DNA from: Candidatus Nomurabacteria bacterium | Lineage (GTDB): Bacteria; Patescibacteriota; Minisyncoccia; Phycocordibacterales; UBA9973 | Length of the DNA stretch: 56,600 bases | NCBI GenBank assembly: GCA_026395895.1 | Contig: JAPLXV010000003.1 | Span: 1-56,600, forward strand | Direction: 5' to 3' | Shown here: in pieces, positions 1 through 56,600 of the stretch | Layout of the letters: every line of letters begins with the position of its first letter | Numbering within the stretch: the first letter of the stretch is position 1 | The notes under the pieces: model-generated | Database searches by the model: none | Told to the model about the DNA's origin: nothing | Seen by the model: the letters and a program-made list of their open reading frames with translations, nothing else | Made by a program: the position numbers and the translations under genes

Positions 1-1506
<1,506 letters not shown>

Positions 1507-1512
1507 AAATCC

Positions 1513-2037
1513 ATGCTTAATAAATTCAAAATTTTTACTGTTTTTATTGGCTGTCTATTATTTAGATTGCTCCCTTTAAGAGCACCTAATGTGGAGCCGA
1601 TAATGGCTTCTATTATGCCCCTAGGACGCAAATTTGGAGCCTTGACGGGTTTTTTATTTGGCTTCCTATCTATTATTATCTATGATCTTTTTACTCATTT
1701 TGGGGCTTGGACTTGGACGGTATCCATAACCTATGGGCTTGTTGGAATAGCTTCTTTTTTTTATTTTAAAAGGTTTAAATCTTCAGCTTTTAACTTTGCA
1801 GTTTTCGCATTTTTTGCCACCATAATTTTTGATTTAATAACTGGAGTTTTATTTGCTCCAATGTTTGGGCAAACTATGCTTAATGCTTTAGTTATGCAAA
1901 TTCCTTTTACTGCCCTGCACCTAGCAGGGAATATTGGTTTTGCACTTACTTTAAGTCCGCTTATAAACAAGTGGCTTGCGTCCGAACAATTTTTTGCACT
2001 AAAAACAAGTCCCTCATTGTCAGGAGCAAAAATTTAA
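1513..2037 (+). CDS. Polytopic membrane protein of unknown function (weak DUF6580 / ECF S-component-like N-terminal motif)
   Basis: 174 aa ORF, hydrophobic throughout, with an RLLPLRAPNVEPIMA motif near the N-terminus. It lies 6 nt after ligA. Confidence 0.7.
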   Translation: MLNKFKIFTVFIGCLLFRLLPLRAPNVEPIMASIMPLGRKFGALTGFLFGFLSIIIYDLFTHFGAWTWTVSITYGLVGIASFFYFKRFKSSAFNFAVFAFFATIIFDLITGVLFAPMFGQTMLNALVMQIPFTALHLAGNIGFALTLSPLINKWLASEQFFALKTSPSLSGAKI

Positions 2038-3649
2038 TGTAGATTAAGAACATGGAGGCGTCGCATAGCGGTCTAGTGCACCATCTTGGAAAGGTGGCAG
2101 ACCTGAAAGGGTTTCGAGAGTTCAAATCTCTCCGCCTCCGCAATTTTTCAAAAAGGGTTTCCGAATGCAAAATGGGGTCGGCGCGAAGCGCCGACACTAA
2201 TGTATTTCCCCCGCCGAATTCAGAATCCAAAAGGGTTTTCCACGCTCCGCGTGGCTCAAAAAGTACGGTTCGATCTTTAATTAAAAAGTTCGAACCGACT
2301 TTTTTAAACAAATGAAGATTTTCTTCATTTGTTTTCTCGTTTGCCAATTCCATATTGTATATATTGGCTTTTAGGAATTTGTCGGTAAGTTCGAACCGAT
2401 TATGAGATTTTTTCTCAAAAGCTAGTAATTTCTCTTTGAGAAGCTGTTTTGAGCTAACCAACTTGTTTTTAGATTCGCGATATTCGTCGAGTGAAAGTGC
2501 ATTTTCAAGATAAGCGTTCATCAGCTTCTCAACTTTTGAATCCAAAAGAGAAATTTCATCTTTTGTTTTTTGAGAAAAAATCTCACTCGATTGATTTTCT
2601 GATTGTCGGTCTTTCTCATTTTCGACAATCATCCAATTTGCCCAATCGAGTGGCGAAGAAACTTTTTTGATTTCTTCCTTAATTTGAGAAGTGATGATTT
2701 CCTTACGAACATATTTTTGCAAACAAGGATTTTTCCGTTTGGTACAGCGAAGATAATTATGACCTTTTTGTGTTTCGGTAGTTATAAAACATCCACATTC
2801 TCCACAACGGAAAAATCCTCTATACAAAAATGGTTTCAATCCTTTGCTATGCGGTTTAGATTTTCGGCTCATCACTTCTTGAACAGAATCAAAAAGTTTC
2901 TTTGTGATAATCGGCTTGTGCTTTCCTTCGTATATTTCACCACCATATCTCATCAAGCCAGTGAATATCGGATTTCTCAAAATTTGTTGGTAGTTGGAAA
3001 CGGAAAGCACCTTTCCATTCTTTCTACTCAATCCAAGAGCGTTAAACTTATCGTGGAGCTGTCGCAAAGTGAAATTTCCAGTTGCGTAGGCCTCAAATGT
3101 TTTCTTGATTAACGGAGCAATATTTTCATCTGGTACTATTCCAGCACCTTTCACATTTACATAACCCAGAGGCGACATTTGAGGCCATATACCGTCTTTC
3201 ACTTTGTTTCTGTGCCCACGCTTGATATTCTCACTCAAATTGTCCACATAGTACTTGGATTGCGAAAAAGCAATGGAAAGCATGAACTTACCTTGTGGAG
3301 TTGTATCACACCAGAAAGTTGGAAAATTAAGCTCGGCAATTTTTCCCGTATCGAGCAAATATATTATCTTTCCACCATCAACAGAATTACGAGCAAGGCG
3401 GTCTGGATGCCACGCTAAAATTCCACTTGCCTCATTTGCTTCGATACGGAGAAGCATTTCATTAAATACTGGCCGACCCGGAGCTTTAGCGGTTTGTTTC
3501 TCCACGAAAATATCTACAACCTCAATTTGTTCTTTAACCGCTAACTCTTTGAGTTCGGCCAGTTGGTCTGAAATGCTTCTAACTTGCCGATCTTCTGTGT
3601 CGGTAGATTTTCTAGTGTATATAAAAAATTTTCTAGTTTGGTTATTCAT
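1961..3649 (-). CDS. Large serine recombinase (integrase); ORF reads through attL and antisense to tRNA-Ser
   Basis: N-terminal resolvase motif IYTRKSTDTEDRQ..SISDQ, a recombinase domain, a zinc ribbon (CGECGC...LRCTKRKNPC) and a coiled coil. There is no stop before 1961, so the last ~100 codons come from the X arm, the tRNA antisense strand and the 3' end of the preceding gene. Confidence 0.9.
   Translation of the reverse strand: MNNQTRKFFIYTRKSTDTEDRQVRSISDQLAELKELAVKEQIEVVDIFVEKQTAKAPGRPVFNEMLLRIEANEASGILAWHPDRLARNSVDGGKIIYLLDTGKIAELNFPTFWCDTTPQGKFMLSIAFSQSKYYVDNLSENIKRGHRNKVKDGIWPQMSPLGYVNVKGAGIVPDENIAPLIKKTFEAYATGNFTLRQLHDKFNALGLSRKNGKVLSVSNYQQILRNPIFTGLMRYGGEIYEGKHKPIITKKLFDSVQEVMSRKSKPHSKGLKPFLYRGFFRCGECGCFITTETQKGHNYLRCTKRKNPCLQKYVRKEIITSQIKEEIKKVSSPLDWANWMIVENEKDRQSENQSSEIFSQKTKDEISLLDSKVEKLMNAYLENALSLDEYRESKNKLVSSKQLLKEKLLAFEKKSHNRFELTDKFLKANIYNMELANEKTNEENLHLFKKVGSNFLIKDRTVLFEPRGAWKTLLDSEFGGGNTLVSALRADPILHSETLFEKLRRRRDLNSRNPFRSATFPRWCTRPLCDASMFLIYIKFLLLTMRDLFLVQKIVRTQATCL
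2054..2140 (+). tRNA. tRNA-Ser (anticodon GGA), no encoded CCA
   Basis: Acceptor GGAGGCG/CGCCTCC. Anticodon stem CCATC/GGTGG with loop TTGGAAA. Long variable arm. T arm GAGAG-TTCAAAT-CTCTC. Discriminator G at 2140. Confidence 0.9.
2144..2257 (+). repeat. X arm (P' arm of the att site), diverged inverted repeat of 3671-3784
   Basis: Collinear with the reverse complement of 3671-3784. Both encode EPRGAW....GGN...ALRAD....SE.LFEKL and keep the hairpins CCACGC-GGA-GCGTGG and GTCGGCGC-TTC-GCGCCGAC (CGGCAC-TTC-GTGCCG in X'). Confidence 0.75.
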
Positions 3650-3670
3650 ATTGTTGTATTGGCTAGCGAG

Positions 3671-3784
3671 GAGCCACGCGGAGCGTGGCGAATCCTTTCA
3701 GAATCAGGATTTTTTGGGGGGAATTCAGAACAGACGGCACTTCGTGCCGATCATTTTTTTGGTTCCGAAGCCCTTTTCGAAAAA
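3671..3784 (-). repeat. X' arm, inverted copy of the X arm
   Basis: See 2144-2257. It abuts core TTGCGG at 3785-3790. Confidence 0.75.
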
Positions 3785-3790
3785 TTGCGG

Positions 3791-4016
3791 TATTCATTGT
3801 ACAAAATTCGAACCTTTTTTGAAAGCAATCCTGATGAAGAAATCTGAAACAATGCGGACGAAGTTTTGCGGAAACAATTTTCTGGGGAAAGGATTCCGCA
3901 AAACTTCGGCTGATTCCTTTTTTCTGAATTCGGATGTCGCAAGCGGAGGAGGAGGGGTCTGGGGAGGAATCCTCCGCTTGCTCCTCTTTTTGTTTTGGCA
4001 AAATTCGGGCGGGCTT
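3791..4016 (+). repeat. Y arm: 226 bp inverted repeat, near-identical to 6046-6271
   Basis: I count 4 mismatches against the reverse complement of 6046-6271. Perfect internal stems CGAAGTTTTGCGGAA 3859-3873 / TTCCGCAAAACTTCG 3894-3908 and GCAAGCGGAGGA 3939-3950 / TCCTCCGCTTGC 3970-3981. Confidence 0.9.
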
Positions 4017-4032
4017 CCATAAAAAATACAGA

Positions 4033-4061
4033 TTGATAAAATCCATAATTTTTGCTATCAT
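4033..4061 (+). promoter_or_regulatory. Candidate sigma-70 promoter for the element cargo operon
   Basis: TTGATA 4033-4038, 17 nt spacer, TATCAT 4056-4061, about 60 nt upstream of the XRE gene. Confidence 0.35.
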
Positions 4062-4120
4062 TGTTTTGTGAGCAAAGAAAGTAATCACTCATAAGATAAT
4101 ACTATCAAAGTTTGGATACT

Positions 4121-4318
4121 ATGGCAACTATATCAGAAAACATAAAACGAATACGAACAAAACAAGGATTGACGCAAGACGACTTGTCGAAGAAAGCGGA
4201 CATCAAATACTCTACCCTGACAAAAATTGAGGGTGGCGTCGTTACCAAACCAAGCGTTCAAACAATTCAAAAAATCGCCAAGTCGTTAGGCGTTTCCATT
4301 GAGGAATTATTAAAATAA
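4121..4318 (+). CDS. XRE-family helix-turn-helix transcriptional regulator
   Basis: NIKRIRTKQGLTQDDLSKKADIKYSTLTKIEGG..KPSVQTIQKIAKSLGVSIEELL is a classic HTH_3 pattern. ATG at 4121 is preferred over the TTG at 4112 in the track. Confidence 0.85.
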   Translation: MATISENIKRIRTKQGLTQDDLSKKADIKYSTLTKIEGGVVTKPSVQTIQKIAKSLGVSIEELLK

Positions 4319-4329
4319 CTTAAAAAATT

Positions 4330-4941
4330 ATGTATATACCACTTTGGATAATTGTTATCGGTGTCGTCGTATATTTCTTTTGGGCTAAAAACAAAAAAGA
4401 AAAACCGGAACACAAAAAAGAAGCAACCCCGCCTTTAAATGACAAAAGAACAAGTTTGAATCCTTTATTTTCTGAAGAAGAAATAGCTCGCAAAAAAGAA
4501 ACCGCAGACAAATGGCAAGAATATGTTGTGCAGTATTTTGATGAGTTGTTCAATCAAGAAAAAAAAGAAGTAGAAGCTCACCAGAAATCTGGTAAAGATA
4601 AGGACACTTTCAAGCCAAGTGAAAAACTTATAGGCATTATTCAAAAACAATCAATGTCATTATTGGGACGAAATAATGCAATGAAAGATTATCGAAAAAT
4701 GATTGAATCCAATATTGCTATTATTAACGGAGGAGAAATTGAGAAAGTGGAAAAAACATATTGGGATCAAATGTGCCATATTCCTTACGATAACTTTGAC
4801 ATTATTTATAACCCCGATATTTATTTGGACGATAAAGAAATGAAGGAAATGTACAATAGCAATATGGAGCATCGCAAGAAATTCTGGAAAGACAGTTGGG
4901 ACTACATTCTTAAAAAAGAGTATGTGCAGAAAGAAGACTAA
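4330..4941 (+). CDS. Hypothetical protein with N-terminal transmembrane anchor (element cargo)
   Basis: 203 aa ORF with N-terminal IPLWIIVIGVVVYFFW, then a charged K/E-rich region. I recognise no family. Confidence 0.6.
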   Translation: MYIPLWIIVIGVVVYFFWAKNKKEKPEHKKEATPPLNDKRTSLNPLFSEEEIARKKETADKWQEYVVQYFDELFNQEKKEVEAHQKSGKDKDTFKPSEKLIGIIQKQSMSLLGRNNAMKDYRKMIESNIAIINGGEIEKVEKTYWDQMCHIPYDNFDIIYNPDIYLDDKEMKEMYNSNMEHRKKFWKDSWDYILKKEYVQKED

Positions 4942-4965
4942 TTATTAAAATAACTTAAATACACT

Positions 4966-5502
4966 ATGGACAAAAATAATATAAAACCAAAAGAATTATT
5001 TGAGAAATTAAAATCGGTTGGATTAGCCGAAGAAGTAAGCCCATTTTTATTAAAAGGAATAGATACTCACACTGAAAAAGATAATTTGGGTGGGTATTTA
5101 GTGTTAGAAGATCTAAAAGATTTTATTAAGAAAAAACTACCGTCCCTAGAGCAAAAAATAAGTGGCTGGGCAAAAGGAGGAATGCGTTCTTATACTAAAG
5201 ATGAGTTACTTGCATACGAACAAAGCAAGGTGCTTATTGATTTGCTTGAATCAACGGGTGGAAACGGCGAAAAACTTAGGGAATATTGGTTATCACATTG
5301 TCCAACACAACACAAAACAATCAAGGAATCAAAATTGTTTGACTCAAATAGTGAAGAAACAGAAGTTTTTGATAAAGTTCTTGGAAAAATCGTGAAAGAT
5401 GGTGGTGACGAAAATGATGAGAATTTTTTAAAGGAAGTTGAAAAGCGTTTGGGACACCCAATCAAAAACTTTTTTGATTGGTCGCTTCCTAGCGAAAAAT
5501 AA
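4966..5502 (+). CDS. Hypothetical protein (element cargo)
   Basis: 178 aa ORF on the same strand and tightly spaced. I recognise no family. Confidence 0.6.
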   Translation: MDKNNIKPKELFEKLKSVGLAEEVSPFLLKGIDTHTEKDNLGGYLVLEDLKDFIKKKLPSLEQKISGWAKGGMRSYTKDELLAYEQSKVLIDLLESTGGNGEKLREYWLSHCPTQHKTIKESKLFDSNSEETEVFDKVLGKIVKDGGDENDENFLKEVEKRLGHPIKNFFDWSLPSEK

Positions 5503-5503
5503 A

Positions 5504-6040
5504 GTGGAATTTTCAGAAATTCTTAAAAGTATAGAAAGTAAGTCTACTAAAGCAAACCATGAGTTGATTTGGGCTTATTTTTTTATTTTTCACTTAAACA
5601 AAGAAAAATCTTTTGACTATGAAGTTGAGGAAGGTCCAAATGACTTAACCGATGTTTATGCAAAATCTAAAAGCGAAAAGTTTCCAGTTTTGAAATTACA
5701 ACTTACATGGGCAAAAGAAAAAGATTTCAGTCCTAAAATAGTAATTAAGGATTTGAAGTTTAGTACAGAAATTATTTTAGAAGCCGTTAAAAGAAAATAC
5801 GAAAAGTATGAAAAACAAGGTAAAGCGGATTCACTAAATGAAATAATTCTTGTTATACAAGGCGACCTTCCAAGTGGGTGGGATGATTTAGTTGATGATA
5901 AAAAAATAAAAGAAGAAATTGTAAAATATCCTTTTCGTGGAATTTATTACATTACTCCACCTGGAACTAAATCATCCTTGAAAGATAGAACGCCTATTAT
6001 GCATAACGGATTCGTTCTATGTTTCAAGGAGGCATTTTAA
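5504..6040 (+). CDS. Hypothetical protein (element cargo); start uncertain (GTG 5504 or ATG 5438)
   Basis: The ORF is open over 5438-6040. GTG at 5504 lies 1 nt after the upstream stop, whereas ATG at 5438 would overlap by 65 nt. Confidence 0.55.
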   Translation: MEFSEILKSIESKSTKANHELIWAYFFIFHLNKEKSFDYEVEEGPNDLTDVYAKSKSEKFPVLKLQLTWAKEKDFSPKIVIKDLKFSTEIILEAVKRKYEKYEKQGKADSLNEIILVIQGDLPSGWDDLVDDKKIKEEIVKYPFRGIYYITPPGTKSSLKDRTPIMHNGFVLCFKEAF

Positions 6041-6045
6041 TTTAT

Positions 6046-6271
6046 AAGCCCGCCCGAATTTCGCCAAAACAAAAAGAGGAGCAAGCGGAGGATTCCTCCC
6101 CAGACCCCTCCTCCTCCGCTTGCGACATCCGAATTCGGAAAAAAGGAATCAGCCGAAGTTTTGCGGAATCCTTTCCCCAGAAAATTGTTTCCGCAAAACT
6201 TCGTCCTCATTGTTTCAGATTTCTTCATCGGGATTGCTTTCAAAAAAGGTTCGAATTTTGTACAATGAATA
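6046..6271 (-). repeat. Y' arm, inverted copy of 3791-4016, abutting the attR core at 6272-6277
   Basis: See 3791-4016. Confidence 0.9.
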
Positions 6272-6307
6272 CCGCAAATGGTTTTTTTATGCTAAAATTG
6301 TAGGTAT

Positions 6308-6805
6308 ATGGAACAAAATAAAAACTTGGGTTATATTTTAGGATTATTAAGATTAATAATAGGTTGGGTTTTCTTGTGGGCTTTTATTGATAAATTATTT
6401 GGTTTGGGTTTTGCCACAATAGCTGAAAAATCTTGGCTCGCCGGAGTTTCTCCGACTGCCGGATTTTTGCAATTCGGCGTGCATGGCCCTTTTGCCGATT
6501 TCTTTCACAGTCTGGCTGGTCTTCCGTTGATAGATTGGTTATTTATGCTCGGTTTATTATTTATTGGCGTTTCTTTGATGTTCGGTATTTTTATGAAGCT
6601 AGGTGGTTTTTCCGGAATAATTATGTTGGTTCTTATGTATGGAGCTCTTGGATTATCTCCGGCTAATAACCCACTGATAGATGAGCACATCATTTATATT
6701 CTAGTTATTTTTGTTTTGATGATGACAAACTCCGGACAATATTGGGGTTTTGGTAAATGGTGGGAGGGTACTTCTTTTGTGCAAAAATATAAGTTTTTAA
6801 AATAG
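6308..6805 (+). CDS. DoxX-family membrane protein
   Basis: LGLLRLIIGWVFLWAFIDKLFG motif, four hydrophobic segments, 165 aa. Confidence 0.8.
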   Translation: MEQNKNLGYILGLLRLIIGWVFLWAFIDKLFGLGFATIAEKSWLAGVSPTAGFLQFGVHGPFADFFHSLAGLPLIDWLFMLGLLFIGVSLMFGIFMKLGGFSGIIMLVLMYGALGLSPANNPLIDEHIIYILVIFVLMMTNSGQYWGFGKWWEGTSFVQKYKFLK

Positions 6806-6816
6806 TCGTAAAATTA

Positions 6817-6954
6817 TTAGAAAAATAATGTAACGAAGTGAAATATATTTTTCTTAACCCTGTTAAATAATTTTTGCAAGGTAAAAATTGCCCGAAGGGC
6901 ATTTAACAGGGTGATGATTTTTATACTCATTACATTCGTTAAAAATCAATCATG
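6817..6954 (+). ncRNA. Structured leader element, copy 1 (ends at the ATG of the cupin gene)
   Basis: Shares TTAGAAAAATAA...ATATTTTTCTTAACCC..GTTAAATAATTTT...TTTAACAGGGTGATGATTTT...AAAATCAATCATG with 27631-27776. There is a 12 bp stem 6857-6868/6901-6912 enclosing two hairpins. Confidence 0.55.
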
Positions 6955-7350
6955 AAAGGATTTAATGTAAACATAGAGAAAGAAACTTTGGAGAATACAA
7001 ATTTTCGCAAAGTTTTATATACGGGCAAACATAGCCAGTTGGTTTTAATGAGTTTAAAACCCAATGAAGAAATTGGCATGGAAGTTCATACTGACAACGA
7101 TCAATTTTTCCGCATAGAAAGCGGACATGGCAAATGTATTATTGATGGTAATTCCTATGACCTGATCGATGGGTCGGTTATTATTGTTCCTTCTGGTGCT
7201 CAGCACAATGTCATCAATACATCCAGCTCAGAAGATTTGAAACTCTACACAATTTATTCTCCAGCTCATCATCAAGATGGGGTAGTAAGATTTACTAAAG
7301 CAGAAGCGGAAGCCGACAGTCCAGAATTTGATGGAAAAACAACGGAATAA
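6952..7350 (+). CDS. Cupin domain protein
   Basis: GMEVHTDNDQFFRIESGHG...VIIVPSGAQHNVINT shows cupin motifs 1 and 2. Confidence 0.85.
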   Translation: MKGFNVNIEKETLENTNFRKVLYTGKHSQLVLMSLKPNEEIGMEVHTDNDQFFRIESGHGKCIIDGNSYDLIDGSVIIVPSGAQHNVINTSSSEDLKLYTIYSPAHHQDGVVRFTKAEAEADSPEFDGKTTE

Positions 7351-7358
7351 AAAAGTTC

Positions 7359-8852
7359 ATGAAATTAACCAAAACCGATTATCTCATATGGAAAGATTGC
7401 GCCAAAAATGCTTGGCTTAAAATACACAAGCCAGATATTTATTTTGCCGAACCTTTATCTGCTTTTGATCAGGGGATAATAGAAACAGGCAATGAAGTTG
7501 ATGTTCTAGCTCGAGAACTATTTCCGGGTGGTGTTTTAGTGTCAGGACTTGATGCCTCAGAAGAAACAAAAAAATTAATAAAATCCCAAACGTCTGTGAT
7601 TTATCAGCCGGTATTTGAGACTGCTTTATATAAAGTTATTTGTGATATTTTAGTATGGAATGCGGATTCCAAAACATATGATTTATATGAAGTAAAAGCT
7701 TCCAACAGCGGAGATGACAAAAAGAAAAAAGACGAACTTTACACTTACGACATTGCTTTTCAATATTTGGTGCTTAAAGAGTTGAATGTTCCTTTAGGAA
7801 GATTATCTCTTGTAAGATTTAATAGTGAATATGTAAGAGGAGCAGAACTTGATTTGGAGCAACTTTTTTTGAAAGAGGATTTTACTGAAAAAGTTATGAA
7901 AGTATCCAATATGGTTAAAGAAGAAATGAAAATCGCTCAAGAATTTCTTGCTTCTGAAAAAGAGCCATTTGGCCCATGCAAATGCGTTACTCGGGGAAGA
8001 AGCGCTCATTGCACCACTTTTTCGTATTCAAATCCTCATATTCCAGATTACAGCGTGCATGATATTTCTCGCATAGGGATGTCAAAAAAGAAACTAGAGG
8101 AATTGATTGATAGTAGTATTTTTCTTATTGAAGACGTTCCAGAAGATTTTCCATTAAGTGAAAAACAAAGAAATCAAGTTACGGCTACTCAACTGGATAA
8201 AGTTTTTATAAAAAAAGATGAAATAAATGCTTTTTTAAAAAATATTTCTATGCCAATATCTTTTTTGGACTATGAAACTTTTGCAGCTGGAATTCCGAGG
8301 TTTGCTGGTTTTAGTCCTTTTAATCAAATAACTTTTCAATTTTCCTTGCATATTCTTGAAGAAAAAGACAAGGAACCCAGACATGCTGAATTTATTTTTA
8401 CAGAAGATAAAAATCCGGATGAAGAATTTATTTTAGCCTTGAAAGAAAAATTACCAAGCAAAGGTTCAGTTATAACTTGGAATAAAAGTTTTGAGATGGG
8501 AAGAAATAAAAATCTTGCAAAAAGAAATCCAGAACATAAAGAATTTTTGGAAAATTTGAATTCCAGAGTTATCGATTTGATGGATGTTTTTTCTGAACAG
8601 CACTATATTCATCCTAAATTTAAGGGGAAAACGTCTATAAAATATATTTTACCTGTTCTTGCTCCAGAATTATCTTACAAAGCGCTTGATATACAAGAAG
8701 GAGCTAGTGCTTCAGACTCATGGAATAAAATAGTAAAAGGTGAGTATTCTAAAGAGGAGAGACTAGAAAAAATTGAACAATTAAAAACATACTGCAAACT
8801 TGATACCTATGCGATGTACGCAATCTGGAAGCATTTAAGTGATTTAGTTTAA
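7359..8852 (+). CDS. DUF2779-like protein (N-terminal PD-(D/E)XK/Cas4-like nuclease fold with Cys cluster, C-terminal exonuclease-like domain)
   Basis: 497 aa with LYEVKAS, the Cys cluster GPCKCV...HCT, and ISFLDYETFAAGIPRF...QFSLHI, as in DUF2779 proteins. Confidence 0.75.
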   Translation: MKLTKTDYLIWKDCAKNAWLKIHKPDIYFAEPLSAFDQGIIETGNEVDVLARELFPGGVLVSGLDASEETKKLIKSQTSVIYQPVFETALYKVICDILVWNADSKTYDLYEVKASNSGDDKKKKDELYTYDIAFQYLVLKELNVPLGRLSLVRFNSEYVRGAELDLEQLFLKEDFTEKVMKVSNMVKEEMKIAQEFLASEKEPFGPCKCVTRGRSAHCTTFSYSNPHIPDYSVHDISRIGMSKKKLEELIDSSIFLIEDVPEDFPLSEKQRNQVTATQLDKVFIKKDEINAFLKNISMPISFLDYETFAAGIPRFAGFSPFNQITFQFSLHILEEKDKEPRHAEFIFTEDKNPDEEFILALKEKLPSKGSVITWNKSFEMGRNKNLAKRNPEHKEFLENLNSRVIDLMDVFSEQHYIHPKFKGKTSIKYILPVLAPELSYKALDIQEGASASDSWNKIVKGEYSKEERLEKIEQLKTYCKLDTYAMYAIWKHLSDLV

Positions 8853-8944
8853 AATCTTGGTCCGTTGTCTAACCAACCTAAATAAAGACCCAAAAGCACA
8901 AAAATAATAGTTAAAATGATTAGAATCCAATCAATCTTTTTCAT
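8849..8944 (-). CDS. Possible 31 aa single-pass membrane peptide (not in track)
   Basis: Reverse strand reads ATG AAA AAG ATT GAT TGG..., giving MKKIDWILIILTIIFVLLGLYLGWLDNGPRF then a stop. It is short, so weak. Confidence 0.25.
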   Translation of the reverse strand: MKKIDWILIILTIIFVLLGLYLGWLDNGPRF

Positions 8945-8999
8945 AGTGGAATTATAACTCTTAATAGAATTTAAACCAATTTTGTGATATATTTTCTAT

Positions 9000-9710
9000 A
9001 TGGAAAAGGAAATAAAAAAAGGCAAAGAACACCCGCTTTCTATAATCATAAATAAGTCAGTCAAAATTTTCACTGATTTGGGTTTTGAAATTGCTACTGG
9101 GCCAGAATTGGAAAATATTTGGCATAATTTCGATGCTTTGAATATTCCAAAAGATCATCCAGCTCGCGATATGCAAGATACTTTTTATATTAAAGGAGAA
9201 AAAGATAAAGTTTTAAGAACACATACTTCCAATGTGCAGATTAGATATATGGAAAATTTAGTGAAATCAGGCGGGAAGCCCCCCTTTGCCATCATTGCTC
9301 CTGGAAAATGTTTTAGAAATGAAGCGACAGATGCGACACATGAAATGCAATTTTATCAAATTGAAGGATTGATGATTGGGGAAGATATTAATATGGCTCA
9401 CCTAAAAGGAGTTCTTTCTCATTTTTATAAAAAAATGTTAGGCGACGATGTTGATCTTCGTTTTCGTCCGAGTTTTTTTCCTTTTACTGAACCATCCATA
9501 GAATTCGATTTGAAATTTAATGGTAAATGGCTTGAGATAGGAGGAGCTGGAATGGTGCATCCAAATGTTCTTAAGAATTGTGGTATTGATTCGGATAAAT
9601 ATCAAGGTTTTGCTTTTGGTCCAGGTCTAGAAAGATTGATGGTTATTAAATATGGTATGCCTGATATCCGTCCAGCTTATCAGGGCGACTTAAGATTCAA
9701 TCAATTTTAA
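9000..9710 (+). CDS. pheS: Phenylalanine--tRNA ligase alpha subunit (short form lacking the N-terminal coiled coil)
   Basis: HPL..I...F..LGF....GPE, DHPARDMQDTFY, LRTHTS, FRPSFFPFTEPS, GAGMVHPNV; 236 aa. Confidence 0.95.
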   Translation: MEKEIKKGKEHPLSIIINKSVKIFTDLGFEIATGPELENIWHNFDALNIPKDHPARDMQDTFYIKGEKDKVLRTHTSNVQIRYMENLVKSGGKPPFAIIAPGKCFRNEATDATHEMQFYQIEGLMIGEDINMAHLKGVLSHFYKKMLGDDVDLRFRPSFFPFTEPSIEFDLKFNGKWLEIGGAGMVHPNVLKNCGIDSDKYQGFAFGPGLERLMVIKYGMPDIRPAYQGDLRFNQF

Positions 9711-9715
9711 AATAT

Positions 9716-11530
9716 ATGCTGATTTCTTATAAATGGTTAAAAAATTATGTTCCAGATTTACCAGAGCCAAATAAATTGGTAGATATTTTTACATTTCATC
9801 TTTGTGAAGTAGAAGGAACAAAAAAAACAGAAGACGATACCATTTTTGATTTAAATATTTTGCCGGATAGAGCACATGACTTGCTATCTTATAGGGGAGT
9901 AGCTAGGGACTTAGCAGGGCTTCTGGATATAGAATATAAAGACATAGAGTATAAAATTGAAGTAGGTGGAACTACAAAGCTTTCTATAAAAGTAGAAAGT
10001 GAAAATTGCCGTAGATATATGGGTAGAATAATAAAAAAGGTAGAGGTTTTACCTTCCCCAGACTGGATGAGGAATTATCTTTTATCGATGGACCAACGCT
10101 CAATAAATAATTTAGTTGACGCTTCTAATATTGTTATGTTCGACAGAGGAAATCCTATTCATGTTTTTGATTTAGATAAAGTAGAGGGTAGTATAATAAT
10201 TCGCCAAGCAAAAGAAGGAGAAAAAATGACTACACTAGATAATAAGGAAGTTAAATTAAGTCCTTCAAATATGGTTATTGCCGACGAAAAAAATATTTTG
10301 GCTCTTGCTGGGGTGAAGGGTGGAAAAATAGCAGAAGTAGATGAAAATACAAAAAATATAATTATTGAAGTTGCCAATTTTGATCCGATAAGCGTGAGAA
10401 AAACTTCCAAAGAAGTAAATATATTTACTGACGCAGTAAAGAGATTTGAAAATGATTTATCTCCTGAAGTAGCAAGTGATGCGATAAATGATATGAGCGC
10501 TTTAGTTTTAGAGATGTGTAGAGGTGCTATCTTAGAAGAGGTAGTGGATGTTTATACAAAAAAACAAGAGAAGATAAAATTATCTTTTGATATAAAAAAG
10601 ATATCTAAAAGATTAGGTTTAGATATTTCTATTACTACAGTTCAAGACATATTAAAACGTTTTGGTGTTCTATATAAAAACACTGGTAACAATTTTGAGA
10701 TTATTGTTCCCGATATGAGGCTTGATCTAAAAACAAAAGAAGATATGTCTGAAGAAATAATAAGAATTTTAGGATACGATAAAATAAAACCAAAAATTCC
10801 CAAAATAAATTTTAAACCACAAGTAAACGAGGTATATGCCAAAATTTCTTGGGCAAGAAATAAACTTTTAAACGAGGGATATAGTGAAGTGATGACTTAT
10901 ACTTTTTGTAATAAAGGAGAAGTGGAAGTGCTTGCTTCTGCTTCAGATAAGAAATTCTTAAGAACAAATTTGAGTGATGGATTAAAAGAAAGTCTAAAAT
11001 TAAATCAACTAAATATGCCGTTGCTCGAGATGGATGAAATAAAAATTTTTGAAATAGGAACTGTTTTTTTGGAAGATAAAGAACAGATGAATGTTTGTTA
11101 TGCAGATAAGAAAAATATTACAGAAGTTTCTTTGGAAACGTTTTGTATGAATTCTCCTCTTGAGGAGTACTCCGACTTAAAGTTGGAGGGAGGTGGAGGT
11201 GTTTTCCACCCCGCCTTCGGCACCCCTCAAGAGGGGAATAAATTCAAACTCTGGTCTCTATTTCCATTTATTGTTCGTGACATTGCAGTTTGGGTTCCGG
11301 AAGAAATAAAAAGTGTAGATGTGGAAAAAGTCATAAAAAATAGTATGGGAGAGCTTGTAATTCGAGGTCCAGAACTCTTTGATCAGTTCAAAAAAGATGG
11401 CAAAATATCCTATGCTTTCAGGCTAGTTTTTCAGTCCTACGATAGGACCCTTACAGATGCTGAAATAAACGAAATTATGACTAAAATAACCAATAAAATC
11501 AAGGAGAAAAATGATTGGCAAGTAAGGTAG
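9716..11530 (+). CDS. pheT: Phenylalanine--tRNA ligase beta subunit (short form, no OB-fold tRNA-binding B2 domain)
   Basis: MLISYKWLKNYV start, ILPDRAHDLLSYRGVARDLA, B3/4 and B5 regions, and a C-terminal FDX-ACB-like domain (RDIAVWVPEE...YAFRLVFQS). Confidence 0.93.
   Translation: MLISYKWLKNYVPDLPEPNKLVDIFTFHLCEVEGTKKTEDDTIFDLNILPDRAHDLLSYRGVARDLAGLLDIEYKDIEYKIEVGGTTKLSIKVESENCRRYMGRIIKKVEVLPSPDWMRNYLLSMDQRSINNLVDASNIVMFDRGNPIHVFDLDKVEGSIIIRQAKEGEKMTTLDNKEVKLSPSNMVIADEKNILALAGVKGGKIAEVDENTKNIIIEVANFDPISVRKTSKEVNIFTDAVKRFENDLSPEVASDAINDMSALVLEMCRGAILEEVVDVYTKKQEKIKLSFDIKKISKRLGLDISITTVQDILKRFGVLYKNTGNNFEIIVPDMRLDLKTKEDMSEEIIRILGYDKIKPKIPKINFKPQVNEVYAKISWARNKLLNEGYSEVMTYTFCNKGEVEVLASASDKKFLRTNLSDGLKESLKLNQLNMPLLEMDEIKIFEIGTVFLEDKEQMNVCYADKKNITEVSLETFCMNSPLEEYSDLKLEGGGGVFHPAFGTPQEGNKFKLWSLFPFIVRDIAVWVPEEIKSVDVEKVIKNSMGELVIRGPELFDQFKKDGKISYAFRLVFQSYDRTLTDAEINEIMTKITNKIKEKNDWQVR
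11192..11242 (+). repeat. GC-rich hairpin module in frame in pheT (shares a 22-mer with trmD)
   Basis: GGTGGA 11192-11197 / TCCACC 11205-11210. CACCCCTCAAGAGGGGAATAAA at 11221-11242 is identical to 24809-24830. It encodes GGGVFHPAFGTPQEGNK. Confidence 0.8.
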
Positions 11531-11552
11531 TTTATGATATAATTGCCTTATA

Positions 11553-13631
11553 ATGGCTAAAGAAAAAGAAGTAAAAAATGGGCACCATTATGATGCCTCT
11601 GATATCTCTGTTTTAGAAGGACTTGATCCAGTCAGACGTCGTCCAGGAATGTATATCGGAACCACCGGTCCAGAAGGTTTACACCATCTCGTTTGGGAAA
11701 TTTTTGATAACTCGCGCGATGAAGCGATGGGTGGTTTTTGTGATGATATAGAAGTTGTCCTTTTGCCGAACAATCGTATTCGAGTGGCAGACAATGGGCG
11801 AGGTGTGCCTGTTGATATTCACAAAAAAACTAAAGTATCTGCTTTGGAAACTGTTATGACTACTCTGCATGCTGGAGGAAAATTCGGTGGAGAAGGCTAT
11901 AAAGTTTCTGGAGGCTTGCATGGAGTGGGAGCGTCAGTAGTAAATGCGCTCTCAATTTATTGTAAAGCGGAAGTGCATAAAGATGGTGGTAAATATATAC
12001 AAGAATATTCTCAAGGTAAGAAAAAAGCTTCAGTAAAAAAAATTGGGTCTTCAAAATTACATGGAACCATCATTACTTTTGAACCAGATCAAGAAATTTT
12101 TAAAGATATAAAGTTTGATTTAAGTACAATTATAAATCATATTCGTCAGCAAGCTTATTTAGTTAAAAAATTAAAAGTTTCAATAATAGATGCGCGAGGT
12201 TGGGATAATAAAAAAGGACTTGATGACTCTGACGTATTTTATTTTAGAGATCTTGGCATAGAACTTCCCTCCACTTCTTTTTATTTTGAAGGAGGATTGA
12301 TTTCTCTTATAAAATATTACAACAAGTTTCAAAAACCACTTCACGATCATATTTTTTATGTTGAAAAAGAATTGGACGGTGTGATGGTTGAAATAGCTTT
12401 ACAATATGTTGATGACATTGTTGATAGAATAATTCCTTTCGCAAATAATATACATACCGCTGAAGGTGGGACACATGTGACTGGTTTTAAAACTGCTCTT
12501 ACTCGCACCTTGAATACTTATTGTAAAAAGAATGAAATGATGAAAGATTCAGAAGGTGGATTTACCGGCGATGATGTACTGGAAGGTCTTACAGCTGTCA
12601 TTTCGGTGAAGTTAAGAGAGATACAATTTGAAGGTCAAACCAAGGCAAAATTAGGCTCTATGGAGGCCCAAGGAGCTGTTGGGACAATTTTTGGGGAGGC
12701 TTTTGCTGCTTTTCTAGAGGAAAACCCAGATGAAGCAAAAGCTATAATAAATAAGTCTATTTTGGCCTTAAAAGCTCGTAAAGCAGCCAAAGCGGCTAAA
12801 GATTCAGTTCTTCGTAAAGGTGCGCTTGAAGGTATGACCCTGCCTGGAAAATTAGCAGATTGCCAAAGCAAAAGTGCAGAAGATTCAGAATTATTTTTAG
12901 TAGAAGGAGATTCGGCAGGAGGTTCGGCTAAACAAGGTAGAGATAGACGCACTCAAGCCATTCTTCCGCTTCGTGGAAAAATTTTAAATGTTGAACGTGC
13001 TCGCATAGATAAAATGCTTGCTTCTAAAGAAGTAAGAGCTCTGGTTATTGCGATGGGTACTTCTATTGGAGACACTTTTGATCTTTCTAAAATGCGTTAT
13101 CACAAAATAATTATTGCCACAGATGCTGATGTGGACGGTGCGCACATTCGCACCCTTTTGCTGACTCTTTTTTATAGATATTTTAGACAAGTTGTGGACG
13201 CGGGCTATATTTATATTGCTCAACCACCACTTTATAAAATAAAAAGAGGAAAGGAAGTTAGTTATGCATATTCCGATGAAGAGAAAATAAAAATTATCGG
13301 TAAAGAAACAGATGTAAGTGAGATACAAGCGGTTAATGATGAAGAACCCCTACCCGACCTCCCCCTTAGTAAGGGGGAGGAGAAAGGAGGGGGTCTAGAG
13401 TCTAAACAATCTACAAAAATTCACATTCAGCGTTATAAAGGTCTCGGAGAAATGAACCCAGAAGAACTTTGGGAAACAACCATGGACCCAGCTCATCGAG
13501 TATTAAAAAAAGTAAATATAGATGATGCCGAAGAGGCCAACAAAATTTTTGAAATTCTGATGGGTTCCGAAGTTCCTCCTCGAAAATCCTTTATCCAATC
13601 TAATGCTAAATTAGCAGAGATTGATATTTAA
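11553..13631 (+). CDS. gyrB: DNA gyrase subunit B
   Basis: YDASDISVLEGLDPVRRRPGMYIG, GGLHGVGASVVNALS, EGDSAGGSAKQGRDR, PLRGKILNVE, QRYKGLGEMNPEELWETTMDP. Confidence 0.97.
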   Translation: MAKEKEVKNGHHYDASDISVLEGLDPVRRRPGMYIGTTGPEGLHHLVWEIFDNSRDEAMGGFCDDIEVVLLPNNRIRVADNGRGVPVDIHKKTKVSALETVMTTLHAGGKFGGEGYKVSGGLHGVGASVVNALSIYCKAEVHKDGGKYIQEYSQGKKKASVKKIGSSKLHGTIITFEPDQEIFKDIKFDLSTIINHIRQQAYLVKKLKVSIIDARGWDNKKGLDDSDVFYFRDLGIELPSTSFYFEGGLISLIKYYNKFQKPLHDHIFYVEKELDGVMVEIALQYVDDIVDRIIPFANNIHTAEGGTHVTGFKTALTRTLNTYCKKNEMMKDSEGGFTGDDVLEGLTAVISVKLREIQFEGQTKAKLGSMEAQGAVGTIFGEAFAAFLEENPDEAKAIINKSILALKARKAAKAAKDSVLRKGALEGMTLPGKLADCQSKSAEDSELFLVEGDSAGGSAKQGRDRRTQAILPLRGKILNVERARIDKMLASKEVRALVIAMGTSIGDTFDLSKMRYHKIIIATDADVDGAHIRTLLLTLFYRYFRQVVDAGYIYIAQPPLYKIKRGKEVSYAYSDEEKIKIIGKETDVSEIQAVNDEEPLPDLPLSKGEEKGGGLESKQSTKIHIQRYKGLGEMNPEELWETTMDPAHRVLKKVNIDDAEEANKIFEILMGSEVPPRKSFIQSNAKLAEIDI
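13346..13394 (+). repeat. GC-rich palindromic module in frame in gyrB (family 3)
   Basis: 10 bp stem CCTCCCCCTT 13358-13367 / AAGGGGGAGG 13371-13380. Outer pair ACCCC 13346-13350 / GGGGT 13390-13394. It encodes PLPDLPLSKGEEKGGG just upstream of the RYKGLGEMNP motif. Confidence 0.8.
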
Positions 13632-13632
13632 T

Positions 13633-15384
13633 TTATTTTTTTTCTTCAATTTCCTTTTTGAGTTTTGAGACAAATTCTTCGGAAGAAATATTTTCTAGTT
13701 TTTCGTTATTTCGTCCTTCTATGGTGAGTTTTTTTGAATCTTTTTCTTTGTCTCCGATAATTATCAAATAAGGAATCTTTTGAATTTTGGCATTACGGAT
13801 TTTTTTACTCAAAGATTCATTTGATTCATCTAATTCTACGCGGATATTATGTTCTTTAAGAATTTTAAAAACTTCACTGGCATAATCTAAATGTTTATCT
13901 TCAGAAATCGGAATAACTTTCACTTGCACAGGGGAGAGCCAAAGAGGGAAGGCGCCGGCATAATGTTCGATCAAGATACCCATGAATCTTTCAAAAGATC
14001 CGAAGATGGCCACATGAAGCACAACCACGCGATGTTTTTTGCCATCTTCTCCAGCATAATCCATTTCAAAATTTTCCGGTTGATTAAAATCAAGTTGTAT
14101 AGTTGCTAGTTGCCATTCTCTTCCTATCGAATCTTTTATCTTTATATCGATTTTTGGTCCGTAAAAAGCAGCTTCTCCCTCTTCAATACTATATTTCAGT
14201 TTCATTTTTTCAGCGGAATTAACCAAGATTTTTTCCGCTTTTTCCCATACGTCATCATTACCGAAATATTTTTCTTTTTTCAATGGGTCTCGTATAGATA
14301 TTTCTATTTTATAATTGTCAAAACCGAATGTGCCATAAACTTTTTTCATTAGACCAAAAATCATTTCAATTTCTGATTCGATTTGGTCGGGTCTTATGAA
14401 ATGGTGCGTGTCATCTTGAGTCAAATTCTTAACACGCAAAAGGCCAGCTAATTCTCCACTTTTTTCATTACGATATACAGTTGTGTTTTCTGCTATACGT
14501 AACGGTAAATCACGATAACTATGTTGTTCAGCGTTATATATTTCAAAATGATGAGGACAATTCATGGCTTTCATGACAAATTCTTCACCATTTTCATCCG
14601 TCATGATTGGCATCATTGCATCGTATTTACCCATGTGTCCGCTTTTTATATAAAGTTCTTTTTTTGCGATATGCGGAATTGTGACAAAAGAATAACCCAG
14701 ATCTTCTTTTTCTTTTCTTATAAAATTTTCTAGTTCAGTTTTTATAATATTACCCTTAGGCAAATACATCGGTAGACCTTTTCCGACTAAATTTGAAACA
14801 GTAAATAATCCCAGTTCTTTTCCTAATTTTTTATGATCTCTCTTTTCTGCTTCTTCGCGCATTTTGATATATTTTTCCAATTCTTCTTTTGTCTCAAATG
14901 CCAATCCATAAATACGAGTGAGCATTTTATTTTTTTCATCTCCACGCCAATATGCTCCAGCTACGCGGTCTAATTTAAACGAGTCCGGTTTTATTTCTTT
15001 AGCTGGGTTTTCTAAATGCCCGCCTCGGCAAAGGTCTGTAAACTTGCCACAAGTATAAAATGTTATTTTTTCTTTCTTCCCAACGATCTCATCTATCAGT
15101 TCTATTTTGTATTCATTTTTTTTGAAGTGTTCTTTTGCTTCTTTTTCACTTTTTTCTGCACTTTCAAATACTTTCCAAGACTTCAAAATCTCTTTCATTT
15201 TCTTCTCTATTTTAGGTAAATCTTTATCAGAAATAGGATTTTTGAATTCAAAATCGTAGTAGAAGCCGTCCTCTATTGACGGACCAATAGTATTTTTAGT
15301 ATCTGGGTACATCTCTAAAACAGCCGCAGCCAAAAGGTGAGCCAATGAGTGTCTTAAATTGTGTAATTTATCAACCTCTGCCAT
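13633..15384 (-). CDS. thrS: Threonine--tRNA ligase (no N-terminal TGS domain)
   Basis: It starts in the editing/SAD region (LRHSLAHLLAAA). Class II core (NCPHH, RVKNLTQDDTHHF, GPKIDIK) and a C-terminal anticodon-binding domain. Confidence 0.95.
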   Translation of the reverse strand: MAEVDKLHNLRHSLAHLLAAAVLEMYPDTKNTIGPSIEDGFYYDFEFKNPISDKDLPKIEKKMKEILKSWKVFESAEKSEKEAKEHFKKNEYKIELIDEIVGKKEKITFYTCGKFTDLCRGGHLENPAKEIKPDSFKLDRVAGAYWRGDEKNKMLTRIYGLAFETKEELEKYIKMREEAEKRDHKKLGKELGLFTVSNLVGKGLPMYLPKGNIIKTELENFIRKEKEDLGYSFVTIPHIAKKELYIKSGHMGKYDAMMPIMTDENGEEFVMKAMNCPHHFEIYNAEQHSYRDLPLRIAENTTVYRNEKSGELAGLLRVKNLTQDDTHHFIRPDQIESEIEMIFGLMKKVYGTFGFDNYKIEISIRDPLKKEKYFGNDDVWEKAEKILVNSAEKMKLKYSIEEGEAAFYGPKIDIKIKDSIGREWQLATIQLDFNQPENFEMDYAGEDGKKHRVVVLHVAIFGSFERFMGILIEHYAGAFPLWLSPVQVKVIPISEDKHLDYASEVFKILKEHNIRVELDESNESLSKKIRNAKIQKIPYLIIIGDKEKDSKKLTIEGRNNEKLENISSEEFVSKLKKEIEEKK

Positions 15385-15464
15385 ATACCTTTATAATATC
15401 ATATTTTAACATTTCGCAAAAATTGTTTTGCTTTTTATGCCTATTATGTTAGTATAGAAATATT

Positions 15465-15692
15465 ATGGTAGTACGAATGAGACATACAAAATCGCATACA
15501 GCAAACCGACGTTCTCATCATGCATTGACGAGTACGGGTTTTACTAAATGTGAAAATTGTAAAAATCCAAAGAAACGTCACACGGTTTGTTCATCTTGTG
15601 GATATTATCGTGGAATGAAAGTTTTGGATTTGGTGAAGAAAATGGAAAAGAAGCAAAAGAAAGAAAAGGCTAAACAGAAACAAGCTAATTAG
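15465..15692 (+). CDS. rpmF: 50S ribosomal protein L32
   Basis: MRHTKSHTANRRSHHAL with CxxC...CxxC (CENC, CSSCGYYRG) and a lysine-rich tail. Confidence 0.85.
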   Translation: MVVRMRHTKSHTANRRSHHALTSTGFTKCENCKNPKKRHTVCSSCGYYRGMKVLDLVKKMEKKQKKEKAKQKQAN

Positions 15693-15771
15693 CTTATAGT
15701 TTTTGGCTTTTTAGGCAAGAAATGATTTGCTAAGAAGCTAATAGCTAAAAAGTTAGAAAGCTATTAAAAAA

Positions 15772-16710
15772 ATGGCAAATAGGCACCTTTCAAGATCAAT
15801 AGTTCTCCAAACGCTTTTTGAGTGGGATTTTATGTCTGCAGAAGAGAGTGGTGTTTGGAATGATAAAAAGATAAAAGAAGCACTTAATAGAAATTTAAAA
15901 GAATTTGCTCCTGGGTTAGAGGACGATATTTTTGTTTTTTCTTTGGTGGAACAAGTTTTAGAAAAATCTAAAGTAATTGATGAAATAATAAAAAAAGCTG
16001 CGCCGGACTGGCCTATTGATAAAATTTCCGTGGTGGACAGAAATATTTTACGAATTGGTTTAACTGAACTTCTTTTTGGTGATAGAAGCCAAGTACCTCC
16101 GAAAGTAGCTATTAATGAAGCCATAGAATTGGCCAAAACTTTTGGCGGGGAAAATTCTGGTAAATTTGTAAACGGTGTATTGGGTGCAGTTTATAAAGAA
16201 ATTGGCGAACCTGGCAAAGAACAAGTAAGTAAAAAGAAAAAAATTGAAGAACCAGTAGATATAACAAAATTGCCAGTTGAAAAACTGGGGGGTGCCTTGA
16301 TTTATGCCAAAAGGCCTGCCCGTTTCTCTGGCGGGGGCAATGATATTTTATTTGCCTTAGTGCACGACGTTTTTGGTTACTGGACTTTGTCTAAAGGTAG
16401 TATTGAAGATAGTGAAAATATAGAAGAGGGGACAATAAGAGAGATAAAAGAAGAAACGGGCCTTGATATTTTTATCAAAGAAAAAATTGGAGAAAATGAA
16501 TATGTAGCTAGTCATCCGGAAAAAGGAAAAACATTAAAAAAAGTGACATATTTTTTGGCAGAAAGTAAATATCAAAAACTTAAACTCGGAACTTCTGGCG
16601 GGCTAGATGACGCTAAATGGTTCCAGCTTTCAGAAATTCCTGAGCTTCGTATTTACAATGACATTATTCCACTTATTACAAAAGCGATCGAAATTATCAG
16701 TAAAAAATAA
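15772..16710 (+). CDS. nusB: NusB antitermination factor fused to a C-terminal NUDIX hydrolase domain
   Basis: The N-terminal ~145 aa are NusB-like (RSIVLQTLFEWDF..., DRNILRIGLTELLF, VAINEAIELAKTFGGENSGKFVNGVLG). The C-terminus has a Nudix box GSIEDSENIEEGTIREIKEETGL. Confidence 0.85.
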   Translation: MANRHLSRSIVLQTLFEWDFMSAEESGVWNDKKIKEALNRNLKEFAPGLEDDIFVFSLVEQVLEKSKVIDEIIKKAAPDWPIDKISVVDRNILRIGLTELLFGDRSQVPPKVAINEAIELAKTFGGENSGKFVNGVLGAVYKEIGEPGKEQVSKKKKIEEPVDITKLPVEKLGGALIYAKRPARFSGGGNDILFALVHDVFGYWTLSKGSIEDSENIEEGTIREIKEETGLDIFIKEKIGENEYVASHPEKGKTLKKVTYFLAESKYQKLKLGTSGGLDDAKWFQLSEIPELRIYNDIIPLITKAIEIISKK

Positions 16711-16721
16711 TTTTTTATATT

Positions 16722-17417
16722 ATGATTCAATTTTCAGGTTTTGAAAAAAATACAAAAGTGATTTTTAAAGATAAAAATTTATTAAAACAGGCTTTTATCC
16801 ATCGTTCCTATATAAATGAGAATCCGGGTTCTAATCTTTCACACAACGAGCGTTTGGAATTTTTAGGAGATGCAGTACTGGAGCTTGTTGTGACTGATTT
16901 TCTTTATAAAAAATATCCGAATTATACAGAAGGAGAATTAACTGCTATTCGTTCAGCTTTAGTAAATGCCATTATTATTTCTGAAGTTGCTTCAAAAATT
17001 GGGATGAATGATTACTTACTTTTATCTAAGGGCGAAGCTAAAGACAACGGTAAAGCCAGACAATATATTTTAGCTAATACGTATGAAGCGTATATTGGAG
17101 CGGTTTATTTGGATCAAGGCTATAATGCTGTAAATAAATTTGTCACTGCCACTCTTTTACCGCACACAGAAGAAATTGTGGCTAAAAAACTTTGGCGTGA
17201 TGCTAAAAGTTTGGTACAAGAAAAAGCCCAAGAATTTGTTGGAGTTACTCCTGCTTATAAAGTTTTACACGAATCGGGTCCTGACCATGATAAACATTTT
17301 ACGGTAGGTATTTTATTTGGCTCTGATTTAATTGCTGAAGGAAAAGGAAAATCAAAACAAGAAGCGGAACAGAAGGCTGCCGAAATGGCATTAAAAGTGA
17401 AAAATTGGATGGAATAA
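16722..17417 (+). CDS. rnc: Ribonuclease III
   Basis: NERLEFLGDAVLELVV signature and a C-terminal dsRBD (GPDHDKHFTV...GKGKSKQEAEQKAA). Confidence 0.95.
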   Translation: MIQFSGFEKNTKVIFKDKNLLKQAFIHRSYINENPGSNLSHNERLEFLGDAVLELVVTDFLYKKYPNYTEGELTAIRSALVNAIIISEVASKIGMNDYLLLSKGEAKDNGKARQYILANTYEAYIGAVYLDQGYNAVNKFVTATLLPHTEEIVAKKLWRDAKSLVQEKAQEFVGVTPAYKVLHESGPDHDKHFTVGILFGSDLIAEGKGKSKQEAEQKAAEMALKVKNWME

Positions 17418-17418
17418 T

Positions 17419-19566
17419 ATGCGACTAAAAAACCTTGAAATAAATGGCTTTAAATCATTTTCTAAAAAAACTGTTTTGGAGTTTCAAAATTCGATTGTGG
17501 CTATTGTCGGTCCCAATGGATCTGGTAAATCAAATGTAGTGGAAGCTTTGCGTTTTGTTTTAGGCGAACAGTCAATGAAATCAATGCGTGGGTCATTGGG
17601 AGCTGATTTGATTTTTAAAGGGTCAAAAAACTTACCCAAAAGTTCCCGAGCAACTGCTACTATATATTTTAATAACTCTGATAAAATTTTTAAACTTTCT
17701 AATGAAACAGGAGAAAATATAAATTTAAATTATGATGTTATTTCAATTTCTCGTGAAGTTTTTTCTGATGGCTTAAATAAATATATTTTGAATGGTTCAG
17801 AAGTAAGATTAAAAGATATTAATAATCTTTTATCCTCAGTTAATATTGGTTCTTCTGGGCACCATATTATTTCGCAAGGTGAGGCGGACAGAATTCTAAA
17901 TGCTTCTCCTAGGGATAGAAGGGAAATGGTAGAAGATGCTCTTGGACTTAAAATTTACCAATATAAAATAAAAGAAGCGCAACGCAAATTAGAAAGAACT
18001 ACCGACAATATGAAAGAGGTTTCACTTTTGCGTCGAGAAAATGCTCCGCATTTAAATTTTCTAAAAAAACAAGTAGATAAATTTGAAAAAGCAAAAGAAA
18101 TGCAGGTAACATTGTTATCTCTTTATAAAGAATACTTAAAGAAAGAAAGTGTTTATTTAGAAAAAGAACAATCAAATTTACTTTCAGAAAAAAATAAAAT
18201 TTCTTTAGAGTTGAAAAACGTAAAAGAGAAAATCTCTGATACAGATGAAACTGAAAAGAGAGGAGAAAGTGAAAAAGAAAAAGAATTAAAAGTATTTGAA
18301 AAAAAGATAAGTGAAATTCATGCAGTCAAAAATGAAATAGAACGCAAATTGGGAAGAATTGAAGGAATTCTTGAATCAAAAGGAAATAAAGTTAAAATTT
18401 CTGGTAAATGTCCTTTATGTGGCAGTGAAATTAAGGAAAAAGAAGAAGGTCAGATAGAAAAGAGACAAAATGATGAAAAAGAATTGGAAGAATTAAAAAA
18501 TTCTCAAGCTGGTATTCTAGCTGAAATGGAGAATTTAAAAAATGAGGAGGGAAATATTTTTGAAAAAATAGAAATATTGAAAAAAGAAATTAATCAAGAG
18601 AATGAAGCTCTGCATATAAAAGAAAAGGAGAAATTTAATTTTAGAGTTAGGCACCAAGAGTTATCCTCTTCTTTAGATCTAATTTCTGTCAAAGAACAAA
18701 ATCTTAAAAGAGAGATAGAATCTTTCGAAAATGAAATAAAAGAAGGTGAAGCTTTAATTGGAAGTGAAATTTTGTCTTATAAAAATTTTGAGGTGAATGA
18801 AATAATTGATAGAAATGCGCAAGAAGAATCAAGACGAAAAATTGAACGTATAAAAATGAAGTTAGAAGACGTTGGTGTGGGTGGAGGATCAGAAGTAATG
18901 AAAGAATATGAGGAAGTTTTTCAAAGAGATAATTTTTTAGCCAAAGAGATGGAAGATTTAGCTGTAAGTATAGAGTCTCTTCGAAAATTGATGGCAGATT
19001 TGAAAGAAAAAATAGATATAGAATTTAAAGAGGGTATTAAGAAAATAAATGTAGAGTTTGATAAATTCTTTTCTTTGATGTTTGGCGGAGGAACTGGCTA
19101 TCTTGCAATTGTTGTTGAAAGTAAAAAGAAGAAAGAAGCCCCGACGCTCGAAGAGGTCGGGGTCCCGACTCCTGATGAAGATCAGGACGTCGGGAAAGAA
19201 ATCGTTCCTGAACAAGGCATTGAAATTAATGTTTCGCTTCCACATAAAAAAGTGAAAGAACTGAATGCACTTTCTGGAGGAGAAAGGTCTCTTACCTCTA
19301 TTGCTCTTCTTTTTGCTATGTCCCAAGTAAATCCACCGCCATTTTTGGTACTTGATGAAACAGATGCTGCGCTAGACGAAGCAAATTCTCGCAAATATGG
19401 GGATATGCTAGAAAAACTCTCTCATCACTCTCAGCTTATAGTCGTTACTCATAATAGGGAAACAATGTCTCGCGCTGGCATTTTATATGGCGTCACTATA
19501 GGTTCCGATGGTGCCTCCAAACTTCTCTCTGTCAAACTGGACGAAGCCGCCGCAATTGCAAAGTAA
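17419..19566 (+). CDS. smc: SMC-family ATPase, short form (715 aa) with no recognisable hinge and a central CPLC motif
   Basis: SMC-type heads: GFKSFSKKTVLEF...GPNGSGKSNVVEALRFVLGEQS at the N-terminus and LSGGERSLTSIALLFAM...FLVLDETDAALDEAN...VVTHNRETM at the C-terminus. The middle is all coiled coil, with GKCPLCGSE at aa 331-334. Confidence 0.85.
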   Translation: MRLKNLEINGFKSFSKKTVLEFQNSIVAIVGPNGSGKSNVVEALRFVLGEQSMKSMRGSLGADLIFKGSKNLPKSSRATATIYFNNSDKIFKLSNETGENINLNYDVISISREVFSDGLNKYILNGSEVRLKDINNLLSSVNIGSSGHHIISQGEADRILNASPRDRREMVEDALGLKIYQYKIKEAQRKLERTTDNMKEVSLLRRENAPHLNFLKKQVDKFEKAKEMQVTLLSLYKEYLKKESVYLEKEQSNLLSEKNKISLELKNVKEKISDTDETEKRGESEKEKELKVFEKKISEIHAVKNEIERKLGRIEGILESKGNKVKISGKCPLCGSEIKEKEEGQIEKRQNDEKELEELKNSQAGILAEMENLKNEEGNIFEKIEILKKEINQENEALHIKEKEKFNFRVRHQELSSSLDLISVKEQNLKREIESFENEIKEGEALIGSEILSYKNFEVNEIIDRNAQEESRRKIERIKMKLEDVGVGGGSEVMKEYEEVFQRDNFLAKEMEDLAVSIESLRKLMADLKEKIDIEFKEGIKKINVEFDKFFSLMFGGGTGYLAIVVESKKKKEAPTLEEVGVPTPDEDQDVGKEIVPEQGIEINVSLPHKKVKELNALSGGERSLTSIALLFAMSQVNPPPFLVLDETDAALDEANSRKYGDMLEKLSHHSQLIVVTHNRETMSRAGILYGVTIGSDGASKLLSVKLDEAAAIAK
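19139..19195 (+). repeat. 57 nt double-hairpin module in frame in smc (family 1, TCCCGAC/GTCGGGA)
   Basis: CCCCGAC-N10-GTCGGGG, then TCCCGAC-[TCCTGAT GAAG ATCAGGA]-C-GTCGGGA. It encodes APTLEEVGVPTPDEDQDVGK. Confidence 0.85.
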
Positions 19567-19568
19567 AT

Positions 19569-21485
19569 TTATTTGAATTTGATTTTTTCTTCCTTGCCGA
19601 TTATTAATTGATTTGGCTGGAAGAATTTGTTTAGTTTAACGGTGTCTTTTTTTATGGACATACTTCCATCTCTATTTAATTTAATTTCCAAAAGCATACC
19701 CTGCATTGTATTTACGGAAAAACCCTGGTCAAAAATAAAGTTGCCTAGCGAATAAGCGATAAAACCCACGCACGAATTTTGAGTGCAATCTTTTGGGCTA
19801 TAAACTTCTGTATCTTCTACCACGTGTGGATGAGTGCCAATTATAATTTTAGCCCCGTCATCTATTGCCTTGTGCGCTAAATATTCTTGTCTGGAATTAT
19901 GTTTTATTTTATATTCGTCTCCAAAATGAAATGACACGACTAAATAATCAACTTGCTTAGATGCATTTTGCACTATTTCATCAAAACGCGGATTGCTTGC
20001 AAATAATAAACCAGCTTTGTCTGCTCCTGCCTCCATCCAATCTGGCCCTACATCTGAAAATCCCAAATATCCTATTTTCATTCCATATTTTTCTATAATA
20101 ACAGGCATTTCTGCTTCGTTTGCATTCATTCCTCCACCAATATATGAAATTTCATTTTCTTTTAATCTAGTTAAAGTATCAACATAAGCATTTTGTCCCC
20201 AATCTCCCATATGATTATTAGCAACCGAAACCACAGAAAATCCTGCGCCTTTTAATGCAGGAATAGTGGAAGGGTCCATTCTAAATGAATATAAATTATG
20301 CATATCTTTTCCTGCATCAGAGGCTGGACCTTCCAAATTTGCAAAAGTTATATCAGATCTTTTTAAGATTCCTAATTTTTCAAAAAGGGCTGAGTAATCT
20401 CCTTTGAAATTTTTGTTTACAGAATTTTTAACTCCACGATCAAGCATTATATCTCCACCGAACAAAAGAGTGACGAAATCTTGATCATATACTACAGGTA
20501 AATCAGTTCTTTCTTTGACCCAAGCAGTATTAGCGTCAGCTTCTCCGCCATAATATATATTTTTATTTAAATATTTTAAAATATTTTCTACGTCCTTAAA
20601 ACGATCTTTACTTTGTAAAAGAGTGATAGCAATATGGCGTGTTCCAGCTTCTGAAAGGGGAACTGAAAAAGTGGAAATAACTGTTTGTAAAGCGACATCT
20701 GTATAACCACTTTTACCTCCCAAATAGCCATTTTCAAGCAGGAATTGATTATTACTGAACCAATTGTGTGTTTTATTGGAATAGCTTCGTTTGGTTGTGA
20801 TTTGTAGTAAATTTGGGTCTTTTTGATTTAAATATCCTGCTAATTTAAACATATCAAAAACAGTTGATTGATTTTTAGGAGAAAGTCCGCTTGGGTCGTC
20901 AAAACTAGTCTTAGATAATTCTAATTTGAGAGCCTCCTGGTTCATTTTTTTTAGAAAAATATCTCGGCCAAAAAATTCAGCTATTACTTCGGCAGCATCA
21001 TTGCTTGATTCTAAAAGTAGGGGATAAATGAGGTCTGTAATTTTTATTTTTTCTCCTATTTTCAAATTACCATTCTTTCCAGAGGTGGCTGAGGCTTTTT
21101 TAGAAACTTTAGCAATATCATCTGAGCTTTTTGATTCTGTGGCCACAAGCGCAGTCATAAGTTTAGAAACAGAAGCAAGTGAATATTGTTCATCTTGATT
21201 TTTTGTCAAAATAATTTCTCCCGTATCTAAATCACCAACTAAAAAAGCCTTGGCTGATACTTTTGGTTTCAAATTTAAATCTTTTACGAAATAAGAAAAT
21301 CCAGATGTTAATTCTGGTGCTGTCAGAGATTCCATGGCTGTTGCGGTATTTTCATTTGGTTCTATTATTTTTTTATATTCAGCATCTTTAAAAAAGAGAG
21401 AGACAAAAAAAATACCAACCATAGTAGCAGAGATTGTCCAAAATCCGAGTTTAATTTTTGGACCTAGGGTAGATTTCATATTCAT
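19569..21485 (-). CDS. Fusion protein: N-terminal D-alanyl-D-alanine carboxypeptidase (S11 PBP) and C-terminal CapA-type metallophosphatase domain
   Basis: N-terminal TM, then SVSKLMT (SxxK), ESSNDAA (SxN) and KSGYT (KTG). The C-terminus has GGDIMLDRGV, ANLEGP, VANNHMGDWG, SFHFGDEY and GTHPHV. Confidence 0.85.
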   Translation of the reverse strand: MNMKSTLGPKIKLGFWTISATMVGIFFVSLFFKDAEYKKIIEPNENTATAMESLTAPELTSGFSYFVKDLNLKPKVSAKAFLVGDLDTGEIILTKNQDEQYSLASVSKLMTALVATESKSSDDIAKVSKKASATSGKNGNLKIGEKIKITDLIYPLLLESSNDAAEVIAEFFGRDIFLKKMNQEALKLELSKTSFDDPSGLSPKNQSTVFDMFKLAGYLNQKDPNLLQITTKRSYSNKTHNWFSNNQFLLENGYLGGKSGYTDVALQTVISTFSVPLSEAGTRHIAITLLQSKDRFKDVENILKYLNKNIYYGGEADANTAWVKERTDLPVVYDQDFVTLLFGGDIMLDRGVKNSVNKNFKGDYSALFEKLGILKRSDITFANLEGPASDAGKDMHNLYSFRMDPSTIPALKGAGFSVVSVANNHMGDWGQNAYVDTLTRLKENEISYIGGGMNANEAEMPVIIEKYGMKIGYLGFSDVGPDWMEAGADKAGLLFASNPRFDEIVQNASKQVDYLVVSFHFGDEYKIKHNSRQEYLAHKAIDDGAKIIIGTHPHVVEDTEVYSPKDCTQNSCVGFIAYSLGNFIFDQGFSVNTMQGMLLEIKLNRDGSMSIKKDTVKLNKFFQPNQLIIGKEEKIKFK

Positions 21486-23611
21486 TATGTTGTTAGCGCA
21501 TAATCTATCGTTTTTCTTTCTAAATCAACACTTTTTACTTTTATCTTTACTCGGTCGCCTAGTCTGTATTTTTTCCCCGACGCTTTCGGTCGGGATCCCG
21601 GCCCCAAAGGGCGTCGGGACTTTTTCCCTTGTCCGACTAGTTCCAATTTTTTTTCATTAAAAATATAAAAATTATCTTCCATATCTCGTACTCGTACCAG
21701 ACCCTCGCATTTTGTTTCTACTTCTTCTACATAAATACCCCATTCTGTTATACCACTAATAATACCTTCAAATGTTTTTGAAATACGAGAAGACATATAT
21801 TCAACTTGTTTGTATTTTATAGAGGCTCGTTCAGCATCTGAAGCAAATTTTTCTCTTTCTGATGCTTTTCTGGAAATTTCTTCATAGATACTTAATTTCT
21901 CTTTGCCCACTTTTAATCCTTTTAGGTAATCTGTCAAAAGTCTGTGGACTACTACATCTGGGTAGCGTCTGATGGGGGAAGTAAAATGAGCATAGTATTC
22001 AAAAGCCAAACCATAGTGGCCGACATTTTTTGTGGAATAAATTGCTTTGGCCATAGAGCGTATAATTGCGCGATTGACTGTATTTTCTTCATTTTTTCCC
22101 TCAAGACTCTTTAGAAGATTATTTAATTCATAATTTGGAATAACCCCATCAATTAAAGATATTTTATATCCCAAACTCCTTAAAAAGAATGCCAAATCAG
22201 TCATTTTTTCTTTACTAGGATTATCATGGATACGATAGACAAATACTCCTCCATCTTTCTTGGTGCCTTTGGAGATAGTTTCAGCCACTTTTTTATTTGC
22301 TAAAAGCATAAATTCTTCAATTAATTTGTTTGAATCACCTCGTACTTTTTTTATTACTTTTAACGGTGTTCCATTTTTATCTAAAACAAATTTTACTTCT
22401 TCTTGTTCGAGCGAGATAGCTCCATTTGCAAATCTTTCTTTGTTCAATTTTTTAGCCAAATTATTTAAAATAAAAAGTTCTTTGTGCAGTGGCGCTGAAT
22501 TTTCTTTTATAGATTTTTCCGCTTCTTCGTAAGTAAATCTTTTTTGAGAATGTATCACCGTACGTCCGTACCATTCTTTTTTTACTTGCGCGTTTTTGTC
22601 TAGGACAAAAACTGCGCTCATGGTCAGTCTGTCTTTATTGGGAACTAGAGAACAGAGGTCGTTAGAAAGTACTTCCGGAAGCATTGGGATAGTTCTATCT
22701 ACTAAATAAACAGAAGTGCCTCTTTTTTTTGCTTCCTTATCAATTTCGCTTCCAATTTTTACATAATGAGAAACGTCGGCTATATGAATTCCGATTTCAT
22801 ATACCTCACCCCCTAACCCCCTCTCCTTGAAACCCCCTTGCTCCCCCTTATCAAGGGGAAACCATTTGCCTCCCCTGACAAGGGGAGGTCTGGAGGGGTT
22901 AAGGAGAGGGGGGAGAATACGGAATGAAATGGCATCATCAAAATCTTTTGCATCATCTGGGTCAATAGTAAAAGTGAGAGTTTTTCTAAAATCGCGTCGC
23001 CCATTATAATCTTCATTTTTAATACCTAAACTTTTTATTTTTTCCGCTTCCTCCTCAACTTTTTGAGGCAGTTCACTATCAAACCCTTTTTCTATAGCGA
23101 TAGCATGCATTTCCGCATTATTGTCTCCGGGTTTTCCTAAAACTTTTATTATTTTTCCTTCTGGTGCTTTTAGTCCATCTTTCCAAAAAATTATTTCTGT
23201 ATAGACTTTTTGTCCTGCCTTTGCGCCATTTAGCATTTTTTCGGGTATTAGAATATCGGTATACATTTTTGTATCATCGGGTTTTAGAAAATATATGCCG
23301 TCTTCTTTCTCTAAGACTCCCGAAAAGCCCATCTTTGCACGAGAGATTATTTTTAATACTTCGGCTGTCAAACGCCCTTTTCCTTTTGGATGCAAAGTAA
23401 TTTCAACCATATCACCGTGCAGAGCTGTATTTAAGTGCCTAAAATCAATCTCAGGGTCCTTCCCGACGTTCTGATTTCTATCAGAAGTCGGGATCCCGAC
23501 CCCATTGGGCGTCGGGACCTCATTCAATATTCTTACATATCCAATACCCTTGCTTGTTATAGATATAATACCCTGTACTGTCTTTTGAATTTTTTTTGTT
23601 TTTCCTTTCAC
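21485..23611 (-). CDS. rnr: Ribonuclease R (start probably GVG-context GTG at 23611; track ORF extends to 23722)
   Basis: Cold-shock/OB N-terminus, an RNB domain (DPDDAKDFDDA, GIHIADVSHYV, VYLVDRTIPMLP) and a C-terminal S1 domain. The 23612-23722 extension overlaps the rpsP start region on the opposite strand. Confidence 0.9.
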   Translation of the reverse strand: MKGKTKKIQKTVQGIISITSKGIGYVRILNEVPTPNGVGIPTSDRNQNVGKDPEIDFRHLNTALHGDMVEITLHPKGKGRLTAEVLKIISRAKMGFSGVLEKEDGIYFLKPDDTKMYTDILIPEKMLNGAKAGQKVYTEIIFWKDGLKAPEGKIIKVLGKPGDNNAEMHAIAIEKGFDSELPQKVEEEAEKIKSLGIKNEDYNGRRDFRKTLTFTIDPDDAKDFDDAISFRILPPLLNPSRPPLVRGGKWFPLDKGEQGGFKERGLGGEVYEIGIHIADVSHYVKIGSEIDKEAKKRGTSVYLVDRTIPMLPEVLSNDLCSLVPNKDRLTMSAVFVLDKNAQVKKEWYGRTVIHSQKRFTYEEAEKSIKENSAPLHKELFILNNLAKKLNKERFANGAISLEQEEVKFVLDKNGTPLKVIKKVRGDSNKLIEEFMLLANKKVAETISKGTKKDGGVFVYRIHDNPSKEKMTDLAFFLRSLGYKISLIDGVIPNYELNNLLKSLEGKNEENTVNRAIIRSMAKAIYSTKNVGHYGLAFEYYAHFTSPIRRYPDVVVHRLLTDYLKGLKVGKEKLSIYEEISRKASEREKFASDAERASIKYKQVEYMSSRISKTFEGIISGITEWGIYVEEVETKCEGLVRVRDMEDNFYIFNEKKLELVGQGKKSRRPLGPGSRPKASGKKYRLGDRVKIKVKSVDLERKTIDYALTT
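21575..21619 (-). repeat. 45 nt double-hairpin module in frame near the rnr C-terminus (family 1, read in a different frame)
   Basis: CCCGAC-GCTTTCG-GTCGGG, then TCCCGGC-CCCAAAGGGC-GTCGGGA. It encodes SRRPLGPGSRPKASG. Confidence 0.8.
22807..22914 (-). repeat. ~108 nt nested multi-hairpin GC-rich module in frame in rnr, just upstream of the HIADVS catalytic motif (family 3)
   Basis: Outer 12 bp stem CCCCCTCTCCTT 22817-22828 / AAGGAGAGGGGG 22901-22912. Inner hairpins CCCCTT-ATC-AAGGGG (22844-22858) and CCTCCCCT-GACA-AGGGGAGG (22869-22888). It encodes PPLLNPSRPPLVRGGKWFPLDKGEQGGFKERGLGGE. Confidence 0.85.
23461..23517 (-). repeat. 57 nt double-hairpin module in frame in the rnr N-terminal region (family 1)
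   Basis: TCCCGAC-[GTTCTGAT TTCT ATCAGAA]-GTCGGGA, then TCCCGAC-CCCATTGGGC-GTCGGGA. Same length, orientation and frame as the smc copy. It encodes VPTPNGVGIPTSDRNQNVGK. Confidence 0.85.
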
Positions 23612-23673
23612 TCTTTTAATATAACATAAATTTTTGTATTTGCCTTTTTGGGGAATTATGTTAGACTCTAAAG

Positions 23674-23982
23674 ATGTTAAAAATAAGATTACAAAGAATT
23701 GGAAGGAAAAATGACCCATCATTTCGGGCGGTTTTGACTGATTCTAAAAACAGCACTAAAAGCGGAAAATTTTTAGAAATAGTTGGTACTTATAATCCAA
23801 AGGCGGGCGAGACTAGTTTTAAGACTGAAAGAATACAATACTGGGTTTCAAAAGGGGCACAACTTTCCGATACCATGCATAATTTTATGGTGCATCAAAA
23901 AGTGATAGAAGGGAAGAAGAGAAACGTATTGCCGAAGAAAAAACCGACAGTTAAAAGAAAGGAGTTGAAAGCTAAAAAATAA
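23674..23982 (+). CDS. rpsP: 30S ribosomal protein S16
   Basis: MLKIRLQRIGRKNDPSFRAVLTDS...GTYNP...W...GAQLSDT. Confidence 0.93.
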   Translation: MLKIRLQRIGRKNDPSFRAVLTDSKNSTKSGKFLEIVGTYNPKAGETSFKTERIQYWVSKGAQLSDTMHNFMVHQKVIEGKKRNVLPKKKPTVKRKELKAKK

Positions 23983-24044
23983 TCGTATATAATTATTACA
24001 GCAGTGCAGTTAATCATTTAAGGTCGTAACACTGCCAAACATTT

Positions 24045-24075
24045 CAGCCAGTGGGCTGATCCGCCTACTGGCGGA
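24045..24075 (+). repeat. Intergenic tandem-hairpin module (family 2, TCCGCC/GGCGGA)
   Basis: CAGCC-AGTG-GGCTG, A, TCCGCC-TACT-GGCGGA. Same architecture as the 30 nt modules in rpoB and the HMA permease gene. Confidence 0.7.
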
Positions 24076-24107
24076 AAAAATTATTAATAAAATATTTCTG
24101 AACACAT

Positions 24108-24443
24108 ATGCAAGACGCAGACAAGATATTTCTGGAATATGTAGTAAAAGCTTTAGTTGACAATCCGAACGATGTAAAAATCGATCGTACTGTTGATGAG
24201 ATGGGTGTCCTTATTTCTCTTACAGTAAATCCTGCCGACATGGGTAAGATTATTGGAAGAATGGGAAATACCGCCAAAGCTATTCGTACCTTGTTAAGAA
24301 TTATAGGTATGAAGAATAATGCCCGTGTGAATTTGAAAATCAACGAGCCGGAAGGTGGAATGAGACCTGAGCCAAGACCTGCAACTGGAGGAATGGCTAC
24401 TAAGACTGTTGATCAGGCTATGGAAGACCTCAAGGGAATTTAG
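24108..24443 (+). CDS. KH-domain RNA-binding protein (UPF0109/YlqC-like)
   Basis: LEYVVKALVDNPNDVKI......VLISLTVNPADMGKIIGRMGNTAKAIRTLL. It is in the conserved position between rpsP and trmD. Confidence 0.88.
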   Translation: MQDADKIFLEYVVKALVDNPNDVKIDRTVDEMGVLISLTVNPADMGKIIGRMGNTAKAIRTLLRIIGMKNNARVNLKINEPEGGMRPEPRPATGGMATKTVDQAMEDLKGI

Positions 24444-24474
24444 GATAGCTGATAGGTTTTAGCTTTTAGCTAAT

Positions 24475-24500
24475 AAAAAACCGCCTTCAGGCGGTTTTTT
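24475..24500 (+). terminator. Rho-independent terminator after the KH gene
   Basis: AAAAAACCGCC-TTCA-GGCGG followed by TTTTTT. Confidence 0.8.
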
Positions 24501-24542
24501 GTATGCTTGTATTTTTTTTCTATAAGCTATAAACTATAAGCT

Positions 24543-25250
24543 GTGAGATTCCATATCATTACAATTTTCCCAGATATTTTTGACTCATACCTCAAAGAGT
24601 CTATTATTGGGCGGGCGATAAAAAATAAGTTTATTTCAGTGAAGTTTTATAATCCTAGAGATTTTATTAGGGGTAATAAAAGTAATTACAAACCAGTAGA
24701 TGACAAGCCTTACGGCGGAGGGCCGGGGATGGTGATGAGAGCCGAGCCAATTCTTAAAGCTATAGAAACCGTAGTAAAAAAGATATCCACCCTGTCTCGC
24801 AAACGAGTCACCCCTCAAGAGGGGAATAAAAAAATATTAATTATCAATTTTATTCCTAGCGCTGAAAAATTTACCACTAATTATGCCAAGACGATTTCCA
24901 AAAAATATACAGATATTATTTTAATTTGCGGAAGATATGAAGGCATAGATGCGAGAGTAGATAAAATTCTCAAAACAAAGAAACTTTCAATAGGGGATTA
25001 TGTTTTGACCGGCGGAGAAATACCAGCTATGATTTTAGTGGATTGCGTTTCTCGCCAAATAGAAGGTGTCCTTGGTAATTTTGATTCAAGGGAAGAAGAA
25101 AGAATCTCTTCAAGCGAAGTTTATACAAGGCCAGAAGTTTTGAAACATAAAAACAAAAATTATAAAGTCCCTAAAGTGTTATTATCTGGGGACCACAAAA
25201 AGATAGAGGATTGGAAAAAGCGCGAGAAGAATGATAAAATAAATAAGTGA
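24543..25250 (+). CDS. trmD: tRNA (guanine37-N1)-methyltransferase TrmD (GTG start)
   Basis: FHIITIFPDIF, DDKPYGGGPGMVM, CGRYEGIDARV, SIGDYVLTGGE, YTRPE, LLSGDHKKIEDW. Confidence 0.93.
   Translation: MRFHIITIFPDIFDSYLKESIIGRAIKNKFISVKFYNPRDFIRGNKSNYKPVDDKPYGGGPGMVMRAEPILKAIETVVKKISTLSRKRVTPQEGNKKILIINFIPSAEKFTTNYAKTISKKYTDIILICGRYEGIDARVDKILKTKKLSIGDYVLTGGEIPAMILVDCVSRQIEGVLGNFDSREEERISSSEVYTRPEVLKHKNKNYKVPKVLLSGDHKKIEDWKKREKNDKINK
24809..24830 (+). repeat. GC hairpin module in frame in trmD (identical 22-mer to pheT)
   Basis: CACCCCTCAAGAGGGGAATAAA encodes TPQEGNK in the same frame as in pheT. Confidence 0.8.
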
Positions 25251-25696
25251 AAGATTATTTTAAATGGCATGCTATAAAATCTGATATTGAAAATTCTGGG
25301 AAAGAAATTCTTTTTCGTGATAGAGAAATTTGGTGGTGCTCGCTTGGAGAAAATGTTGGTTTTGAGCAAGATGGAAAAAATGAGAAATATGAACGGCCCG
25401 TTTTAGTTTTCAGAAAATTTAACAAAGGGATGTTTTGGGGATTACCACTTACTTCAAAAGAAAAAAATGATTCTTTTCACTATAAACTTACTTTACATAT
25501 AAAAAATGAAAATGATGAAATTGAAGAAAAAATTTCTATGGTTATATTATCTCAATTAAGGTTGTTGAGTGGAAAGCGTTTAATTCGTCGTGTTGCTCGT
25601 ATTAATGAAAATAATTTTAAAGAAATAGAAAACAAGGTTATTAGTCTAATAAAAACAAACGAAAACGGACCCCTTTCGGGGTCCTCGAGTGCCTAA
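25247..25696 (+). CDS. PemK/MazF-like toxin-fold protein (GTG start overlapping the trmD stop)
   Basis: REIWWCSLGENVGFEQDGKNEKYERPVLVFRKFNKGMFWGLPLTSK matches the conserved core of MazF/PemK-family proteins. GTGA start/stop overlap with trmD. Confidence 0.7.
   Translation: MKDYFKWHAIKSDIENSGKEILFRDREIWWCSLGENVGFEQDGKNEKYERPVLVFRKFNKGMFWGLPLTSKEKNDSFHYKLTLHIKNENDEIEEKISMVILSQLRLLSGKRLIRRVARINENNFKEIENKVISLIKTNENGPLSGSSSA
25667..25684 (+). repeat. GC hairpin at the 3' end of the MazF-like ORF (possible terminator or palindromic module)
   Basis: GGACCCC-TTTC-GGGGTCC encodes GPLSGS just before the stop. Confidence 0.5.
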
Positions 25697-25736
25697 CGGC
25701 AATTTGTATTTAGATATTACCATTTATTGGATATCT

Positions 25737-26309
25737 ATGCAAGCGAGGTTATCCACTTTTATGAAAAATAGGAATATAGAAAAATTTGATAAAGCATATA
25801 AACAATTTTTATCTGAGAAAGATTCACTAGCCCATTTTAAGGCTATAAAAATATTACTCTCTGGACCCGATTTAGAAGAGTGGTTTGAAGAATTCATTGA
25901 AGAAAAAGATAGTGTAAAAGATTTCTTTCTGATGTGGAAAGATGCCTATAAATATGAAAATAATCAAAAAGATAAAGAAGGATTAAAAAAGCTGGGTATA
26001 CAATCAAAAAAGTTATATATAAAAAAGGATTATAAAAAATTAACTGAGCTTTTCTTTGATATTACCTTGAGACACCTAGTTGATTTTATTCACCTGGAAG
26101 ATCGTGAAGATTTTGAAAAAATAACAGATGTGGAAATATACACAAAAGGACTAATCCCCAATGAAATTTATTTCCAATTTTTCTTAATGGAGACAATGAT
26201 AAAAAGAAAAGATTTTGATTGGGATAGAGGAGAAGTAATTATTAACCAAAGCTTAGCTTGTTTTATAATTTGTTTTTTAGATATTAATGCTTTTTTCAAT
26301 GGAGAATAA
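25737..26309 (+). CDS. Hypothetical protein
   Basis: First in-frame ATG of the track ORF 25689-26309. I recognise no family. Confidence 0.55.
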   Translation: MQARLSTFMKNRNIEKFDKAYKQFLSEKDSLAHFKAIKILLSGPDLEEWFEEFIEEKDSVKDFFLMWKDAYKYENNQKDKEGLKKLGIQSKKLYIKKDYKKLTELFFDITLRHLVDFIHLEDREDFEKITDVEIYTKGLIPNEIYFQFFLMETMIKRKDFDWDRGEVIINQSLACFIICFLDINAFFNGE

Positions 26310-26489
26310 TTTTTAGCTAGACAAGGTTTTAAGATTTATATGAGTAGAAAATTGAAAACAAAAAAATAATTCCTTGGTTGTGTTAGGCAAGACCTAGCTG
26401 GAACATAGTATCTAAAGAAATGTCATTCTTTTTACTTATTGTGCTATAATTATATTATATAAATTTAACCCCAATAACCCTAATAGCCT

Positions 26490-27458
26490 ATGTTTGGAAA
26501 AGAATCATTAAATATTCCTACTATTAAAAAAGAAAAAAAGGAAATTTCGCCCGAAATGCGTGATGGTATTTCATGGGAGGAAAAAATATCTAAATTATAT
26601 TCTTTTTTACGTGAGAAATATCCTGCATTAGAAAAAATAGCAAAAACCTCAAGAGCAACAATTCGTTTGCTTACAGCATTAGTGATACTAGAAGGTGGGC
26701 AACTTTTTGCACAAGAAATTCCTACTAAAAATATTTCAACGAAGGACTTATTCTCTACGGAGGAAATAACCAATCTTAATAGCATGACATTCACTGAAAT
26801 AGCACATCGCTTGGAGCCATTAAAAAAATCACTACCGAATGGCAAGGAGGTGACTTTTTCAAGCACTTTCAAACAAGATGATCAATTAGAAGGGACAGAT
26901 TATAACGGTGTTTTTTCGGAAGGATCTGTACCATCAGACACTGGAATGGTCGGAGATGCAGCAATAGTGTTAAATGATCGACATATTGAAAGAATGGATT
27001 CTGAATCAAGTACAAAAAAGGGAGACGAATTTGATTTTGATCTATATGATCGTGATATTTATTCGGAGATGAAATTTTCCAAATTTGATTCAGGGGAAAT
27101 TAAAGAAATAGGAAATAAAATTACTGTAGTGGGAGGAGGATCAACGAAAGAAGAAGCTGTTATAGAAGCTATGAAATGGCTTTCCATGCGGTATGGACAA
27201 CATCTTTATGGAGGAGATACTGATAATTTAGTAGCTAAAGATTCTAAAGATAATACACACGAATTCAAGCATGTTCGTACAAGTTATGCTTCTTGGAATG
27301 GTATTTCTTTTTTTAAGAATATTCATATAGATAAATTTGAAAGAAAGAATTTAACTAAAGTTGATGCTCTTGGAAAAGAGATAGGGAAAAGTGACAAAAT
27401 TATCTACCATGTTTATGTTTCGGCCCAAAAGGGAATATATGACGGGGAGGAAAGATAA
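26490..27458 (+). CDS. Hypothetical protein with an internal hydrophobic anchor or signal-like segment
   Basis: 322 aa with ATIRLLTALVILEGGQLFAQE near aa 55-75. I recognise no family. Confidence 0.6.
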   Translation: MFGKESLNIPTIKKEKKEISPEMRDGISWEEKISKLYSFLREKYPALEKIAKTSRATIRLLTALVILEGGQLFAQEIPTKNISTKDLFSTEEITNLNSMTFTEIAHRLEPLKKSLPNGKEVTFSSTFKQDDQLEGTDYNGVFSEGSVPSDTGMVGDAAIVLNDRHIERMDSESSTKKGDEFDFDLYDRDIYSEMKFSKFDSGEIKEIGNKITVVGGGSTKEEAVIEAMKWLSMRYGQHLYGGDTDNLVAKDSKDNTHEFKHVRTSYASWNGISFFKNIHIDKFERKNLTKVDALGKEIGKSDKIIYHVYVSAQKGIYDGEER

Positions 27459-27481
27459 TTACAAAAATATTGAATTTTGAT

Positions 27482-27509
27482 TTGACAAAAAAGGGAATGT
27501 GAGTATACT
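27482..27509 (+). promoter_or_regulatory. Candidate sigma-70 promoter for rpoBC
   Basis: TTGACA 27482-27487, 16 nt spacer, TATACT 27504-27509. This implies a ~260 nt 5' UTR. Confidence 0.55.
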
Positions 27510-27630
27510 AGGGTATAAGAGATTGATTGAGTTTCGGATGTATCTCCTAGTTTGTATTAATAGAGCTTAATCATAAATACCTAAATAAATTTAAAAGAAG
27601 CTAGAGAAAAGCATTTCTTTTTTGTTTTGT

Positions 27631-27776
27631 TTAGAAAAATAAGGAACGTAGTGACTATATTTTTCTTAACCCCAGTTAAATAATTTTCTGACTTAGGTCA
27701 GAAAATTCCCTGCAAAGCAGGGATTTAACAGGGTGATGATTTTAATAGTCGTTTCACTCCTTTAAAATCAATCATG
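27631..27776 (+). ncRNA. Structured leader element, copy 2 (ends at the ATG of rpoB)
   Basis: Conserved 5' and 3' blocks shared with 6817-6954. Internal hairpins TTTTCTGAC-TTA-GGTCAGAAAA and TCCCTGC-AAA-GCAGGGA replace the two hairpins of copy 1. Confidence 0.55.
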
Positions 27777-30700
27777 CAAACAGAAAAACGTCCAAAGAAG
27801 TATTTTGCCAGATACAAGGATCCATTAATAGAATTTCCTAATTTAATAGAAGCTCAAACTAAATCTTACAAGTGGCTTGTGGAAGAGGGTTTGAAGGAAG
27901 TTTTTAAGGAATTTTCTCCAATCATCGATTACTCTGGAAAAAAGTTTGAACTTGAGTTCACCTCTTTTTCTTTGGGTGAGCCTAATTGCGATGAGAATGA
28001 TGCGAAAATAAATAAACTCTCATATCAAGGGCTTTTGAAGACGCGAGTAAAATTAAAAAATAAAATTTTAGGAACCGAAAAAGAGCAAGAAATTTTTATG
28101 TCTGAAATTCCACTTATGACTGCACACGGAACTTTTATTATCAATGGAGTAGAGCGTGTGATTGTGCCACAGCTTGCAAGAAGTTTTGGAGTCTTTTTTA
28201 CTGAATCTGAAAATAAAGGCAAAAGATATTTTGGGGCAAAAATTATTCCAGCTCGTGGAGTTTGGATTGAAATAGAATCAGAATCTGATGGGGCAATTTA
28301 TATAAGAATAGACAAAAAAAGAAAATTTCCTGCTACCGCTTTGCTTCGAGTAATGGGATATGAAACGAATGAGATGATGCTCAAAGCATTTTCCGCCAAA
28401 GGCGGACAAGCCTCTGGCTTGGAAAACATATGCAAAGAAGCCATTGAAGCTTGTTTGGCAAAAGATGTAGCCAAAACATTAAATGATGCATATATTGAAA
28501 TATATAAACGCTTAAGAGACGGAGACATGGCTACTCCCGAGAATGCTAAAGAATTTATTAATTCTTTATTTACCCCTGAAAGATATGATCTTTCTCCAGT
28601 TGGACGATACCGATTTAATAAACGTTTTGAAAAATCTCTGGAAGAAGACGAACTTGCTCGCCGAACTATTTCTAAAGAAGATTTAATGACTGTCATTGCA
28701 AATATTATTGTTTTAAACAATACTCCTGGAGCTAAATCCGACGATATTGATCACTTGGGCCAAAGACGTGTTCGATTTGTTGGAGAAATGCTTCAGCAAA
28801 AAGTGCGTACTGGTATGATGCAAATAAAGAGAAACATTCAAGACAGAATGTCTATTATTGATGTTGATACTGCCATGCCCATCCATATTATCAATCAACG
28901 TCCACTCCAAGCTCGCATTAAAGAATTTTTTACTACCAACCAACTTTCGCAATTTATGTCGCAGGAAAATGTGCTGGCAGAGATAGAACACATTCGTTTG
29001 CTTTCTGCCCTTGGTCCTGGGGGACTTACTCGTGAACGCGCAGGTCTAGAAGTTCGAGACGTGCACCCTTCTCACTATGGACGTGTTTGTCCTATTCATA
29101 CTCCAGAAGGTCCAAACATTGGACTTATTTTACATCTTTCTACTTATGCAAAAATAAATGATTTTGGAATTATTGAAACTCCATATATAAAAGTTAAAAA
29201 TGGAAAAATCACCGGAGAAGTTCAATATTTAAATGCACTGGAAGAAGAAAAATACAATATTGCCCATGCTGGAATTCTTTATGATGAGCATGGAAAAATA
29301 ACAGAAGAAAAAGTAGCAGCCAGAATAAAAACTAATCCAGGAATGATAAATCGCGATCAAGTTGATTTTATTGATGTGGCTGCTAATCAGGGTTTTTCTC
29401 TAGCAACTTCTATGATTCCATTTTTGGAACATAATGACGCTAACCGTTCGCTCATGGGAAGTAACATGCAAAAACAAGCAGTGCCTTGTGTTCTTCCTGA
29501 AGCACCATTGGTGGCCACCGGAATTGAAGCGATGGCTTCTCGCTACTCTGGTAGAATGGTTATTGCTTTAGAAGATGGGGTTGTTTCTTATTTAGATGCA
29601 AAGAAAATAGTAGTCAAAGGAAAATCAGAAAAAACTTATACGCTCGTTAATTTTTTGAGGAATAATAACTTTTCTGCCTTTCATCAACGTCCTTCGGTAG
29701 ATGTTGGCCAAAAAATAAAAAAAGGAGACGTTTTAGCTGATACAACCAGCACAGTAGATGGACAAATTTCAGTTGGACAAAATATCTTTGTGGCTTTCTT
29801 GTCTTGGTCTGGATCAAACTATGAAGATGCTATAGTTATTTCTGAACGTCTTATAAAAAAGAGTAAATTTACCAGTGTTTATGTTGAAGAGTTCGTTTGC
29901 ACAGTTCGTGATACGAAACTTGGACCTGAAATTACTACTCGAGATATTCCAAACGTTGGAGAATTAAAACTAAAAGATTTGGATGAGGATGGTATCGTTC
30001 GTATTGGAGCTGAAGTGAGAGAGAATGATATTTTAATAGGTAAAATTACTCCCAAAGGTGAAACAGAACTTACTCCAGAAGAAAGATTACTTCGTTCAAT
30101 TTTTGCCGAAAAAGCACGTGATGTGAAAGATACATCACTTCGCATGGAACACGGCAAACGTGGACGTATTATTGGTGTTAAAATTTTCTCTCGCGATTTA
30201 GGTCATACACTTGAAGCAGGAATTATTAAAAAGATTGTGATTGAAGTTGCTCAAATTAGAAATATTTCAGTCGGGGATAAACTTTCTGGACGACACGGAA
30301 ACAAAGGAGTTATTTCAAGAATTCTTTCAGAAGAAGATATGCCTTATACAGCAGATGGTACACCAGTTGATATTGTTCTTTCACCTTTAGGTGTTCCTTC
30401 TCGTATGAATCTAGGACAAGTTTTAGAAATGCATCTTGGTATGGCAGCCAATACTCTAGGATATCAAGCCATCGTTCCTCCATTTTTAGGAGCCAGTCAT
30501 GAAGAAATAAAAGAGGAATTAAAGAAAGCTGGATTTCCTGAAAATGGTAAATTAAAACTTTTTGACGGACGCACAGGAGAAGCTTTTGATCAAGATATTG
30601 CTGTTGGTTATATGTATATGTTGAAGCTTCATCATATGGTAGAAGATAAAATTCATATGCGTTCTATTGGACCTTACTCTCTTATTACTCAACAGCCATT

Positions 30701-30968
30701 AGGCGGTAAAGCTCAAGGTGGAGGACAAAGATTCGGAGAAATGGAAGTATGGGCCTTGGAAGGATATGGCGCAGCTTATACTTTACGAGAAATGCTTACT
30801 ATCAAGTCTGATGACATTTTAGGTCGTTCCCAGACTTTTGATTCTATTATCAAAAACGAAGTCATTAAACCGCCAAATTCTCCAGCATCATTCAATGTGT
30901 TGCTAAATTATTTACGAGGGCTTGCGCTTGATGTTAACTTGAAAAAATACAATGAAAACTTTAAATAA
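27774..30968 (+). CDS. rpoB: DNA-directed RNA polymerase subunit beta
   Basis: LIEAQTKSY, GTFIINGVERVIV, RLLSALGPGGLTRERAG.EVRDVH.SHYGR.CPI.TPEGPNIGL, GRHGNKGV, GGQRFGEMEVWALE. Confidence 0.98.
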   Translation: MQTEKRPKKYFARYKDPLIEFPNLIEAQTKSYKWLVEEGLKEVFKEFSPIIDYSGKKFELEFTSFSLGEPNCDENDAKINKLSYQGLLKTRVKLKNKILGTEKEQEIFMSEIPLMTAHGTFIINGVERVIVPQLARSFGVFFTESENKGKRYFGAKIIPARGVWIEIESESDGAIYIRIDKKRKFPATALLRVMGYETNEMMLKAFSAKGGQASGLENICKEAIEACLAKDVAKTLNDAYIEIYKRLRDGDMATPENAKEFINSLFTPERYDLSPVGRYRFNKRFEKSLEEDELARRTISKEDLMTVIANIIVLNNTPGAKSDDIDHLGQRRVRFVGEMLQQKVRTGMMQIKRNIQDRMSIIDVDTAMPIHIINQRPLQARIKEFFTTNQLSQFMSQENVLAEIEHIRLLSALGPGGLTRERAGLEVRDVHPSHYGRVCPIHTPEGPNIGLILHLSTYAKINDFGIIETPYIKVKNGKITGEVQYLNALEEEKYNIAHAGILYDEHGKITEEKVAARIKTNPGMINRDQVDFIDVAANQGFSLATSMIPFLEHNDANRSLMGSNMQKQAVPCVLPEAPLVATGIEAMASRYSGRMVIALEDGVVSYLDAKKIVVKGKSEKTYTLVNFLRNNNFSAFHQRPSVDVGQKIKKGDVLADTTSTVDGQISVGQNIFVAFLSWSGSNYEDAIVISERLIKKSKFTSVYVEEFVCTVRDTKLGPEITTRDIPNVGELKLKDLDEDGIVRIGAEVRENDILIGKITPKGETELTPEERLLRSIFAEKARDVKDTSLRMEHGKRGRIIGVKIFSRDLGHTLEAGIIKKIVIEVAQIRNISVGDKLSGRHGNKGVISRILSEEDMPYTADGTPVDIVLSPLGVPSRMNLGQVLEMHLGMAANTLGYQAIVPPFLGASHEEIKEELKKAGFPENGKLKLFDGRTGEAFDQDIAVGYMYMLKLHHMVEDKIHMRSIGPYSLITQQPLGGKAQGGGQRFGEMEVWALEGYGAAYTLREMLTIKSDDILGRSQTFDSIIKNEVIKPPNSPASFNVLLNYLRGLALDVNLKKYNENFK
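28392..28421 (+). repeat. 30 nt tandem-hairpin module in frame in rpoB (family 2)
   Basis: TCCGCC-AAA-GGCGGA, then CAAGCC-TCT-GGCTTG. Codon-aligned; encodes SAKGGQASGL. Confidence 0.8.
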
Positions 30969-33900
30969 AACTGATTTTGATTATATTTCGCTCAAGCTCG
31001 CATCACCTGAGCAAATAAAAGACTGGTCTTACGGAGAAGTAACCAAACCGGAGACTATCAATTATCGTACCGGCCGATCTGAGCGCGGGGGTCTTTTTGA
31101 CGAAAAAATATTTGGACCGGAAAAAGATTATGAATGTTATTGTGGAAAATATCGCCGAATTCGTTATAAAGATATTATCTGTGAAAAATGTGGAGTGGAA
31201 GTAACTCGTTCTATTGTTAGACGAGAAAGAATGGGACACATTGAATTGGCAACACCTGTTGCTCATATTTGGTTTTTGCGTGGAGTCCCTTCTCGCATGA
31301 GTATTCTTTTAAATATTTCTGTTTCGGATCTTGAAAAAGTAATATATTTTGCTGGATATATCATTACTAAAGTTCATGAAGATGAAAAAGAAAAAATAAC
31401 TAGTAATTTAGAAAAAGAATATAAAACTAAGTTAAAAAATGCAGCTGATGATGACACTCGTGAAAAATTAAAAAATTTATTTTCTAATACCAAAAAAGAA
31501 ATTTTAGAAATTTATGAAGGGAAAGTTTTAAATGAAATTTCTTTTCATCATTATTCGTTGAAATATGGTATTTGTTTTGAAGCAAACATTGGAGCTGAAG
31601 CGATTTATTCTATTTTCAAAAACCTTGACTTGAATAAATTAAAAATTCATACCGAAAAAATGCTTGAAAAAACAAGCGTAATTGAAAAAGAAAAATTACA
31701 AAAAAGACTTTCACTTATTCGGGCAATGACCTACGCTGGCATCAGACCTGAGTGGATGTTTTTGACTGTTATTCCAGTTATTCCTCCAGTTTTACGTCCA
31801 ATGGTTGCCTTAGATGGAGGACGCCATGCTACTTCAGATTTAAATGATTTATACAGACGAGTTATAAACAGAAATAACCGCTTGAAGAAATTAAAGGAAA
31901 TTAATGCGCCAGATGTGATTTTAAGAAATGAAAAAAGAATCATTCAAGAAGCCGTAGATGCGTTAATTGATAACTCAATCGCCAAGCAAAACGACAGTGC
32001 GGCTATGAGTCAATCTCAAAAGCGTCCGTTAAAATCTCTATCAGATAACTTAAAATCAAAACAAGGTTTATTCCGCCAGAATTTGCTCGGTAAGCGTGTA
32101 GACTATTCAGGTCGCTCAGTGATTGTGGTTGGTCCGGAACTAAAATTAAATCAATGTGGTCTACCAAAACATATGGCATTGGAACTTTTCAGGCCATTTG
32201 TTATTTCAAAAATTCTACAAGCTGAATTAGCCTTTAATATTCGTGGAGCAAACAAATTAATAGAAGAACGCACACCAGAAGTTTGGGCAATGCTCGAAGA
32301 AGTAATTCAAGGAAAATATGTTCTTTTAAACCGCGCGCCTACGCTTCATCGATTAGGCATTCAAGCTTTCAATCCAATTTTGATTGAAGGAAATGCTATT
32401 CAAGTACATCCACTCGTTTGTGCCGCTTTCAATGCAGACTTCGACGGAGACCAAATGGCAGTTTATGTTCCTCTTTTAGAAGAAGCTCAGTGGGAAGCCA
32501 GAGAATTAATGGCTGCAAACAAAAACTTACTTAAACCCCAAAACGGAGAGCCAATAGTGCATCCAAGCCGAGACATTGTGCTTGGAGCTTATTGGATGAC
32601 CAAATCTGTTGATGGTGAAAAAGGAGAAGGTAAATATTTCTCAAGCCCGAACACGGCTATAACTGCTTACGGATATGGTGTTGTTTCTCTAAGAGCTAAA
32701 ATAAAAGTTTTATCCACAAACAGTCATAAATACAGTAAATTTGGCGGAGAAATTTTTGAAACGTCTGTAGGGAAACTTCTTTTCAACAGTATCTTACCTG
32801 AAGATTTTTCTTATGTCAGCGATGAAATGGGTGTGAAAAGATTATCGTCTTTGGTGGATGAATTGATTGTGCATTATGGAGTGGATGAAACTCCTCCTAT
32901 TTTGGACAAAATCAAGAATTTTGGTTTTCATTACTCAACTATTTCTGGTACGACTTGGGGGCTGGAAAATATAAAGGTACCAAAAGAAAAGGCAAAAATA
33001 ATTGAAGAGGGAAGAAAACAGGAAGAAAAAATAATTTCTGAGTGGAGTGAAGGTCTTCTTTCAGAAGAAGAAAGATATCAGAAAGTTATTGAAATCTGGA
33101 CATACGCTAAAAAAGAATTAGAAAAAATATTGCCACAATCTTTGGACAAAAATGGTTCGGCTTTTGATTTGCTTACTTCCGGAGCTAGAGGTTCAATGGG
33201 ACAGCTGGTTCAGATGACTGGAATGAAAGGACTTATTCAAAATAACCAAGGAAGAACATTAGAGTTTCCAATTATTCCAAGTTATCTTGAAGGGCTTTCT
33301 CCAATAGAATATTTCGTTACCACTCACGGTGCTCGTAAAGGTGCTTCAGATACTGCTCTAAATACCGCTAAAGCTGGATATTTGACTCGTAGATTAGTTG
33401 ACGTGGCGCAGGATGTGGTTATCACTGAAGAAGATTGTGGTACCAAAGAGGGTAAAATAGTAACAAGGGAAAACATTTCTGGAATTGAAATTCCACTTTC
33501 AAAAAATATTCGTGGACGTGTTTTGGCTGGTGATCTTAAAGATAAAAATGGAAAAGTAGTTTACAAAAAAGGATTTTTAGTCACTAAAGAAGAAGCTTAT
33601 AACATTGAGGGAGCAGGTTTTGAAGAAGTCTTTGTTCGTTCTCCTCTCACTTGTCGCACTACTCATGGTCTCTGTCAGATGTGTTATGGATTAGACCTTG
33701 GACGAAATCATCTTGTTGATTTGGGTGAAGCAGTCGGTATTGTTGCTGCTCAAGCCATAGGAGAACCGGGTACTCAGCTCACCCTTCGAACATTCCATTC
33801 TGGAGGGGTTGCAGGAACGGACATAACCACAGGCTTGCCTCGTGTTGAAGAAATTTTTGAAAGACGCATTCCTAAAAATCCAGCTATAGTTTCTGAAACC

Positions 33901-34584
33901 GATGGAGAAGTCTTTGAAATAAAAGATAAAGATGGAAAAGAAAAAATACTTAAAGTACTTTCTGATATACCGGATGGTAAAGTAAGTTCAAAAGCTGGAA
34001 CTAAATCAAATGAAATGGAATACACTATACCATTTCGTCGAACGCCAATAGTAAAAGTAGGTCAAAAGGTAAAGAAAGGTGAGTTGTTAACTGATGGGTC
34101 AGCTGATATTGCTGAAATATTTAAATTCGGAAGCAAGGAATTTGTGGAAGAATATATAATTCGAGAAATAAATAAAGTTTATGAATTGCAAAGCGCTTCC
34201 ATTTCCAGAAAACATACGGAAATAATAATTCGTCAAATGTTTTCACGTAGAAAAATAAAAGATGCCGGCGAAACCAATTTTTCTGTTGGTGACATTGTAG
34301 AAAATACAGCTTTTATTGAAGAAAATAATAGAGTAGTTAAAGCAAAATTACAGGAAGCCAAAGCAGAAACAATCGTACTTGGTATTACGGAAGTTTCTCT
34401 TCGTACTAAGAGTTGGTTGTCTGCGGCATCATTCCAAAATACCAACCGTGTTCTCATCGAAAATGCAGTTAAAGGCGGAGTTGATTCTCTCAGAGGTTTA
34501 AAAGAAAATGTTATCATCGGGCGATTAATTCCAGCTGGGACTGGATTTAAAAGTAAGGTAATTTCTCCCGAGGAGGAGGAATAA
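30952..34584 (+). CDS. rpoC: DNA-directed RNA polymerase subunit beta'
   Basis: Zn finger CYCGKY...CEKCGVEV, NADFDGDQMAV and GEPGTQLTLRTFHSGG. It overlaps the rpoB stop by 17 nt. Confidence 0.98.
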   Translation: MKTLNKTDFDYISLKLASPEQIKDWSYGEVTKPETINYRTGRSERGGLFDEKIFGPEKDYECYCGKYRRIRYKDIICEKCGVEVTRSIVRRERMGHIELATPVAHIWFLRGVPSRMSILLNISVSDLEKVIYFAGYIITKVHEDEKEKITSNLEKEYKTKLKNAADDDTREKLKNLFSNTKKEILEIYEGKVLNEISFHHYSLKYGICFEANIGAEAIYSIFKNLDLNKLKIHTEKMLEKTSVIEKEKLQKRLSLIRAMTYAGIRPEWMFLTVIPVIPPVLRPMVALDGGRHATSDLNDLYRRVINRNNRLKKLKEINAPDVILRNEKRIIQEAVDALIDNSIAKQNDSAAMSQSQKRPLKSLSDNLKSKQGLFRQNLLGKRVDYSGRSVIVVGPELKLNQCGLPKHMALELFRPFVISKILQAELAFNIRGANKLIEERTPEVWAMLEEVIQGKYVLLNRAPTLHRLGIQAFNPILIEGNAIQVHPLVCAAFNADFDGDQMAVYVPLLEEAQWEARELMAANKNLLKPQNGEPIVHPSRDIVLGAYWMTKSVDGEKGEGKYFSSPNTAITAYGYGVVSLRAKIKVLSTNSHKYSKFGGEIFETSVGKLLFNSILPEDFSYVSDEMGVKRLSSLVDELIVHYGVDETPPILDKIKNFGFHYSTISGTTWGLENIKVPKEKAKIIEEGRKQEEKIISEWSEGLLSEEERYQKVIEIWTYAKKELEKILPQSLDKNGSAFDLLTSGARGSMGQLVQMTGMKGLIQNNQGRTLEFPIIPSYLEGLSPIEYFVTTHGARKGASDTALNTAKAGYLTRRLVDVAQDVVITEEDCGTKEGKIVTRENISGIEIPLSKNIRGRVLAGDLKDKNGKVVYKKGFLVTKEEAYNIEGAGFEEVFVRSPLTCRTTHGLCQMCYGLDLGRNHLVDLGEAVGIVAAQAIGEPGTQLTLRTFHSGGVAGTDITTGLPRVEEIFERRIPKNPAIVSETDGEVFEIKDKDGKEKILKVLSDIPDGKVSSKAGTKSNEMEYTIPFRRTPIVKVGQKVKKGELLTDGSADIAEIFKFGSKEFVEEYIIREINKVYELQSASISRKHTEIIIRQMFSRRKIKDAGETNFSVGDIVENTAFIEENNRVVKAKLQEAKAETIVLGITEVSLRTKSWLSAASFQNTNRVLIENAVKGGVDSLRGLKENVIIGRLIPAGTGFKSKVISPEEEE

Positions 34585-34589
34585 AAACA

Positions 34590-34609
34590 AAACTCCCTTG
34601 TGGGAGTTT
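34590..34609 (+). terminator. Hairpin after rpoC (possible terminator)
   Basis: AAACTCCC-TTGT-GGGAGTTT, with only a short T run after it. Confidence 0.4.
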
Positions 34610-34657
34610 CTCGGAGGCCGAAGCCATTGTAACTAAAGTATATTAAACACAGAAAAT

Positions 34658-35167
34658 ATGTCAAACAAGCAGAAAAATAACTATGCTTTTATAGACAGTC
34701 AGAATCTTAATTTAAGCATTCGTAGTTTGGGTTGGAACTTAAATTTTAGGCATTTTCGTGTATATCTAAAAGATAAATATAATGTCTCAAAAGCTTTTCT
34801 TTTTATTGGTTATGTAGAGGGGAATAATGACCTTTATAAATCTCTTCAAGAAGCTGGTTTTATTTGTATCTTCAAACCTACACTAAAATATAAAGACGGG
34901 ACAACAAAAGGAAATTGTGATGCAGAATTAGTTTTACAAACCATGGTTGAATATCTTAATTACGAGAAAGCTGTTATTGTTACGGGTGATGGTGATTTTT
35001 ATTGTTTAGTAAAGTATTTAATTGAACAAAAAAAGCTACAGGCAATTATTGTTCCTAATCGTTTAAAATTTTCAGCTTTGCTTAAATTTAAAATTTGTCG
35101 TTCATATTTACGTTTTTTGAACGATTTACAGAGAAAATTAGAGTATAAAAAAGAAAAGACCCCATAA
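34658..35167 (+). CDS. NYN/LabA-like (PIN-fold) domain protein
   Basis: YAFIDSQNLNLS...FLFIGY...GNCDAELVLQTM...VIVTGDGDFYCLVKYL. Confidence 0.8.
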   Translation: MSNKQKNNYAFIDSQNLNLSIRSLGWNLNFRHFRVYLKDKYNVSKAFLFIGYVEGNNDLYKSLQEAGFICIFKPTLKYKDGTTKGNCDAELVLQTMVEYLNYEKAVIVTGDGDFYCLVKYLIEQKKLQAIIVPNRLKFSALLKFKICRSYLRFLNDLQRKLEYKKEKTP

Positions 35168-35234
35168 GGACAAAACCTTAAGGGGTGGTCTCTTCTGTTG
35201 GTGATATACTAGTATAATAGCAAATCGTAAACAA

Positions 35235-35516
35235 ATGTCAAGCTTTAAAAATATACAGAAATTATTTAAGAAATTAAGAGAAAAAACTATTTTAGGATGG
35301 ATAATCATTATTCTTCTTGGAATTATAATTCTTGGTACTTGGCCTATCTTAGTTTTTGTTTATGGAATTTATATTTTGTATTCCAATAAGATAGAAGACT
35401 CAAAAAAAATTGAGATATTAAAAGAATGTATTGGTTTAATATTATTATTGATAACCCTCGGAGTTATTTTTTGTCTTTCCAATCTTATTTTTGGTTCAAA
35501 TCCCATCAACTATTAA
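35235..35516 (+). CDS. Small membrane protein, unknown function
   Basis: 93 aa with three hydrophobic segments. Confidence 0.5.
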   Translation: MSSFKNIQKLFKKLREKTILGWIIIILLGIIILGTWPILVFVYGIYILYSNKIEDSKKIEILKECIGLILLLITLGVIFCLSNLIFGSNPINY

Positions 35517-35532
35517 TAATAAATCTATTTAT

Positions 35533-37323
35533 ATGAATTCACCAGTCGAACAAATTAAGGAGAGGCTTTCGATTGAAGAGATAGTCTCTTCCTACATAAA
35601 ACTAGAAAAAGCGGGCGCAAACTTTAAAGCCAAGTGTCCTTTTCACAATGAAAAGACACCTTCCTTTTTTGTCTCTCCAGACCGTGGCAGTTATTATTGT
35701 TTTGGTTGTGGAGCTAAGGGTGATATTTTCACTTTTATAGAAGAATTTGAAGGGCTTGATTTTAAGGGTGCATTAAAAATCTTGGCCGAACGTGCAGGAG
35801 TTTCGCTTGCGCAATACAGTAGAGAAAAAGAAGGAGAAAAGGAAAAATTATACAGAGCGATGGAAGAATCAACCAAATTTTTTGAAAAAAATTTAGAAGA
35901 GAACAAAAAAGCGCTAGAATATCTGAAGGCAAGAGGGTTAGAAGATAAAACTATTAAAGATTTTAGAATTGGATTTGTAAAAAATGATTGGCGTTTGCTT
36001 TACACTTATCTTAGAGATAAAAATTTTACAGATATAGAAATAGAAAAAGCTGGATTAATTAAATACCCCCACCCGGCCTCCCCCGAAGGAGGAGGAGGAG
36101 AATTACCCTCTCCTTTGGGGAGGGTTGGGAGGGGTTATGATAGATTTCGTGGGCGAATTATGTTTCCGATTTCAGATTCGAGTGGTCGCATCATCGCTTT
36201 TTCCGGCAGAATTTTTGAGGATGACCCTTCGACAAGCTCAGGGCAGGCGGTTAATCAGGCCAAATATTTAAACAGTCCAGATACCCCAATTTTCAGCAAA
36301 TCAGCCGTTTTATATGGATTAGACAAAGCTAAAGAATCAATCCGCAAAAATAATTTTTCTATTCTAGTTGAAGGACAAATGGATCTAGTTTTGTCTCACC
36401 AAGCAGGGTTTAGAAATACTGTAGCCACTTCTGGGACAGCTCTTTCAGATTCTACAGTTTCCAAAGAAAATGTTGTATCAAATTTAGGGCTATTACGTCG
36501 TCTTTCTGGGAATATTGTTTTGGCTTTTGATGCAGATCGCGCAGGATTTAATGCCTCTTCACGCGCAGGTAAAATTGCTCTTTCTTTTGGGATGGATGTA
36601 AAAGTAGTTTCTATGCCAGAGGGTATTGACCCAGCCGATTTAATTTCTAAAAGCGGAACGGACGCCTGGCGTACGGCTATTCGTAATTCAAAACATATCA
36701 TAGAGTTTTTATTGGATAAAGTTTTGGCTAGTCATAAAGATGATATGCGCAAAGCTGGGAGAGAAATAAGAGAAAAAGTATTGCCTTATGTTGATGCTGT
36801 TGAAAGTTCAATCGAGAAATCACATTTTATTAAGCTTATTAGTAATAAATCGGGGATAGCTGAAAATGCACTTCTAGAAGATTTAAAGAAAGTTCAATCC
36901 GAATTAAAGTCTGAAACGGAAGAAACAAAAATTGCTACAGAAAATGTGGAGAAAAGAATGAGAAAAGACCCGATTGAACGTAGACTTTTAGGTATAGCTT
37001 TTTGGCAAGAAAGTATTCAAAAGAAAACAATAGATCCAGAATTAATCTTTCAAAAATTAGATAAAGTGAAAGAAATTTATAAAAATATAAAAGAAGACTT
37101 AATTTATGAAGCGGAAGAATTTTATTTGGATAACGAAAATTTACAAAAAGATGTAAAGGAAATGCTATTGAATATAGAAGAAGAATATTTGAATGAAGAT
37201 TTGAATGAAAAAATGGTAGAATTAAAAGATTTTAAAGATAGAAAAGAAGAAGTAGAAATTTTAAAAAAGATAGACGAGATACATAAAAGAAAAGAAAAAA
37301 TTAAAAATAGAAGCGGTCGTTAA
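35533..37323 (+). CDS. dnaG: DNA primase DnaG
   Basis: Zinc-binding [14 protein letters not shown]....[11 protein letters not shown], a TOPRIM domain ([22 protein letters not shown]) and [11 protein letters not shown] at 35533 is preferred over the track start. Confidence 0.93.
36065..36135 (+). repeat. GC-rich palindromic module in frame in dnaG (family 3)
   Basis: CCTCC-CCCGAA-GGAGG (36077-36092), CCCTCTCC-TTT-GGGGAGGG (36106-36124), and outer ACCCC/GGGGT. It encodes [23 protein letters not shown]. Confidence 0.8.
36223..36248 (+). repeat. Second GC-rich module in frame in dnaG (family 4, GACCCTTCGA...CTCAGGGCA)
   Basis: GACCCTTCGACAAGCTCAGGGCAGGC compares with GACCCTTCGATTTCTCTCAGGGCAAGC at 51584-51610. 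It encodes DPSTSSGQA. Confidence 0.65.
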
Positions 37324-37334
37324 ATAAAAAACAC

Positions 37335-38540
37335 ATGAAAAAAAAAAACAAAAAAAAGAAAATAAGAAAAGCTAAGAAAAAAATTATAAAAAAATTAGCT
37401 CCAAAAAGAAAAAAAGTCAAAAAAGCTAAAAAAACCTTGAAAACTAAGGTTAAAAAACTAACGACAGCAGAGAAAAAAGCCGAAGGATTTGCTAAACTCT
37501 CAAATATCCTTATAGAAAAAGGACGAAAAAGGGGATTTGTGACTTATGACGAAATATTAAAAACATTTCCTGATATTGAAAACAATATTTTCTTTTTGGA
37601 TGAACTTTATGAAAAATTCGCAGTAGCTGGGATAGATGTATTAGAAGGTGGAAATTTACTCAATCTTGATAATGATATTACTGACAAAGATTTAAACAAA
37701 TCTACCATTCATGATTCTATTCAAATGTATTTGAAGGAAATAGGGCAATATTCACTTATTCATGCAGTGGACGAAAAAGATCTCGCTAAACGAATAGAGC
37801 TAGGAGATCCAGAGGCAAAAAATTTATTAGCTAGAGCCAATTTGCGTTTGGTAGTTTCCATTGCTAAAAAATATGTAGGTAGAAGTGCTAATTTAAGTCT
37901 CTTGGATTTAATTCAGGAGGGGAATTTAGGATTGTTTAAGGCGGTTGAAAAATTTGATTGGACTAAGGGATATAAATTTTCTACTTATGCGACTTGGTGG
38001 ATTCGCCAATCTATTACTCGTGCTTTAGCTGATCAGAGTCGCACCATTCGCATACCAGTGCATATGGTAGAAACTATTTCAAAATACAAACAAACTTATC
38101 GTAGACTTAGTCAGGATTTAGGCCGAGAACCTTTAGCCGAAGAAATAGCTACAGAAATGGGTATTCCGGTTGAAAAAATTCATGTGATTGAAAATATCAG
38201 TCAAGAAACTATTTCTCTAGAACAACCAGTAGGGGATGATGATGATAAATCAACTCTAGAAAACTTTATTCCAGATGATAAAATTTTGCGTCCAGATCAA
38301 GAATCTTCCAGGCGCATTTTGTCTGACCAGATTCGTGAAGTTTTAAATGAACTCAATCCAAAGGAATGTAAAATTCTAGAAATGCGTTATGGGTTAGTAG
38401 ATGGTATTCAACATACTCTTGAGAGAGTAGGAGAAGAGTTTGGTGTCACTCGTGAACGTATCCGCCAGATTGAAGCTAAAGTGCACGAAAAACTCCGCCA
38501 GCATGAAAAAATCGCTCGTCTTAAAAACTATTTTGATTAG
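37335..38540 (+). CDS. rpoD: RNA polymerase sigma factor RpoD (sigma-70) with lysine-rich N-terminus
   Basis: Region 2 ([37 protein letters not shown]), region 3, and region 4 ([23 protein letters not shown]). Confidence 0.96.
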
Positions 38541-38616
38541 ATAACTTGCTTTTTAAAATATGGTATAATCATAGTATTATTAAAGGTCATTTATAAATTA
38601 ATTTAACAAAATATTT

Positions 38617-38916
38617 ATGTGTAAAAATTGTTGTAAAGGGGGTTGCACTATGTCTATGATTGCTAAGATTTTAGTAATTGTAGGAGGAGTAAATTGGGGT
38701 CTAATAGGCTTAGGTATGCTTCTAGGTACAGTAGGGGGCTGGAATGTTCTCAATATGATTTTTGGTTCTGTGCCAGTACTTGAGGGAATAATTTATGTGC
38801 TTGTAGGTATTTCAGCTGTGATGATGATTTTTGGTTGTAAATGTGGTAAATGTATGAGTGGTGTTTGTGCTTCTTGTGCAGATCCAGACACAAACAAGGT
38901 AGGAGGAAGTATGTAA
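38617..38916 (+). CDS. DUF378-like membrane protein with Cys-rich N- and C-terminal extensions
   Basis: Core IAKILVIVGGVNWGLIGL...NMIFG...IIYVLVGISAV. Flanks MCKNCCKGGC and GCKCGKCMSGVCASC. Confidence 0.7.
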   Translation: MCKNCCKGGCTMSMIAKILVIVGGVNWGLIGLGMLLGTVGGWNVLNMIFGSVPVLEGIIYVLVGISAVMMIFGCKCGKCMSGVCASCADPDTNKVGGSM

Positions 38917-38964
38917 AGTAAGATTGCTTTTTCTTCTCAAAATGTTATATTACTGATATAGGAT

Positions 38965-40209
38965 ATGACTTCAATTTCAAATGTAGTCTTTTATATATTG
39001 ACCTTTTTATCTGTCTACGTGCAGGTGTTTTTTCTAATTACTTTTCTTGAAAACAGAAAAAGAATAATTACCAGAAACGGAACTACAAAACTTACAAAAT
39101 ATCCCAGAGTAACAATTATTGTTCCTTCTTGGAATGAAGAAAAAACAATTTATAAAACAGTGCGTTCATTACTTGATTTAAATTATCCGAAAGACAAGGT
39201 TCAGATCTTTTTAGTAGATGATGGATCTACTGATGGCACTTTGAATGCAATTTCAAAATTTTCTAAATATCCAAATATAAAAATTTTTCATAAAGAAAAT
39301 GGCGGAAAATATACCGCTCTCAATTTAGGACTAGAACATGTTCAGACTGATTTTTTGGGTTGTCTTGATGCTGATTCTACTGCGGACCCTGAGTCTCTTG
39401 TTCGTCTTATGAGTTATTTTGAAAAAGATTCCAGCATTATGGCAGTAGCGCCTTCTCTTATCGTTAATAATTCTAAAAATATTATTCAAGGCGCCCAGAA
39501 AGCGGAATATGATTTAGGTGTTTTTGTAAAAAAGATGCTTGGTTTTTTAGGAGCCATTCATGTCACCCCTGGTCCGTTGACCATTTTTCGTAAAAAAGTT
39601 TTTGATGATTTAGGCCCATATCGTCATGCCCATAATACAGAAGATATGGAAATCGCTTACAGAATGCAAAAAAATCTTTACAAAATAGAGCAATGTAATG
39701 ATGCCTATGTTTATACCAATACTCCTTCTTCAATTAGAAATCTTTTTAGACAAAGATTACGCTGGATTTATGGATTTATAAACAACACTATTGATTATAG
39801 AAGTATTCTTTTTAGAAAGAAGTATGGTAATTTTTCTATTTTTACAATACCTTCCAGTATTATTTCTGTTTTTGCTGTTAGTTTTCTTTTCGGGAAAATG
39901 GCCTATAGTTTTGGTAATTTTATATTTTCAAAAATTTTGGAATTTCAAGCTGTTGGTTTTAGTTTTTCTAGCAAAGTAAATTATCTTGATCCATTTTTCA
40001 TCAATACTCAGTCTCTTTCTTTTATTGTTATTTTGTTATTTGCTTTTATTATTTTGTCAATAATTTTAGGTAAAAAAATGGTTGAAGGAAAATGGAGGTT
40101 TTCTTTTAATATGATTTATTTTCTTTTTGTTTTTAGTATCATTGGTCCATTTTGGCTTTTGAAAGCAATGTATAATACTCTTTTATCAAGAAAGCCGGCT
40201 TGGAGGTAG
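38965..40209 (+). CDS. Family 2 glycosyltransferase, processive type (membrane-embedded)
   Basis: VTIIVPSWNEE, FLVDDGSTDGT, LDADS and the QRLRW motif (FRQRLRWIYG), with N- and C-terminal TM segments. Confidence 0.88.
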   Translation: MTSISNVVFYILTFLSVYVQVFFLITFLENRKRIITRNGTTKLTKYPRVTIIVPSWNEEKTIYKTVRSLLDLNYPKDKVQIFLVDDGSTDGTLNAISKFSKYPNIKIFHKENGGKYTALNLGLEHVQTDFLGCLDADSTADPESLVRLMSYFEKDSSIMAVAPSLIVNNSKNIIQGAQKAEYDLGVFVKKMLGFLGAIHVTPGPLTIFRKKVFDDLGPYRHAHNTEDMEIAYRMQKNLYKIEQCNDAYVYTNTPSSIRNLFRQRLRWIYGFINNTIDYRSILFRKKYGNFSIFTIPSSIISVFAVSFLFGKMAYSFGNFIFSKILEFQAVGFSFSSKVNYLDPFFINTQSLSFIVILLFAFIILSIILGKKMVEGKWRFSFNMIYFLFVFSIIGPFWLLKAMYNTLLSRKPAWR

Positions 40210-40246
40210 GGTAGTAGAAAGTTATAAAGTAATCAGGTTATAAAGT

Positions 40247-40942
40247 ATGGAACAAAATCATCCGATAGATTGGAAAAAATATTTAATTGTGTTTTTGTTT
40301 ACAGTGGCGCTTTTTATGACTGCCAGTTATGTTAGTAATTATTTTAGTAATAAAAAAGTTGATCAACTAAAAACGATTCAGGATTCTATCTCTATTGATA
40401 TTCTTTCTTCTGAAACTCAGTTTTCTTTACTTTCAGAACTTTCTTGCAAAAATATTTCTGATTCATCTGTTCTTTCTGGTGAACTTGCCGAGCTTGGAAA
40501 TAAGCTAGAATGGGGACAACAAAATTTAGGAATGACTGATACAGTTTTATATCTGAAAAAATATTATTCTCTTCTAGAGATAAAAGATTATCTTTTATCA
40601 AAAAATATTTCTACACGTTGTAAAACAAAGGCAGCTTTTATCCTTTATTTTTATACCACAGCCCAAAATTGTAGTGAATGTGAAAAACAGGGGCTAGCCC
40701 TTTCCGCTCTCAGAGATAAATACCCAGAACTTCGTGTTTATTCTTTTGATTACAGTATTGATCTTTCAGCTGTAAAATCGATGCTTCAAATATATAAAAT
40801 ACAGGACACAAAACTACCAGCTCTAGTTGTAGATGATAATGTACTAACTGGTTTTCATGGGGTAGATGAGCTTGAGACTATGGTCAAAAACTCTTTTAAG
40901 CTTTTAGAGACAACACCTAAAGAAATTCCCAAAAAATCATAA
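40247..40942 (+). CDS. Membrane-anchored protein with possible thioredoxin-like CxxC (CSEC)
   Basis: N-terminal TM (YLIVFLFTVALFMTASYV) and FILYFYTTAQNCSECEKQG. The product call is tentative. Confidence 0.55.
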   Translation: MEQNHPIDWKKYLIVFLFTVALFMTASYVSNYFSNKKVDQLKTIQDSISIDILSSETQFSLLSELSCKNISDSSVLSGELAELGNKLEWGQQNLGMTDTVLYLKKYYSLLEIKDYLLSKNISTRCKTKAAFILYFYTTAQNCSECEKQGLALSALRDKYPELRVYSFDYSIDLSAVKSMLQIYKIQDTKLPALVVDDNVLTGFHGVDELETMVKNSFKLLETTPKEIPKKS

Positions 40943-40957
40943 AGGGCAGAAAGCTAC

Positions 40958-40986
40958 TTGACTTATACCCCTAGGGGGTATATACT
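40958..40986 (+). promoter_or_regulatory. Sigma-70 promoter with embedded CsoR-type operator
   Basis: TTGACT 40958-40963, a 17 nt spacer TATACCCCTAGGGGGTA holding the inverted repeat TATACCCC/GGGGTATA, then TATACT 40981-40986. Confidence 0.7.
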
Positions 40987-40997
40987 AATCATTGTAT

Positions 40998-41402
40998 ATG
41001 AAATATTTACTTTCACTGGTTTTACTTGTTAGTTTTGTCGGGATAGCTATTTTTGGCTTCACTCTTTTTGCTCATGGGATGGATAGCTCTGACAATAATT
41101 GTATTACTTCTCCTATAGATGGAACAGCATGTCCAACTAGTATCGCTGCTATGACCTTGCATCACATCTCTTCTTTGCAAACCCTTTTAACATCAGTAAC
41201 CCCATCAATTTCTAACTGGCTTTTATTGCTTGCGTTTATACTTCTTATTTCGGTTTCAGTGTTTCAGTTATATAAAAATTTATTATTTCCAAAGCTAGAG
41301 CTGTTACGAAAACGCTTACATGATCTAGAAACTAATCTCTCATATAGTAAACAAAAAATTATCTCCTGGCTTTCTTTATTTGAGAATAGCCCTGCTTTCT
41401 AA
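40998..41402 (+). CDS. Membrane protein, unknown function (first gene after the CsoR-type operator)
   Basis: ATG at 40998 (the track uses TTG at 40992). Two TM segments and a C-terminal coiled segment. Confidence 0.6.
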   Translation: MKYLLSLVLLVSFVGIAIFGFTLFAHGMDSSDNNCITSPIDGTACPTSIAAMTLHHISSLQTLLTSVTPSISNWLLLLAFILLISVSVFQLYKNLLFPKLELLRKRLHDLETNLSYSKQKIISWLSLFENSPAF

Positions 41403-41501
41403 TATCGGCACGCATTAAGCGCAAGCTTTTTCGTGCTTTTTAATATCCTTTTTAAGGGTATTTTTACTAACTCTAATTAATAAATCTATGCAAAAAATTA
41501 T

Positions 41502-42368
41502 ATGGAAACACTTGTAGGAACATCATTAATAGCAGCGTTCGTGGCAGGAGTCGCTGCGCTCTTTGCTCCATGTTGCATCACAGTACTTCTCCCATCTTAC
41601 TTGGGGAATATATTCAGAGAAAAATACAAAATATTCTTTATGACCTTTGTATTTTTCTTGGGAGTGGCGACAGTTTTCTTGCCAATCGGATTAGGGGCAT
41701 CTTTCTTAGCTCAAGCATTTAGCAAATATCACAACATAATATTTACCGTTGGGGGAATCTTCTTACTTGTGCTTGGAATAACAATGCTTTTTGGCAAAAA
41801 GTTTTCTACTCCGACATCTGTTCGTGACGGAATGAAAAAGCACGTTTCATCAATCTATGTTCTTGGTATCTTCTCTGCGATAGCTACTACTTGTTGCGCG
41901 CCAGTATTGGCTGGAGTGCTGACACTATCTGTAGCAAGTGGAACAATTGCTTGGGGGTTACTCTATACCCTAGCTTATGTCATAGGTATGACCTTGCCGT
42001 TGTTTATAATTGCGGCGTTTCTCGACAAATTTAATCTAACCGAAAAATTCACTGGAATAAAGAAAACTATCCCAATGAAAATTGGAGGTTTCAGTTGGCA
42101 GATTACTATTTCAGAGTTAATCTCTGGATTAATCTTTCTTTTGATGGGTGGTTATATAACCTTCCTGGCCTTCAGTAATAAGTTATTTGTCCATTCGGAT
42201 TATCAATTAGAAATGAATCTGTGGAATGCCAAATTCTTGGGAGCAATAAATGGCTTTACGTCTTTGATTCCCGAATACATCTGGGCATTTCTACTTATCG
42301 GAATAGTCGTAGGTATATCTTACTTATTTATTAAACAATATAAAAAACAAAAATATGAGCAAAAATAA
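41502..42368 (+). CDS. DsbD/CcdA-like transmembrane thiol-disulfide (or metal) transfer protein
   Basis: Polytopic, with two membrane-embedded CC motifs (FAPCCITVLLP and ATTCCAPVLAG). Confidence 0.65.
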   Translation: METLVGTSLIAAFVAGVAALFAPCCITVLLPSYLGNIFREKYKIFFMTFVFFLGVATVFLPIGLGASFLAQAFSKYHNIIFTVGGIFLLVLGITMLFGKKFSTPTSVRDGMKKHVSSIYVLGIFSAIATTCCAPVLAGVLTLSVASGTIAWGLLYTLAYVIGMTLPLFIIAAFLDKFNLTEKFTGIKKTIPMKIGGFSWQITISELISGLIFLLMGGYITFLAFSNKLFVHSDYQLEMNLWNAKFLGAINGFTSLIPEYIWAFLLIGIVVGISYLFIKQYKKQKYEQK

Positions 42369-43020
42369 TAACAATGAAAAATCACCGATAGTGTCAATTA
42401 TTATAGTTTCGGTTGTGGTTTTGGGTCTAGGATATTTCTTGTTTAAGAGTTCTCCTGATAATTCACAAGCAAAGCAAAATGTTGTTAATAACACAAATGC
42501 AAATGTAGACAATATGCATGGCGGTGGAGCAGTTGCTAATAGTGAGGGATTAAACGCTCTTGTGGAAAAACCAATACCAGATATTCAGCTGTCAGACAAA
42601 GATGGAAAAATATATACAACCTCAGACTTCAAAGGAAAAAACACAGTTCTGTTCTTTAACGAGGGCTTGATGTGCTATCCGGCTTGTTGGAATCAAATGG
42701 CGTCATTCGGCAGCGATCCAAGGTTTAATAGCGATCAAATTCAAGCTATATCAGTCGTAGTTGACTCTCCGAGAGATTGGCAGACAGCTATAGCTAAAAT
42801 GCCACAGCTTGCGAAAGCAAACACAATGTTTGATACAAATGCCAATACTTCAAGGCAGATGGGTATGTTGACTACAGCTTCCTCAATGCATCGAGGATCA
42901 TTGCCAGGACATACTTACGTGATAATAAATAAAGAAGGTGTAGTTAAATATGTGTTTGATGATCCAAACATGGCGATAGCGAACGATATGCTTTTTAAAA
43001 GAATCGGTGAATTACAATAA
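42355..43020 (+). CDS. Membrane-anchored redoxin / AhpC-TSA-like thioredoxin-fold protein
   Basis: N-terminal TM, then LSDKDGKIYTTSDFKGKNTVLFFNEGLMCYPACWNQM. Confidence 0.7.
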   Translation: MSKNNNNEKSPIVSIIIVSVVVLGLGYFLFKSSPDNSQAKQNVVNNTNANVDNMHGGGAVANSEGLNALVEKPIPDIQLSDKDGKIYTTSDFKGKNTVLFFNEGLMCYPACWNQMASFGSDPRFNSDQIQAISVVVDSPRDWQTAIAKMPQLAKANTMFDTNANTSRQMGMLTTASSMHRGSLPGHTYVIINKEGVVKYVFDDPNMAIANDMLFKRIGELQ

Positions 43021-43032
43021 TAAATCAAAAAT

Positions 43033-43950
43033 ATGGAAAACAAAAATGAAGTAAAAGAAGAAATAAAAAAGGAAAACAATCTGCCTCCAATAACAAGTAT
43101 TATCATTGTAATAGCTTTAATTATCGGAGCTGTCGTTTACACAACACTATTAAAGAATCAGGGAGAGTTAGGAAATTCACATCCTGCAAAATTAAGCGCC
43201 GAACAACAAAGGGAAATTTCACAAAACGGCATAGAGTTGCCTGTGAAATGGGGAAACTTGGGAGTACAAATGACAGAAGCGGGTGTGATTGATAAAGTAC
43301 AGTTTGAAAATCTATACAGCCAAAGAGGTGGCTTAAGTGAAGCAGATAAAAAGTTGCTTGAGAGTGTTGATAATGGGAATCTTGTAATTAACTCCGAAAA
43401 TTCTGGAGTAATCTTAAATATGCTTTGGGCTTTAGGATTGGGAAATAAAAATCCTGTGCTTGAAAATGGTCCGATGATGGACCCTAAGTATGGAGGGGCT
43501 GGAAATTTTGCCTCGACTGGTGGATGGACATTGGCAAATGGTAAAGCGATGTCTCACTACAGCATGCACAAATTCATAACCTTGACGGCAGAACAACAAG
43601 CATTAGTGGAAAAAATCGCTAAAAATATTTACCGACCTTGTTGTGGAAACTCAACATATTTTCCGGATTGCAATCACGGCATGGCTATGCTCGGATTATT
43701 GGAACTCATGGCTTCACAAGGAGTGTCTGAAGCAGATATGTATAAAGTTGCGTTACAAGTAAATACCTTCTGGTTCCCTGATCAATACGCGGCGATTAAA
43801 ACCTTCGTGACCTCTCAAGGTGTTGATTGGAATACTGTTGATCCAAATAAAATTCTGGGAGCTGAATATTCCTCTGCTGCTGGCATTCAAAAAGTAATGT
43901 CGCAAGTAAAACCACAAGAACAGAAGGGCGGAGCAGGTTGCGGAGCTTAA
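43033..43950 (+). CDS. Membrane-anchored Cys-rich protein, unknown function
   Basis: N-terminal TM, RPCCGNSTYFPDCNHGMAM motif, and a C-terminal GGAGCGA. Confidence 0.6.
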   Translation: MENKNEVKEEIKKENNLPPITSIIIVIALIIGAVVYTTLLKNQGELGNSHPAKLSAEQQREISQNGIELPVKWGNLGVQMTEAGVIDKVQFENLYSQRGGLSEADKKLLESVDNGNLVINSENSGVILNMLWALGLGNKNPVLENGPMMDPKYGGAGNFASTGGWTLANGKAMSHYSMHKFITLTAEQQALVEKIAKNIYRPCCGNSTYFPDCNHGMAMLGLLELMASQGVSEADMYKVALQVNTFWFPDQYAAIKTFVTSQGVDWNTVDPNKILGAEYSSAAGIQKVMSQVKPQEQKGGAGCGA

Positions 43951-43975
43951 ATTATTATTAATTAACATCAATATT

Positions 43976-44506
43976 ATGAAAACGGAAAACAAGGTGTTTA
44001 TAGGCATTGGCTTGTTAACGCTGATTATCATAATCGGTGGTGTTTGGTTATCTAATAAAGAAGAAGTTCAAAATCAGGAGAAGCTGAGCAAGCCCATGAT
44101 GGGTGAAAAGATTCCTGATATGGGAGGTGAACATGTGGCTCGTGGAGCTACACATTCGGCATACAATTCAAATCCTCCAACTTCAGGCCCTCATTGGGCT
44201 GATGTAGCAGGACCTGGAATTAAGGATGAACCTATACCTGACGAGCTTGTTCTTCATAGCATGGAACATGGAGCAGTAGTAATTTGGTATAAAGAAGGGT
44301 TAGAACAAAGTCGAGTAAATAGAATAAAAGAAGTATTTAATCATTTTCTTGGAAAGAAAATAATGTTGCCTCGTAAGGATCTAGATGTGCCAGTTGCGCT
44401 AACGTCATGGGGCTATCTCTTAAAATTAAATACTGTTGATGAACAGGCAATGATAGAATTTATGCAAACTAACAGCGACAGAGGACCAGAACAGGCGCCA
44501 ATTTAA
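43976..44506 (+). CDS. DUF3105-like protein
   Basis: N-terminal TM, YNSNPPTSGPHW and LVLHSMEHGAVVIWY, as in DUF3105. Confidence 0.75.
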   Translation: MKTENKVFIGIGLLTLIIIIGGVWLSNKEEVQNQEKLSKPMMGEKIPDMGGEHVARGATHSAYNSNPPTSGPHWADVAGPGIKDEPIPDELVLHSMEHGAVVIWYKEGLEQSRVNRIKEVFNHFLGKKIMLPRKDLDVPVALTSWGYLLKLNTVDEQAMIEFMQTNSDRGPEQAPI

Positions 44507-44510
44507 GAAT

Positions 44511-44539
44511 TTGACAAATAGGGGGTGGGGGTATAGAGT
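44511..44539 (+). promoter_or_regulatory. Candidate promoter with G-tract operator-like spacer upstream of the csoR-family gene
   Basis: TTGACA 44511-44516, 17 nt spacer AATAGGGGGTGGGGGTA, TAGAGT 44534-44539. Confidence 0.5.
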
Positions 44540-44579
44540 ATAGGTAAGGTCGAGCTTATACATTAACTTATAGAAACTT

Positions 44580-44852
44580 ATGTTAGATCAAAAATTAAAA
44601 AATAAAGCGCTCCACCGAGCAAAAATTATACACGGTCAGCTTGGCGGATTAATAAAGGCAATTGAAGAAGAAAAGTATTGTATTAATTTGATAACACAAT
44701 CTCGATCAATACAGCTTTCTTTAAAGAGCATGGACAGATTGCTTCTCGCCAATCATCTTAGTGGTCATGTAAAACATATGCTCAATGACACCAAACAGGA
44801 ATCTAAGGCGATTAAAGAACTGGTCGACTTGTACGCGTTATCAAATAAATAA
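44580..44852 (+). CDS. CsoR/RcnR-family metal-sensing transcriptional repressor
   Basis: RAKIIHGQLGGLIKAIEEEKYCINLITQSRSIQLSL...LLLANHLSGHV is the DUF156 fold pattern, with Cys, His and His at the ligand positions. Confidence 0.85.
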   Translation: MLDQKLKNKALHRAKIIHGQLGGLIKAIEEEKYCINLITQSRSIQLSLKSMDRLLLANHLSGHVKHMLNDTKQESKAIKELVDLYALSNK

Positions 44853-44863
44853 AATAAATTATT

Positions 44864-45100
44864 ATGTACGGGATATATAATGGATGGGGTGTAGGTAATA
44901 TGATGGGTTGGTTTGGAGGTGGAATCATGATGATTTTGTTTTGGGCGGCAGTTATTTATTTCATTGTTTGGTTTATTCGCAATAATAAAGCAAACGGAGT
45001 GGATGATAAAAAAGCTCTAGATATTCTGAAAGAGAGATACGCCAAGGGTGAAATAGATAAAAAAGAATTCGAGGAAAAGAAAAAAGATTTAATTTCTTAG
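44864..45100 (+). CDS. SHOCT-domain small membrane protein
   Basis: N-terminal TM and C-terminal LDILKERYAKGEIDKKEFEEKKKDL. Confidence 0.75.
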   Translation: MYGIYNGWGVGNMMGWFGGGIMMILFWAAVIYFIVWFIRNNKANGVDDKKALDILKERYAKGEIDKKEFEEKKKDLIS

Positions 45101-45142
45101 AAAACATAAGTTTAATAAAAAATAATAATTAAGTAATATATT

Positions 45143-45418
45143 ATGCACGATCATAATAATGGAAAAGGTAATAATAGCATGCTGTGGATGATGCTCCCAT
45201 GTATTCTTTTGATAGTGGTTGTACTTTTTGGTGGAGGAAAATTAGTTGCATCAAATTATCTCTGGTTGGTTATTCTCGGTGTCTGCGTAGTTCCTCATCT
45301 TTGGATGATGTTTAAAGGAGGACATGGTGGACATAATGATAATACTGAAAATAAAATGGATGATATCCAAACAAAAAATGAAAATGATAAATCTAAACAT
45401 AGTGGTGGTTGTCACTAA
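45143..45418 (+). CDS. DUF2933-like small membrane protein with His/Cys-rich tail
   Basis: MLWMMLPCILLIVV...CVVPHLWMMFKGGHGGH, ending in KHSGGCH. Confidence 0.7.
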   Translation: MHDHNNGKGNNSMLWMMLPCILLIVVVLFGGGKLVASNYLWLVILGVCVVPHLWMMFKGGHGGHNDNTENKMDDIQTKNENDKSKHSGGCH

Positions 45419-45449
45419 AAATTAACAATTAATTAAAACACATAAATTT

Positions 45450-45620
45450 ATGTTTAATATATTTAAAGAAAAGTGTCCAGTTTGTAAAATGGAACTGGAA
45501 AAAGAAAAAGATTATCCTATGGAATCTGGTAAAAAGTTTTGTTCTGAGAATTGTAAAGAAGAATACGGAAAACAATCTGAAACACAGTCACATCATTCTA
45601 GTGGTGGCTGTTGTCATTAA
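45450..45620 (+). CDS. Unlisted 56 aa Cys-rich TRASH/YHS-like metal-binding protein
   Basis: ATG at 45450 gives MFNIFKEKCPVCKMELEKEKDYPMESGKKFCSENCKEEYGKQSETQSHHSSGGCCH, with stop TAA at 45618-45620. CxxC...FCSxxC is the TRASH pattern. Confidence 0.6.
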   Translation: MFNIFKEKCPVCKMELEKEKDYPMESGKKFCSENCKEEYGKQSETQSHHSSGGCCH

Positions 45621-45661
45621 AAGTTAAAAATATTATTAATTTTGCTTTAACAAAAAATTAT

Positions 45662-45862
45662 ATGAATCAAAATTTAGGAAAACTAGACAGAATTTTTAGG
45701 TTTATCTTGGGAATATTGTGGCTTAGCCCGATGGCTCCGCAATTTAATGCTCCTTGGGCAAATACACTTGTTTTTATTGTGGCCTTAATTGCGCTTGTCG
45801 AAAGTTTTCTTGGTTGGTGCGGACTTCACAGTTTCTTTAAGATAGATAATGAGAATCAGTAA
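45662..45862 (+). CDS. DUF2892 (YgaP-like) small membrane protein
   Basis: LGKLDRIFRFILGILWL...ALVESFLGWCGLHSFF. ATG at 45662 is preferred over the track start at 45611. Confidence 0.7.
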   Translation: MNQNLGKLDRIFRFILGILWLSPMAPQFNAPWANTLVFIVALIALVESFLGWCGLHSFFKIDNENQ

Positions 45863-46503
45863 TGGAAAACTCTTACGGCCTCTGGCCATTGGTCATTATA
45901 AATTCGCTGGTTTTTATTATCTTTGCTTTTAGTTTTACTAAACCAAAGACTTCTCGAGACTGGCGTTCATTTGGCGGATTCTCGGCATTTATTGTTGCTC
46001 TATTCACAGAGATGTATGGTTTTCCTCTGACGATTTATTTATTTTCTGGTTGGCTTTCTTCTAAATTTCCTAATGTTGATTTCTTTGCGCACAATTCAGG
46101 GCATCTTTTTGAAGATTTCTTCGGCTGGAGCGGTGATCCGCATTTCGGGCCATTCCATATTGCAAGCTATATTTTAATCATATATGGCTTCACACTTCTC
46201 TCTATGGCATGGAAGATTCTTTATAAAGCTCAAAGTGAACACACCTTAGCCATTACTGGATCTTATGCTTACATTCGTCATCCGCAATATATTGGTTTTA
46301 TGCTGATTATGTTTGGATTCTTCTTGCAATGGCCGACACTTCTTACGTTAGTCATGTTCCCGATTCTTGTATGGATGTACACACGACTTGCTAAAAGCGA
46401 GGAGAAAGATTCTCAAAAAGAATTTGGAGAATTGTGGAATGAGTATGCAGAAAAAACTCCAGCATTTATTCCCCAATGGAAAAAATTAACAGCTAATTCT
46501 TAA
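45862..46503 (+). CDS. Isoprenylcysteine carboxyl / phospholipid methyltransferase-family membrane protein
   Basis: LAITGSYAYIRHPQYIGFMLIMFGFFLQWPT...E...F; polytopic. Confidence 0.75.
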   Translation: MENSYGLWPLVIINSLVFIIFAFSFTKPKTSRDWRSFGGFSAFIVALFTEMYGFPLTIYLFSGWLSSKFPNVDFFAHNSGHLFEDFFGWSGDPHFGPFHIASYILIIYGFTLLSMAWKILYKAQSEHTLAITGSYAYIRHPQYIGFMLIMFGFFLQWPTLLTLVMFPILVWMYTRLAKSEEKDSQKEFGELWNEYAEKTPAFIPQWKKLTANS

Positions 46504-46508
46504 ATTAT

Positions 46509-46721
46509 ATGGAAAACAGAATTAAATCATTAATTAAAAAATTAAGCAGGCTTGGCTATCATGTTAGGCCAAAAAATAATACCAAAATAGATCCTGTGTG
46601 TGGAATGAAAGTATCAAGTGATTTGTTAAAGACTGATTATCAAGGAGAAAGTTATTTTTTCTGTGCAGAACATTGCAAAGAGCAGTTTGATAAGGATCCT
46701 GAAATCTATATCTTGAAATAG
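46509..46721 (+). CDS. YHS-domain metal-binding protein
   Basis: DPVCGMKV......YQGESYFFCAEHCKEQFDKDPEIY. Confidence 0.8.
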   Translation: MENRIKSLIKKLSRLGYHVRPKNNTKIDPVCGMKVSSDLLKTDYQGESYFFCAEHCKEQFDKDPEIYILK

Positions 46722-46723
46722 TT

Positions 46724-47164
46724 ATGATAAATAAAACAAAACCAATTTTATATGGAACATTGGCAAGCGCAATTCTGCTCGGAGTTTATTTTGCGGTGCT
46801 TACATTGGTTTCTGGGTGGAATTTTACCCTGAGTCAATTTACAGATTACTGGTATTTTGTTGTCAGTTTGGCTATAGGTTTCGGAATTCAAATTGCATTG
46901 TATCAATACATTAAAAATTTGGTACATAGCGGAAAAGGCATGGGAAAAGTAGTTGGAGTATCTGGGACTACCTCTACTGCAGCTATGATTTCTTGCTGTG
47001 CGCACTATTTAGTGAATCTAGTGCCTATCATAGGAGTGACGGGACTTGCAACATTCGCGGCGCAATATCAAGTAAAGTTGTTTTGGGTTGGAATTTTCTT
47101 TAATGTGGTCGGGATTGCGTACATGACAAGTAGAATTATTAAAATAAAAAAAGATTATGAATAA
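46724..47164 (+). CDS. Membrane protein with intramembrane CC motif, unknown function
   Basis: Four TM segments with TSTAAMISCCAHYL. Confidence 0.6.
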   Translation: MINKTKPILYGTLASAILLGVYFAVLTLVSGWNFTLSQFTDYWYFVVSLAIGFGIQIALYQYIKNLVHSGKGMGKVVGVSGTTSTAAMISCCAHYLVNLVPIIGVTGLATFAAQYQVKLFWVGIFFNVVGIAYMTSRIIKIKKDYE

Positions 47165-47627
47165 TAAAAATCTAATAATACTCACATTAATACTTGCTTT
47201 CTTGGGAGGATTTCTCTTTTTCTATCGTAGTAATTCTGCAAAACAAATAACTCCTATTTTCAATCAAGCGAATCAGCAAACAACTAATGCTAAACAAAGT
47301 TGGGAAACAAAAACCGATGAAAAAGAGAATGTAACAGTAATTATTACTCCCATAGATTTATCATCAGATTATAAAGAATGGAAATTTGATGTCATTATGA
47401 ACACCCATTCAGTTGAATTAGATCAAGATATGATAAAATCTGTGATTCTTGTGGATGATGCTGGAAAAGAATACAAACCAATAGCTTGGGATGGACAAGT
47501 TGGAGGACATCATAGAGAAGGTGTGTTAATATTTAATCAAGTAACACCAATGCCAAAATCTGTCGAATTAAAAATTTCTGGTATTGGGGAGATAGTTAGA
47601 AGTTTTACTTGGAAATTAAATAAATAA
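47157..47627 (+). CDS. Membrane-anchored or secreted protein, unknown function
   Basis: N-terminal TM or signal, then a beta-rich domain with GGHHREG. Confidence 0.6.
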   Translation: MNNKNLIILTLILAFLGGFLFFYRSNSAKQITPIFNQANQQTTNAKQSWETKTDEKENVTVIITPIDLSSDYKEWKFDVIMNTHSVELDQDMIKSVILVDDAGKEYKPIAWDGQVGGHHREGVLIFNQVTPMPKSVELKISGIGEIVRSFTWKLNK

Positions 47628-47628
47628 T

Positions 47629-48321
47629 ATGCAATATATCTGGTTAATTTGGAGCTTAATATTAGTTGTGATTTGGCTAGTTATTTATGTCTCTCTCGGT
47701 TCTAAAAAGGCCCAAAAAGAGATGCTGATAGTTAGTCTATGGACATCGCTTCTTGGTTTCACTGAGCCCCTTTTTGTTCCGTCATATTGGTCTCCGCCAT
47801 CTTTGTTTAATCTTGCTCTGCAAACAGGATTCGACATAGAAAGCTTGATTTTTTCTTTTGGTATCGGAGGTATTGCAATTATTTTATACAATAAAATTTT
47901 TCACAGGCAGGACATTTCTATGCCAATGAAAGATCATTATTCATCCAGGCATAAATTTCATATGTGGGCACTTATTTCCACGCCAATAATTCTTATCTTA
48001 CTCTTAATTACAACAAATTTAAATCCTTTACATTCAGCAATTATTGCTATGATCATCGGCGGACTAGCCACATGGTATTGCAGGCCAGATTTGAAGAAAA
48101 AAATGATCGTAAGCGCATTTATATTTTTTATTCTTTATTTTTTCTATTTCCTGACACTTATAGCAATTTCACCTGGTTATGTTGAGCAAGTTTGGAATCT
48201 TAAAGCCATTTCCGGGATTTTAATCATTGGAATTCCTCTTGAAGAACTATTGTTTGCTTTCAGTTTCGGTTTTTTGTGGTCGAGTGTGTATGAACATATT
48301 ACTTGGAAAAAATTAATATAA
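47629..48321 (+). CDS. Lycopene-cyclase-domain-like polytopic membrane protein
   Basis: 230 aa with ~7 TM segments. It shows a repeated pattern with PLEELLFAFSFG, as in lycopene cyclase domain proteins. Tentative. Confidence 0.55.
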   Translation: MQYIWLIWSLILVVIWLVIYVSLGSKKAQKEMLIVSLWTSLLGFTEPLFVPSYWSPPSLFNLALQTGFDIESLIFSFGIGGIAIILYNKIFHRQDISMPMKDHYSSRHKFHMWALISTPIILILLLITTNLNPLHSAIIAMIIGGLATWYCRPDLKKKMIVSAFIFFILYFFYFLTLIAISPGYVEQVWNLKAISGILIIGIPLEELLFAFSFGFLWSSVYEHITWKKLI

Positions 48322-48331
48322 ATATAAATTT

Positions 48332-48496
48332 ATGGATCCTAAAAACGATAATTATGAAACCAACGAAAAATTATTCCAATGTCCCGAGTGCGGTTTGTAT
48401 TACAAAGAAAGTGAATGGGCGGAAAAATGCGAAGTATGGTGCAAAGAACACAAAAGTTGCAACCTTGAAATTATAAGTCATTCGGTCATGTTATAA
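48332..48496 (+). CDS. Unlisted 54 aa Cys-rich protein upstream of copA
   Basis: MDPKNDNYETNEKLFQCPECGLYYKESEWAEKCEVWCKEHKSCNLEIISHSVML then stop (TAA 48494-48496). Confidence 0.5.
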   Translation: MDPKNDNYETNEKLFQCPECGLYYKESEWAEKCEVWCKEHKSCNLEIISHSVML

Positions 48497-48524
48497 TATA
48501 TAAATTAAAATAAATAAAAAAAAG

Positions 48525-51080
48525 ATGAAAAAAGAAACATATAAAATTCAGGGAATGCATTGTGCGAGTTGTGTCGCTACGATTGAAAAAGTACTTTCAA
48601 AGACGAATGGGATACATTCTGCTTCTGTTAATTATGCGACCGAGTCGGCCTTGATTGAATTTGATGAAAATATTATTTCTGAATCGGGTCTTGAGAAAGT
48701 GGTAGATGAAGTAGGATATCATCTCGTTATTTCAAATAGTGCTAGAATTAATTCTCCTAAAAAAGATGAGATAATTTCTAGCGGGAATGTTAAAACAATC
48801 TCAATAAAGGTAATGGGTATGGATTCTCCTCATTGCGCTATGATAGTAGAAGGAGCGATCAAAAAATTATCTGGTGTAAAAAATACTGATGTTGATTTTT
48901 CAAATAGCCGTGCAAAAGTTGTTTTTGATTCATCTCTAGTAAATGTTGATGATATTTTTAAGGTTATAATTGATTCAGGTTATAAGCCAATGAAAGAAGA
49001 AGGCGAGGCGGAAGATATTTTAGATAAAGAAAAAATCGAAAGAGAAAAACAATTAAAAACATTAAAAACCAAACTCATTATCGGAGGTATTCTTTCCGTT
49101 TTTATATTTTTAGGCAGTTTTCCTGAATGGTTTTCTTTTGTTCCTAAAATTTTAAATAATAATTGGGTGCTTCTTTTATTGACAACACCGGTGCAATTTT
49201 GGGTTGGTTGGCAGTTCTATAGCGGTCTTAAACTTCTTATAAAATACCGTACGGCTGATATGAATACCCTGATTGCCATTGGAACACTGGCAGCCTTCTT
49301 TTATAGCGTCTCCGTTACGCTGTTTCCGGATTTCTTTGCCAAAGGAGGAATCGTACCGAAAATATATTTTGACACTTCGGCAATTATTATTGTCTTAATT
49401 CTTCTGGGAAAATATTTTGAGGTTTTAATGAAAGGAAGAGCTTCAGAAGCTATTAAAAAACTCATAGGATTGCAACCAAAAACTGCAAAGATTTTAAAAG
49501 ATGGAAAAGAATTTGAAATATCTATATCAGAAGTACAAGTAGGAGATTTGATAATTGTTCGACCGGGAGAAAGAATTCCAGTTGATGGAAAAATAATTGA
49601 AGGGGATTCAGAAATTGATGAATCAATGATTACTGGTGAGTCTATGCCAGTTCATAAAAAAATTGATAGCTTAGTTATTGGTAGCACTATAAATAAATTC
49701 GGCACTTTTACTTTTAAAGCAACAAAGGTTGGCAAGGACACTATGCTTTCACAAATTATTAAGATGGTAGAAGAAGCCCAGGGTTCTAAAGCTCCTATAC
49801 AGCGTTTGGCTGATTTAGTTTCTTCTTATTTTGTTCCGGCAGTATTTATTATAGCTGTTTTAACCTTTGTTGTTTGGCTTTTTTGGGGACCAAGTCCCGC
49901 TTTTACCTTTGCGCTTGTAAATTTTGTGGCAGTTTTAATAATTGCTTGTCCCTGCGCTCTTGGGCTAGCGACTCCTATGGCTATTATGGTTTCTTCAGGT
50001 AGCGCCGCTTCTCGAGGAATCTTAATCAAAGATGCTACCTCTTTAGAAACGGCTAATAAAATAAATACAGTAGTCTTAGATAAGACAGGTACTCTTACAG
50101 AAGGAAAACCACAGTTGACAGATATTATTGCTTTTAATAAAGAACATAGAACAGAGATTCTTAATTTAGCTGCTTCTTTAGAACAGCGTTCAGAACATCC
50201 TTTAGCTCAAGCCATATTGCAATATGCTGCAAGTCTTGACCAAAAGTCTTCACATCCCCTTGATAAAGCAATATTAGATGAAGTAAAAAAAGAAAAACTT
50301 GAACTTTATAAATTAGAAGAATTTAAAGCTATTTCTGGTAAAGGATTGCGAGGTTTTTTACAAATCCAGAATCAGAGAGTTGAAGCATATTTAGGGAATC
50401 GAGCTTTAGTGTTAGATATGGGTCTTGATATAAATCCTTTTGAAACAGATATTAGTAAACTTGAAAATGAAGGCAAGACGGTAATGATTCTTATGGTTGA
50501 TAAAAAATTAAAAGGCGCACTTGCTGTTGCAGATGTATTAAAAAAAGAATCAAAAGAAGCAATACAAGAACTCAAAAAAAATGGCATAGAAGTTTGGATG
50601 CTTACAGGAGACAATGATCGTACCGCTAGAGCTATAGCATCTCAAGTAGGTATAGATAATGTAATGAGTGAAGTATTACCTGATAAGAAATCAGAGAAAG
50701 TCCGTGAACTCCAAGAACAAGGGAAAATTGTGGCAATGATTGGTGATGGTATAAATGATGCTCCAGCTCTGACTCAAGCCAATATTGGTATCGCTATGGG
50801 AGAAGGCACAGATATCGCGATGGAATCAGCAAATATTACTTTAATGAGAGGGGACTTGATGCTTATTTTTGAGGTGATAAAAATCTCAAAGAGAACAATG
50901 AGAATAATAAAACAAAATCTTTTTTGGGCATTTTTCTATAACATTGCTTTTATCCCGGTTGCTGCCGGCCTTCTTTTTCCATTTTTTGGAATTCTTCTTA
51001 ATCCAATTTTTGCCGCAGTGGCAATGGCTTCCAGTAGTATTAGCGTTGTTCTGAATTCTTTAAGATTAAAAAAAATATAA
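48525..51080 (+). CDS. copA: Copper-translocating P1B-type ATPase
   Basis: N-terminal HMA (GMHCASCV) plus a second, degenerate HMA (GMDSPHCAM). CPC motif (IACPCALGLATP), DKTGTLT, SEHPLA, GDGINDAP. Confidence 0.95.
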   Translation: MKKETYKIQGMHCASCVATIEKVLSKTNGIHSASVNYATESALIEFDENIISESGLEKVVDEVGYHLVISNSARINSPKKDEIISSGNVKTISIKVMGMDSPHCAMIVEGAIKKLSGVKNTDVDFSNSRAKVVFDSSLVNVDDIFKVIIDSGYKPMKEEGEAEDILDKEKIEREKQLKTLKTKLIIGGILSVFIFLGSFPEWFSFVPKILNNNWVLLLLTTPVQFWVGWQFYSGLKLLIKYRTADMNTLIAIGTLAAFFYSVSVTLFPDFFAKGGIVPKIYFDTSAIIIVLILLGKYFEVLMKGRASEAIKKLIGLQPKTAKILKDGKEFEISISEVQVGDLIIVRPGERIPVDGKIIEGDSEIDESMITGESMPVHKKIDSLVIGSTINKFGTFTFKATKVGKDTMLSQIIKMVEEAQGSKAPIQRLADLVSSYFVPAVFIIAVLTFVVWLFWGPSPAFTFALVNFVAVLIIACPCALGLATPMAIMVSSGSAASRGILIKDATSLETANKINTVVLDKTGTLTEGKPQLTDIIAFNKEHRTEILNLAASLEQRSEHPLAQAILQYAASLDQKSSHPLDKAILDEVKKEKLELYKLEEFKAISGKGLRGFLQIQNQRVEAYLGNRALVLDMGLDINPFETDISKLENEGKTVMILMVDKKLKGALAVADVLKKESKEAIQELKKNGIEVWMLTGDNDRTARAIASQVGIDNVMSEVLPDKKSEKVRELQEQGKIVAMIGDGINDAPALTQANIGIAMGEGTDIAMESANITLMRGDLMLIFEVIKISKRTMRIIKQNLFWAFFYNIAFIPVAAGLLFPFFGILLNPIFAAVAMASSSISVVLNSLRLKKI

Positions 51081-51097
51081 ATTATTAAAAAACATTT

Positions 51098-52171
51098 ATG
51101 CAAAAAACATACACATTTCATGTAAACGGTATGCACTGTAACGCGTGTGTAGTATTAACCGAAAGCGAACTTTCTGAAGTGTCTGGGATTTCTGGTGTTA
51201 AAGCATCACTGAATGATTTTAGTGTTGAGGTAACAGGGGATTTTTCCGCCAGAGGCGGATCCGCCTCTGGCGGAGGAGATACACCAGAAGCTGTGGCTGA
51301 ATATTTATCTACAGTATTAAAACCACATGGTTATACGCTTTCGCTTCAAAAGGAAGAACATTTGGTTAAATGGTCTGATTTTCGCATTGCTTTGCCGATT
51401 GCCGTCGGTTTTGTTTTTGTGTTTTTTATTTTACAAAAACTTGGCATTGTAAATTTAATAAATGTGTCAAAAGTCAATTATGGAACTGCTTTTATTATTG
51501 GTCTTGTTGCTTCTGTTTCTACATGTATGGCGGTAGTTGGTGGTTTGGTTCTTTCTATGTCGGCAAATTTTGCTAAAGAAAACGACCCTTCGATTTCTCT
51601 CAGGGCAAGCAATATGCGACCGCAAATTTTATTTCATATTGGCCGGCTCGCATCGTTTTTTATTCTTGGTGGAGTAATCGGGGCACTTGGTTCGACATTT
51701 CAACTTGGGACAATTGGCACCTTTATTCTTAGTTTTATTGTGGCAATTGTTCTACTTATTCTCGGTATTAATCTTTTAGATGTTTTTCCTTGGGCAAAAA
51801 AACTTCAACCAACTATTCCAAGTTTTATTGGTAAACGTGTTCATGGTCTAAAAAATATTAATCATACCCTTACTCCTCTTTTGGTTGGTGTTGCCACTTT
51901 CTTTTTGCCTTGCGGTTTTACTCAATCAATGCAAATATATACTTTAACTACTGGAAGTTTTTTGACTGGATCTTTAATCATGTTTTCATTTGCTCTTGGA
52001 ACACTTCCAGTATTATCACTTTTAAGTTTTAGTTCATTGGGGATACATAAAAAAGCGCAGTCCGGAATTTTTTTCAAAACAGCTGGTCTTATTGTGATAT
52101 TTTTTGGAATCTTTAATCTAATCAATGCTTTGGTCGGCGCTGGAATTATTCCTCCAATTTTTAATTTTTAA
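51098..52171 (+). CDS. HMA domain fused to a DsbD_2/TauE-like permease
   Basis: N-terminal NGMHCNACV. The membrane domain has VSTCMAVVGG and FFLPCGFTQSMQIY. Confidence 0.8.
   Translation: MQKTYTFHVNGMHCNACVVLTESELSEVSGISGVKASLNDFSVEVTGDFSARGGSASGGGDTPEAVAEYLSTVLKPHGYTLSLQKEEHLVKWSDFRIALPIAVGFVFVFFILQKLGIVNLINVSKVNYGTAFIIGLVASVSTCMAVVGGLVLSMSANFAKENDPSISLRASNMRPQILFHIGRLASFFILGGVIGALGSTFQLGTIGTFILSFIVAIVLLILGINLLDVFPWAKKLQPTIPSFIGKRVHGLKNINHTLTPLLVGVATFFLPCGFTQSMQIYTLTTGSFLTGSLIMFSFALGTLPVLSLLSFSSLGIHKKAQSGIFFKTAGLIVIFFGIFNLINALVGAGIIPPIFNF
51245..51274 (+). repeat. Perfect 30 nt palindrome in frame in the HMA domain (family 2)
   Basis: TCCGCC-AGA-GGCGGA, then TCCGCC-TCT-GGCGGA. Codon-aligned; encodes SARGGSASGG. 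Confidence 0.85.
51584..51610 (+). repeat. Family 4 GC-rich module in frame in the permease domain
   Basis: GACCCTTCGATTTCTCTCAGGGCAAGC encodes DPSISLRAS. It is related to 36223-36248 in dnaG. Confidence 0.6.
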
Positions 52172-52175
52172 TTCA

Positions 52176-52568
52176 ATGAAAACGAACAATGCAATTTATA
52201 TATCAATAATTATTGTTCTACTCTTAATATGGGGAGCAATTTTTTTGTCTGGAAATAATAAAAATTCAGATGGCAATGTCAATAATGTGAGTATTGTAGA
52301 TGGCAAACAAATTATCGAAATCAACGCTAAGGGTGGATATGCTCCCAGAATAACAACTGCCAAAGCAGATATTCCAACAGTCATAAAAATGAAAACGAAC
52401 GGCAGTTTTGACTGTTCGTCCGCTTTAGTCATCCCCAGTTTAAATTATCGTAACAACCTTCCGCTGTCTGGTGAAACCTTGATTGATGTGCCTGCCCAAA
52501 AATCTGGCACAAAATTGCAAGGCTTATGCGCCATGGGGATGTATAGTTTTACAGTAGAATTTAACTAA
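52176..52568 (+). CDS. Cupredoxin-like domain protein (membrane-anchored)
   Basis: ATG at 52176. N-terminal TM, then IEINAKGGYAPRIT....FDCSSALVIPSL...GLCAMGMYSFTVEF. Confidence 0.7.
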   Translation: MKTNNAIYISIIIVLLLIWGAIFLSGNNKNSDGNVNNVSIVDGKQIIEINAKGGYAPRITTAKADIPTVIKMKTNGSFDCSSALVIPSLNYRNNLPLSGETLIDVPAQKSGTKLQGLCAMGMYSFTVEFN

Positions 52569-52571
52569 TTG

Positions 52572-52605
52572 AGCCGCCTCTCAGATTCGAACTGAGGACC
52601 TTCGC
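52572..52605 (-). other. Orphan tRNA 3' fragment (T arm plus 3' acceptor strand); candidate relic att site
   Basis: Reverse strand reads GCGAA GGTC CTCAG-TTCGAAT-CTGAG AGGCGGC T. No matching 5' acceptor strand (GCCGCCT), D arm or anticodon arm lies upstream. Confidence 0.65.
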
Positions 52606-52635
52606 TTTAATATAAACAAACCCATAAAAGTAGAT

Positions 52636-53024
52636 TTAATTTTCAGATGGTATGTTTTTTTTCAAAATGGGAAAGATATAAGGATAATAAAAATTTATTA
52701 GGTTATCAATCAAATCTGTGTCTTTTTTTGAAAATCCTTCCTTTTCTAACTCGTTAATAGTACCTGCATAATTATATTGGAGAGAATCAATGGCATTACT
52801 AATACCTAAAGTTTTAAAGTAGTCTTTTTGGGTAAAATTTCTAGAAGTTTAAATAATCTTGCTAATTGTATAAATGCTTTGGGACAATTCCAAAAGTATT
52901 TGCTCAAAAATTCTTTTATTTTTTCATTTTTTATGTTAAAAAAGTTAACAAAATTGTCGGGAATCGGATCTCTAATTTCTTTTAGAGTTATATTTGGTTG
53001 TTGTGAAATTTGATCAAAATTCAT
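52636..53024 (-). pseudogene. Hypothetical gene split by a 1 nt frame change at an A5 run (indel, sequencing error or -1 frameshift)
   Basis: The ORF at 52806-53024 stops 8 codons after CCC AAA AAG. The -1 frame then stays open for 64 more codons (QKDYFKTLGISNAIDSLQYNYAGT...) down to the TAA at 52636-52638 and has no start codon of its own. Confidence 0.4.
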
Positions 53025-53041
53025 AAAAAAGTAAATATAGT

Positions 53042-54049
53042 TTATATTTTAATGAATTTTTTTGCGTATATTTTTGTTTTTGCAGAAAAAGTGTTATTAT
53101 CATCATTATCAAGTACTATTTCAGCAGAAGCACCAGCGTGATCAATTTTGTTTTTCAATGGGTATTTTATCCCCGCAGTATCAAGTAAGATTTGTAATTT
53201 TGTAATATCTCCATCAGTCCAAAGAGTGATATTTTTTCCTTGTGCTTCAAATTTTTTGAGTATATCAAGAGTTTTTGTATTTAATTCTTCGCCGTTAAAC
53301 AAAGTACCCTCAATATCACAATACACTCCTTCAATATTTTTTCCCTTCATAACTTCTGGAACATTTTGTCGTATTGCAAACAAAAACTCAACAATTTCTT
53401 TATCAGTTTTATCAATCAAAGCGGGAAAATATTCTTTAGCTTCTATAATTGTTCGAGCAAGTCTGCTTGGATCTGCTTGCGAGATATCTTCCGCTGATCT
53501 GACATTACTAATTGCATGCAATAATACTGATACTTCATGACTAATTTCCTTATCTTGAATTTCTTGTAATTTGTCTCCCACAATATATTTATTCATACCA
53601 CTATTCAATATATTAATTGCATCTTTGGTAGCAAAAGGTAATCGTGTAAATTTTACATTTTCTTTAGCAAGCAAAAGATCAATTTTAGGTTTTATTTTTC
53701 GGATTGCATCCAAATTAGAAAAACCATATAGTAAAATTTTTCTTTCATTATTCTGGTTTATTAAATTTTCTACTAAATCAACATTATCGAAACCCTGTCT
53801 TTGTTTGTTAGCTATTTTGGCTTCAATATTTACAAAAGTAGAATTATTTAAACCAGTGAGGTCAATGCTCATTAAATCTTTTTTAAAAGAGTCAATAAAT
53901 TCTTGATTATCATCATAAAAAGAAAAACTTTTGAGAATTTCTAAATTTTCCGCATATTTTTCAGGGTTTTCCTTTTCTATTAGATGTGAAACTTTAATGT
54001 CTTTTTTTTCACCGGAATAAGATTCTGGATTTATATTTATTTGTTCCAT
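53042..54049 (-). CDS. Hypothetical protein with possible C-terminal HAD-like domain
   Basis: 335 aa. The C-terminus has VYCDIEGTLF (DxDxT-like) and NITLWTDGD. The N-terminal two thirds are unrecognised. Confidence 0.6.
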   Translation of the reverse strand: MEQININPESYSGEKKDIKVSHLIEKENPEKYAENLEILKSFSFYDDNQEFIDSFKKDLMSIDLTGLNNSTFVNIEAKIANKQRQGFDNVDLVENLINQNNERKILLYGFSNLDAIRKIKPKIDLLLAKENVKFTRLPFATKDAINILNSGMNKYIVGDKLQEIQDKEISHEVSVLLHAISNVRSAEDISQADPSRLARTIIEAKEYFPALIDKTDKEIVEFLFAIRQNVPEVMKGKNIEGVYCDIEGTLFNGEELNTKTLDILKKFEAQGKNITLWTDGDITKLQILLDTAGIKYPLKNKIDHAGASAEIVLDNDDNNTFSAKTKIYAKKFIKI

Positions 54050-54123
54050 ATATTTATTTTTTATTATTTAATAATGTATTTTGCCTTTTTAACTTTGGTG
54101 ACTATATTTTATATATTAACATT

Positions 54124-54690
54124 TTACATATTTTCTCTCAATTTAACAGCAAACATCCACAAATTTTGAACTTCTCGTGAAAGTCTATCTAGGCTTAGGC
54201 GTAATTCCTTACTTTTTTCTTCCATTTTTTTGTTCTCCATTTCAATTGGTAATTTTCTCCCACTTTCTTGGCAAGAAGCAGAAAAAATCTTTGCTCCAGA
54301 TATAAGTTTTTCTACATTCTGAGAATCTTCTGCCATTCGATTACCGACTGGTTGAAATTTCATATCATTAAACAATCGACTAAGTTTATTTATATTTTCA
54401 TTTATTTTTTCAATAGATTCTATATTAAATTTTTCTTCAAAATTTTTTATGTTTTTAATATGACTAACCATTCCCTGGAATTGCTCATTGTTTTGTAACG
54501 GCGTCAATCGATTCTGTTGTCGTTCATACAAAGCATCAATCATTATTTTTGATTGAGTTGAAAAATCTTCAATGATTTGTCTCAAATTACTCTCAAACCT
54601 TTTAGTATCTTCGGATTCCTCGTTCGTTTGACTAGAGTCTTTGTCTCTAATATTTACTGGTGGCTTTTTAAATGGGTTATTATCTTCCAT
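54124..54690 (-). CDS. Hypothetical coiled-coil protein
   Basis: 188 aa, charged and helical in composition. I recognise no family. Confidence 0.55.
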   Translation of the reverse strand: MEDNNPFKKPPVNIRDKDSSQTNEESEDTKRFESNLRQIIEDFSTQSKIMIDALYERQQNRLTPLQNNEQFQGMVSHIKNIKNFEEKFNIESIEKINENINKLSRLFNDMKFQPVGNRMAEDSQNVEKLISGAKIFSASCQESGRKLPIEMENKKMEEKSKELRLSLDRLSREVQNLWMFAVKLRENM

Positions 54691-54883
54691 ATAGATATAT
54701 TAACATGAAATTAATATTTTTTAAATAGCCTCTCAGGCCATGAGTTTTTTATATATTTTTTCATTCTCCATTTTCTACCTTTTCCTTTATTTATATTTTT
54801 ATAAAAAGGTCTAAAATTAATTTATTTTTTAAAATATAGATATTTGATTTTTAAATAATATATGCTAATCTAGAAGATAGCAA

Positions 54884-54956
54884 GCCGGCATAGCTCAGTT
54901 GGTAGAGCATTCGCTTTGTAAGCGAAATGTCCGGGGTTCGATCCCTCGTGCCGGCT
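54884..54956 (+). tRNA. tRNA-Thr (anticodon TGT)
   Basis: GCCGGCA/TGCCGGC acceptor, GCTC-AGTTGGTA-GAGC D arm, TTCGC-TTTGTAA-GCGAA anticodon arm, CGGGG-TTCGATC-CCTCG T arm. Confidence 0.92.
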
Positions 54957-54962
54957 CAATTA

Positions 54963-55376
54963 TTATTCTATCCCTTCTTCTTCTTTTATTCTATGTTTCA
55001 TCTGCCTAATTTTTTCTCGATATTCTGAAATTGTCTTTAAATATTTAGAAACTTCTTTTTTCTCCACTATTTCTTCCGGCACATTTTTTCTTAATTTTTT
55101 TAGTGTGTTTTTAATTTTTTCTATAAAAATTACACTTTGGGTTTTTAGAAAATTTGAAGATCTGATAAAAAATCTTAAAGTGGTAAAAACCGCGATGTAT
55201 CCAAATTTTTTGCCGTTTTTAAAGGTTAAATGTTTTATTTTTTGCAAGTCAGGTACAAAAGGATGCGAATGTCTGGTTGCAATAACCTGGCCGTTTCTAA
55301 CTAATACCAACTCGCGCCATATCATTATGATAATGCCGGCCAGAGATATTAAGAAAAAAAATAAGGGTAGATACAT
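54963..55376 (-). CDS. Membrane-anchored hypothetical protein
   Basis: 137 aa with N-terminal TM YLPLFFFLISLAGIIIMIW. Confidence 0.55.
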   Translation of the reverse strand: MYLPLFFFLISLAGIIIMIWRELVLVRNGQVIATRHSHPFVPDLQKIKHLTFKNGKKFGYIAVFTTLRFFIRSSNFLKTQSVIFIEKIKNTLKKLRKNVPEEIVEKKEVSKYLKTISEYREKIRQMKHRIKEEEGIE

Positions 55377-55383
55377 GATAATT

Positions 55384-56163
55384 TTAAATAGAATAACGTT
55401 TTACTTCTTTTATTTTTGCTTTATTTTTTTCAAGAAGTTGGCCAATTGTTTCATCTCCGTTTTTTATAAATACCTGATCCAGTAGGGTTTTTTCTTTGAA
55501 ATAGGTGTTTATTTTACCTTCCAACATTTTTTTCTTGATTTCTTCTGGTTTATTTACTTCAGCAATTTCTTTTTCAAAAATTTCTCGCATGGTATTTTTT
55601 ATTTCTGTAGTTATTTCATCTCTAGAAAGATATTCTGGTTTCATAGCGGTGATGTGCATAGCAATGTCTTTAGCTAATTCTTCATTGCCACCTTCCAAGG
55701 AAACAATTACTCCAATTTTATTATTGTGTACATAATTTCCCAAAACATTTCCTTTTACTTCAGATACCTCTCCCAATTCTATTTTTTCTCCGGTTTTTTG
55801 AATTATTGGATCAATTAAATCTTTTGCTTCTTCTTTCATTTTTTCTACTCCATCCTTGAAAACTTTTTCTGTTAGTTTTGAAATTAAATTTACAAAATCT
55901 TCATTTTTAGAAACAAAATCAGTTTCACAATGAAGGGCAACTAACACAGATTTTTTACCGTCAGTTTTTATACAAACTCTTCCATCTTTGGCATCACGAC
56001 CTGCTTTTTTTAATGCAATATCAGAACTTGTTTTTTTTAAGATAGCTAAAGCTTTTTCCATATTGCCCTCAGCTTCTTCCAAAGCATTTTTACATTGCAT
56101 TACAGAGATGCCTGTTGCATCTCTAAGTTCTTTTATCAACTCAGTAGTTACATCTTTAGACAT
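55384..56163 (-). CDS. tsf: Translation elongation factor Ts
   Basis: MSKDVTTELIKELRDATGISVMQCKNALEEAEGNMEKALAILKK (UBA-like N-terminus). The internal ATG at 56163 is chosen because the track extension overlaps rpsB. Confidence 0.92.
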   Translation of the reverse strand: MSKDVTTELIKELRDATGISVMQCKNALEEAEGNMEKALAILKKTSSDIALKKAGRDAKDGRVCIKTDGKKSVLVALHCETDFVSKNEDFVNLISKLTEKVFKDGVEKMKEEAKDLIDPIIQKTGEKIELGEVSEVKGNVLGNYVHNNKIGVIVSLEGGNEELAKDIAMHITAMKPEYLSRDEITTEIKNTMREIFEKEIAEVNKPEEIKKKMLEGKINTYFKEKTLLDQVFIKNGDETIGQLLEKNKAKIKEVKRYSI

Positions 56164-56167
56164 AATA

Positions 56168-56600
56168 TTATTTAGTGGGCAGAGACATTTGGCCTCCCTT
56201 GTAAGCATTAGCAATAGAAGCAGTGAAAAGTTTGATGGAAGGAATTCCGGAATCATTGCCAACTATAGGGTAATCAATCCCTTTAATATTTGAATCAGAA
56301 TTTACTAAAGCAACGACAAGTACGCCAGATTTTCTAGCTTCAGTGGCAGCAATATGTTCTGCTTTTGCATCAACAACGAACAACGCATCAGGAGTTTTCT
56401 TCAAACCAATTAAACCACCGTAGTATTTGGTAAGTTTTTCCATTTTTTTAGCCATCATCACTCTTTCTTTCTTTGTGTATTTTTCAAGTCCACCTTCTGC
56501 AATATCTTTATTATATTTTTCAAGTTCAGCAATTCTTTTTTTTATTTCTGTGAAATTACTTAAGGTGCCTCCAATCCAACGAGTATCAACATAAGGCATA
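56168..56600 (-). CDS. rpsB: 30S ribosomal protein S2, N-terminus beyond window edge
   Basis: RWIGGTLSNF...LFVVDAKAEHIAATEARKSGVLVVALVNSDSN...IDYPIVGNDSGIPSIKL. Confidence 0.93.
   Translation of the reverse strand, partial: MPYVDTRWIGGTLSNFTEIKKRIAELEKYNKDIAEGGLEKYTKKERVMMAKKMEKLTKYYGGLIGLKKTPDALFVVDAKAEHIAATEARKSGVLVVALVNSDSNIKGIDYPIVGNDSGIPSIKLFTASIANAYKGGQMSLPTK

Follow-up and report, generated by a model that had tools for sequence, protein, structure and literature searches.

A probable two-module serine-integrase element with an inverted internal attP-type site at a tRNA-Ser gene of a Patescibacteria genome

The window analysed here, a stretch of 56,600 nucleotides from Candidatus Nomurabacteria bacterium (contig JAPLXV010000003.1), carries beside a tRNA-Ser gene a recombinase gene and a small cargo operon, each bracketed by its own pair of inverted repeats. 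The arrangement is best, and in our judgement probably, explained as an integrated non-viral element of two modules, driven by a large serine recombinase (LSR; a serine integrase), that targets the 3' end of tRNA-Ser genes and belongs to a very large CPR/Patescibacteria family. A two-module layout with an internal inverted attP is the norm in this LSR family; since it recurs across dozens of genomes of ultra-small CPR/Patescibacteria, it reflects the design of the family and did not arise by accident. An earlier note on this DNA had called the architecture unusual, which is true among known serine-integrase elements but not within the family, where it is standard and neither a one-off nor a relic.

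Anatomy of the element and its three junctions

The tRNA-Ser(GGA) gene lies on the plus strand at 2054-2141 (ARAGORN, 2054-2141; Rfam RF00005, 2054-2140, 50.7 bits), and its T-arm and acceptor 3' end make up an attB-type (B) half-site, with TTCAAA 17 nt before CCGC. The first CCGCAA core (site 1; 2138-2143, plus strand) joins this half-site to arm X (2138-2257), which holds a P' half-site and two conserved hairpins; the minimal core across the family is CCGC, here 2138-2141. X and its inverted copy X' (3671-3790, or -141 to -22 relative to the recombinase start codon) form inverted repeat I2, which brackets the recombinase gene (arms 2138-2257 and 3671-3790, 120 nt, 74% identity). The second core (site 2; 3785-3790, minus strand) is an internal inverted junction of attP type, reading Y'-X (P-P') on the minus strand. 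Arm Y (3785-4023), with a P half-site whose TTCGAA stands 22 nt from the core and two hairpins, is matched by an inverted copy Y' (6041-6277), and the two form repeat I1 around the 2-kb cargo (arms 3785-4016 and 6046-6277, 232 nt, 98% identity; 239 nt and 97.5% by blastn). The third core (site 3; 6272-6277, plus strand) joins Y' to chromosomal DNA (P-B'), upstream of a gene for a DoxX-like membrane protein (6308-6805, plus strand) in the host flank outside the element.

The arms of I1 and I2 abut and overlap exactly on these three hexamers. With the tRNA running to 2141 and a full LSR inside, this bears out the earlier reading of the region as a serine-recombinase element at tRNA-Ser. CCGCAA alone is not significant (19 copies in the window against 15.8 expected), and four further copies lie in the Y-arm hairpin stems (3866, 3896, 6161 and 6191), so that the three sites on which that reading had rested do stand at the repeat tips but are not the only copies in the region, which has seven. 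What does exceed chance is that three copies of CCGCAA mark the ends of two long inverted repeats, an arrangement repeated in dozens of independent loci. The dyad symmetry reported at site 2 is present (TTCGAAAAATTG, 3774-3785, and CAAAATTCGAA, 3801-3811), its centre lying about 5 nt off the core; a second dyad (GGTTCCGAA, 3761-3769, and TTCGAACC, 3806-3813) is centred on the core. The crossover itself probably falls within CCGC, a stretch made up of the final bases of the acceptor stem, the discriminator G and the leading C of CCA, and the exchanged dinucleotide would be CC, CG or GC.

Half-site typing

In serine integrases the motif bound by DBD2 lies about 5 bp nearer the centre in attB-type than in attP-type half-sites (PMC11722253). 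The same offset is found here: TTCGAA stands 17 nt from CCGC in all 83 tRNA-Ser arms, and of 83 Y arms 72 have it at 22 nt. It recurs (22 versus 27 nt) at locus L062, where a paralogous recombinase with a tRNA-Ala target has the same design. As this 5-bp shift separates attB-type from attP-type half-sites, the three sites can be typed as attL (B-P'), an inverted intact attP (P-P') and attR (P-B'), the identities that had been proposed for them. The element thus has the attL and attR bounds of a canonical integrated element, and the target tRNA is intact in an element-free syntenic relative; whereas such an element leaves no attP after integration, here an inverted Y'-X junction remains between recombinase and cargo, as it does at 54 related sites.

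The recombinase and its core-crossing frame

The recombinase ORF (1961-3649, minus strand) comprises Resolvase, Recombinase and Zn_ribbon_recom domains (Pfam PF00239, PF07508 and PF13408, all over cut-offs). The catalytic domain (PF00239, E=1.7e-19, residues 9-154) includes a YTRKST motif with Ser15 in the translation; DBD1 and the zinc ribbon (DBD2) are matched by PF07508 (52.9 bits) and PF13408 (30.5 bits), and the CxxC...C...C cysteines are present. Residues ~330-460 appear helix-rich by eye; in LSRs a coiled-coil in DBD2 controls directionality. A recombination directionality factor was not identified.

The core protein spans 3649-2144 (502 aa), and its frame continues through the core into the tRNA antisense for ~60 further codons. 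The X arm codes for the last ~37 recombinase codons; across relatives the frame crosses the core in every case. The first ~57 nt of the Y arm encode, in frame with X', a conserved tail, RYSLYKIRTFFESNPDEEI, followed by a stop. Integration thus swaps the C-terminal tail of the enzyme, the conserved 19-aa Y-encoded tail giving way to tRNA-antisense codons; the Y tail is carried by about 10% of the homologues.

Cargo

The cargo operon is preceded, just interior to the Y arm, by a promoter-like site (TTGATA-17-TATCAT with TG; 4033-4061, plus strand). It is no more than a match to the consensus, and such sites are not more numerous in the region than the shuffled expectation. The first cargo gene (4112-4318, plus strand) encodes an XRE-type HTH protein of 68 aa (PF01381, E=1.3e-16); genes 2-4 (4330-6040, plus strand; 203, 178 and 178 aa) have no family assignment. 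Relatives carry restriction-modification systems, HerA, a CBASS cyclase, Ddl, transporters and HTH proteins. Cargo thus consists of HTH and unassigned proteins here and of accessory or defence genes in relatives, with no phage-type genes, and no close relative was found in viral contigs (IMG/VR). A temperate phage or prophage was rejected on these grounds, there being neither virion, packaging or lysis genes nor a close IMG/VR relative. A plasmid of the 2-micron type was likewise rejected, as 83 cargo proteins include none from a conserved replication gene, and none of the loci examined looked like a closed circle, each having a chromosomal junction or flank.

A widespread family with strict junction polarity

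The recombinase has more than 6800 homologues, many of them 75-97% identical between distant lineages, and we compared about 160 related loci. At 80 genome loci, spread across many Patescibacteria lineages, the recombinase shares 79-97% amino-acid identity, which implies recent spread between distant CPR lineages. X arms of relatives are ~120 nt long and mostly 97-100% identical to X' (about 50 loci); Y arms measure 190-275 nt and surround 1.4-6.4 kb of cargo. Hairpins of the arms show compensatory changes, with covariation in 56 X arms. The junction census gave 69 B-X junctions, all at tRNA-Ser genes with five anticodons, 54 Y-X, 30 Y-other and 18 free tRNA-Ser sites, the targets being all five tRNA-Ser isoacceptors; the B-X and Y-X counts agree with the reading of sites 1 and 2 as attL and intact attP. 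The comparison at the tRNA-Ser locus that had been proposed was also informative: in the syntenic relative L103 the same tRNA-Ser(gga) gene is intact, with no element present. Its tRNA ends in CCGCCA, with a downstream context that differs from that of the window; the attB reconstructed earlier is plausible.

Polarity is strict across more than 150 junctions: a tRNA or Y arm always stands 5' of CCGC and an X arm or host DNA 3' of it, never X on the 5' or Y on the 3' side, and no X-X, Y-Y or tRNA-Y joint occurs among them. This bears on the reading that survives best next to ours, although we consider it improbable: two adjacent transposable units with terminal inverted repeats, an autonomous IS-like recombinase unit (X to X') and a non-autonomous cargo unit (Y to Y'), both cut and pasted at CCGC by the recombinase, which would bind both identical ends. 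The terminal inverted repeats of each unit are indeed long and near-perfect, the units turn up in varying combinations and in arrays, the recombinase unit is found alone between two tRNAs (L040, L065, L079), and many Y-bounded sites in metagenome contigs have no recombinase nearby. Excision of single units would nevertheless require the very X-X, Y-Y or tRNA-Y joints that are absent. Moreover, Y and tRNA arms have a common motif with the 5-bp P/B offset, as expected of att half-sites and not of transposon ends, and no target duplication extends past the common core. A transposon of the IS607 type, with a small serine transposase that has an N-terminal HTH and no terminal inverted repeats, or of the terminal-inverted-repeat type with a target-site duplication, was rejected: the domain order here is that of an integrase, the inverted-repeat ends have no duplication beyond the core, and polarity excludes single-unit joints.

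A large part of bacterial diversity belongs to the CPR/Patescibacteria, and to our knowledge few mobile elements have been described in them; we found no prior description of such elements in the literature. Given its abundance and its restriction-modification, HerA and CBASS-type genes, the family is probably a major route for gene flow and defence exchange in these bacteria.

Orientation, rearrangements and module exchange

The earlier note had proposed that either segment could invert. Rare flipped states do exist (L018, L028, L091, L057), and cargo of 98.5-99.5% identity stands in opposite orientation in L057 and L083, whose recombinases are 85% identical; as Y arms exceed assembler k-mers, however, cargo orientation in a few short-read MAGs (L057 for example) could be mis-set. 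Against these cases, 41 recombinase modules across genomes have the canonical orientation and two or three are flipped, and at 22 of 24 loci cargo and recombinase diverge, a bias too strong for a fast switch. In addition, attL x attP and attP x attR are reactions that serine integrases do not permit (PMC11722253), and the proposal that either segment could invert is only weakly supported.

Programmed inversion, of the phase-variation or shufflon type, in which the recombinase flips the cargo, its own gene or both and so changes expression or its own C-terminus, therefore seems unlikely, slightly more so than transposition of paired units. In its favour, segments bounded by inverted repeats adjoin a serine recombinase gene, a flip of the recombinase module would bring back the conserved Y-encoded tail, and that tail does occur in about a tenth of homologues. 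Yet beyond the orientation bias and the forbidden attL x attP reaction, the enzyme is an integrase-type LSR of ~500 aa and not an invertase of ~190 aa, the sites of each pair are not of the same half-site type (attL/attP/attR), and the cargo's own promoter-like site lies inside the segment. Hin/Gin/Cin/Min invertases, small recombinases with a C-terminal HTH that act on identical inverted sites, were rejected: the enzyme has 502 aa and is of integrase type, paired sites have only one common arm and a 4-6 bp core, and orientations are unequal across genomes.

Other rearrangements are found as well. At L040, L065 and L079 the recombinase module lies between two convergent tRNA-Ser genes, which is the predicted product of the internal attP with a second attB; native convergent tRNA-Ser pairs with a common terminator at attR also occur (L106, L158, L174). 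Tandem arrays include paralogous LSR modules (L047, L071). To judge from the sequences of L057 and L083 and from the window's own recombinase module, a mosaic when compared with its relatives, modules are exchanged between elements.

Independent support for the junctions

The tRNA-X junction was recovered as far as 2180 in independent Logan assemblies from at least five samples, and the Y'-host junction from 6248 in one Logan assembly, whose contig (L001) runs on into DoxX, in keeping with attR at site 3; the cargo interior is present in at least six samples. The site 2 junction of the window's own strain was not independently re-found, and the same junction type is conserved at the 54 related sites. 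An assembly artefact or decayed relic without present function is very improbable: X and X' are only 74% identical in the window, its recombinase module is mosaic and many related contigs break within the repeats, but the junctions recur in independent samples and with different assemblers, the ORF is intact, about 50 loci have arms of 97-100% identity, compensatory changes are seen in the hairpins and the recombinase keeps 79-97% identity between distant CPR lineages.

A possible role for the internal attP

In the two-module integrase element the recombinase module is bounded by inverted P'-type arms (X/X') and the cargo module by inverted P-type arms (Y/Y'), ends from which the observed junctions follow: attL (tRNA-X), a complete inverted attP (Y'-X) and attR (Y'-host). 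In the mechanism that we propose, insertion and loss of the whole element would follow the usual attP x attB and attL x attR reactions. The internal attP would meanwhile stay active in the factor-independent forward reaction, whose partner could be any other B-type site, be it a further tRNA-Ser gene or an attL belonging to a heterologous element, and the cargo module could thereby be deleted or relocated, tandem arrays formed or chromosome segments inverted. This forward reaction, combined with homologous exchange within the long conserved arms, may allow recombinase modules and cargo modules to be interchanged. The modules normally keep one orientation, with the cargo divergent from the recombinase, which argues against a phase-variation switch.

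We suggest only tentatively, and regard as doubtful, that the inverted internal attP is a selected design of this CPR-wide serine-integrase clade (tRNA-Ser, with a tRNA-Ala paralogue), serving swappable cargo and forward reactions on other tRNA genes, with the C-terminal tail swap as an activity switch. If it were so, a forward reaction from inside the chromosome would delete, relocate, stack and exchange defence or accessory cassettes and invert chromosome segments. There are difficulties for the proposed mechanism as a whole: free tRNA-Ser attB sites exist beside the internal attP in many genomes (18 sites) and only three loci have the predicted product, and the internal site is therefore possibly silent. 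It may serve another purpose, such as autoregulation or insulation of transcription. Moreover, crossover at the tips does not explain the near-perfect identity of arms of 120-275 nt, when described serine-integrase att sites span 40-50 bp.

Comparison with known systems

The predicted excised circle would resemble the yeast 2-micron plasmid (FLP/FRT) in having two unique segments and two inverted copies of a recombinase target; the 2-micron plasmid, however, has a tyrosine recombinase and is an autonomous replicon with an amplification function, whereas here neither a replication gene nor a free circle was seen. As in Hin, Gin, Cin, Min and the shufflons, segments bounded by inverted repeats adjoin a serine recombinase gene, and several can stand in series. 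Those systems nonetheless use small invertases that act on identical ~26-bp sites with an enhancer and Fis, and their segments are commonly found in either orientation; the present element has an integrase-type enzyme and heterotypic sites, and its orientation is almost constant. The 'suicidal' tyrosine integrases of archaeal SSV-type elements also have an att site inside the integrase ORF, such that integration alters the gene (PMC7253208), but in SSV the tyrosine recombinase gene is split in two, while here only the last ~19 codons of a serine recombinase are swapped.

SCCmec elements with Ccr recombinases are likewise small LSR-driven cargo islands at the 3' end of a conserved gene and accrete in tandem between repeated att-type sites (compare L047); they have direct repeats and usually a CcrAB pair, in contrast to the inverted attP-type internal site and inverted-repeat module ends found here. 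With phiC31, Bxb1, A118/LI and SPbeta elements and prophages, the present element has in common a three-domain recombinase, a short common core, hybrid attL and attR sites and strict polarity, and, as in phiC31-type elements, the DBD2 motif of the host half-site is 5 bp nearer the centre than that of the element half-site. Unlike phiC31-type elements, it retains a complete inverted attP when integrated, its recombinase ORF spans attP, its arms are 120-275 nt long with conserved hairpins in place of sites of ~40-50 bp, it has no phage genes and its target is a whole tRNA isoacceptor family. The family departs from the textbook serine-integrase layout in four respects: attP is kept after integration, module ends are inverted repeats, the ORF of the integrase contains attP, and what defines the target is the T-loop motif universal to tRNAs together with the Ser acceptor end. 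A natural system that breaks with the textbook in this way raises testable questions on site selection and directionality, and may yield integrases for engineering whose tRNA landing sites are compact and highly conserved.

Anatomy of the element

The window, an entire contig of 56.6 kb from an NCBI MAG labelled Candidatus Nomurabacteria, carries a tRNA-Ser(gga) gene at 2054-2141 (tRNA and RNA-family calls), adjoined by a recombinase gene of 502 codons on the minus strand (3649-2144). The Resolvase, Recombinase and Zn_ribbon_recom domains of its product, each above the Pfam cut-off, constitute the domain set of large serine recombinases (LSRs); a PDB sequence search with the recombinase returned a weak match to the catalytic domain and nothing more. 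Two inverted repeats structure the region: 120-nt arms, 74% identical, surround the recombinase (X and X'; 2138-2257 with 3671-3790), and 232-nt arms, 98% identical, surround four cargo ORFs (Y and Y'; 3785-4016 with 6046-6277), which encode one XRE-type HTH protein and three proteins without a family match. The tips of these arms are marked by CCGCAA at 2138 (site 1), 3785 on the minus strand (site 2) and 6272 (site 3). With 19 copies in the window, where 15.8 are expected, the hexamer is not over-represented; its enrichment was therefore dropped as an argument, and the significance of the sites rests on the repeat boundaries. Four additional CCGCAA/TTGCGG copies (3866-3901 and 6161-6196) make up the hairpin-1 stem of the Y arm in the window's subfamily, and are probably not crossover sites, since other subfamilies keep this hairpin with a different stem sequence. 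A candidate outward promoter in the Y arm (TTCAAA-16-TACAAT, 3823-3796 and 6239-6266) was rejected because it is not conserved in other subfamilies and the count of promoter-like sites does not exceed the shuffled expectation.

In independent Logan assemblies, the tRNA/X joint of the window was recovered from at least 5 samples, the cargo interior from at least 6 and the joint between Y' and the DoxX side from 1. As a separate observation, the zinc-finger region of the NAD-dependent DNA ligase contains an in-frame G+C-rich insert (690-770) with hairpin potential (CCCCCTCCTCCATAAGGAGGGGG...), the composition of which resembles that of the G+C-rich Y-arm hairpins.

Distribution, layout and cargo of the family

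Recombinase homologues number more than 6800 at E<=1e-10, the best 120 being 75-93% identical, and a genome scan with the recombinase yielded 80 loci at 79-97% identity. These loci belong to Paceibacterota, Nomura-, Uhr-, Moran-, Levy-, Kaiser-, Yonath-, Shapiro-, Taylor- and Vogelbacteria, Saccharibacteria and others; the few records with non-CPR labels are suspected to be mis-binned. In the relatives, inverted arms of ~120 nt, mostly 97-100% identical, flank the recombinase, one of them spanning -141 to -22 relative to the start codon and the other the final ~110 nt of the ORF up to +9. The downstream arm is abutted by a tRNA-Ser gene on the opposite strand and, where the flank is available, the upstream arm is always abutted by a second pair of arms (190-275 nt) enclosing 1.4-6.4 kb of variable DNA. 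Many of the contigs terminate within arms, as expected for repeats longer than the assembler k-mer. Scanning metagenomes for the Y-arm pattern detected at least 120 stretches; the 80 loci returned possess the same junction types as the genome loci, and include Y arms joined to recombinases just 48-67% identical to that of the window. Judged by these sequence comparisons, the two-module layout is a family trait. The earlier note had called such an architecture not usual. This holds for the literature, in which full-text searches found no such layout, no description of the family and no serine-integrase element reported to keep an inverted attP, but not within this LSR family, where it is the norm.

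A second two-module unit was observed next to tRNA-Ala in one related locus (L062:9632-13144). Its cargo module has 154-nt inverted arms and encodes a 447-aa transporter, its paralogous LSR module (561 aa, 132-nt arms) has an ORF that reads into the tRNA-Ala, and the distance from the GGTTCG motif to the junction is 22 nt in the tRNA arm versus 27 nt in the element arm. The design is thus shared by diverged recombinases and extends to at least two tRNA targets.

The cargo is diverse: 83 proteins surveyed from 25 loci include defence functions (HpaII and TdeIII restriction enzymes with methylases, HerA and a CBASS-type cyclase) as well as a D-Ala-D-Ala ligase, transporters, DUF1295 proteins and HTH regulators, and no conserved replication or virion genes were found among them. 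A phage origin was rejected, as the recombinase has no close relative in IMG/VR viral contigs.

Site types and junction polarity

Each CCGC-core junction was classified in 81 loci, after ~70 spurious '-/X' sites (CCGC motifs internal to X arms) had been removed by inspection. The census comprises 69 tRNA/X junctions, all of them with tRNA-Ser (gga 22, tga 19, gct 14, cga 10, act 4), 54 Y/X junctions (attP-type), 30 junctions of Y with other DNA (attR-type) and 18 free tRNA-Ser/other junctions, that is, unoccupied targets. In none of the 81 loci does an X arm lie 5' or a Y arm 3' of CCGC. This tetranucleotide is the sole sequence common to all three site types; in the tRNA it covers the end of the acceptor stem, the discriminator G and the initial C of CCA. 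A palindromic TTCGAA starts 17 nt before CCGC in 83/83 tRNA-Ser arms, where it is the T-loop, and 22 nt before CCGC in 72/83 Y arms. Directionality of serine integrases is set by just such an offset, the motif of the second DNA-binding domain lying ~5 bp nearer the centre in attB than in attP half-sites (PMC11722253). According to this rule, the tRNA arm is B-type (an attB half-site) and the Y arm P-type (an attP half-site). The earlier assignment of the three sites is upheld by both the polarity and the 17/22-nt offset: at the sequence level, sites 1 and 3 are attL and attR, and between them site 2 forms a complete inverted attP. Anatomy, polarity and half-site types are direct observations; as to the reactions behind insertion and behind the rare rearrangements described below, we infer what the known rules of serine integrases would predict.

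The hypothesis of a palindromic crossover (GC or CG), which would permit either alignment, was rejected, since it predicts Y/Y, X/X or tRNA/Y joints, of which there are 0 among more than 150 junctions. Dyad centring points near the G/C step, and the candidate crossover dinucleotides are CC, CG and GC. In five loci (L021:9509, L022:1669, L084:9497, L085:9497 and L095:797) the arm joined to X contains no recognisable tRNA; three of these arms have GGGTAC..AAC.. in common, and atypical target RNAs or genes are possible identities, as are pseudo-sites.

Orientation, rearrangement and module exchange

Among loci with both recombinase flanks readable, 41 display the canonical order (Y/X, recombinase, X/tRNA). 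The flipped order, with the tRNA on the 5' side and Y on the 3' side, occurs in two (L018, L028) and probably in a third (L091); tRNA-Ser lies on both sides of the recombinase in three (L040, L065, L079) and a Y arm on both sides in one (L083). The recombinase flips are supported at the k-mer level, because k=127 or 141 exceeds the 120-nt length of the X arms (L018 is a k141 contig). Cargo genes and recombinase are divergent in 22 of 24 loci, although cargo orientation could be wrong in short-read MAGs, where Y arms exceed the assembler k-mer. Such a bias argues against a fast invertase switch. It also speaks against a circle integrating by either of two equivalent attP sites, since both orientations would then be about equally frequent. 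The proposal that either segment could invert is weakly supported by the rare flips (L018, L028), the bias across genomes being strong. An amplification system of the 2-micron kind was likewise rejected, since neither a replication gene nor a circle turned up and two equivalent attP sites would not produce the observed orientation bias. As X and X' differ in the window strain, a flipped recombinase module would give unique joints, predicted to be ...CTCCGCCTCCGCAATTTTTCGAAAAGGGCTTCGG and ...CCCTTTTTGAAAAATTGCGGTATTCATTG; the predicted empty attB is ...CTCTCCGCCTCCGCAAATGGTTTTTTTATGC and the predicted circle joint ...ACAATGAATACCGCAATTTTTCAAAAAGGGTTTCC.

By analogy with known integrases, the rare arrangements would fit ordinary reactions between attP and B-type sites. 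Convergent tRNA-Ser pairs with a common terminator occur natively at attR (L106, L158, L174); recombination of the internal attP with the neighbouring attB of a convergent tRNA-Ser would delete the cargo and leave tRNA/X-rec-X'/tRNA. The tandem array of L047 (tRNA/X-recA-X'/Y-cargo-Y'/W-recB-W'/Y-cargo-Y'/host, where W and W' are the arms of a second, paralogous recombinase module) and a similar one in L071 may have formed when a second element targeted the attL of a heterologous element. Two further loci, L057 and L083, have in common a 2.3-kb cargo module, 98.5-99.5% identical and in opposite orientation, whereas their recombinase modules are just 85% identical, a pattern indicative of module exchange.

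The data best support a two-module serine-integrase element with a retained inverted attP. Paired TIR transposons fit the polarity, the orientation bias and the reproducibility data less well; the same data are a poorer match for a phase switch, and also for an assembly artefact or relic. The internal attP and the long identical arms may be kept as a live recombination site for module turnover, as a putative integrase-binding site 141 nt upstream of the integrase's own start codon that would give autoregulation, or as putative hairpin terminators that would insulate the modules and the tRNA transcript.

The recombinase C-terminus across the core

All loci have a recombinase ORF that extends across the core. 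In the window, the frame stays open at the element boundary and continues through the tRNA as far as 1961; exact-protein look-ups returned no record of this read-through product or of an ORF spanning site 2. ORFs adjoining a tRNA run 4 to 178 nt further in tRNA antisense, giving ...RR.RDSN.R..., and those adjoining a Y arm end in the conserved tail R-[YC]-x-L-x-[KE]-[IV]-R-x-[FY]-F-E-x-N-P-D. The Y-encoded tail is found in L018, L028, L083, the second recombinase of L047 and ~10% of the best 120 homologues, and one protein record (P0071) terminates in exactly the tail encoded at site 2 of the window. The native C-terminus is thus encoded across attP and replaced upon integration.

Evolution of the arms

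The arms have no family match in Rfam, where the tRNA alone was matched. Three pairs of X hairpin 1 show compensatory changes (GC, CG, AU) with 0 broken pairs in 56 arms, and Y hairpin 1 shows them at eight pairs (14 arms). The arms evolve in concert: identity between the arms of one element is bimodal (97-100% in ~50 loci, 74-92% in ~12), and the window falls in the lower class. Its upstream arm is 96% like that of L027, and the 3' end of its recombinase module is 98-99% like L018, L022 and L023; these differing affinities imply that the module is a mosaic of lineages. An assembly chimera is possible, given that several related elements co-occur in the same samples. The mosaic module or the co-occurring elements would account for the Logan unitigs at the tRNA/X joint all ending at 2180, 30 nt past a strain-specific A at 2150.

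Hairpin loops were seen to flip between loci with stems unchanged (alignment A3, columns 104-118; alignment A4, columns ~170-195). The X hairpin-2 loop reads TCC in most arms and GGA or AGA in others, changing Gly to Ser in the coding copy, and in L027 the loop of Y hairpin 2 is reverse-complemented relative to all others. These flips fit gene conversion between the two inverted arms.

The tRNA-Ser and DoxX locus in relatives

The comparison of related genomes at tRNA-Ser called for in the earlier note revealed a syntenic locus without the element. L103 has the ligase and a 174-aa protein, then DoxX (78% identical), cupin, DUF2779 and PheST, and its tRNA-Ser(gga) is the same, ending ...CTCCGCCA. 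In this region of the relative (L103:3208-3645), the tRNA is on the opposite strand relative to the window, and GIY-YIG and methyltransferase genes separate it from DoxX, which points to a local inversion or replacement. In another relative (L170:5195-5240), tRNA-Ser(gga) is followed by CCGC, 38 nt, a second CCGC and host DNA. In these 38 nt, what look like the first bases of an X arm run into the last bases of a Y' arm across a TTTCAAAAA stretch common to both, apparently a scar left by deletion of an element. Three further loci (L099:5560-6960, L100 and L101) encode an identical DoxX protein (P0124) directly preceded by different small gene sets: HTH with ART-PolyVal, HTH with a 307-aa protein, and 77-aa with 131-aa proteins. 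These sets are flanked by G+C-rich structured DNA with no recognised Y arms, and the spot upstream of DoxX is a variable hotspot.

Comparison with known systems

The arms of this family (~120 to 275 nt), with their conserved hairpins, are far longer than the 40-50 bp given for serine-integrase att sites. In having the att site inside the integrase ORF, the element resembles the SSV-type integrases, for which PMC7253208 describes the same placement.

Follow-up and report, generated by a model that had tools for sequence, protein, structure and literature searches.

Arm Y, at 3785-4016 (plus strand) of the 56,600-nt stretch of Candidatus Nomurabacteria DNA analysed here as a whole (the window), is the element-side arm of a serine-integrase attachment site and is doubled by the retention of an internal, inverted full site. 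The element of which Y forms the P arm is probably a 4.1-kb unit spanning about 2144-6277, driven by its recombinase and integrated at the 3' end of a tRNA-Ser(GGA) gene. In addition to its half-site Y carries conserved features, namely codons for a conserved alternative C-terminus of the recombinase and two conserved, covarying hairpins, which bears out the suspicion voiced in an earlier sequence-only reading of this DNA that the arm is more than a minimal att site. The layout is common in the ultra-small (CPR) bacteria, and a full-text literature search found neither a description of an internal inverted attP in serine-integrase elements nor one of these CPR elements.

Modules and cores of the element

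A repeat search of the window finds Y (3785-4016) and Y' (6046-6277, minus strand) as an inverted pair of 232 nt, 98% complementary and with 2029 nt between the arms, the length being the 226 nt given by the sequence-only reading plus the 6-nt core TTGCGG/CCGCAA. Base-by-base comparison confirms the near-identity of the two arms and the earlier count of four differences, which fall exactly at 3832 (T/C), 3855 (C/A), 3925 (T/C) and 4000 (A/G), all outside the stems, the loops and the TTCGAA motif described below, that at 3832 being a synonymous third-position change (CCT/CCC). X (2138-2257, minus strand) and X' (3671-3790, plus strand) form a second inverted pair, of 120 nt, which is, as had also been remarked, far more diverged, with 31 mismatches (74% identity). 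A genome search finds Y in two copies only, both at this element.

The recombinase module lies between X and X' and the cargo module between Y and Y'. The large serine recombinase has a conserved body of 464 aa, encoded on the minus strand at 2258-3649, with the Pfam domains Resolvase, Recombinase and Zn_ribbon_recom (PF00239, PF07508 and PF13408) each above the curated cut-off; X', the inverted counterpart of X, stops 21 nt short of the start of this ORF on its upstream side, and X, the P' arm, is read on the minus strand as 40 further recombinase codons. The core CCGCAA occurs three times. [quoted passage not shown] The second copy (3785-3790, minus strand, reading TTGCGG on the plus strand) is the 6-nt overlap of the Y and X' repeats, and the X'/Y joint at which it lies has the composition of an intact attP in inverted orientation, with Y as its P arm. 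The third (6272-6277), within Y', the P arm of attR, joins the element to the chromosome. On the opposite strand the middle joint reads Y-core-X, the site expected in a circle formed by recombination of the outer joints; the excised circle would carry two inverted copies of attP, one of which would be split on integration.

An unoccupied site is found in a genome of the same genus (G179), where a tRNA-Ser(GGA) gene ending in CCGCAA is followed directly by a flank resembling the chromosomal flank B' of the window (ATGGTTTTTTTATGCTAAAATTGTAGGTA, 6278-6306, plus strand) and by a cupin gene, with no element between. The counterpart of that cupin gene lies at 6952 in the window. Because the empty site runs from CCGCAA directly into the B'-like flank and the cupin gene, the ends of the element are placed at the cores.

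The cargo module (4033-6040, plus strand) contains a promoter-like site at 4033-4061 and four genes, an XRE-family HTH gene recognized by Pfam (4121-4318) and three genes at 4330-4941, 4966-5502 and 5504-6040, all on the plus strand and without a Pfam match. The XRE gene is the sole cargo gene common to the elements (22 of 24). No directionality factor was recognized in the element, the three non-HTH cargo proteins being without a Pfam match; to our knowledge such factors share no common fold.

The 12-mers that Y had been noted to share with the smc module and with arm X are present at those places, but their number is at the level expected by chance. A random 232-nt piece of the AT-rich window has, at the median, about 4 separate 12-mers in common with the rest of it, and 95% of such pieces have at least two, while Y shares 4; both of the 12-mers in question cross positions at which Y and Y' differ and are absent from Y'. 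Links between Y and smc and between Y and arm X on this basis were therefore rejected, random pieces sharing as many.

Half-site, alternative C-terminus and hairpins of arm Y

Read outwards from the core, Y begins with a P-type half-site (3791-3847) whose TTCGAA (3807-3812) mimics the T arm of the tRNA, placed 5 bp farther out. In 57 of the 59 tRNA-Ser joints of relatives the distance from the core to the start of a TTCGAA-like T-arm motif is 12 nt; in Y arms TTCGAA starts 17 nt from the core, the latter spacing referring to the left half only and to a set of Y arms partly gathered with a pattern that fixes it. With that proviso on the left half-sites, the offset agrees with PMC11722253, according to which attB has its outer (DBD2) motif 5 bp nearer the centre than attP does.

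The same bases of Y would supply the last 18 codons and the stop of the recombinase in every state in which X is joined to Y, be it the circle or a flipped recombinase module, while in the integrated state the frame enters the antisense strand of the tRNA instead. In the window the integrated copy of the ORF (1961-3649) crosses X and the tRNA in antisense and stops at 1961. Among relatives the frame is open across all 40 X codons in about 75 of the 75 loci examined, and beyond the core it gives either the antisense tRNA (RxRDSNSR...) or, with X joined to Y, a short conserved tail. The tail of the window, YSLYKIRTFFESNPDEEI followed by a stop (18 codons and stop, 3791-3847, with a copy at 6215-6271 in Y'), would give a native recombinase ending in ...LFEKLRYSLYKIRTFFESNPDEEI. 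In L019, L024 and L076 recombinase, X and Y do form a single uninterrupted frame with the tail, encoding 519-522 residues. Over 22 distinct tails pN/pS is 0.54 in this frame, the other two giving 0.75 and 0.99, the proline codon varies between CCT, CCA, CCG and CCC, and the motif K(V/I/L)RxxF is kept in families whose recombinases are 59%, 46% (the latter targeting tRNA-Trp) and 39% identical, although the DNA differs. Modest evidence, drawn from 15 codons that overlap a protein-binding site and interrupted by an internal stop in one relative, suggests that translation includes the tail wherever X adjoins Y. An AlphaFold model of the full-length L024 recombinase (mean pLDDT 58.7) renders the tail as helical (pLDDT about 56-64), with values below 50 over the part encoded by X, a confidence too low to place the docking of the tail.

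A separate small protein running from X' into Y was rejected, there being no conserved ATG and an upstream open length that varies from 2 to 84 codons. Nor is a conserved recombinase promoter supported, be it within the proximal part of Y or facing away from that of the XRE gene: relatives do not keep the TTCAAA-16-TACAAT match of Y, and they leave no more than 60-108 nt between Y and the XRE gene.

Farther from the core Y continues with two GC-rich hairpins bearing conserved G-rich loops and then with a conserved inner boundary. Hairpin 1 (3859-3908, plus strand) pairs 3859-3873 with 3894-3908 in a perfect 15-bp stem around the 20-nt loop ACAATTTTCTGGGGAAAGGA, and hairpin 2 (3939-3981, plus strand) pairs 3939-3950 with 3970-3981 in a perfect 12-bp stem around the 19-nt G-rich loop GGAGGGGTCTGGGGAGGAA; both stems, already pointed out in the sequence-only reading, are read directly from the sequence and recur in the predicted fold. 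Their copies in Y' lie at 6154-6203 and 6081-6123 respectively. Downstream of hairpin 2 come a T-rich run at 3982-3997 (TCCTCTTTTTGTTTTG), which in relatives is often only TTTCGG, and the boundary box GGCAAAATTCGGGCGGGCT (3998-4016), recognized by comparison with type-A relatives, whose repeats end in ...AAATTCGGCGGCTA or ...AAATTCGGGCGGGCT.

When related elements are compared, as the same reading had proposed, the stems are found to covary around near-invariant loops. The loop start of hairpin 1, ACAATTTnTCTGGGG, is kept on at least four different fully paired stems, examples from relatives being GGTTTTGCGAA/TTCGCAAAACC, GGCAGGGCGAA/TTCGCCCTGCC and CACCCCGCC/GGCGGGGTG. The loop of hairpin 2 likewise sits on several stems, with five sequences (four distinct) in a 9-bp alignment and others in divergent families. 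In that trimmed alignment, a small set of related sequences restricted to hairpin 2 (a whole-arm MAFFT alignment mis-registered the stems), 100% of the cells are paired and seven of the nine pairs have changed on both sides, while shifted registers pair at 33-50%. Searching 1.07 Mb of loci with a covariance model of hairpin 2 yields 45 hits; almost all of them fall within identified Y arms, the three exceptions that were checked lying in other inverted-repeat pairs. The loop of hairpin 2 recurs in the Y arms of the families at 59%, 46% and 39% recombinase identity, and in the tRNA-Trp family the whole Y arm is only 109 nt long and consists of the tail and hairpin 2.

Our best guess is that the hairpins form the natural 3' end of the recombinase transcript, as a stabilizer or terminator, and with their inward orientation at either end of the cargo they might also shield it from transcription entering from either side. 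The terminator reading is a weak one. A terminator scan called neither hairpin, both loops exceeding the 8 nt which the scan allows, and a plain terminator would need no invariant loop.

That distal Y (3848-4016) is a structured RNA, either a small RNA or part of the leader or 3' UTR in transcripts of the recombinase or the cargo, is a possible if rather doubtful alternative; the loops, with two GGAGG-like tracts, would then base-pair or bind protein, and such a role would be compatible with the att-arm reading. The covarying stems with fixed loops, and the persistence of the hairpin 2 loop over families of such low recombinase identity, would suit a structured RNA. So would the strand on which this loop lies, since in about 22 of 23 elements the G-rich strand is the one read when moving away from the core, which argues for RNA or single-stranded DNA; the loop is, however, flipped in L022, and a second arm type has a G-rich loop in either orientation, which speaks against a strict strand requirement. 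The C-rich strand of Y folds better than shuffled sequence (z = -4.2), but the G-rich strand only marginally so (z = -1.8). No Rfam family matches Y, the only hits in the search to reach the gathering score being two tRNAs, with sub-threshold microRNA-hairpin matches over Y itself (E 0.26-0.93), and no conserved promoter was found from which such an RNA would be transcribed. Moreover, DNA processes that correct palindromes may mimic covariation, and perfect stems in DNA palindromes may also arise from template switching without selection on RNA.

The hairpins could instead act at the level of DNA, as an accessory platform that binds a host or element protein, such as the XRE regulator or an unrecognized directionality factor, or that primes synthesis on a single strand. 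We consider this unlikely, although several observations would fit it. A signal placed in an inverted repeat is present once on either strand, and flips of the loop leave both arms alike. The conservation of the hairpin 2 loop is far above that of the recombinase or the target tRNA and argues for a specific, conserved partner; the XRE gene is the only conserved cargo gene, and a related G-run motif, TGGGG..GGAAT, occurs on the same strand in both loops and in X'. On the other hand the loop is not palindromic, unlike the usual XRE operators, we know of no accessory sites for large serine integrases, and the single-stranded stage is hypothetical.

Distribution of the family, evolution of the arms and recombination at the cores

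Relatives of the recombinase number 154 in a collection of one genome per species and 417 in metagenome contigs. The loci analysed were 80 from species genomes (the best 80 of the 154 relatives) and 80 from metagenomes, 160 in all, the best 80 being 79-96% identical to the enzyme of the window and coming from MAGs of many CPR group labels. Recombinase relatives (E below 1e-40) occur in 135 of 301 sampled Patescibacteria genomes; hairpin 2 is found in 30 of the 301, in 1-3 copies each and often at contig ends. All loci with enough flank show a 120-nt inverted repeat hugging the recombinase gene and a 105-405-nt inverted repeat bracketing 1.5-6.4 kb of cargo on its 5' side, and in all of them the two repeats abut at the core. 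The canonical order Y-recombinase-tRNA-Ser is seen in 41 species-genome and 50 metagenome loci. Within the genome of the window itself there is a second element, with the same order of parts and X arms that are 96.7% identical, split over two contig ends; its Y arms, of about 260 nt, are unrelated to Y except for one hairpin loop.

These elements may, though it seems improbable to us, form a class of their own among serine-recombinase elements, with two modules and three sites, the spare inverted attP and the long arms serving as working parts. Were this the case, a single strand acquired by natural transformation could pair X with X' and Y with Y', the two stacked stems rebuilding attP, and the hairpins of Y would be strand-independent priming or establishment signals. 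An alternative form of the same proposal is a circle like the yeast 2-micron plasmid, and a third is a self-limiting integrase whose native tail would be removed by integration and restored by a rare flip of the module.

Complete Y pairs are present in 41 of the 160 loci (24 from species genomes and 17 from metagenomes), with a median identity of about 99.5%, and in 24 of 24 cases the two Y arms of one element are closer to each other than to their best match in another element. The near-identity of Y and Y' is the norm of the family, and its cause is most likely gene conversion between the inverted repeats, inversion being rare. The proposal that Y and Y' are specially homogenized relative to X and X' did not survive the comparison. 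Both arm pairs evolve in concert across the family. X and X' are normally 98-100% identical (median 99.2%, n = 56), and the 74% of the window is one of 13 outliers in which each arm fits the arm type of other elements. The X arm of the window is nearest to those of L079, L033 and L019 (97-98%) and its X' arm to those of L038, L040 and L022 (92-93%). Because X and X' match the arm types of different elements, the recombinase module of the window is a hybrid, produced most simply by homologous exchange within the conserved recombinase gene.

The cores do recombine, but rarely. In a census of 81 species-genome and 80 metagenome recombinase modules, the 3' side (X) adjoins tRNA-Ser in 60 and 64 and Y in 3 and 0 respectively, while the 5' side (X') adjoins tRNA-Ser in 6 and 0 and Y in 53 and 61; tRNA on the 5' side, in 6 of about 130 modules, exemplifies how rare the alternative joints are. 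In L019 and L024 the recombinase module is flipped (tRNA/X' and X/Y), and L076 has Y on both sides of the module. In L040, L067 and L078 the module lies between two convergent tRNA-Ser genes, the arrangement to be expected from recombination of the internal attP with a further tRNA-Ser gene and inversion of the chromosome between the two genes, and the genomes of L040 and L067 have Y arms joined at the core to non-tRNA flanks. As the 120-nt X arms are shorter than the largest k-mers of the assemblers, these alternative X joints cannot be put down to guesses of the assembly. By the rules of serine integrases as we know them attP should not recombine with attL or attR, a point against the present reading, as no use for a spare attP follows from those rules.

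It is very unlikely that Y and Y' are the sites of a regularly flipping phase-variation switch that toggles expression of the cargo or of the recombinase, for instance by turning the cargo operon so that it reads through Y and X' into the recombinase gene. The recombinase gene does adjoin a segment with long inverted repeats, as in the C segment of P1, the recombinase module is flipped in the two loci named above, and the 2299-nt cargos of L052 and L076 are 99.5% identical and in opposite orientation. This sole cargo inversion may, however, be an assembly error, the repeat being longer than the assembler k-mer. Against a switch, the orientation of the cargo is constant in 32 of the 33 elements with a placeable XRE gene, which adjoins the recombinase-proximal arm and reads away from it, the recombinase points its 3' end towards the tRNA in about 122 modules and its 5' side in 6, the predicted cargo promoter sits inside the segment, and the enzyme is a large serine integrase rather than a small invertase. 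The sequence-only reading had proposed, as one possibility, that Y is the boundary of an invertible segment, with inversion or gene conversion keeping the two arms alike. Y does bound a segment defined by the recombinase, each arm ending at the crossover core; judged from orientations in assemblies (32:1), the segment bounded by Y appears able to invert yet is not a freely flipping switch.

That Y is a dispersed repeat of MITE or REP type, an assembly artefact or a chance inverted repeat is scarcely credible and is refuted by its two copies in the genome, by the 1-3 copies of hairpin 2 in 10% of genomes, by the recurrence of the layout in more than 100 independent assemblies and by a 232-nt match of 98% that is far beyond chance.

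As regards the free circle, no contig with terminal overlap was found among the 80 metagenome loci and no close relative among viral contigs. An exact-protein look-up of the cargo returned only Logan contigs of 0.9-2.1 kb, the longest of which end at or just inside the Y arms, and is uninformative on orientation.

Relation to known recombination systems

Large serine integrases, such as those of A118/LI, SPbeta (SprA), Bxb1 and phiC31, recombine attP with attB to give attL and attR, and their minimal att sites are about 40-50 bp long and lack accessory arms. The present elements resemble these systems in their three-domain recombinase, in a short core (CCGCAA) shared by both ends without a long target duplication, in an unoccupied attB, as found in G179, and in an outer motif whose distance from the core is 5 bp shorter on the host side than on that of the element. 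They differ in that a second complete attP, the inverted X'/Y site, is retained after integration, here and in all relatives with enough flank, and in that the arms, of 120 nt (X) and about 200-270 nt (Y; 105-405 nt over the loci with enough flank), are near-perfect inverted repeats. The integrase frame, furthermore, crosses attP, with the consequence that integration changes the C-terminus, conserved hairpins lie in the P arm past the half-site, and no directionality factor is recognized.

The invertases of the P1 cin/C and Mu gin/G segments are proteins of about 190 aa with a C-terminal HTH and require Fis together with an enhancer. The repeats in these systems belong to the coding sequence of tail-fibre genes, and the segment is commonly met in either orientation. 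The likeness to these systems is that of a serine recombinase beside a segment bounded by inverted repeats, with crossover at the ends of the repeats. The present system departs from the Hin, Gin and Cin type in its large integrase, with a tail in addition to 464 conserved residues, in having att arms as its repeats, and in a ratio of 32 to 1 between the two orientations in assembled elements.

In the yeast 2-micron plasmid FLP, a tyrosine recombinase, acts on FRT sites within 599-bp inverted repeats, and the circle replicates without integrating. The circle that we infer for the present elements would similarly consist of two unique segments and two inverted repeats of about 350 bp, with the recombination site in the middle of each repeat, but it is deduced only from the integrated layout of an integrating element with a large serine recombinase.

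Among archaea, SSV-type elements are reported to have their integrase gene split on integration, and the integrase of pTN3 to cause chromosome inversions from one tRNA gene to another (PMC8371274, PMC5495485). Placement of att inside the integrase gene and alteration of that gene by integration are shared with the elements described here, and the inversion from tRNA to tRNA resembles the modules with two tRNA-Ser genes of L040, L067 and L078. The archaeal enzymes are tyrosine recombinases, whereas here only a C-terminal tail is swapped and a spare copy is kept.

Serine integrases are major tools of genome engineering, and their att sites are thought to be short and without accessory parts. The present family departs from this norm in its live-looking second attP, its state-dependent C-terminus, the conserved hairpin at the site and its wide spread. 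Inversion of chromosome segments between tRNA-Ser genes appears to be within the reach of these elements. We know of no conjugation systems in CPR lineages, between which the elements would ferry restriction-modification and other defence-type genes; the cargo of relatives includes an HpaII restriction-modification pair with a RadC-fused methylase, a type III restriction-modification system, AAA_15 and AAA_13 ATPases, a UvrD helicase and a cytochrome d1 protein.

Reading frame of the recombinase and motifs of the arms

The conserved protein of the large serine recombinase, which is encoded on the minus strand of the window (2258-3649), ends where the inverted arm X begins, and at this point (1961-2257, minus strand) the stop codon is missing, with the result that the frame gains 98 codons, crossing arm X and then the antisense strand of tRNA-Ser as far as 1961. 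The position at which this frame stops within the tRNA differs among the relatives of the recombinase. In one related locus, L021, the recombinase gene (10001-10717) is interrupted by an early stop at codon 239, and both the X and the Y repeat pairs are 99% intact despite this premature stop.

A G-run motif, TGGGG..GGAAT, is found in three copies on the same strand over the internal site at which arms X' and Y meet, one in X' (3709-3730) and one in the loop of each of the two hairpins of Y (3878-3897 and 3954-3974).

Cargo in public assemblies and a second element

The exact cargo of the window is present in six public assemblies (Logan contigs L115-L120) as separate contigs of 0.9-2.1 kb, the longest of which terminate at the Y arms or just inside them, as expected where an inverted repeat is longer than the k-mer of the assembler. 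The source genome itself carries another element built on this plan, broken at the recombinase gene over two contig ends (C9:1-719 and C25:1-10137), with a cargo of ~8.5 kb. A stretch of 34 nt is duplicated in tandem (C25 1231-1298) in one of its Y arms but not in the other.

Targets and joint partners in related loci

One relative, whose recombinase is 46% identical (L136, G276:C8, 1650-7247), has tRNA-Trp as its target and arms of 78 nt (X) and 109 nt (Y), while the motif in the recombinase C-terminal tail and the hairpin 2 loop are both the same as in the window's type. The core of X is also joined to a third kind of partner (...GGTTAGGTACCC...TTGTAAGGGTATTTTAGCA...), seen in L025 (about 1673-1770), after arm X in L148 and L092, and before arm X' in L083. 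This partner differs from both tRNAs and Y arms and gave no match in Rfam; it could represent a further target site or a further type of arm.

Relatives with altered or tandem layouts, and the chromosomal flank

Two convergent tRNA-Ser genes with differing anticodons enclose the recombinase module in L040, L067 and L078 (around 9780-11600 in each), the layout that would be expected had the internal attP recombined with a second tRNA-Ser gene, inverting the chromosome between them. Tandem elements from differing recombinase families (59% and 39% identity) occupy L043 (3529-11593) and L062 (3037-15062), and in L043 one element's X arm abuts the Y' arm of the element that follows it.

Between the element and a cupin gene the window holds a DoxX-like gene (6308-6805), which is absent from the same-genus genome G179, where the cupin gene directly follows tRNA-Ser; this difference may reflect a separate insertion or deletion.

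Follow-up and report, generated by a model that had tools for sequence, protein, structure and literature searches.

A probable REPIN/RPE-like repeat lying in frame in housekeeping genes of Candidatus Nomurabacteria, with a DUF559 nuclease as candidate partner

Several classes of short bacterial repeats resemble the element described here. RPEs are short palindromes of reduced AT-rich genomes that lie in frame in unrelated housekeeping genes, add an extra peptide at tolerant sites and coexist as several families per genome, with RPE-1 measuring about 150 nt (Ogata et al. 2000, in PMC10969869 and PMC3733652). REP/REPIN-RAYT systems consist of hairpin units, often arranged as inverted doublets, and a Y1 transposase gene of the HUH type bracketed by its own repeat type, and REPs have intragenic copies in replication and repair genes. 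CGTC REPs are hairpins with stems of 8–9 bp and loops of 4–5 nt (Di Nocera et al. 2013, PMC3733652). Holder et al. (2015, PMC4666352) describe BoxC, PIT and TMECO as intrastrand-triplex repeats found in Enterobacteria and Cyanobacteria, and TMECO is reported to be always intergenic, restricted to Proteobacteria and unlinked to mobile genes (PMC4666352). In a 672-kb Candidatus Nomurabacteria genome (a 35-contig MAG), we find a family of GC-rich repeats, the A-elements, which we interpret as a selfish REPIN/RPE-like repeat that is translated where tolerated and has a DUF559 nuclease as its cognate partner, and we assign this interpretation as a whole a probability of roughly 80%.

The original prediction had pointed to a 22-mer shared by two unrelated genes in the window, by which we mean the whole 56,600-nt stretch of DNA analysed. 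Reading the sequence directly, we found CACCCCTCAAGAGGGGAATAAA on the + strand at 11221–11242 in pheT and again, by match search, at 24809–24830 in trmD, inside long ORFs and in the identical reading frame in both (...AFGTPQEGNKFKLW and ...KRVTPQEGNKKIL, respectively). The identity is not due to chance, as had been argued, with 0 matches expected from 100 shuffles against the 2 present, and the window holds no third match even at 3 mismatches. Genome-wide, however, there are 8 exact copies and 16 at up to 3 mismatches, so the 22-mer is not confined to the two genes and belongs to a repeat that is common, as supposed, to unrelated genes, with its family dispersed throughout the genome. The further suggestion of composite modules was also borne out: the hairpin upstream of the pheT copy is real (GGTGGA at 11192–11197, TCCACC at 11205–11210), and the 22-mer forms the end of a modular unit that occurs as a two-unit inverted doublet in pheT and as a single unit in trmD. 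The full extent of 80–96 nt, the spread across phyla and the link to DUF559 nucleases go beyond what had been predicted.

The A-unit is about 42 nt long and GC-rich, and consists of TCCACCCCG, a variable hairpin often tagged CGTC...CCA, and CCACCCCTCAAGAGGGGAAT; its 3′ part reads CCACCCCTC-AA-GAGGGG-AAT, and the 22-mer forms its 3′ end. Two related units in inverted orientation make up a doublet of 80–96 nt with imperfect terminal inverted repeats (ATTCTCCTCTTGAGGAG and ATTCCCCTCTTGAGGGG), which as ssDNA folds into a long hairpin of the REPIN kind, its termini paired over 15 bp and enclosing three hairpins (z −3.9 to −4.9). Small, non-coding and dispersed, with terminal inverted repeats and a longer, gene-carrying form that has the same ends, A-elements also resemble MITEs, but their gene-carrying form encodes a nuclease instead of a known transposase and no target-site duplication is definable.

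The pheT gene (phenylalanyl-tRNA synthetase beta chain; 9716–11530, + strand; ORF with Pfam B3_4, B5, tRNA_synthFbeta and FDX-ACB) contains a full A-element, an inverted doublet of 89 nt at 11151–11239 (+ strand; nhmmer model positions 1–87, E=1.2e-18) that lies in frame as NSPLEEYSDLKLEGGGGVFHPAFGTPQEGN. The insert occupies approximately aa 479–508 of the 604-aa ORF, after the catalytic-like module and ahead of the FDX-ACB domain, whose first residue is aa 514. As ssDNA the element folds with −24.2 kcal/mol (z=−4.9), its termini pairing around three hairpins. Along the + strand, the sequence gives a terminal hairpin H1, CTCCTC-TT-GAGGAG (11154–11167), which is the left inverted-repeat arm of the 5′ unit and an imperfect inverted repeat of 11223–11236. 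Sequence and fold together then define the variable hairpin H2, CTCCGAC-TTAAA-GTTGGAG (11170–11188); a central hairpin, GAGGTGGA ... TCCACCCCG (11190–11213), in which the ‘third-strand’ blocks of both units pair together; and the variable hairpin H4, GCC-TTC-GGC (11213–11221). The first copy of the 22-mer (11221–11242) follows, with hairpin H5, CCCCTC-AA-GAGGGG (11223–11236), and the AAT terminus. We read the GAGGTG of the central hairpin as mirroring GAGGAG, the purine arm of H1. At the H2 site, two orthologous pheT copies, L104 and L166, carry CCC-TTCA/TTTA-GGG. Among three orthologous copies, conserved blocks totalling about 60 nt show 100% identity, against differences at 24–35% of positions in the flanking codons; according to the tree, the pheT copy may be old, vertically inherited and of single origin.

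In trmD (tRNA m1G37 methyltransferase; 24543–25250, + strand; ORF, Pfam tRNA_m1G_MT and matches to solved TrmD structures), a single A-unit of 42 nt, or 14 codons (STLSRKRVTPQEGN), lies at 24786–24827 (+ strand; nhmmer model positions 40–87) in a helix-to-strand loop, a location taken from alignments with orthologues and from a gap in the alignment to the PDB structure. This insert is missing from orthologues that are 87–88% identical and faces a gap in H. influenzae TrmD 4mcb, and alignments of both proteins confirm that the peptides suspected to be extra residues in PheT and TrmD are missing from their closest orthologues.

By nhmmer, this genome has 13 full doublets of the A-family, plus about 6 further units that are single or partial. 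Seven copies lie within ORFs (pheT, trmD, leuS, tgt, rsmA, a uvrD-like gene and a methyltransferase gene, hosts assigned by Pfam), the dispersed, palindromic, in-frame presence in unrelated ORFs that defines RPEs, and all 7 share the same orientation and frame. The in-ORF doublets measure 80, 83, 83, 86, 86 and 89 nt, pointing to indels in steps of three, and the intergenic copies fall into all three residue classes modulo 3, with stops in that frame in 3 of 7. The in-ORF copies are located in loops and linkers that are hypervariable among orthologues, and in other species the TrmD, PheT and UvrD sites hold other families of GC palindromes, in both orientations in the case of UvrD. At trmD, pheT and uvrD, the hypervariability of the loops and their frequent occupation by other families left neither a target-site duplication nor a clean empty site to be defined, and the doublets, flanked by AT-rich DNA, show no consistent duplication. 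These observations would be explained if A copies had landed all over the AT-rich genome and survived within genes only in permissive loops and linkers, in the sole open orientation and frame, which yields a hydrophilic Gly/Pro/Glu-rich peptide. The inserts would then simply lengthen the loops, by a predicted 30 aa in PheT and 14 aa in TrmD, and tolerance of this kind would identify the repeat as a REPIN/RPE-like selfish element rather than a protein motif. We regard it as very probable that a repeat element is here read through as protein.

A-elements thus share with RPEs each of the features listed at the outset, and several module families likewise coexist in this genome. They differ from RPEs in having a Patescibacteria host, a length of 42 or about 87 nt instead of the roughly 150 nt of RPE-1, a terminus identical across many phyla, and a DUF559 gene partner, none being reported for RPEs in PMC10969869 and PMC3733652. 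Since size and host differ, and since the two were compared by description, we treat the likeness as an analogy only.

The distribution of the family is both wide and patchy. The 19-mer terminus of the unit recurs without a single mismatch in at least 120 genome stretches, which span many phyla and include cultured isolates. Within the genus, the A-element is present in 4 of 24 genomes, and in other families of the order in 0 of 16, with copy numbers that differ greatly between sister species. At the pheT, rsmA and tgt sites, the same insert occurs at the same place in independently assembled genomes. Carriage of the units by phages or plasmids was considered and set aside, with 1 viral contig and 0 plasmids found.

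The genome contains six DUF559 genes, their identity confirmed by Pfam and their conserved acidic residues retained, and by inspection all six are bracketed by GC modules, one of them by inverted A-units. Under a strict hairpin test, both flanks are occupied at 4 of the 6, compared to 0.27% of random segments; hairpin-based detectors were used here, as a GC-island detector with a 16-nt window proved too strict and missed modules. At DUF559 loci of relatives, a flanking Py/Pu hairpin is present in 19/28 and on both sides in 11/28, against 3.5% of control windows. The cassette of A-unit, DUF559 gene and inverted A-unit is also kept in genome G005. A termini flank only A-type DUF559 genes (2/2, vs 0/27 of other types), and the A-linked proteins are 50–80% identical across phyla and 36–45% identical to the other paralogues of the genome, and so form a lineage of their own across phyla. 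Literature searches returned no reported link between DUF559 and repeats and no description of such elements in CPR, making the pairing of repeat and nuclease gene new relative to the literature searched. We consider it reasonably likely that DUF559 is the cognate partner of the repeat, the candidate cognate gene being the ORF for a small Vsr-like PD-(D/E)xK nuclease that is bracketed by inverted A-units. This nuclease is predicted to recognise the conserved blocks or the folded structure and to nick or cut there, after which host repair or recombination would copy units to new or homologous sites. To our knowledge, a lone PD-(D/E)xK nuclease has no strand-transfer activity, and we propose spreading by nuclease and repair as a tentative and somewhat doubtful part of the scheme.

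The nuclease gene might instead be a selfish, homing-endonuclease-like gene for which the repeats serve as landing pads, the repeats themselves spreading or arising by replication slippage, template switching at hairpins or recombination and not being moved by the nuclease. A possible likeness to homing endonucleases lies in the DUF559 ORF within the element and in the occupation of the pheT, rsmA and tgt sites in other genomes, although a single old insertion in pheT fits the tree as well. Of the two cassette geometries, the one at L109 has the DUF559 gene inside a doublet with the unit termini outward, as if it had inserted in the central loop, and a DUF559 gene also lies in frame inside leuS. 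Most units are solo: a DUF559 gene lies within 200 nt at only 4 of 120 cross-phylum loci, ruling out a nuclease beside every unit, and G007 and G024 keep A-elements although no A-type DUF559 was detected in either. However, the other geometry, seen at G000 C9 (A-type DUF559 gene at 11233–11550, with a unit-encoded N-terminus) and in G005, has unit termini directed at the gene, and the ORF both starts and stops within the units; the largest A populations, with 19 and 9 copies vs at most 5 elsewhere, are those of the two genomes with an A-type nuclease; and each DUF559 gene is flanked by its own module family of 10–13 dispersed copies, much as REP families accompany RAYTs. On this balance we think landing pads unlikely and favor DUF559 as the cognate partner of the repeat.

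A still less likely possibility is that A-units are CGTC-tagged REPs, a class that includes the Rickettsia RPE-4 and RPE-6, moved in trans by one of the genome's Y1 (IS200/RAYT-like) transposases. The units do show the frequent tag and tail of CGTC REPs (PMC3733652), with CGTC at the hairpin start in 84 of 133 and CCA (C before CACCCC) in 99 of 140, the doublets look like head-to-head REP dimers, intragenic copies occur as in REPs, and the genome has five Y1_Tnp ORFs. But A-units or Py/Pu modules flank none of these five, so that the cognate Y1 gene between like repeats that marks REPIN/RAYT systems is absent and the bracketed gene is the DUF559 nuclease instead. Three Y1 genes (on C33, C16 and C19) have different hairpins of their own with CTTG-type loops, and at the two others (C15 and C27) no flanking hairpins were seen. 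The best H4 stems span 3–6 bp, with a mean of 4.3 bp and 44% reaching at least 5 bp, short of the 8–9 bp of CGTC REPs, and A-units have additional conserved CCACCCC blocks and a Py/Pu terminal hairpin. CGTC REPs themselves have no transposase found in association with them (PMC3733652).

We find it similarly improbable, and slightly more so, that the modules are host-useful DNA or RNA signals (terminators, mRNA stabilisers, protein-binding or triplex-forming sites) with intragenic copies as tolerated by-products. Such a role would fit the strong ssDNA folds of the modules overall (z from −2.8 to −4.9), the letter-perfect conservation across phyla, the several copies directly 3′ or 5′ of genes, and a mirror-repeat, triplex-type architecture as in BoxC/TMECO (PMC4666352). 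This design of pyrimidine arm, loop, purine arm, spacer and mirrored G/T-rich block, in which a triplex is here only potential, has a close fit in the genome in CCCTCTCCT-TATTA-AGGAGAGGG-TTA-GGGTGAGGT, and in A-units it takes the form of CCCCTC/GAGGGG plus GGGGTG and CTCCTC/GAGGAG plus GAGGTG with a mirror-type third block, a relation equally readable as a CCACCCC direct repeat flanking H4. Across hairpin matches, a mirrored third block lies downstream in 262 of 478 and upstream in 34, and where the arms are asymmetric a mirror block is found in 103 of 192 vs a direct copy in 19. A-unit blocks are nevertheless 6 nt long against 9 nt in TMECO, their second ‘loop’ is a hairpin of 9–30 nt, and with 7 copies in ORFs they are not exclusively intergenic. 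The TMECO consensus CCCTCNCCC N3-6 GGGNGAGGG N3 GGGNGAGGG has 0 matches in the genome. Against a host signal stand also the patchiness within the genus, the very unequal copy numbers of sister species, and the copies within essential ORFs, in which a terminator would do damage. When the window and 11 cross-phylum loci were scanned against Rfam, tRNAs were the only matches. H4 takes 105 distinct sequences among 133 cross-phylum units while retaining hairpin potential, and G.T wobbles make up only 3–4% of its pairs whichever strand is read; this speaks for palindromes at the level of DNA and gives no sign of RNA-specific G.U or strand asymmetry.

That TPQEGNK is a functional peptide motif of PheT and TrmD (by convergence or domain shuffling), or that the identity is an assembly artefact, would agree with the identical frame in both genes but is effectively refuted, as the peptide is missing from orthologues, intergenic copies of this DNA contain stop codons, it is the nucleotides and not the peptide that are conserved, and the pheT, rsmA and tgt inserts recur in independent assemblies.

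Returning to the selfish repeat with its DUF559 partner, we speculate that A-units, their sister module families and DUF559 may together represent an unrecognised class of minimal mobile element, a PD-(D/E)xK (Vsr-like) counterpart of REPIN/RAYT in which each nuclease lineage keeps its own triplex-type or CGTC-tagged hairpin repeat. This proposal, which we hold with less than even confidence, would explain BoxC/TMECO (via ycjD), orphan CGTC REPs and RPEs, for which no transposase is known, and the many in-frame GC-rich inserts in CPR housekeeping proteins. Which enzyme serves BoxC/TMECO and CGTC-type repeats has been a question since the 1990s, and DUF559 would be a candidate. If the interpretation is correct, translated repeat DNA, and not protein adaptation, would account for many of the ‘lineage-specific insertions’ that the essential proteins of ultra-small CPR bacteria show, with consequences for annotation, phylogenetics and structure prediction. 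A 19-mer conserved to the letter from Patescibacteria to cultured Bacteroidota would imply a sequence-specific reader or recent transfer between phyla without phage or plasmid carriers, and bracketing by repeats would give a testable function to DUF559, a large family of uncharacterised nucleases.

Two observations extend the pattern beyond the A-family. In E. coli K-12, a canonical TMECO/BoxC repeat lies 168 nt from the 3′ end of the DUF559 gene ycjD, and the consensus search, run on a stretch of E. coli as a control, gave a single match, next to ycjD. Within the window, a module of a different family, B (PLPDLPLSKGEEKGGG; 13346–13395, + strand), lies in frame in gyrB between the Toprim and GyrB_C domains (Pfam), and family B also directly flanks the DUF559 gene at C34:14062–14382.

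On the + strand, the 22-mer CACCCCTCAAGAGGGGAATAAA occupies 11221-11242 and again 24809-24830 and, as the original prediction held, is read in the same frame in both places: as GTPQEGNK in a 604-aa ORF (9716-11530) and as VTPQEGNK in a 235-aa ORF (24543-25250), which Pfam identifies as PheT and TrmD, respectively. The sharing had been considered very unlikely to arise by chance, and indeed allowing three mismatches reveals no third match in the window, with 0 expected by chance; the hairpin described upstream of it in pheT (GGTGGA 11192-11197, TCCACC 11205-11210) is also present. Across the genome (672 kb, 34% GC, 35 contigs, of which the window is contig C22), the 22-mer is found 8 times exactly and 16 times with up to three mismatches, and alignment of their flanks places it at the 3′ end of a longer modular element, supporting the earlier interpretation as a composite repeat. 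This A-element has the layout ATTCTCCTCTTGAGGAG - TA - small hairpin (H2) - GGAGGTGGA - loop - TCCACCCCG - small hairpin (H4) - CCACCCCTCAAGAGGGGAAT, and its ends are imperfect inverted repeats of one another, each of which is also a hairpin. Once reverse-complemented, the 5′ half matches the 3′ half in layout, which makes the full element an inverted doublet built from two related units (A-units). Using an nhmmer profile, we found 13 full copies (80–96 nt) and about 6 partial copies in the genome; the pheT copy is a full element (11151-11239), and the trmD copy (24786-24827, 42 nt) consists of the 3′ unit only. Folded as single-stranded DNA, the doublet pairs its termini over 15 bp round three internal hairpins (z −3.9 to −4.9), and a single unit forms two hairpins.

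Seven copies lie inside long ORFs, namely pheT, trmD, leuS, tgt, rsmA/ksgA, a UvrD-type helicase and a SAM methyltransferase, and all seven share one orientation and one frame, reading NSPLEEYP..GG....P....TPQEGN, while the remaining frames mostly contain stops. The six in-ORF doublets measure 80, 83, 83, 86, 86 and 89 nt, and thus differ by multiples of three, whereas intergenic copies fall into all three residue classes modulo 3 and carry stops in the in-ORF frame in 3 of 7 cases. This pattern of lengths and stops is a signature of purifying selection on the copies presumed to be translated and of none on the rest. The genic copies are insertions rather than ancestral sequence: the 14 inserted residues of TrmD are absent from its two closest orthologues (87–88% identical), and solved TrmD structures show a gap at this site, in a helix-to-strand loop; the PheT site is the linker before the FDX-ACB domain, whose length varies between about 17 and over 60 residues in the genus. 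In other species, the TrmD, PheT and UvrD loops hold unrelated GC-rich palindromes instead, and in one species the UvrD loop is short and apparently empty. Among 24 other genomes in the genus only 4 have the A-element, and 16 genomes representing further families of the order all lack it; no target-site duplication could be defined for it. We also observed that another GC palindrome family, GGGTGTCTCGCAGGCTGACGAGCCGAGAGGCAGCGCT..., fills a UvrD-like loop in five relatives (L225-L230), facing one way in three and the opposite way in two, and that the TrmD loop of two relatives (L019 in genome G010 and L045 in G024) contains a tandem (ACGAATT)x3 repeat read as TNYELRIKN.

Two other assemblies (loci L104 and L166) carry the A-element at exactly the same pheT position. 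In a PheT tree our genome groups with L166, with L104 nearby at an unresolved placement, a topology that makes a single old insertion possible. Among these three copies, 24–35% of positions differ in the flanking codons, yet four conserved blocks (about 60 nt) are identical, and H2 and H4 have been swapped for different sequences with pairing retained. A hypervariable linker peptide does not account for identical blocks amid diverged codons, which indicate that the DNA itself is acted upon, whether by selection, by a reader that recognises the sequence or by recurrent conversion from copies elsewhere.

At least 120 stretches of species-representative genomes contain the terminal 19-mer CACCCCTCAAGAGGGGAAT without any mismatch, and in almost all those listed (T)CCACCCCG and a variable hairpin stand before it. 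Its hosts include Nomurabacteria, Paceibacteria, MAGs labelled Saccharibacteria and Gracilibacteria, Bacillota, Thermotogaceae, Nitrospirota, Ignavibacteria, Kapaibacteria, Verrucomicrobiota and Desulfobulbaceae, as well as the cultured Pedobacter, Flavobacterium and Parasediminibacterium. The unit is practically absent from collections of phages and plasmids. H4 takes 105 different sequences among 133 units, with stems of at least 5 bp in 44% of units vs 8% after shuffling, and G.T wobbles amount to only 3–4% on either strand, which favours DNA palindromes over a strand-specific RNA. No Rfam family matches A-units.

In each A-unit, a loop separates a pyrimidine arm from a purine arm, and beyond a spacer follows a G/T-rich block in mirror image to the purine arm (bottom strand of the 3′ unit, CCCCTC/GAGGGG then GGGGTG; 5′ unit, CTCCTC/GAGGAG then GAGGTG). 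Genome-wide, 262 of 478 such hairpin matches have the mirrored block at most 45 nt downstream vs 34 upstream, and for purine arms without mirror symmetry (n = 192) the mirror version was found in 103 and a direct copy in 19. In the A-unit, a CCACCCC direct repeat on either side of H4 is an alternative reading of the mirror relation. BoxC/PIT/TMECO intrastrand-triplex repeats, known from Enterobacteria and Cyanobacteria, share this mirror design (PMC4666352), but the A-unit blocks are shorter, a hairpin replaces the second loop and the published TMECO consensus is absent from this genome, so the relation is one of architecture and not of membership. The CGTC tag and CCA tail that mark the CGTC REPs of Di Nocera (a class including RPE-4 and RPE-6) are frequent in H4, but the H4 stems fall short of the length that defines the class. 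In-frame palindromic repeats are known as Rickettsia RPEs and intragenic REPs (PMC10969869, PMC3733652). By full-text literature searches, the A family, its presence in CPR housekeeping genes, its letter-perfect terminus across phyla and its systematic partnership with DUF559 genes, which encode small Vsr-like PD-(D/E)xK nucleases, appear to be new.

The genome contains six DUF559 (PF04480) genes, and on inspection GC-rich Py/Pu modules bracket all of them, including a copy in frame in leuS. A strict hairpin lies on both flanks in 4 of 6, compared with 0.27% of random segments; GC hairpins number 146 genome-wide and 9 in a block-shuffled genome. In relatives, 19 of 28 DUF559 loci have a Py/Pu hairpin within 160 nt (11 on both sides), against 3.5% of control windows taken from those loci. 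Each type of flanking module is dispersed in up to 10–13 copies, and one of these types (family B, PLPDLPLSKGEEKGGG) lies in frame in gyrB (13346-13395, between Toprim and GyrB_C) and in tgt. This 50-nt module, with 13 copies in the genome, also stands on both sides of the DUF559 gene at C34:14007-14465. One nuclease gene belongs to the A family itself: at C9:11128-11611, a DUF559 ORF starts within an A-unit and ends within an inverted one, and the same cassette recurs in a different assembly, G005. Between Nomurabacteria, a Limisphaerales MAG and an unclassified MAG, the A-linked DUF559 proteins share 50–80% identity, but they share only 36–45% with the five other paralogues in the genome. 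The Limisphaerales protein (Verrucomicrobiota; L193, 1111-1488) matches that of C9 with 64% identity over 102 aa, far closer than within-genome paralogues, which suggests that the cassette was transferred between phyla. Among 30 DUF559 loci from this genome and its relatives, the A-type occurs only in G005 (80% identical to that of C9), which alone has A termini on both sides; the 27 other relatives' loci have no A terminus, and the leuS DUF559 locus has an A-element within its 1.5-kb flank. Conserved D...ExD...H residues are kept in all DUF559 copies and in E. coli YcjD; the only solved relative is 3HRL, an uncharacterised "endonuclease-like protein". As an outgroup check, we found a canonical TMECO/BoxC 168 nt past the 3′ end of ycjD in E. 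coli K-12 (L194 11206-11465, NC_000913.3 1351205-1351464), together with a partial Py/Pu hairpin over the stop codon and a nearby duplicated remnant (GAATATTCTCCAGCACCGTCTCC) of the gene's own 3′ end. With 23 TMECOs in 4.6 Mb (PMC4666352), the estimated chance of such proximity is about 0.2%; the TMECO paper (PMC4666352) mentions neither ycjD nor DUF559. Separately, the leuS domain (C16:10848-11287) is a complete DUF559 bracketed by triplex-type modules within a 1165-aa ORF; two module peptides, LSFGEG(L/Q)GGV, and a large additional domain are further features of this LeuRS. DUF559 also lies inside 982–1133-aa ORFs in three relatives (G042:C23, G010:C43, G050:C8).

We consider the A-element to be a selfish, modular palindromic repeat that is translated in tolerant loops (probability about 0.9), and somewhat favour the DUF559 nuclease as its cognate partner. 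In the 120 cross-phylum loci, 4 of 7 DUF559 genes adjoin a unit, but only 4 of the 120 have such a gene within 200 nt and most units are solo. Integration is also more than a lone PD-(D/E)xK nuclease can account for. The cassette comes in two geometries, so DUF559 might instead be a homing-type gene landing in the repeats and not their driver. The genome also encodes five Y1 (IS200/RAYT-like) transposase ORFs of 223–243 aa (C15:8217-8564, C33:6960-7181, C16:17232-17453, C27:1581-1817 and C19:12315-12602) that are candidate movers of A-units, but none of the five is flanked by A-units, and those on C33, C16 and C19 have their own short CTTG-loop hairpins (e.g. ACAGGC-CTTG-CCTGT), unrelated to A-units. 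Host-function readings, such as terminators or structural sites, are at odds with the patchy distribution and with the presence of copies in essential ORFs.

Further in-frame GC-rich palindromic inserts in the window lie at 680-735 (501-aa ORF at the window start), 19131-19199 (ORF 17401-19563), 22817-22912 and 23457-23525 (two sites in an RNase II/R-like ORF), 36055-36100 (622-aa ORF) and 51240-51280 (360-aa ORF); the inserts at 19131-19199 and 23457-23525 belong to one family and lie in separate genes as inverted copies. A large serine-recombinase ORF (1961-3649, − strand) adjoins a tRNA (2054-2140), and beyond it a 2-kb segment with three ORFs lies within 232-nt inverted repeats (3785-4016 and 6046-6277, 98% complementary), such that 1961-6277 looks like an integrated or invertible element. 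Finally, a 60-nt direct repeat at 6898-6957 and 27720-27779, 85% identical and ending in ...AATCAATCATG(A/C)AA, may represent an upstream or leader region that two genes have in common.

Follow-up and report, generated by a model that had tools for sequence, protein, structure and literature searches.

The window, by which we mean the whole stretch of 56,600 nucleotides (56.6 kb) that was analyzed, derives from Candidatus Nomurabacteria, a tiny groundwater bacterium. Two of its genes, coding for a short SMC-like ATPase and for RNase R, contain three double hairpins, positioned as follows.

17419–19566, + strand: smc, short SMC-like ATPase of 715 aa (Pfam SMC_N, 1.7e-56)
19139–19195, + strand: copy 1, 57-nt double hairpin within smc, residues ~574–592
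21485–23611, - strand: rnr, RNase R (Pfam RNB, CSD2 and S1)
21575–21619, - strand: copy 3, 45-nt double hairpin, C-terminal S1 domain of RNase R
23461–23517, - strand: copy 2, 57-nt double hairpin, N-terminal cold-shock/OB region of RNase R

The SMC-like protein gives a 100% match to a Candidatus Nomurabacteria protein. An alternative genetic code was considered to account for the shortness of smc and rejected, the ORF statistics fitting code 11. The RNase R is 100% identical to P0001; the deposited protein has 708 aa with a GTG start at 23611, and the longest ORF extends to 23722.

Sequence and folding of the double hairpins

On the + strand, copy 1 reads CCCCGAC-GCTCGAAGAG-GTCGGGG followed by TCCCGAC-TCCTGATGAAGATCAGGAC-GTCGGGA, and its second loop contains a nested 7-bp hairpin. 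Copy 2, on the rnr coding strand (-), reads TCCCGAC-GCCCAATGGG-GTCGGGA followed by TCCCGAC-TTCTGATAGAAATCAGAAC-GTCGGGA. An earlier note, made from the window sequence, had placed 57-nt double hairpins at these smc and rnr positions and assigned them a common reading frame; the sequences agree with this, and both copies start at codon position 2, encoding APTLEEVGVPTPDEDQDVGK in smc and VPTPNGVGIPTSDRNQNVGK in rnr. Copy 1 also lies ahead of GIEI as claimed, with GIEINV seven residues further on. The two 57-nt copies do have the same orientation with respect to translation, but this does not extend to the family, members of which occur in both orientations inside ORFs elsewhere. Copy 3, which the earlier note did not contain, is read in a different frame from the 57-nt copies and encodes SRRPLGPGSRPKASG. 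Examples of peptides spanning the inserts are VPTPNGVGIPTSDR and SRRPLGPGSRPK.

The double hairpins are not the product of chance, because both the enrichment of TCCCGAC (11 occurrences versus 1.96 expected, with 0 of 100 shuffles reaching 11) and the folding energies of the DNA (-22 to -23.6 kcal/mol, z = -6.3 to -7.8; none of 200 shuffles folded as well) surpass those of shuffled sequences. The inner stems of the two 57-nt copies differ by a compensatory change, TCCTGAT/ATCAGGA in smc versus TTCTGAT/ATCAGAA in rnr. This structure-preserving difference had been pointed out before, and two more paired differences add to it: the first loop has CTC/GAG in smc and CCC/GGG in rnr, and hairpin 1 has an outer pair that is C-G in smc and T-A in rnr.

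Insertion into RNase R and SMC genes

A comparison of 26 RNase R orthologues (73–91% identity) reveals that the 57-nt and 45-nt elements are missing from most close relatives, and that rnr insertions occupy three different sites in different lineages. The insertion of copy 2 is exact, with GAGG on one side and AGGACCC on the other. L001 and L002 have nothing at this site, and L125 has a decayed 39-nt copy there. DNA alignment to empty sites in L001 and L002 likewise identifies copy 3 as an exact 45-nt insertion, and a copy identical to it at 42 of 45 positions lies at a different rnr site in L002. The three insertions with empty alleles measure exactly 57, 45 and 45 nt and have no target-site duplication. 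As judged from these sequences, the double hairpins are insertions and not ancestral peptides, because most Nomurabacteria RNase R orthologues lack them and the DNA alignments resolve exact insertions. The presence/absence polymorphism that the earlier note had proposed to look for is thus found, with most close RNase R orthologues empty and some filled at other sites.

The smc insertion is less clean than those in rnr. The element occupies a hypervariable acidic linker, and sequence comparison suggests that it appears to replace the linker rather than simply adding 19 residues. Only one orthologue, P0129, has the smc copy in common with the window, and the gyrB gene of another Nomurabacteria genome (L008) carries a copy that differs from it by 1 nt.

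Aligned with the solved Bacillus subtilis RNase R (PDB 8cdu), copy 3 is a 15-residue insertion. For the RNase R of the window, an AlphaFold model from 26 sequences is of low quality (mean pLDDT 49.6) and reveals no more than that residues 31–50 and 664–678 are low-confidence stretches between strands. The 8cdu alignment was the more useful of the two for placing the inserts.

Distribution and anatomy of the element

An exact-pattern scan with variable loops across 185,579 species genomes returned at least 120 loci, versus about 5 expected by chance. These supply the further copies whose search had been suggested together with that for polymorphism, the near-identical gyrB copy included. Among the loci listed, almost all belong to Patescibacteria, and nine to Omnitrophota. 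Carriage by phages was rejected, as 2.9 million viral contigs gave no match. A literature search found no published description of CCCGAC hairpin elements in Patescibacteria.

The element consists of two directly abutting hairpins that share the 7-bp stem YCCCGAC/GTCGGGR and enclose variable loops, often hairpins themselves; a nested stem is present in 78 of 124 long loops, versus 8.6 in shuffles. Complete elements span 36–64 nt and each of the two hairpins 17–33 nt. In the left flank, 75% of copies have A at -2 and 65% have G at -1, and most flanks are (T/G)(T/A)AG-like; where an empty allele exists, these bases belong to the target and not to the insert. Copy number appears to be low in each genome (three copies in the window, at least five loci in one MAG), and classical transposition bursts are therefore not evident.

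Deep inside ORFs of at least 200 codons lie 35 of 126 sites, a share that rises to ~45% intragenic under laxer criteria; long ORFs contain less than half of the copies, and many intergenic copies lie at gene ends. The length is divisible by three in 29 of 35 copies within long ORFs versus 42 of 91 elsewhere. Intragenic copies occur in both orientations, and one and the same DNA is read in varying frames, as VPT..VG or SRRP..SG. Host genes include gyrB, polA, carB and smc, as well as ORFs grouped with uvrA and EF-G.

Alternative explanations

Several features recall REP/REPIN-type repeats mobilized by a RAYT (REP-associated tyrosine transposase, HUH Y1 family) through single-stranded hairpin cut-and-paste without target duplication. 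The hairpins are short GC-rich palindromes in doublets, insertion leaves no target duplication, the left flank is similar to the GTAG tag of one REP superfamily, and intragenic REP dimers encoding 20–30 residues have already been described (PMC3733652). A conserved Y1_Tnp/RAYT-like family is also widespread in the Candidate Phyla Radiation (CPR), with 2253 matches and 60–80% identity across lineages. However, at the four RAYT loci examined (L110, L127, L131 and L134) the palindrome that flanks the gene, and even occurs within it, is another one, TGTNNAAA-(A)CCGAG(C/T)-TTTNNACA, and not the CCCGAC hairpin. The element-bearing loci, ~0.9 Mb of sequence, contain a single RAYT-like ORF and the window none, and clustering of 2129 ORFs from the 120 loci yielded housekeeping families only, with no recurrent transposase near the element. 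In addition, ~30–45% of copies are intragenic, unlike REPs. The CPR-wide RAYT family, which has its own flanking palindrome at the four loci, was rejected as the mobilizer, and this explanation is unlikely.

Instead of selfish insertions, the hairpins might be functional nucleic-acid structures under selection, such as mRNA stabilizers, translational pause sites, terminators or protein-binding sites. Pairing is indeed preserved through paired changes, many intergenic copies lie at gene ends, and some insertions are common to lineages ~25–30% diverged in protein (P0057 and P0066, for instance, both have the rnr C-terminal copy). Against this, most close relatives lack an insertion at the site in question, the positions and genes are unrelated and both orientations are used, and intrastrand templated repair can maintain palindrome pairing in the absence of selection. 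Nor is there an Rfam family match: the Rfam 15 covariance models detected only tRNA and tmRNA in the window and in eight element-bearing loci. We regard this possibility as quite improbable. Hardly credible is a selected protein module (xPT..VG.PT..VG) with the DNA palindrome as by-product, since the common frame and similar peptides of the two 57-nt copies, and the acidic PDEDQD encoded in smc where orthologues have an acidic linker, are outweighed by frame switching (in the third window copy, L123, L028 and L061 the frame used yields SRRP..SGSRP..SG from the same DNA) and intergenic copies (more than half lie outside long ORFs), which already contradict it, and by the absence of the peptide from most orthologues. 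The preference of the earlier note for nucleic-acid structure or templated copying over peptide selection therefore gains support from the polymorphism, the frame switching, the non-homologous sites and the further copies.

Association with tRNA genes and a small GIY-YIG nuclease

Among 82 tRNAs in the fetched loci, 13 are preceded by a partial copy of their 5' part, and all 13 of these copies are interrupted by the hairpin in a fixed orientation; the intact tRNA follows a short way downstream. A GIY-YIG ORF is located between hairpin and tRNA in L036 and L073 (PF01541, 1.8e-13); in related loci the PF01541 scores range from 1.8e-13 to 3.3e-17. The ORF is stand-alone, comprises ~85 aa and consists entirely of the catalytic domain, with no DNA-binding domain. 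Its closest solved relatives are UPF0213 hypothetical proteins, the UvrC N-terminal domain and SLX1. We know of no biochemical activity for this family.

The tRNA association is also found in metagenomes, where 71 of 80 fetched relatives of the ORF lie within 400 nt of a tRNA gene, on the same strand in all but one. A same-strand tRNA follows within 150 nt in 39 of the 80, and in 27 of these 39 the ORF end overlaps the tRNA start by 9–14 nt. The nuclease ORF often terminates on the TAG of tRNA positions 8–10. A CCGAY..RTCGG hairpin occurs up to 130 nt upstream in 35 of 77 ORFs (background 0.046 per 130 nt), and 29 of 31 ORFs of the tRNA-upstream type have an xCCGAY- or xCCGCC-type hairpin. The stem sequence follows the nuclease clade among these relatives. 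The hairpin module lies 5–25 nt upstream of the GIY-YIG gene in other genomes of Patescibacteria as well as in metagenome contigs whose origin is unassigned. No GIY-YIG ORF is present in the window, and its three copies carry no ORF. In the genome scan, the ORF is retained in 2 of ~17 tRNA-linked hairpin modules, so the hairpin could also be an element in its own right, with a preference for the dispensable tRNA fragment made by the nuclease gene. Our literature search found no tRNA-linked small GIY-YIG genes with hairpins.

The origin of the duplicated tRNA 5' part was considered separately. Spacers are similar to upstream sequence in some loci (L007, L032 and L040) and dissimilar in others. 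Ordinary target duplication, plain tandem duplication and one-sided transduction are each contradicted by at least some loci, and no simple model that we constructed explains the duplication with a hairpin in one copy.

Proposed mechanism and significance

We consider it likely that the three window copies represent a mobile DNA element that is short, GC-rich and palindromic, and that they are non-autonomous; the arrangement in related loci suggests that the ~85-aa GIY-YIG nuclease is the probable mobilizer. The element enters DNA exactly, leaves no target-site duplication and usually lies directly 3' of an (A/T)AG-like sequence. Intragenic insertions would survive where their length is a multiple of three and the reading frame stays open, in tolerant loops or linkers; judging by the open frames, such inserts are presumably translated as 12–21 extra residues. 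In tRNA genes, a composite of hairpin and nuclease appears to have inserted in the D-arm, and duplication of the tRNA 5' part would rebuild an intact tRNA immediately downstream. The candidate nuclease most likely recognizes DNA structure, because it has no DNA-binding domain; its predicted cut sites are the feet of hairpins or of tRNA-like arms when the DNA is single-stranded or cruciform. As the window contains no GIY-YIG nuclease gene, an enzyme encoded at another place in the genome would have to mobilize the copies in trans.

A broader proposal, to which we give somewhat less than an even chance, is that the hairpins are the cis-acting ends of minimal mobile elements of a class not described before. 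In its autonomous form, such an element would be little more than a GC-rich hairpin and the ~85-aa GIY-YIG nuclease; it would invade tRNA genes where the D- or anticodon-arm has its base while rebuilding an intact tRNA, recognize DNA shape (hairpin or cloverleaf arms) and not sequence, and scatter ORF-less cassettes into essential protein genes across the CPR and Omnitrophota.

CPR genomes are tiny and usually thought poor in mobile DNA. Here, essential CPR genes (smc, rnr, gyrB and polA) bear exact, polymorphic hairpin insertions that alter protein length and confuse alignments and gene calls. The elements also offer practical markers for strain-level population genetics of uncultured bacteria. 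UPF0213-type lone GIY-YIG proteins form a large family for which we know of no role; if the nuclease link is true, they acquire a testable function. It would further imply a new route by which a nuclease gene colonizes tRNA genes without killing them, and a very small structure-guided DNA insertion system would be open to study.

Comparison with known systems

Unlike DDE-type MITEs, which have terminal inverted repeats and a target-site duplication, the insertions of 57, 45 and 45 nt are free of any duplication. Closer in behavior are intragenic REP dimers and the Rickettsia palindromic elements (RPE-4, RPE-6 and RPE-1), which are in-frame in housekeeping genes (Di Nocera et al. 2013, PMC3733652). 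The likeness extends to the many host genes for DNA or RNA metabolism, the addition of 20–30 residues, the polymorphism among relatives and the usual lack of a linked transposase. By contrast, the present elements form a different sequence family in Patescibacteria and Omnitrophota, are built of two directly abutting hairpins with identical stems at low copy number, and are physically linked to a GIY-YIG nuclease gene and tRNA genes, a link not reported for REPs or RPEs in the literature searched. The resemblance to RPEs, reportedly first described by Ogata and colleagues in 2000, is in behavior only: in-frame polymorphic insertion into protein-coding genes is found here, but in Candidatus Nomurabacteria and not Rickettsiales, and with 36–64 nt and a CCCGAC stem instead of the RPE family sequence and length.

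REPs are predominantly extragenic and number tens to hundreds per genome. The elements have the form of a REP, a short (20–40 nt) GC-rich imperfect palindrome that is often paired, but the RAYT genes at L110, L127, L131 and L134 are not flanked by the same palindrome, as a cognate RAYT would be. With REPIN/RAYT and IS200/IS605 systems they share hairpin-defined ends, no target duplication, a preferred short flank and non-autonomous copies acting with a single-copy enzyme gene; the candidate enzyme, however, is a GIY-YIG nuclease and not an HUH tyrosine transposase. The unpaired end tag of REPs is GTAG or CGTC (PMC3733652).

The present elements also resemble fungal mitochondrial mobile GC clusters in being GC-rich double hairpins in an AT-rich genome, sometimes nested and sometimes in-frame in protein genes, whereas the fungal clusters are organellar and unrelated in sequence. 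To our knowledge, no enzyme has been assigned to the fungal clusters with certainty, and we know of no tRNA 5' duplication architecture among them.

Free-standing GIY-YIG homing endonucleases include the Seg proteins of phage T4, with SegB in the T4 tRNA gene cluster. Homing endonucleases have a separate DNA-binding domain and a long recognition site and spread by double-strand-break repair. In both systems, the nuclease gene lies in or beside highly conserved genes, here tRNAs, with host function kept. In related loci, a GIY-YIG domain (PF01541) is encoded inside the putative mobile unit; the three window copies have none. The ORF described here differs in being the ~85-aa catalytic domain alone and in its pairing with a GC-rich hairpin that lies within a partial tRNA copy, and ORF-less copies of the hairpin are scattered in protein-coding genes.

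Double hairpins in the smc and rnr genes

The window holds three copies of an element, here the CCCGAC family, that consists of two abutting hairpins with a common 7-bp stem (YCCCGAC/GTCGGGR) and variable loops.

19139-19195, + strand, smc: CCCCGAC-GCTCGAAGAG-GTCGGGG then TCCCGAC-TCCTGATGAAGATCAGGAC-GTCGGGA
23461-23517, coding (-) strand, rnr: TCCCGAC-GCCCAATGGG-GTCGGGA then TCCCGAC-TTCTGATAGAAATCAGAAC-GTCGGGA
21575-21619, coding strand, rnr S1 domain: TCCCGAC-GCCCTTTGGG-GCCGGGA then TCCCGAC-CGAAAGC-GTCGGGG, 45 nt

The sequences of the first two were confirmed exactly as the earlier note gave them, as were their common length of 57 nt, their start at codon position 2 and, by translation, their peptides; the third copy, in the same rnr gene, had been overlooked. 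The host ORFs are identified by their domains as an SMC-like ATPase (SMC_N) and RNase R (RNB, CSD2, S1), and the contig belongs to a Candidatus Nomurabacteria MAG with a G+C content of ~34% and the standard genetic code. Folded as single-stranded DNA, each 57-mer gives two neighbouring hairpins (-22 to -23.6 kcal/mol, z -6.3 to -7.8), and TCCCGAC occurs 11 times in the window versus 1.96 expected. A chance origin of the double hairpins is excluded.

Insertion into rnr and smc

The N-terminal rnr peptide is missing in most of 26 aligned RNase R orthologues (73-91% identity), four of which have shorter variants, and the C-terminal copy is common to only two, both distant. The DNA of the window was aligned with that of two syntenic relatives, L001 and L002 (L numbers denote loci fetched from other genomes or metagenomes). 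The 57-nt event reads GAGG^[57 nt]^AGGACCC in the window versus GAGG^AGGACCC, and the 45-nt event reads AAAAAG^[45 nt]^AAAAAATA versus a lysine-rich run of equal length without interruption. L002 has an insertion of its own, AAGG^[45 nt]^AAAAATTA, at a site that is empty in the window and L001. One more of the aligned orthologues has VPTPFGAGIPTASVG at a third rnr site. All three insertions are explicable without target-site duplication. The 45-nt copies of the window and L002 are identical at 42 of 45 positions, and lie at different sites and in different frames (SRRPLGPGSRPKASG vs VPTPFGAGIPTASVG). A sister lineage, L125, has a decayed 39-nt copy at the site of the window 57-nt rnr copy. The solved RNase R of B. 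subtilis (8cdu) has no counterpart of the 15 residues that the C-terminal copy encodes, and a weak AlphaFold model puts both rnr copies in low-confidence stretches between strands.

The smc element is located in a hypervariable acidic linker, immediately before GIEINV, and is common to one orthologue only (P0129). The insert at this site is a different one in the closest relatives, and L123, a lineage further removed, has a 45-nt member of the family where the linker starts, in the SRRP frame. In the window, the element seems to stand in place of the linker and not to be a mere addition to it. The copies are insertions, with the DNA and not the peptide as the unit. The element is a polymorphic, DNA-level repeat that is inserted exactly and without duplication.

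Distribution and host genes

We scanned 185,579 genomes, one per species, with the strict pattern CCCGAC-N4-20-GYCGGGRTCCCGAC-N4-20-GTCGGG; loci are 8-kb pieces, element counts are lower bounds, and MAG taxonomy labels are used as deposited. At least 120 loci matched versus about five chance matches, by our estimate. The matches listed are almost throughout from Patescibacteria (Saccharibacteria, Nomura-, Kaiser-, Adler-, Vogel-, Zambryski-, Wolfe-, Gottesman-, Kerfeld-, Yanofsky- and Liptonbacteria, and Paceibacterota), and include nine Omnitrophota loci, with the complete Velamenicoccus archaeovorus genome among them, and a few MAGs with other deposited labels. The same pattern has zero matches in 2.9 million viral contigs, and Rfam has no family matching the element.

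The family has conserved stems and free loops, its most frequent form being the 39-nt CCCCGAC-GTAAA-GTCGGGG then TCCCGAC-CGAAGC-GTCGGGA. Nested stems of 3 bp or more occur in 78 of the 124 distinct loops that measure 9 nt or longer (8.6 in shuffles), and some loops contain a whole second hairpin from a sister family. The compensatory inner-stem change pointed out in the earlier note is thus one case of a general rule.

About 45% of the sites are inside long ORFs, at non-homologous positions and in both orientations. Hosts identified by Pfam comprise GyrB (twice), SMC (three lineages), DNA polymerase I, CarB, leucyl aminopeptidase and glycosyltransferases; RNase R is recognized elsewhere by similarity to the window gene, and two more host ORFs cluster by BLASTP with ORFs identified as UvrA and EF-G. 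The GyrB copy of locus L008 differs from the window smc copy by one base. The length is divisible by three in 29 of 35 copies in long ORFs (at least 200 codons, at least 25 on each side of the copy) vs 42 of 91 elsewhere, and the stems contain zero stop codons in all frames. Copies inside genes are filtered for translatability and, judging from the open frames, are probably translated.

Target sites and tRNA genes

The left flank of oriented copies has A at -2 in 75% and G at -1 in 65%. In more than 12 loci, the copy is preceded by the opening 10-11 nt of a tRNA (...GTAG) and followed by the D-arm (CTCAG...); 5-60 nt further on comes an intact tRNA with the same 5' end. An upstream partial copy is present for 13 of 82 tRNAs in the fetched loci; all 13 are split by a double hairpin, in one orientation throughout, and no uninterrupted partial copy was found for these 82 tRNAs. 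In one locus, two of these modules follow each other. In L007, L032 and L040, the spacer is similar to the sequence that precedes the first copy, as in a tandem duplication; in other tRNA-linked loci it is not. L143 (800-990) and L136 (3050-3250) contain a whole pseudo-tRNA-Asn with the double-hairpin element replacing the D-arm and a T-loop split by other hairpins; a 10-15-bp leader/trailer inverted repeat brackets the intact tRNA in both.

A tRNA-associated GIY-YIG gene

In two loci (L036 and L073), the ~260-nt spacer contains an ORF for a protein of ~85 aa with the GIY-YIG catalytic domain (PF01541, E about 1e-13); the stop codon of this ORF is the TAG of tRNA positions 8-10. The solved structures closest to the protein are those of two UPF0213 hypothetical proteins, the UvrC N-terminal domain and SLX1. 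Among 80 related ORFs fetched from metagenomes, 71 are at most 400 nt from a tRNA gene, on the same strand with one exception.

The closer relatives lie immediately upstream of the tRNA, and 27 of the ORFs run 9-14 nt into the tRNA, the tRNAs concerned being those for Val, Ile, Thr, Asn, Pro, Arg, Lys, Gly and Glu. In this class, a partial copy of the same tRNA, split by one or more GC-rich hairpins, precedes the start codon by 5-25 nt; some hairpins are of the CCCGAC family itself and others of sister families (CTCCGAC, AGCCGAC, TGCCGAC, CCCCGAT, CCCCGCC). For 35 of 77 ORFs, the 130 nt upstream include a CCGAY..RTCGG hairpin (background in the same loci, 0.046 per 130 nt), and a hairpin of this general type is present in 29 of 31 upstream-type loci, with a stem sequence that tracks the nuclease clade. 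The more distant relatives lie immediately downstream of an intact tRNA (L166, L169, L173, L178, L190, L213, L214); beyond the ORF comes a partial copy of the 3' part of a tRNA with a GC hairpin replacing the anticodon arm, and the ORF stop codon is sometimes inside the hairpin loop. The hairpins thus stand at, or in place of, natural arms of the tRNA copies. A same-family ORF in L030 (3900-4250) lies between 14-nt inverted repeats (ATCCCGTTAGAGAT / ATCTCTAACGGGAT), without tRNA pieces.

The element is physically coupled to this miniature gene at many independent loci; the window itself has no nuclease gene. We propose that this nuclease is responsible for mobilising the hairpins, the ORF-less smc and rnr copies among them, and that recognition would be by structure, not sequence.

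Other palindromes and features

Stems that have 7 bp or more and include 4 or more G/C are ~eight times commoner in the window than in shuffles. Further features of the window are:

693-726, 13358-13380, 25667-25684: GC-rich perfect hairpins within ORFs
1961-3649, - strand: large serine recombinase ORF, overlapping tRNA-Ser (2054-2141)
2150-2300, just downstream of tRNA-Ser: three GC-rich hairpins, GTCGGCGCGAAGCGCCGAC, CCACGCTCCGCGTGG and the T-arm-like CGGTTCGA..TCGAACCG, with no Rfam match
3785-4016 and 6046-6277, adjoining the recombinase ORF: 232-nt inverted repeat pair, 98% complementary, enclosing 2 kb with three ORFs and zero Pfam matches
15772-16710: NusB-NUDIX fusion protein upstream of rnc and smc
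22780-22900, - strand, rnr: second GC-rich nested palindrome family (CCTCCCC..GGGGAGG, CCCCTTG..CAAGGGG), encoding LPPLLNPSRPPLVRGGKWFPLDKGEQGGFKERGLGGEV in the RNB domain
51245-51274: 30-nt double hairpin of another family, TCCGCCAGAGGCGGA then TCCGCCTCTGGCGGA, in frame (SARGGSASGG) within ORF 51098-52171

The 1961-6277 region is possibly an integrated element or a segment capable of inversion. The 22780-22900 stretch has a hypervariable length in orthologues; L002 and the solved RNase R lack it. The TCCGCC/GGCGGA family of 51245-51274 also splits a partial tRNA-Arg copy in L121. A small PaaX_M/Cas2-like ORF is found in L001 (4481-4825), and the same Pfam type in 5 of the 120 element-bearing loci listed.

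Comparison with known systems

The main alternative to mobilisation by the GIY-YIG nuclease is a REP/RAYT system, in which a REP-associated tyrosine transposase would be responsible. A conserved RAYT-like Y1 transposase family of ~225 aa is widespread in CPR (L110, 400-1900; L127, L131, L134). Each gene is flanked by a conserved-loop palindrome, TGTNNAAA-CCGAG-TTTNNACA, and has one copy of it within its own coding sequence. The alternative is weakened because this palindrome differs from the CCCGAC element in all four loci read.

In the literature searched, of incomplete coverage and hence not proof, we found neither this hairpin family nor its occurrence across Patescibacteria and Omnitrophota described, nor any unit of hairpin and GIY-YIG gene within tRNA genes. 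In-frame palindromic insertion, as in smc and rnr, is already known from Rickettsia palindromic elements and intragenic REP dimers (PMC3733652), and what is seen in these two genes is therefore a variant of a known phenomenon.
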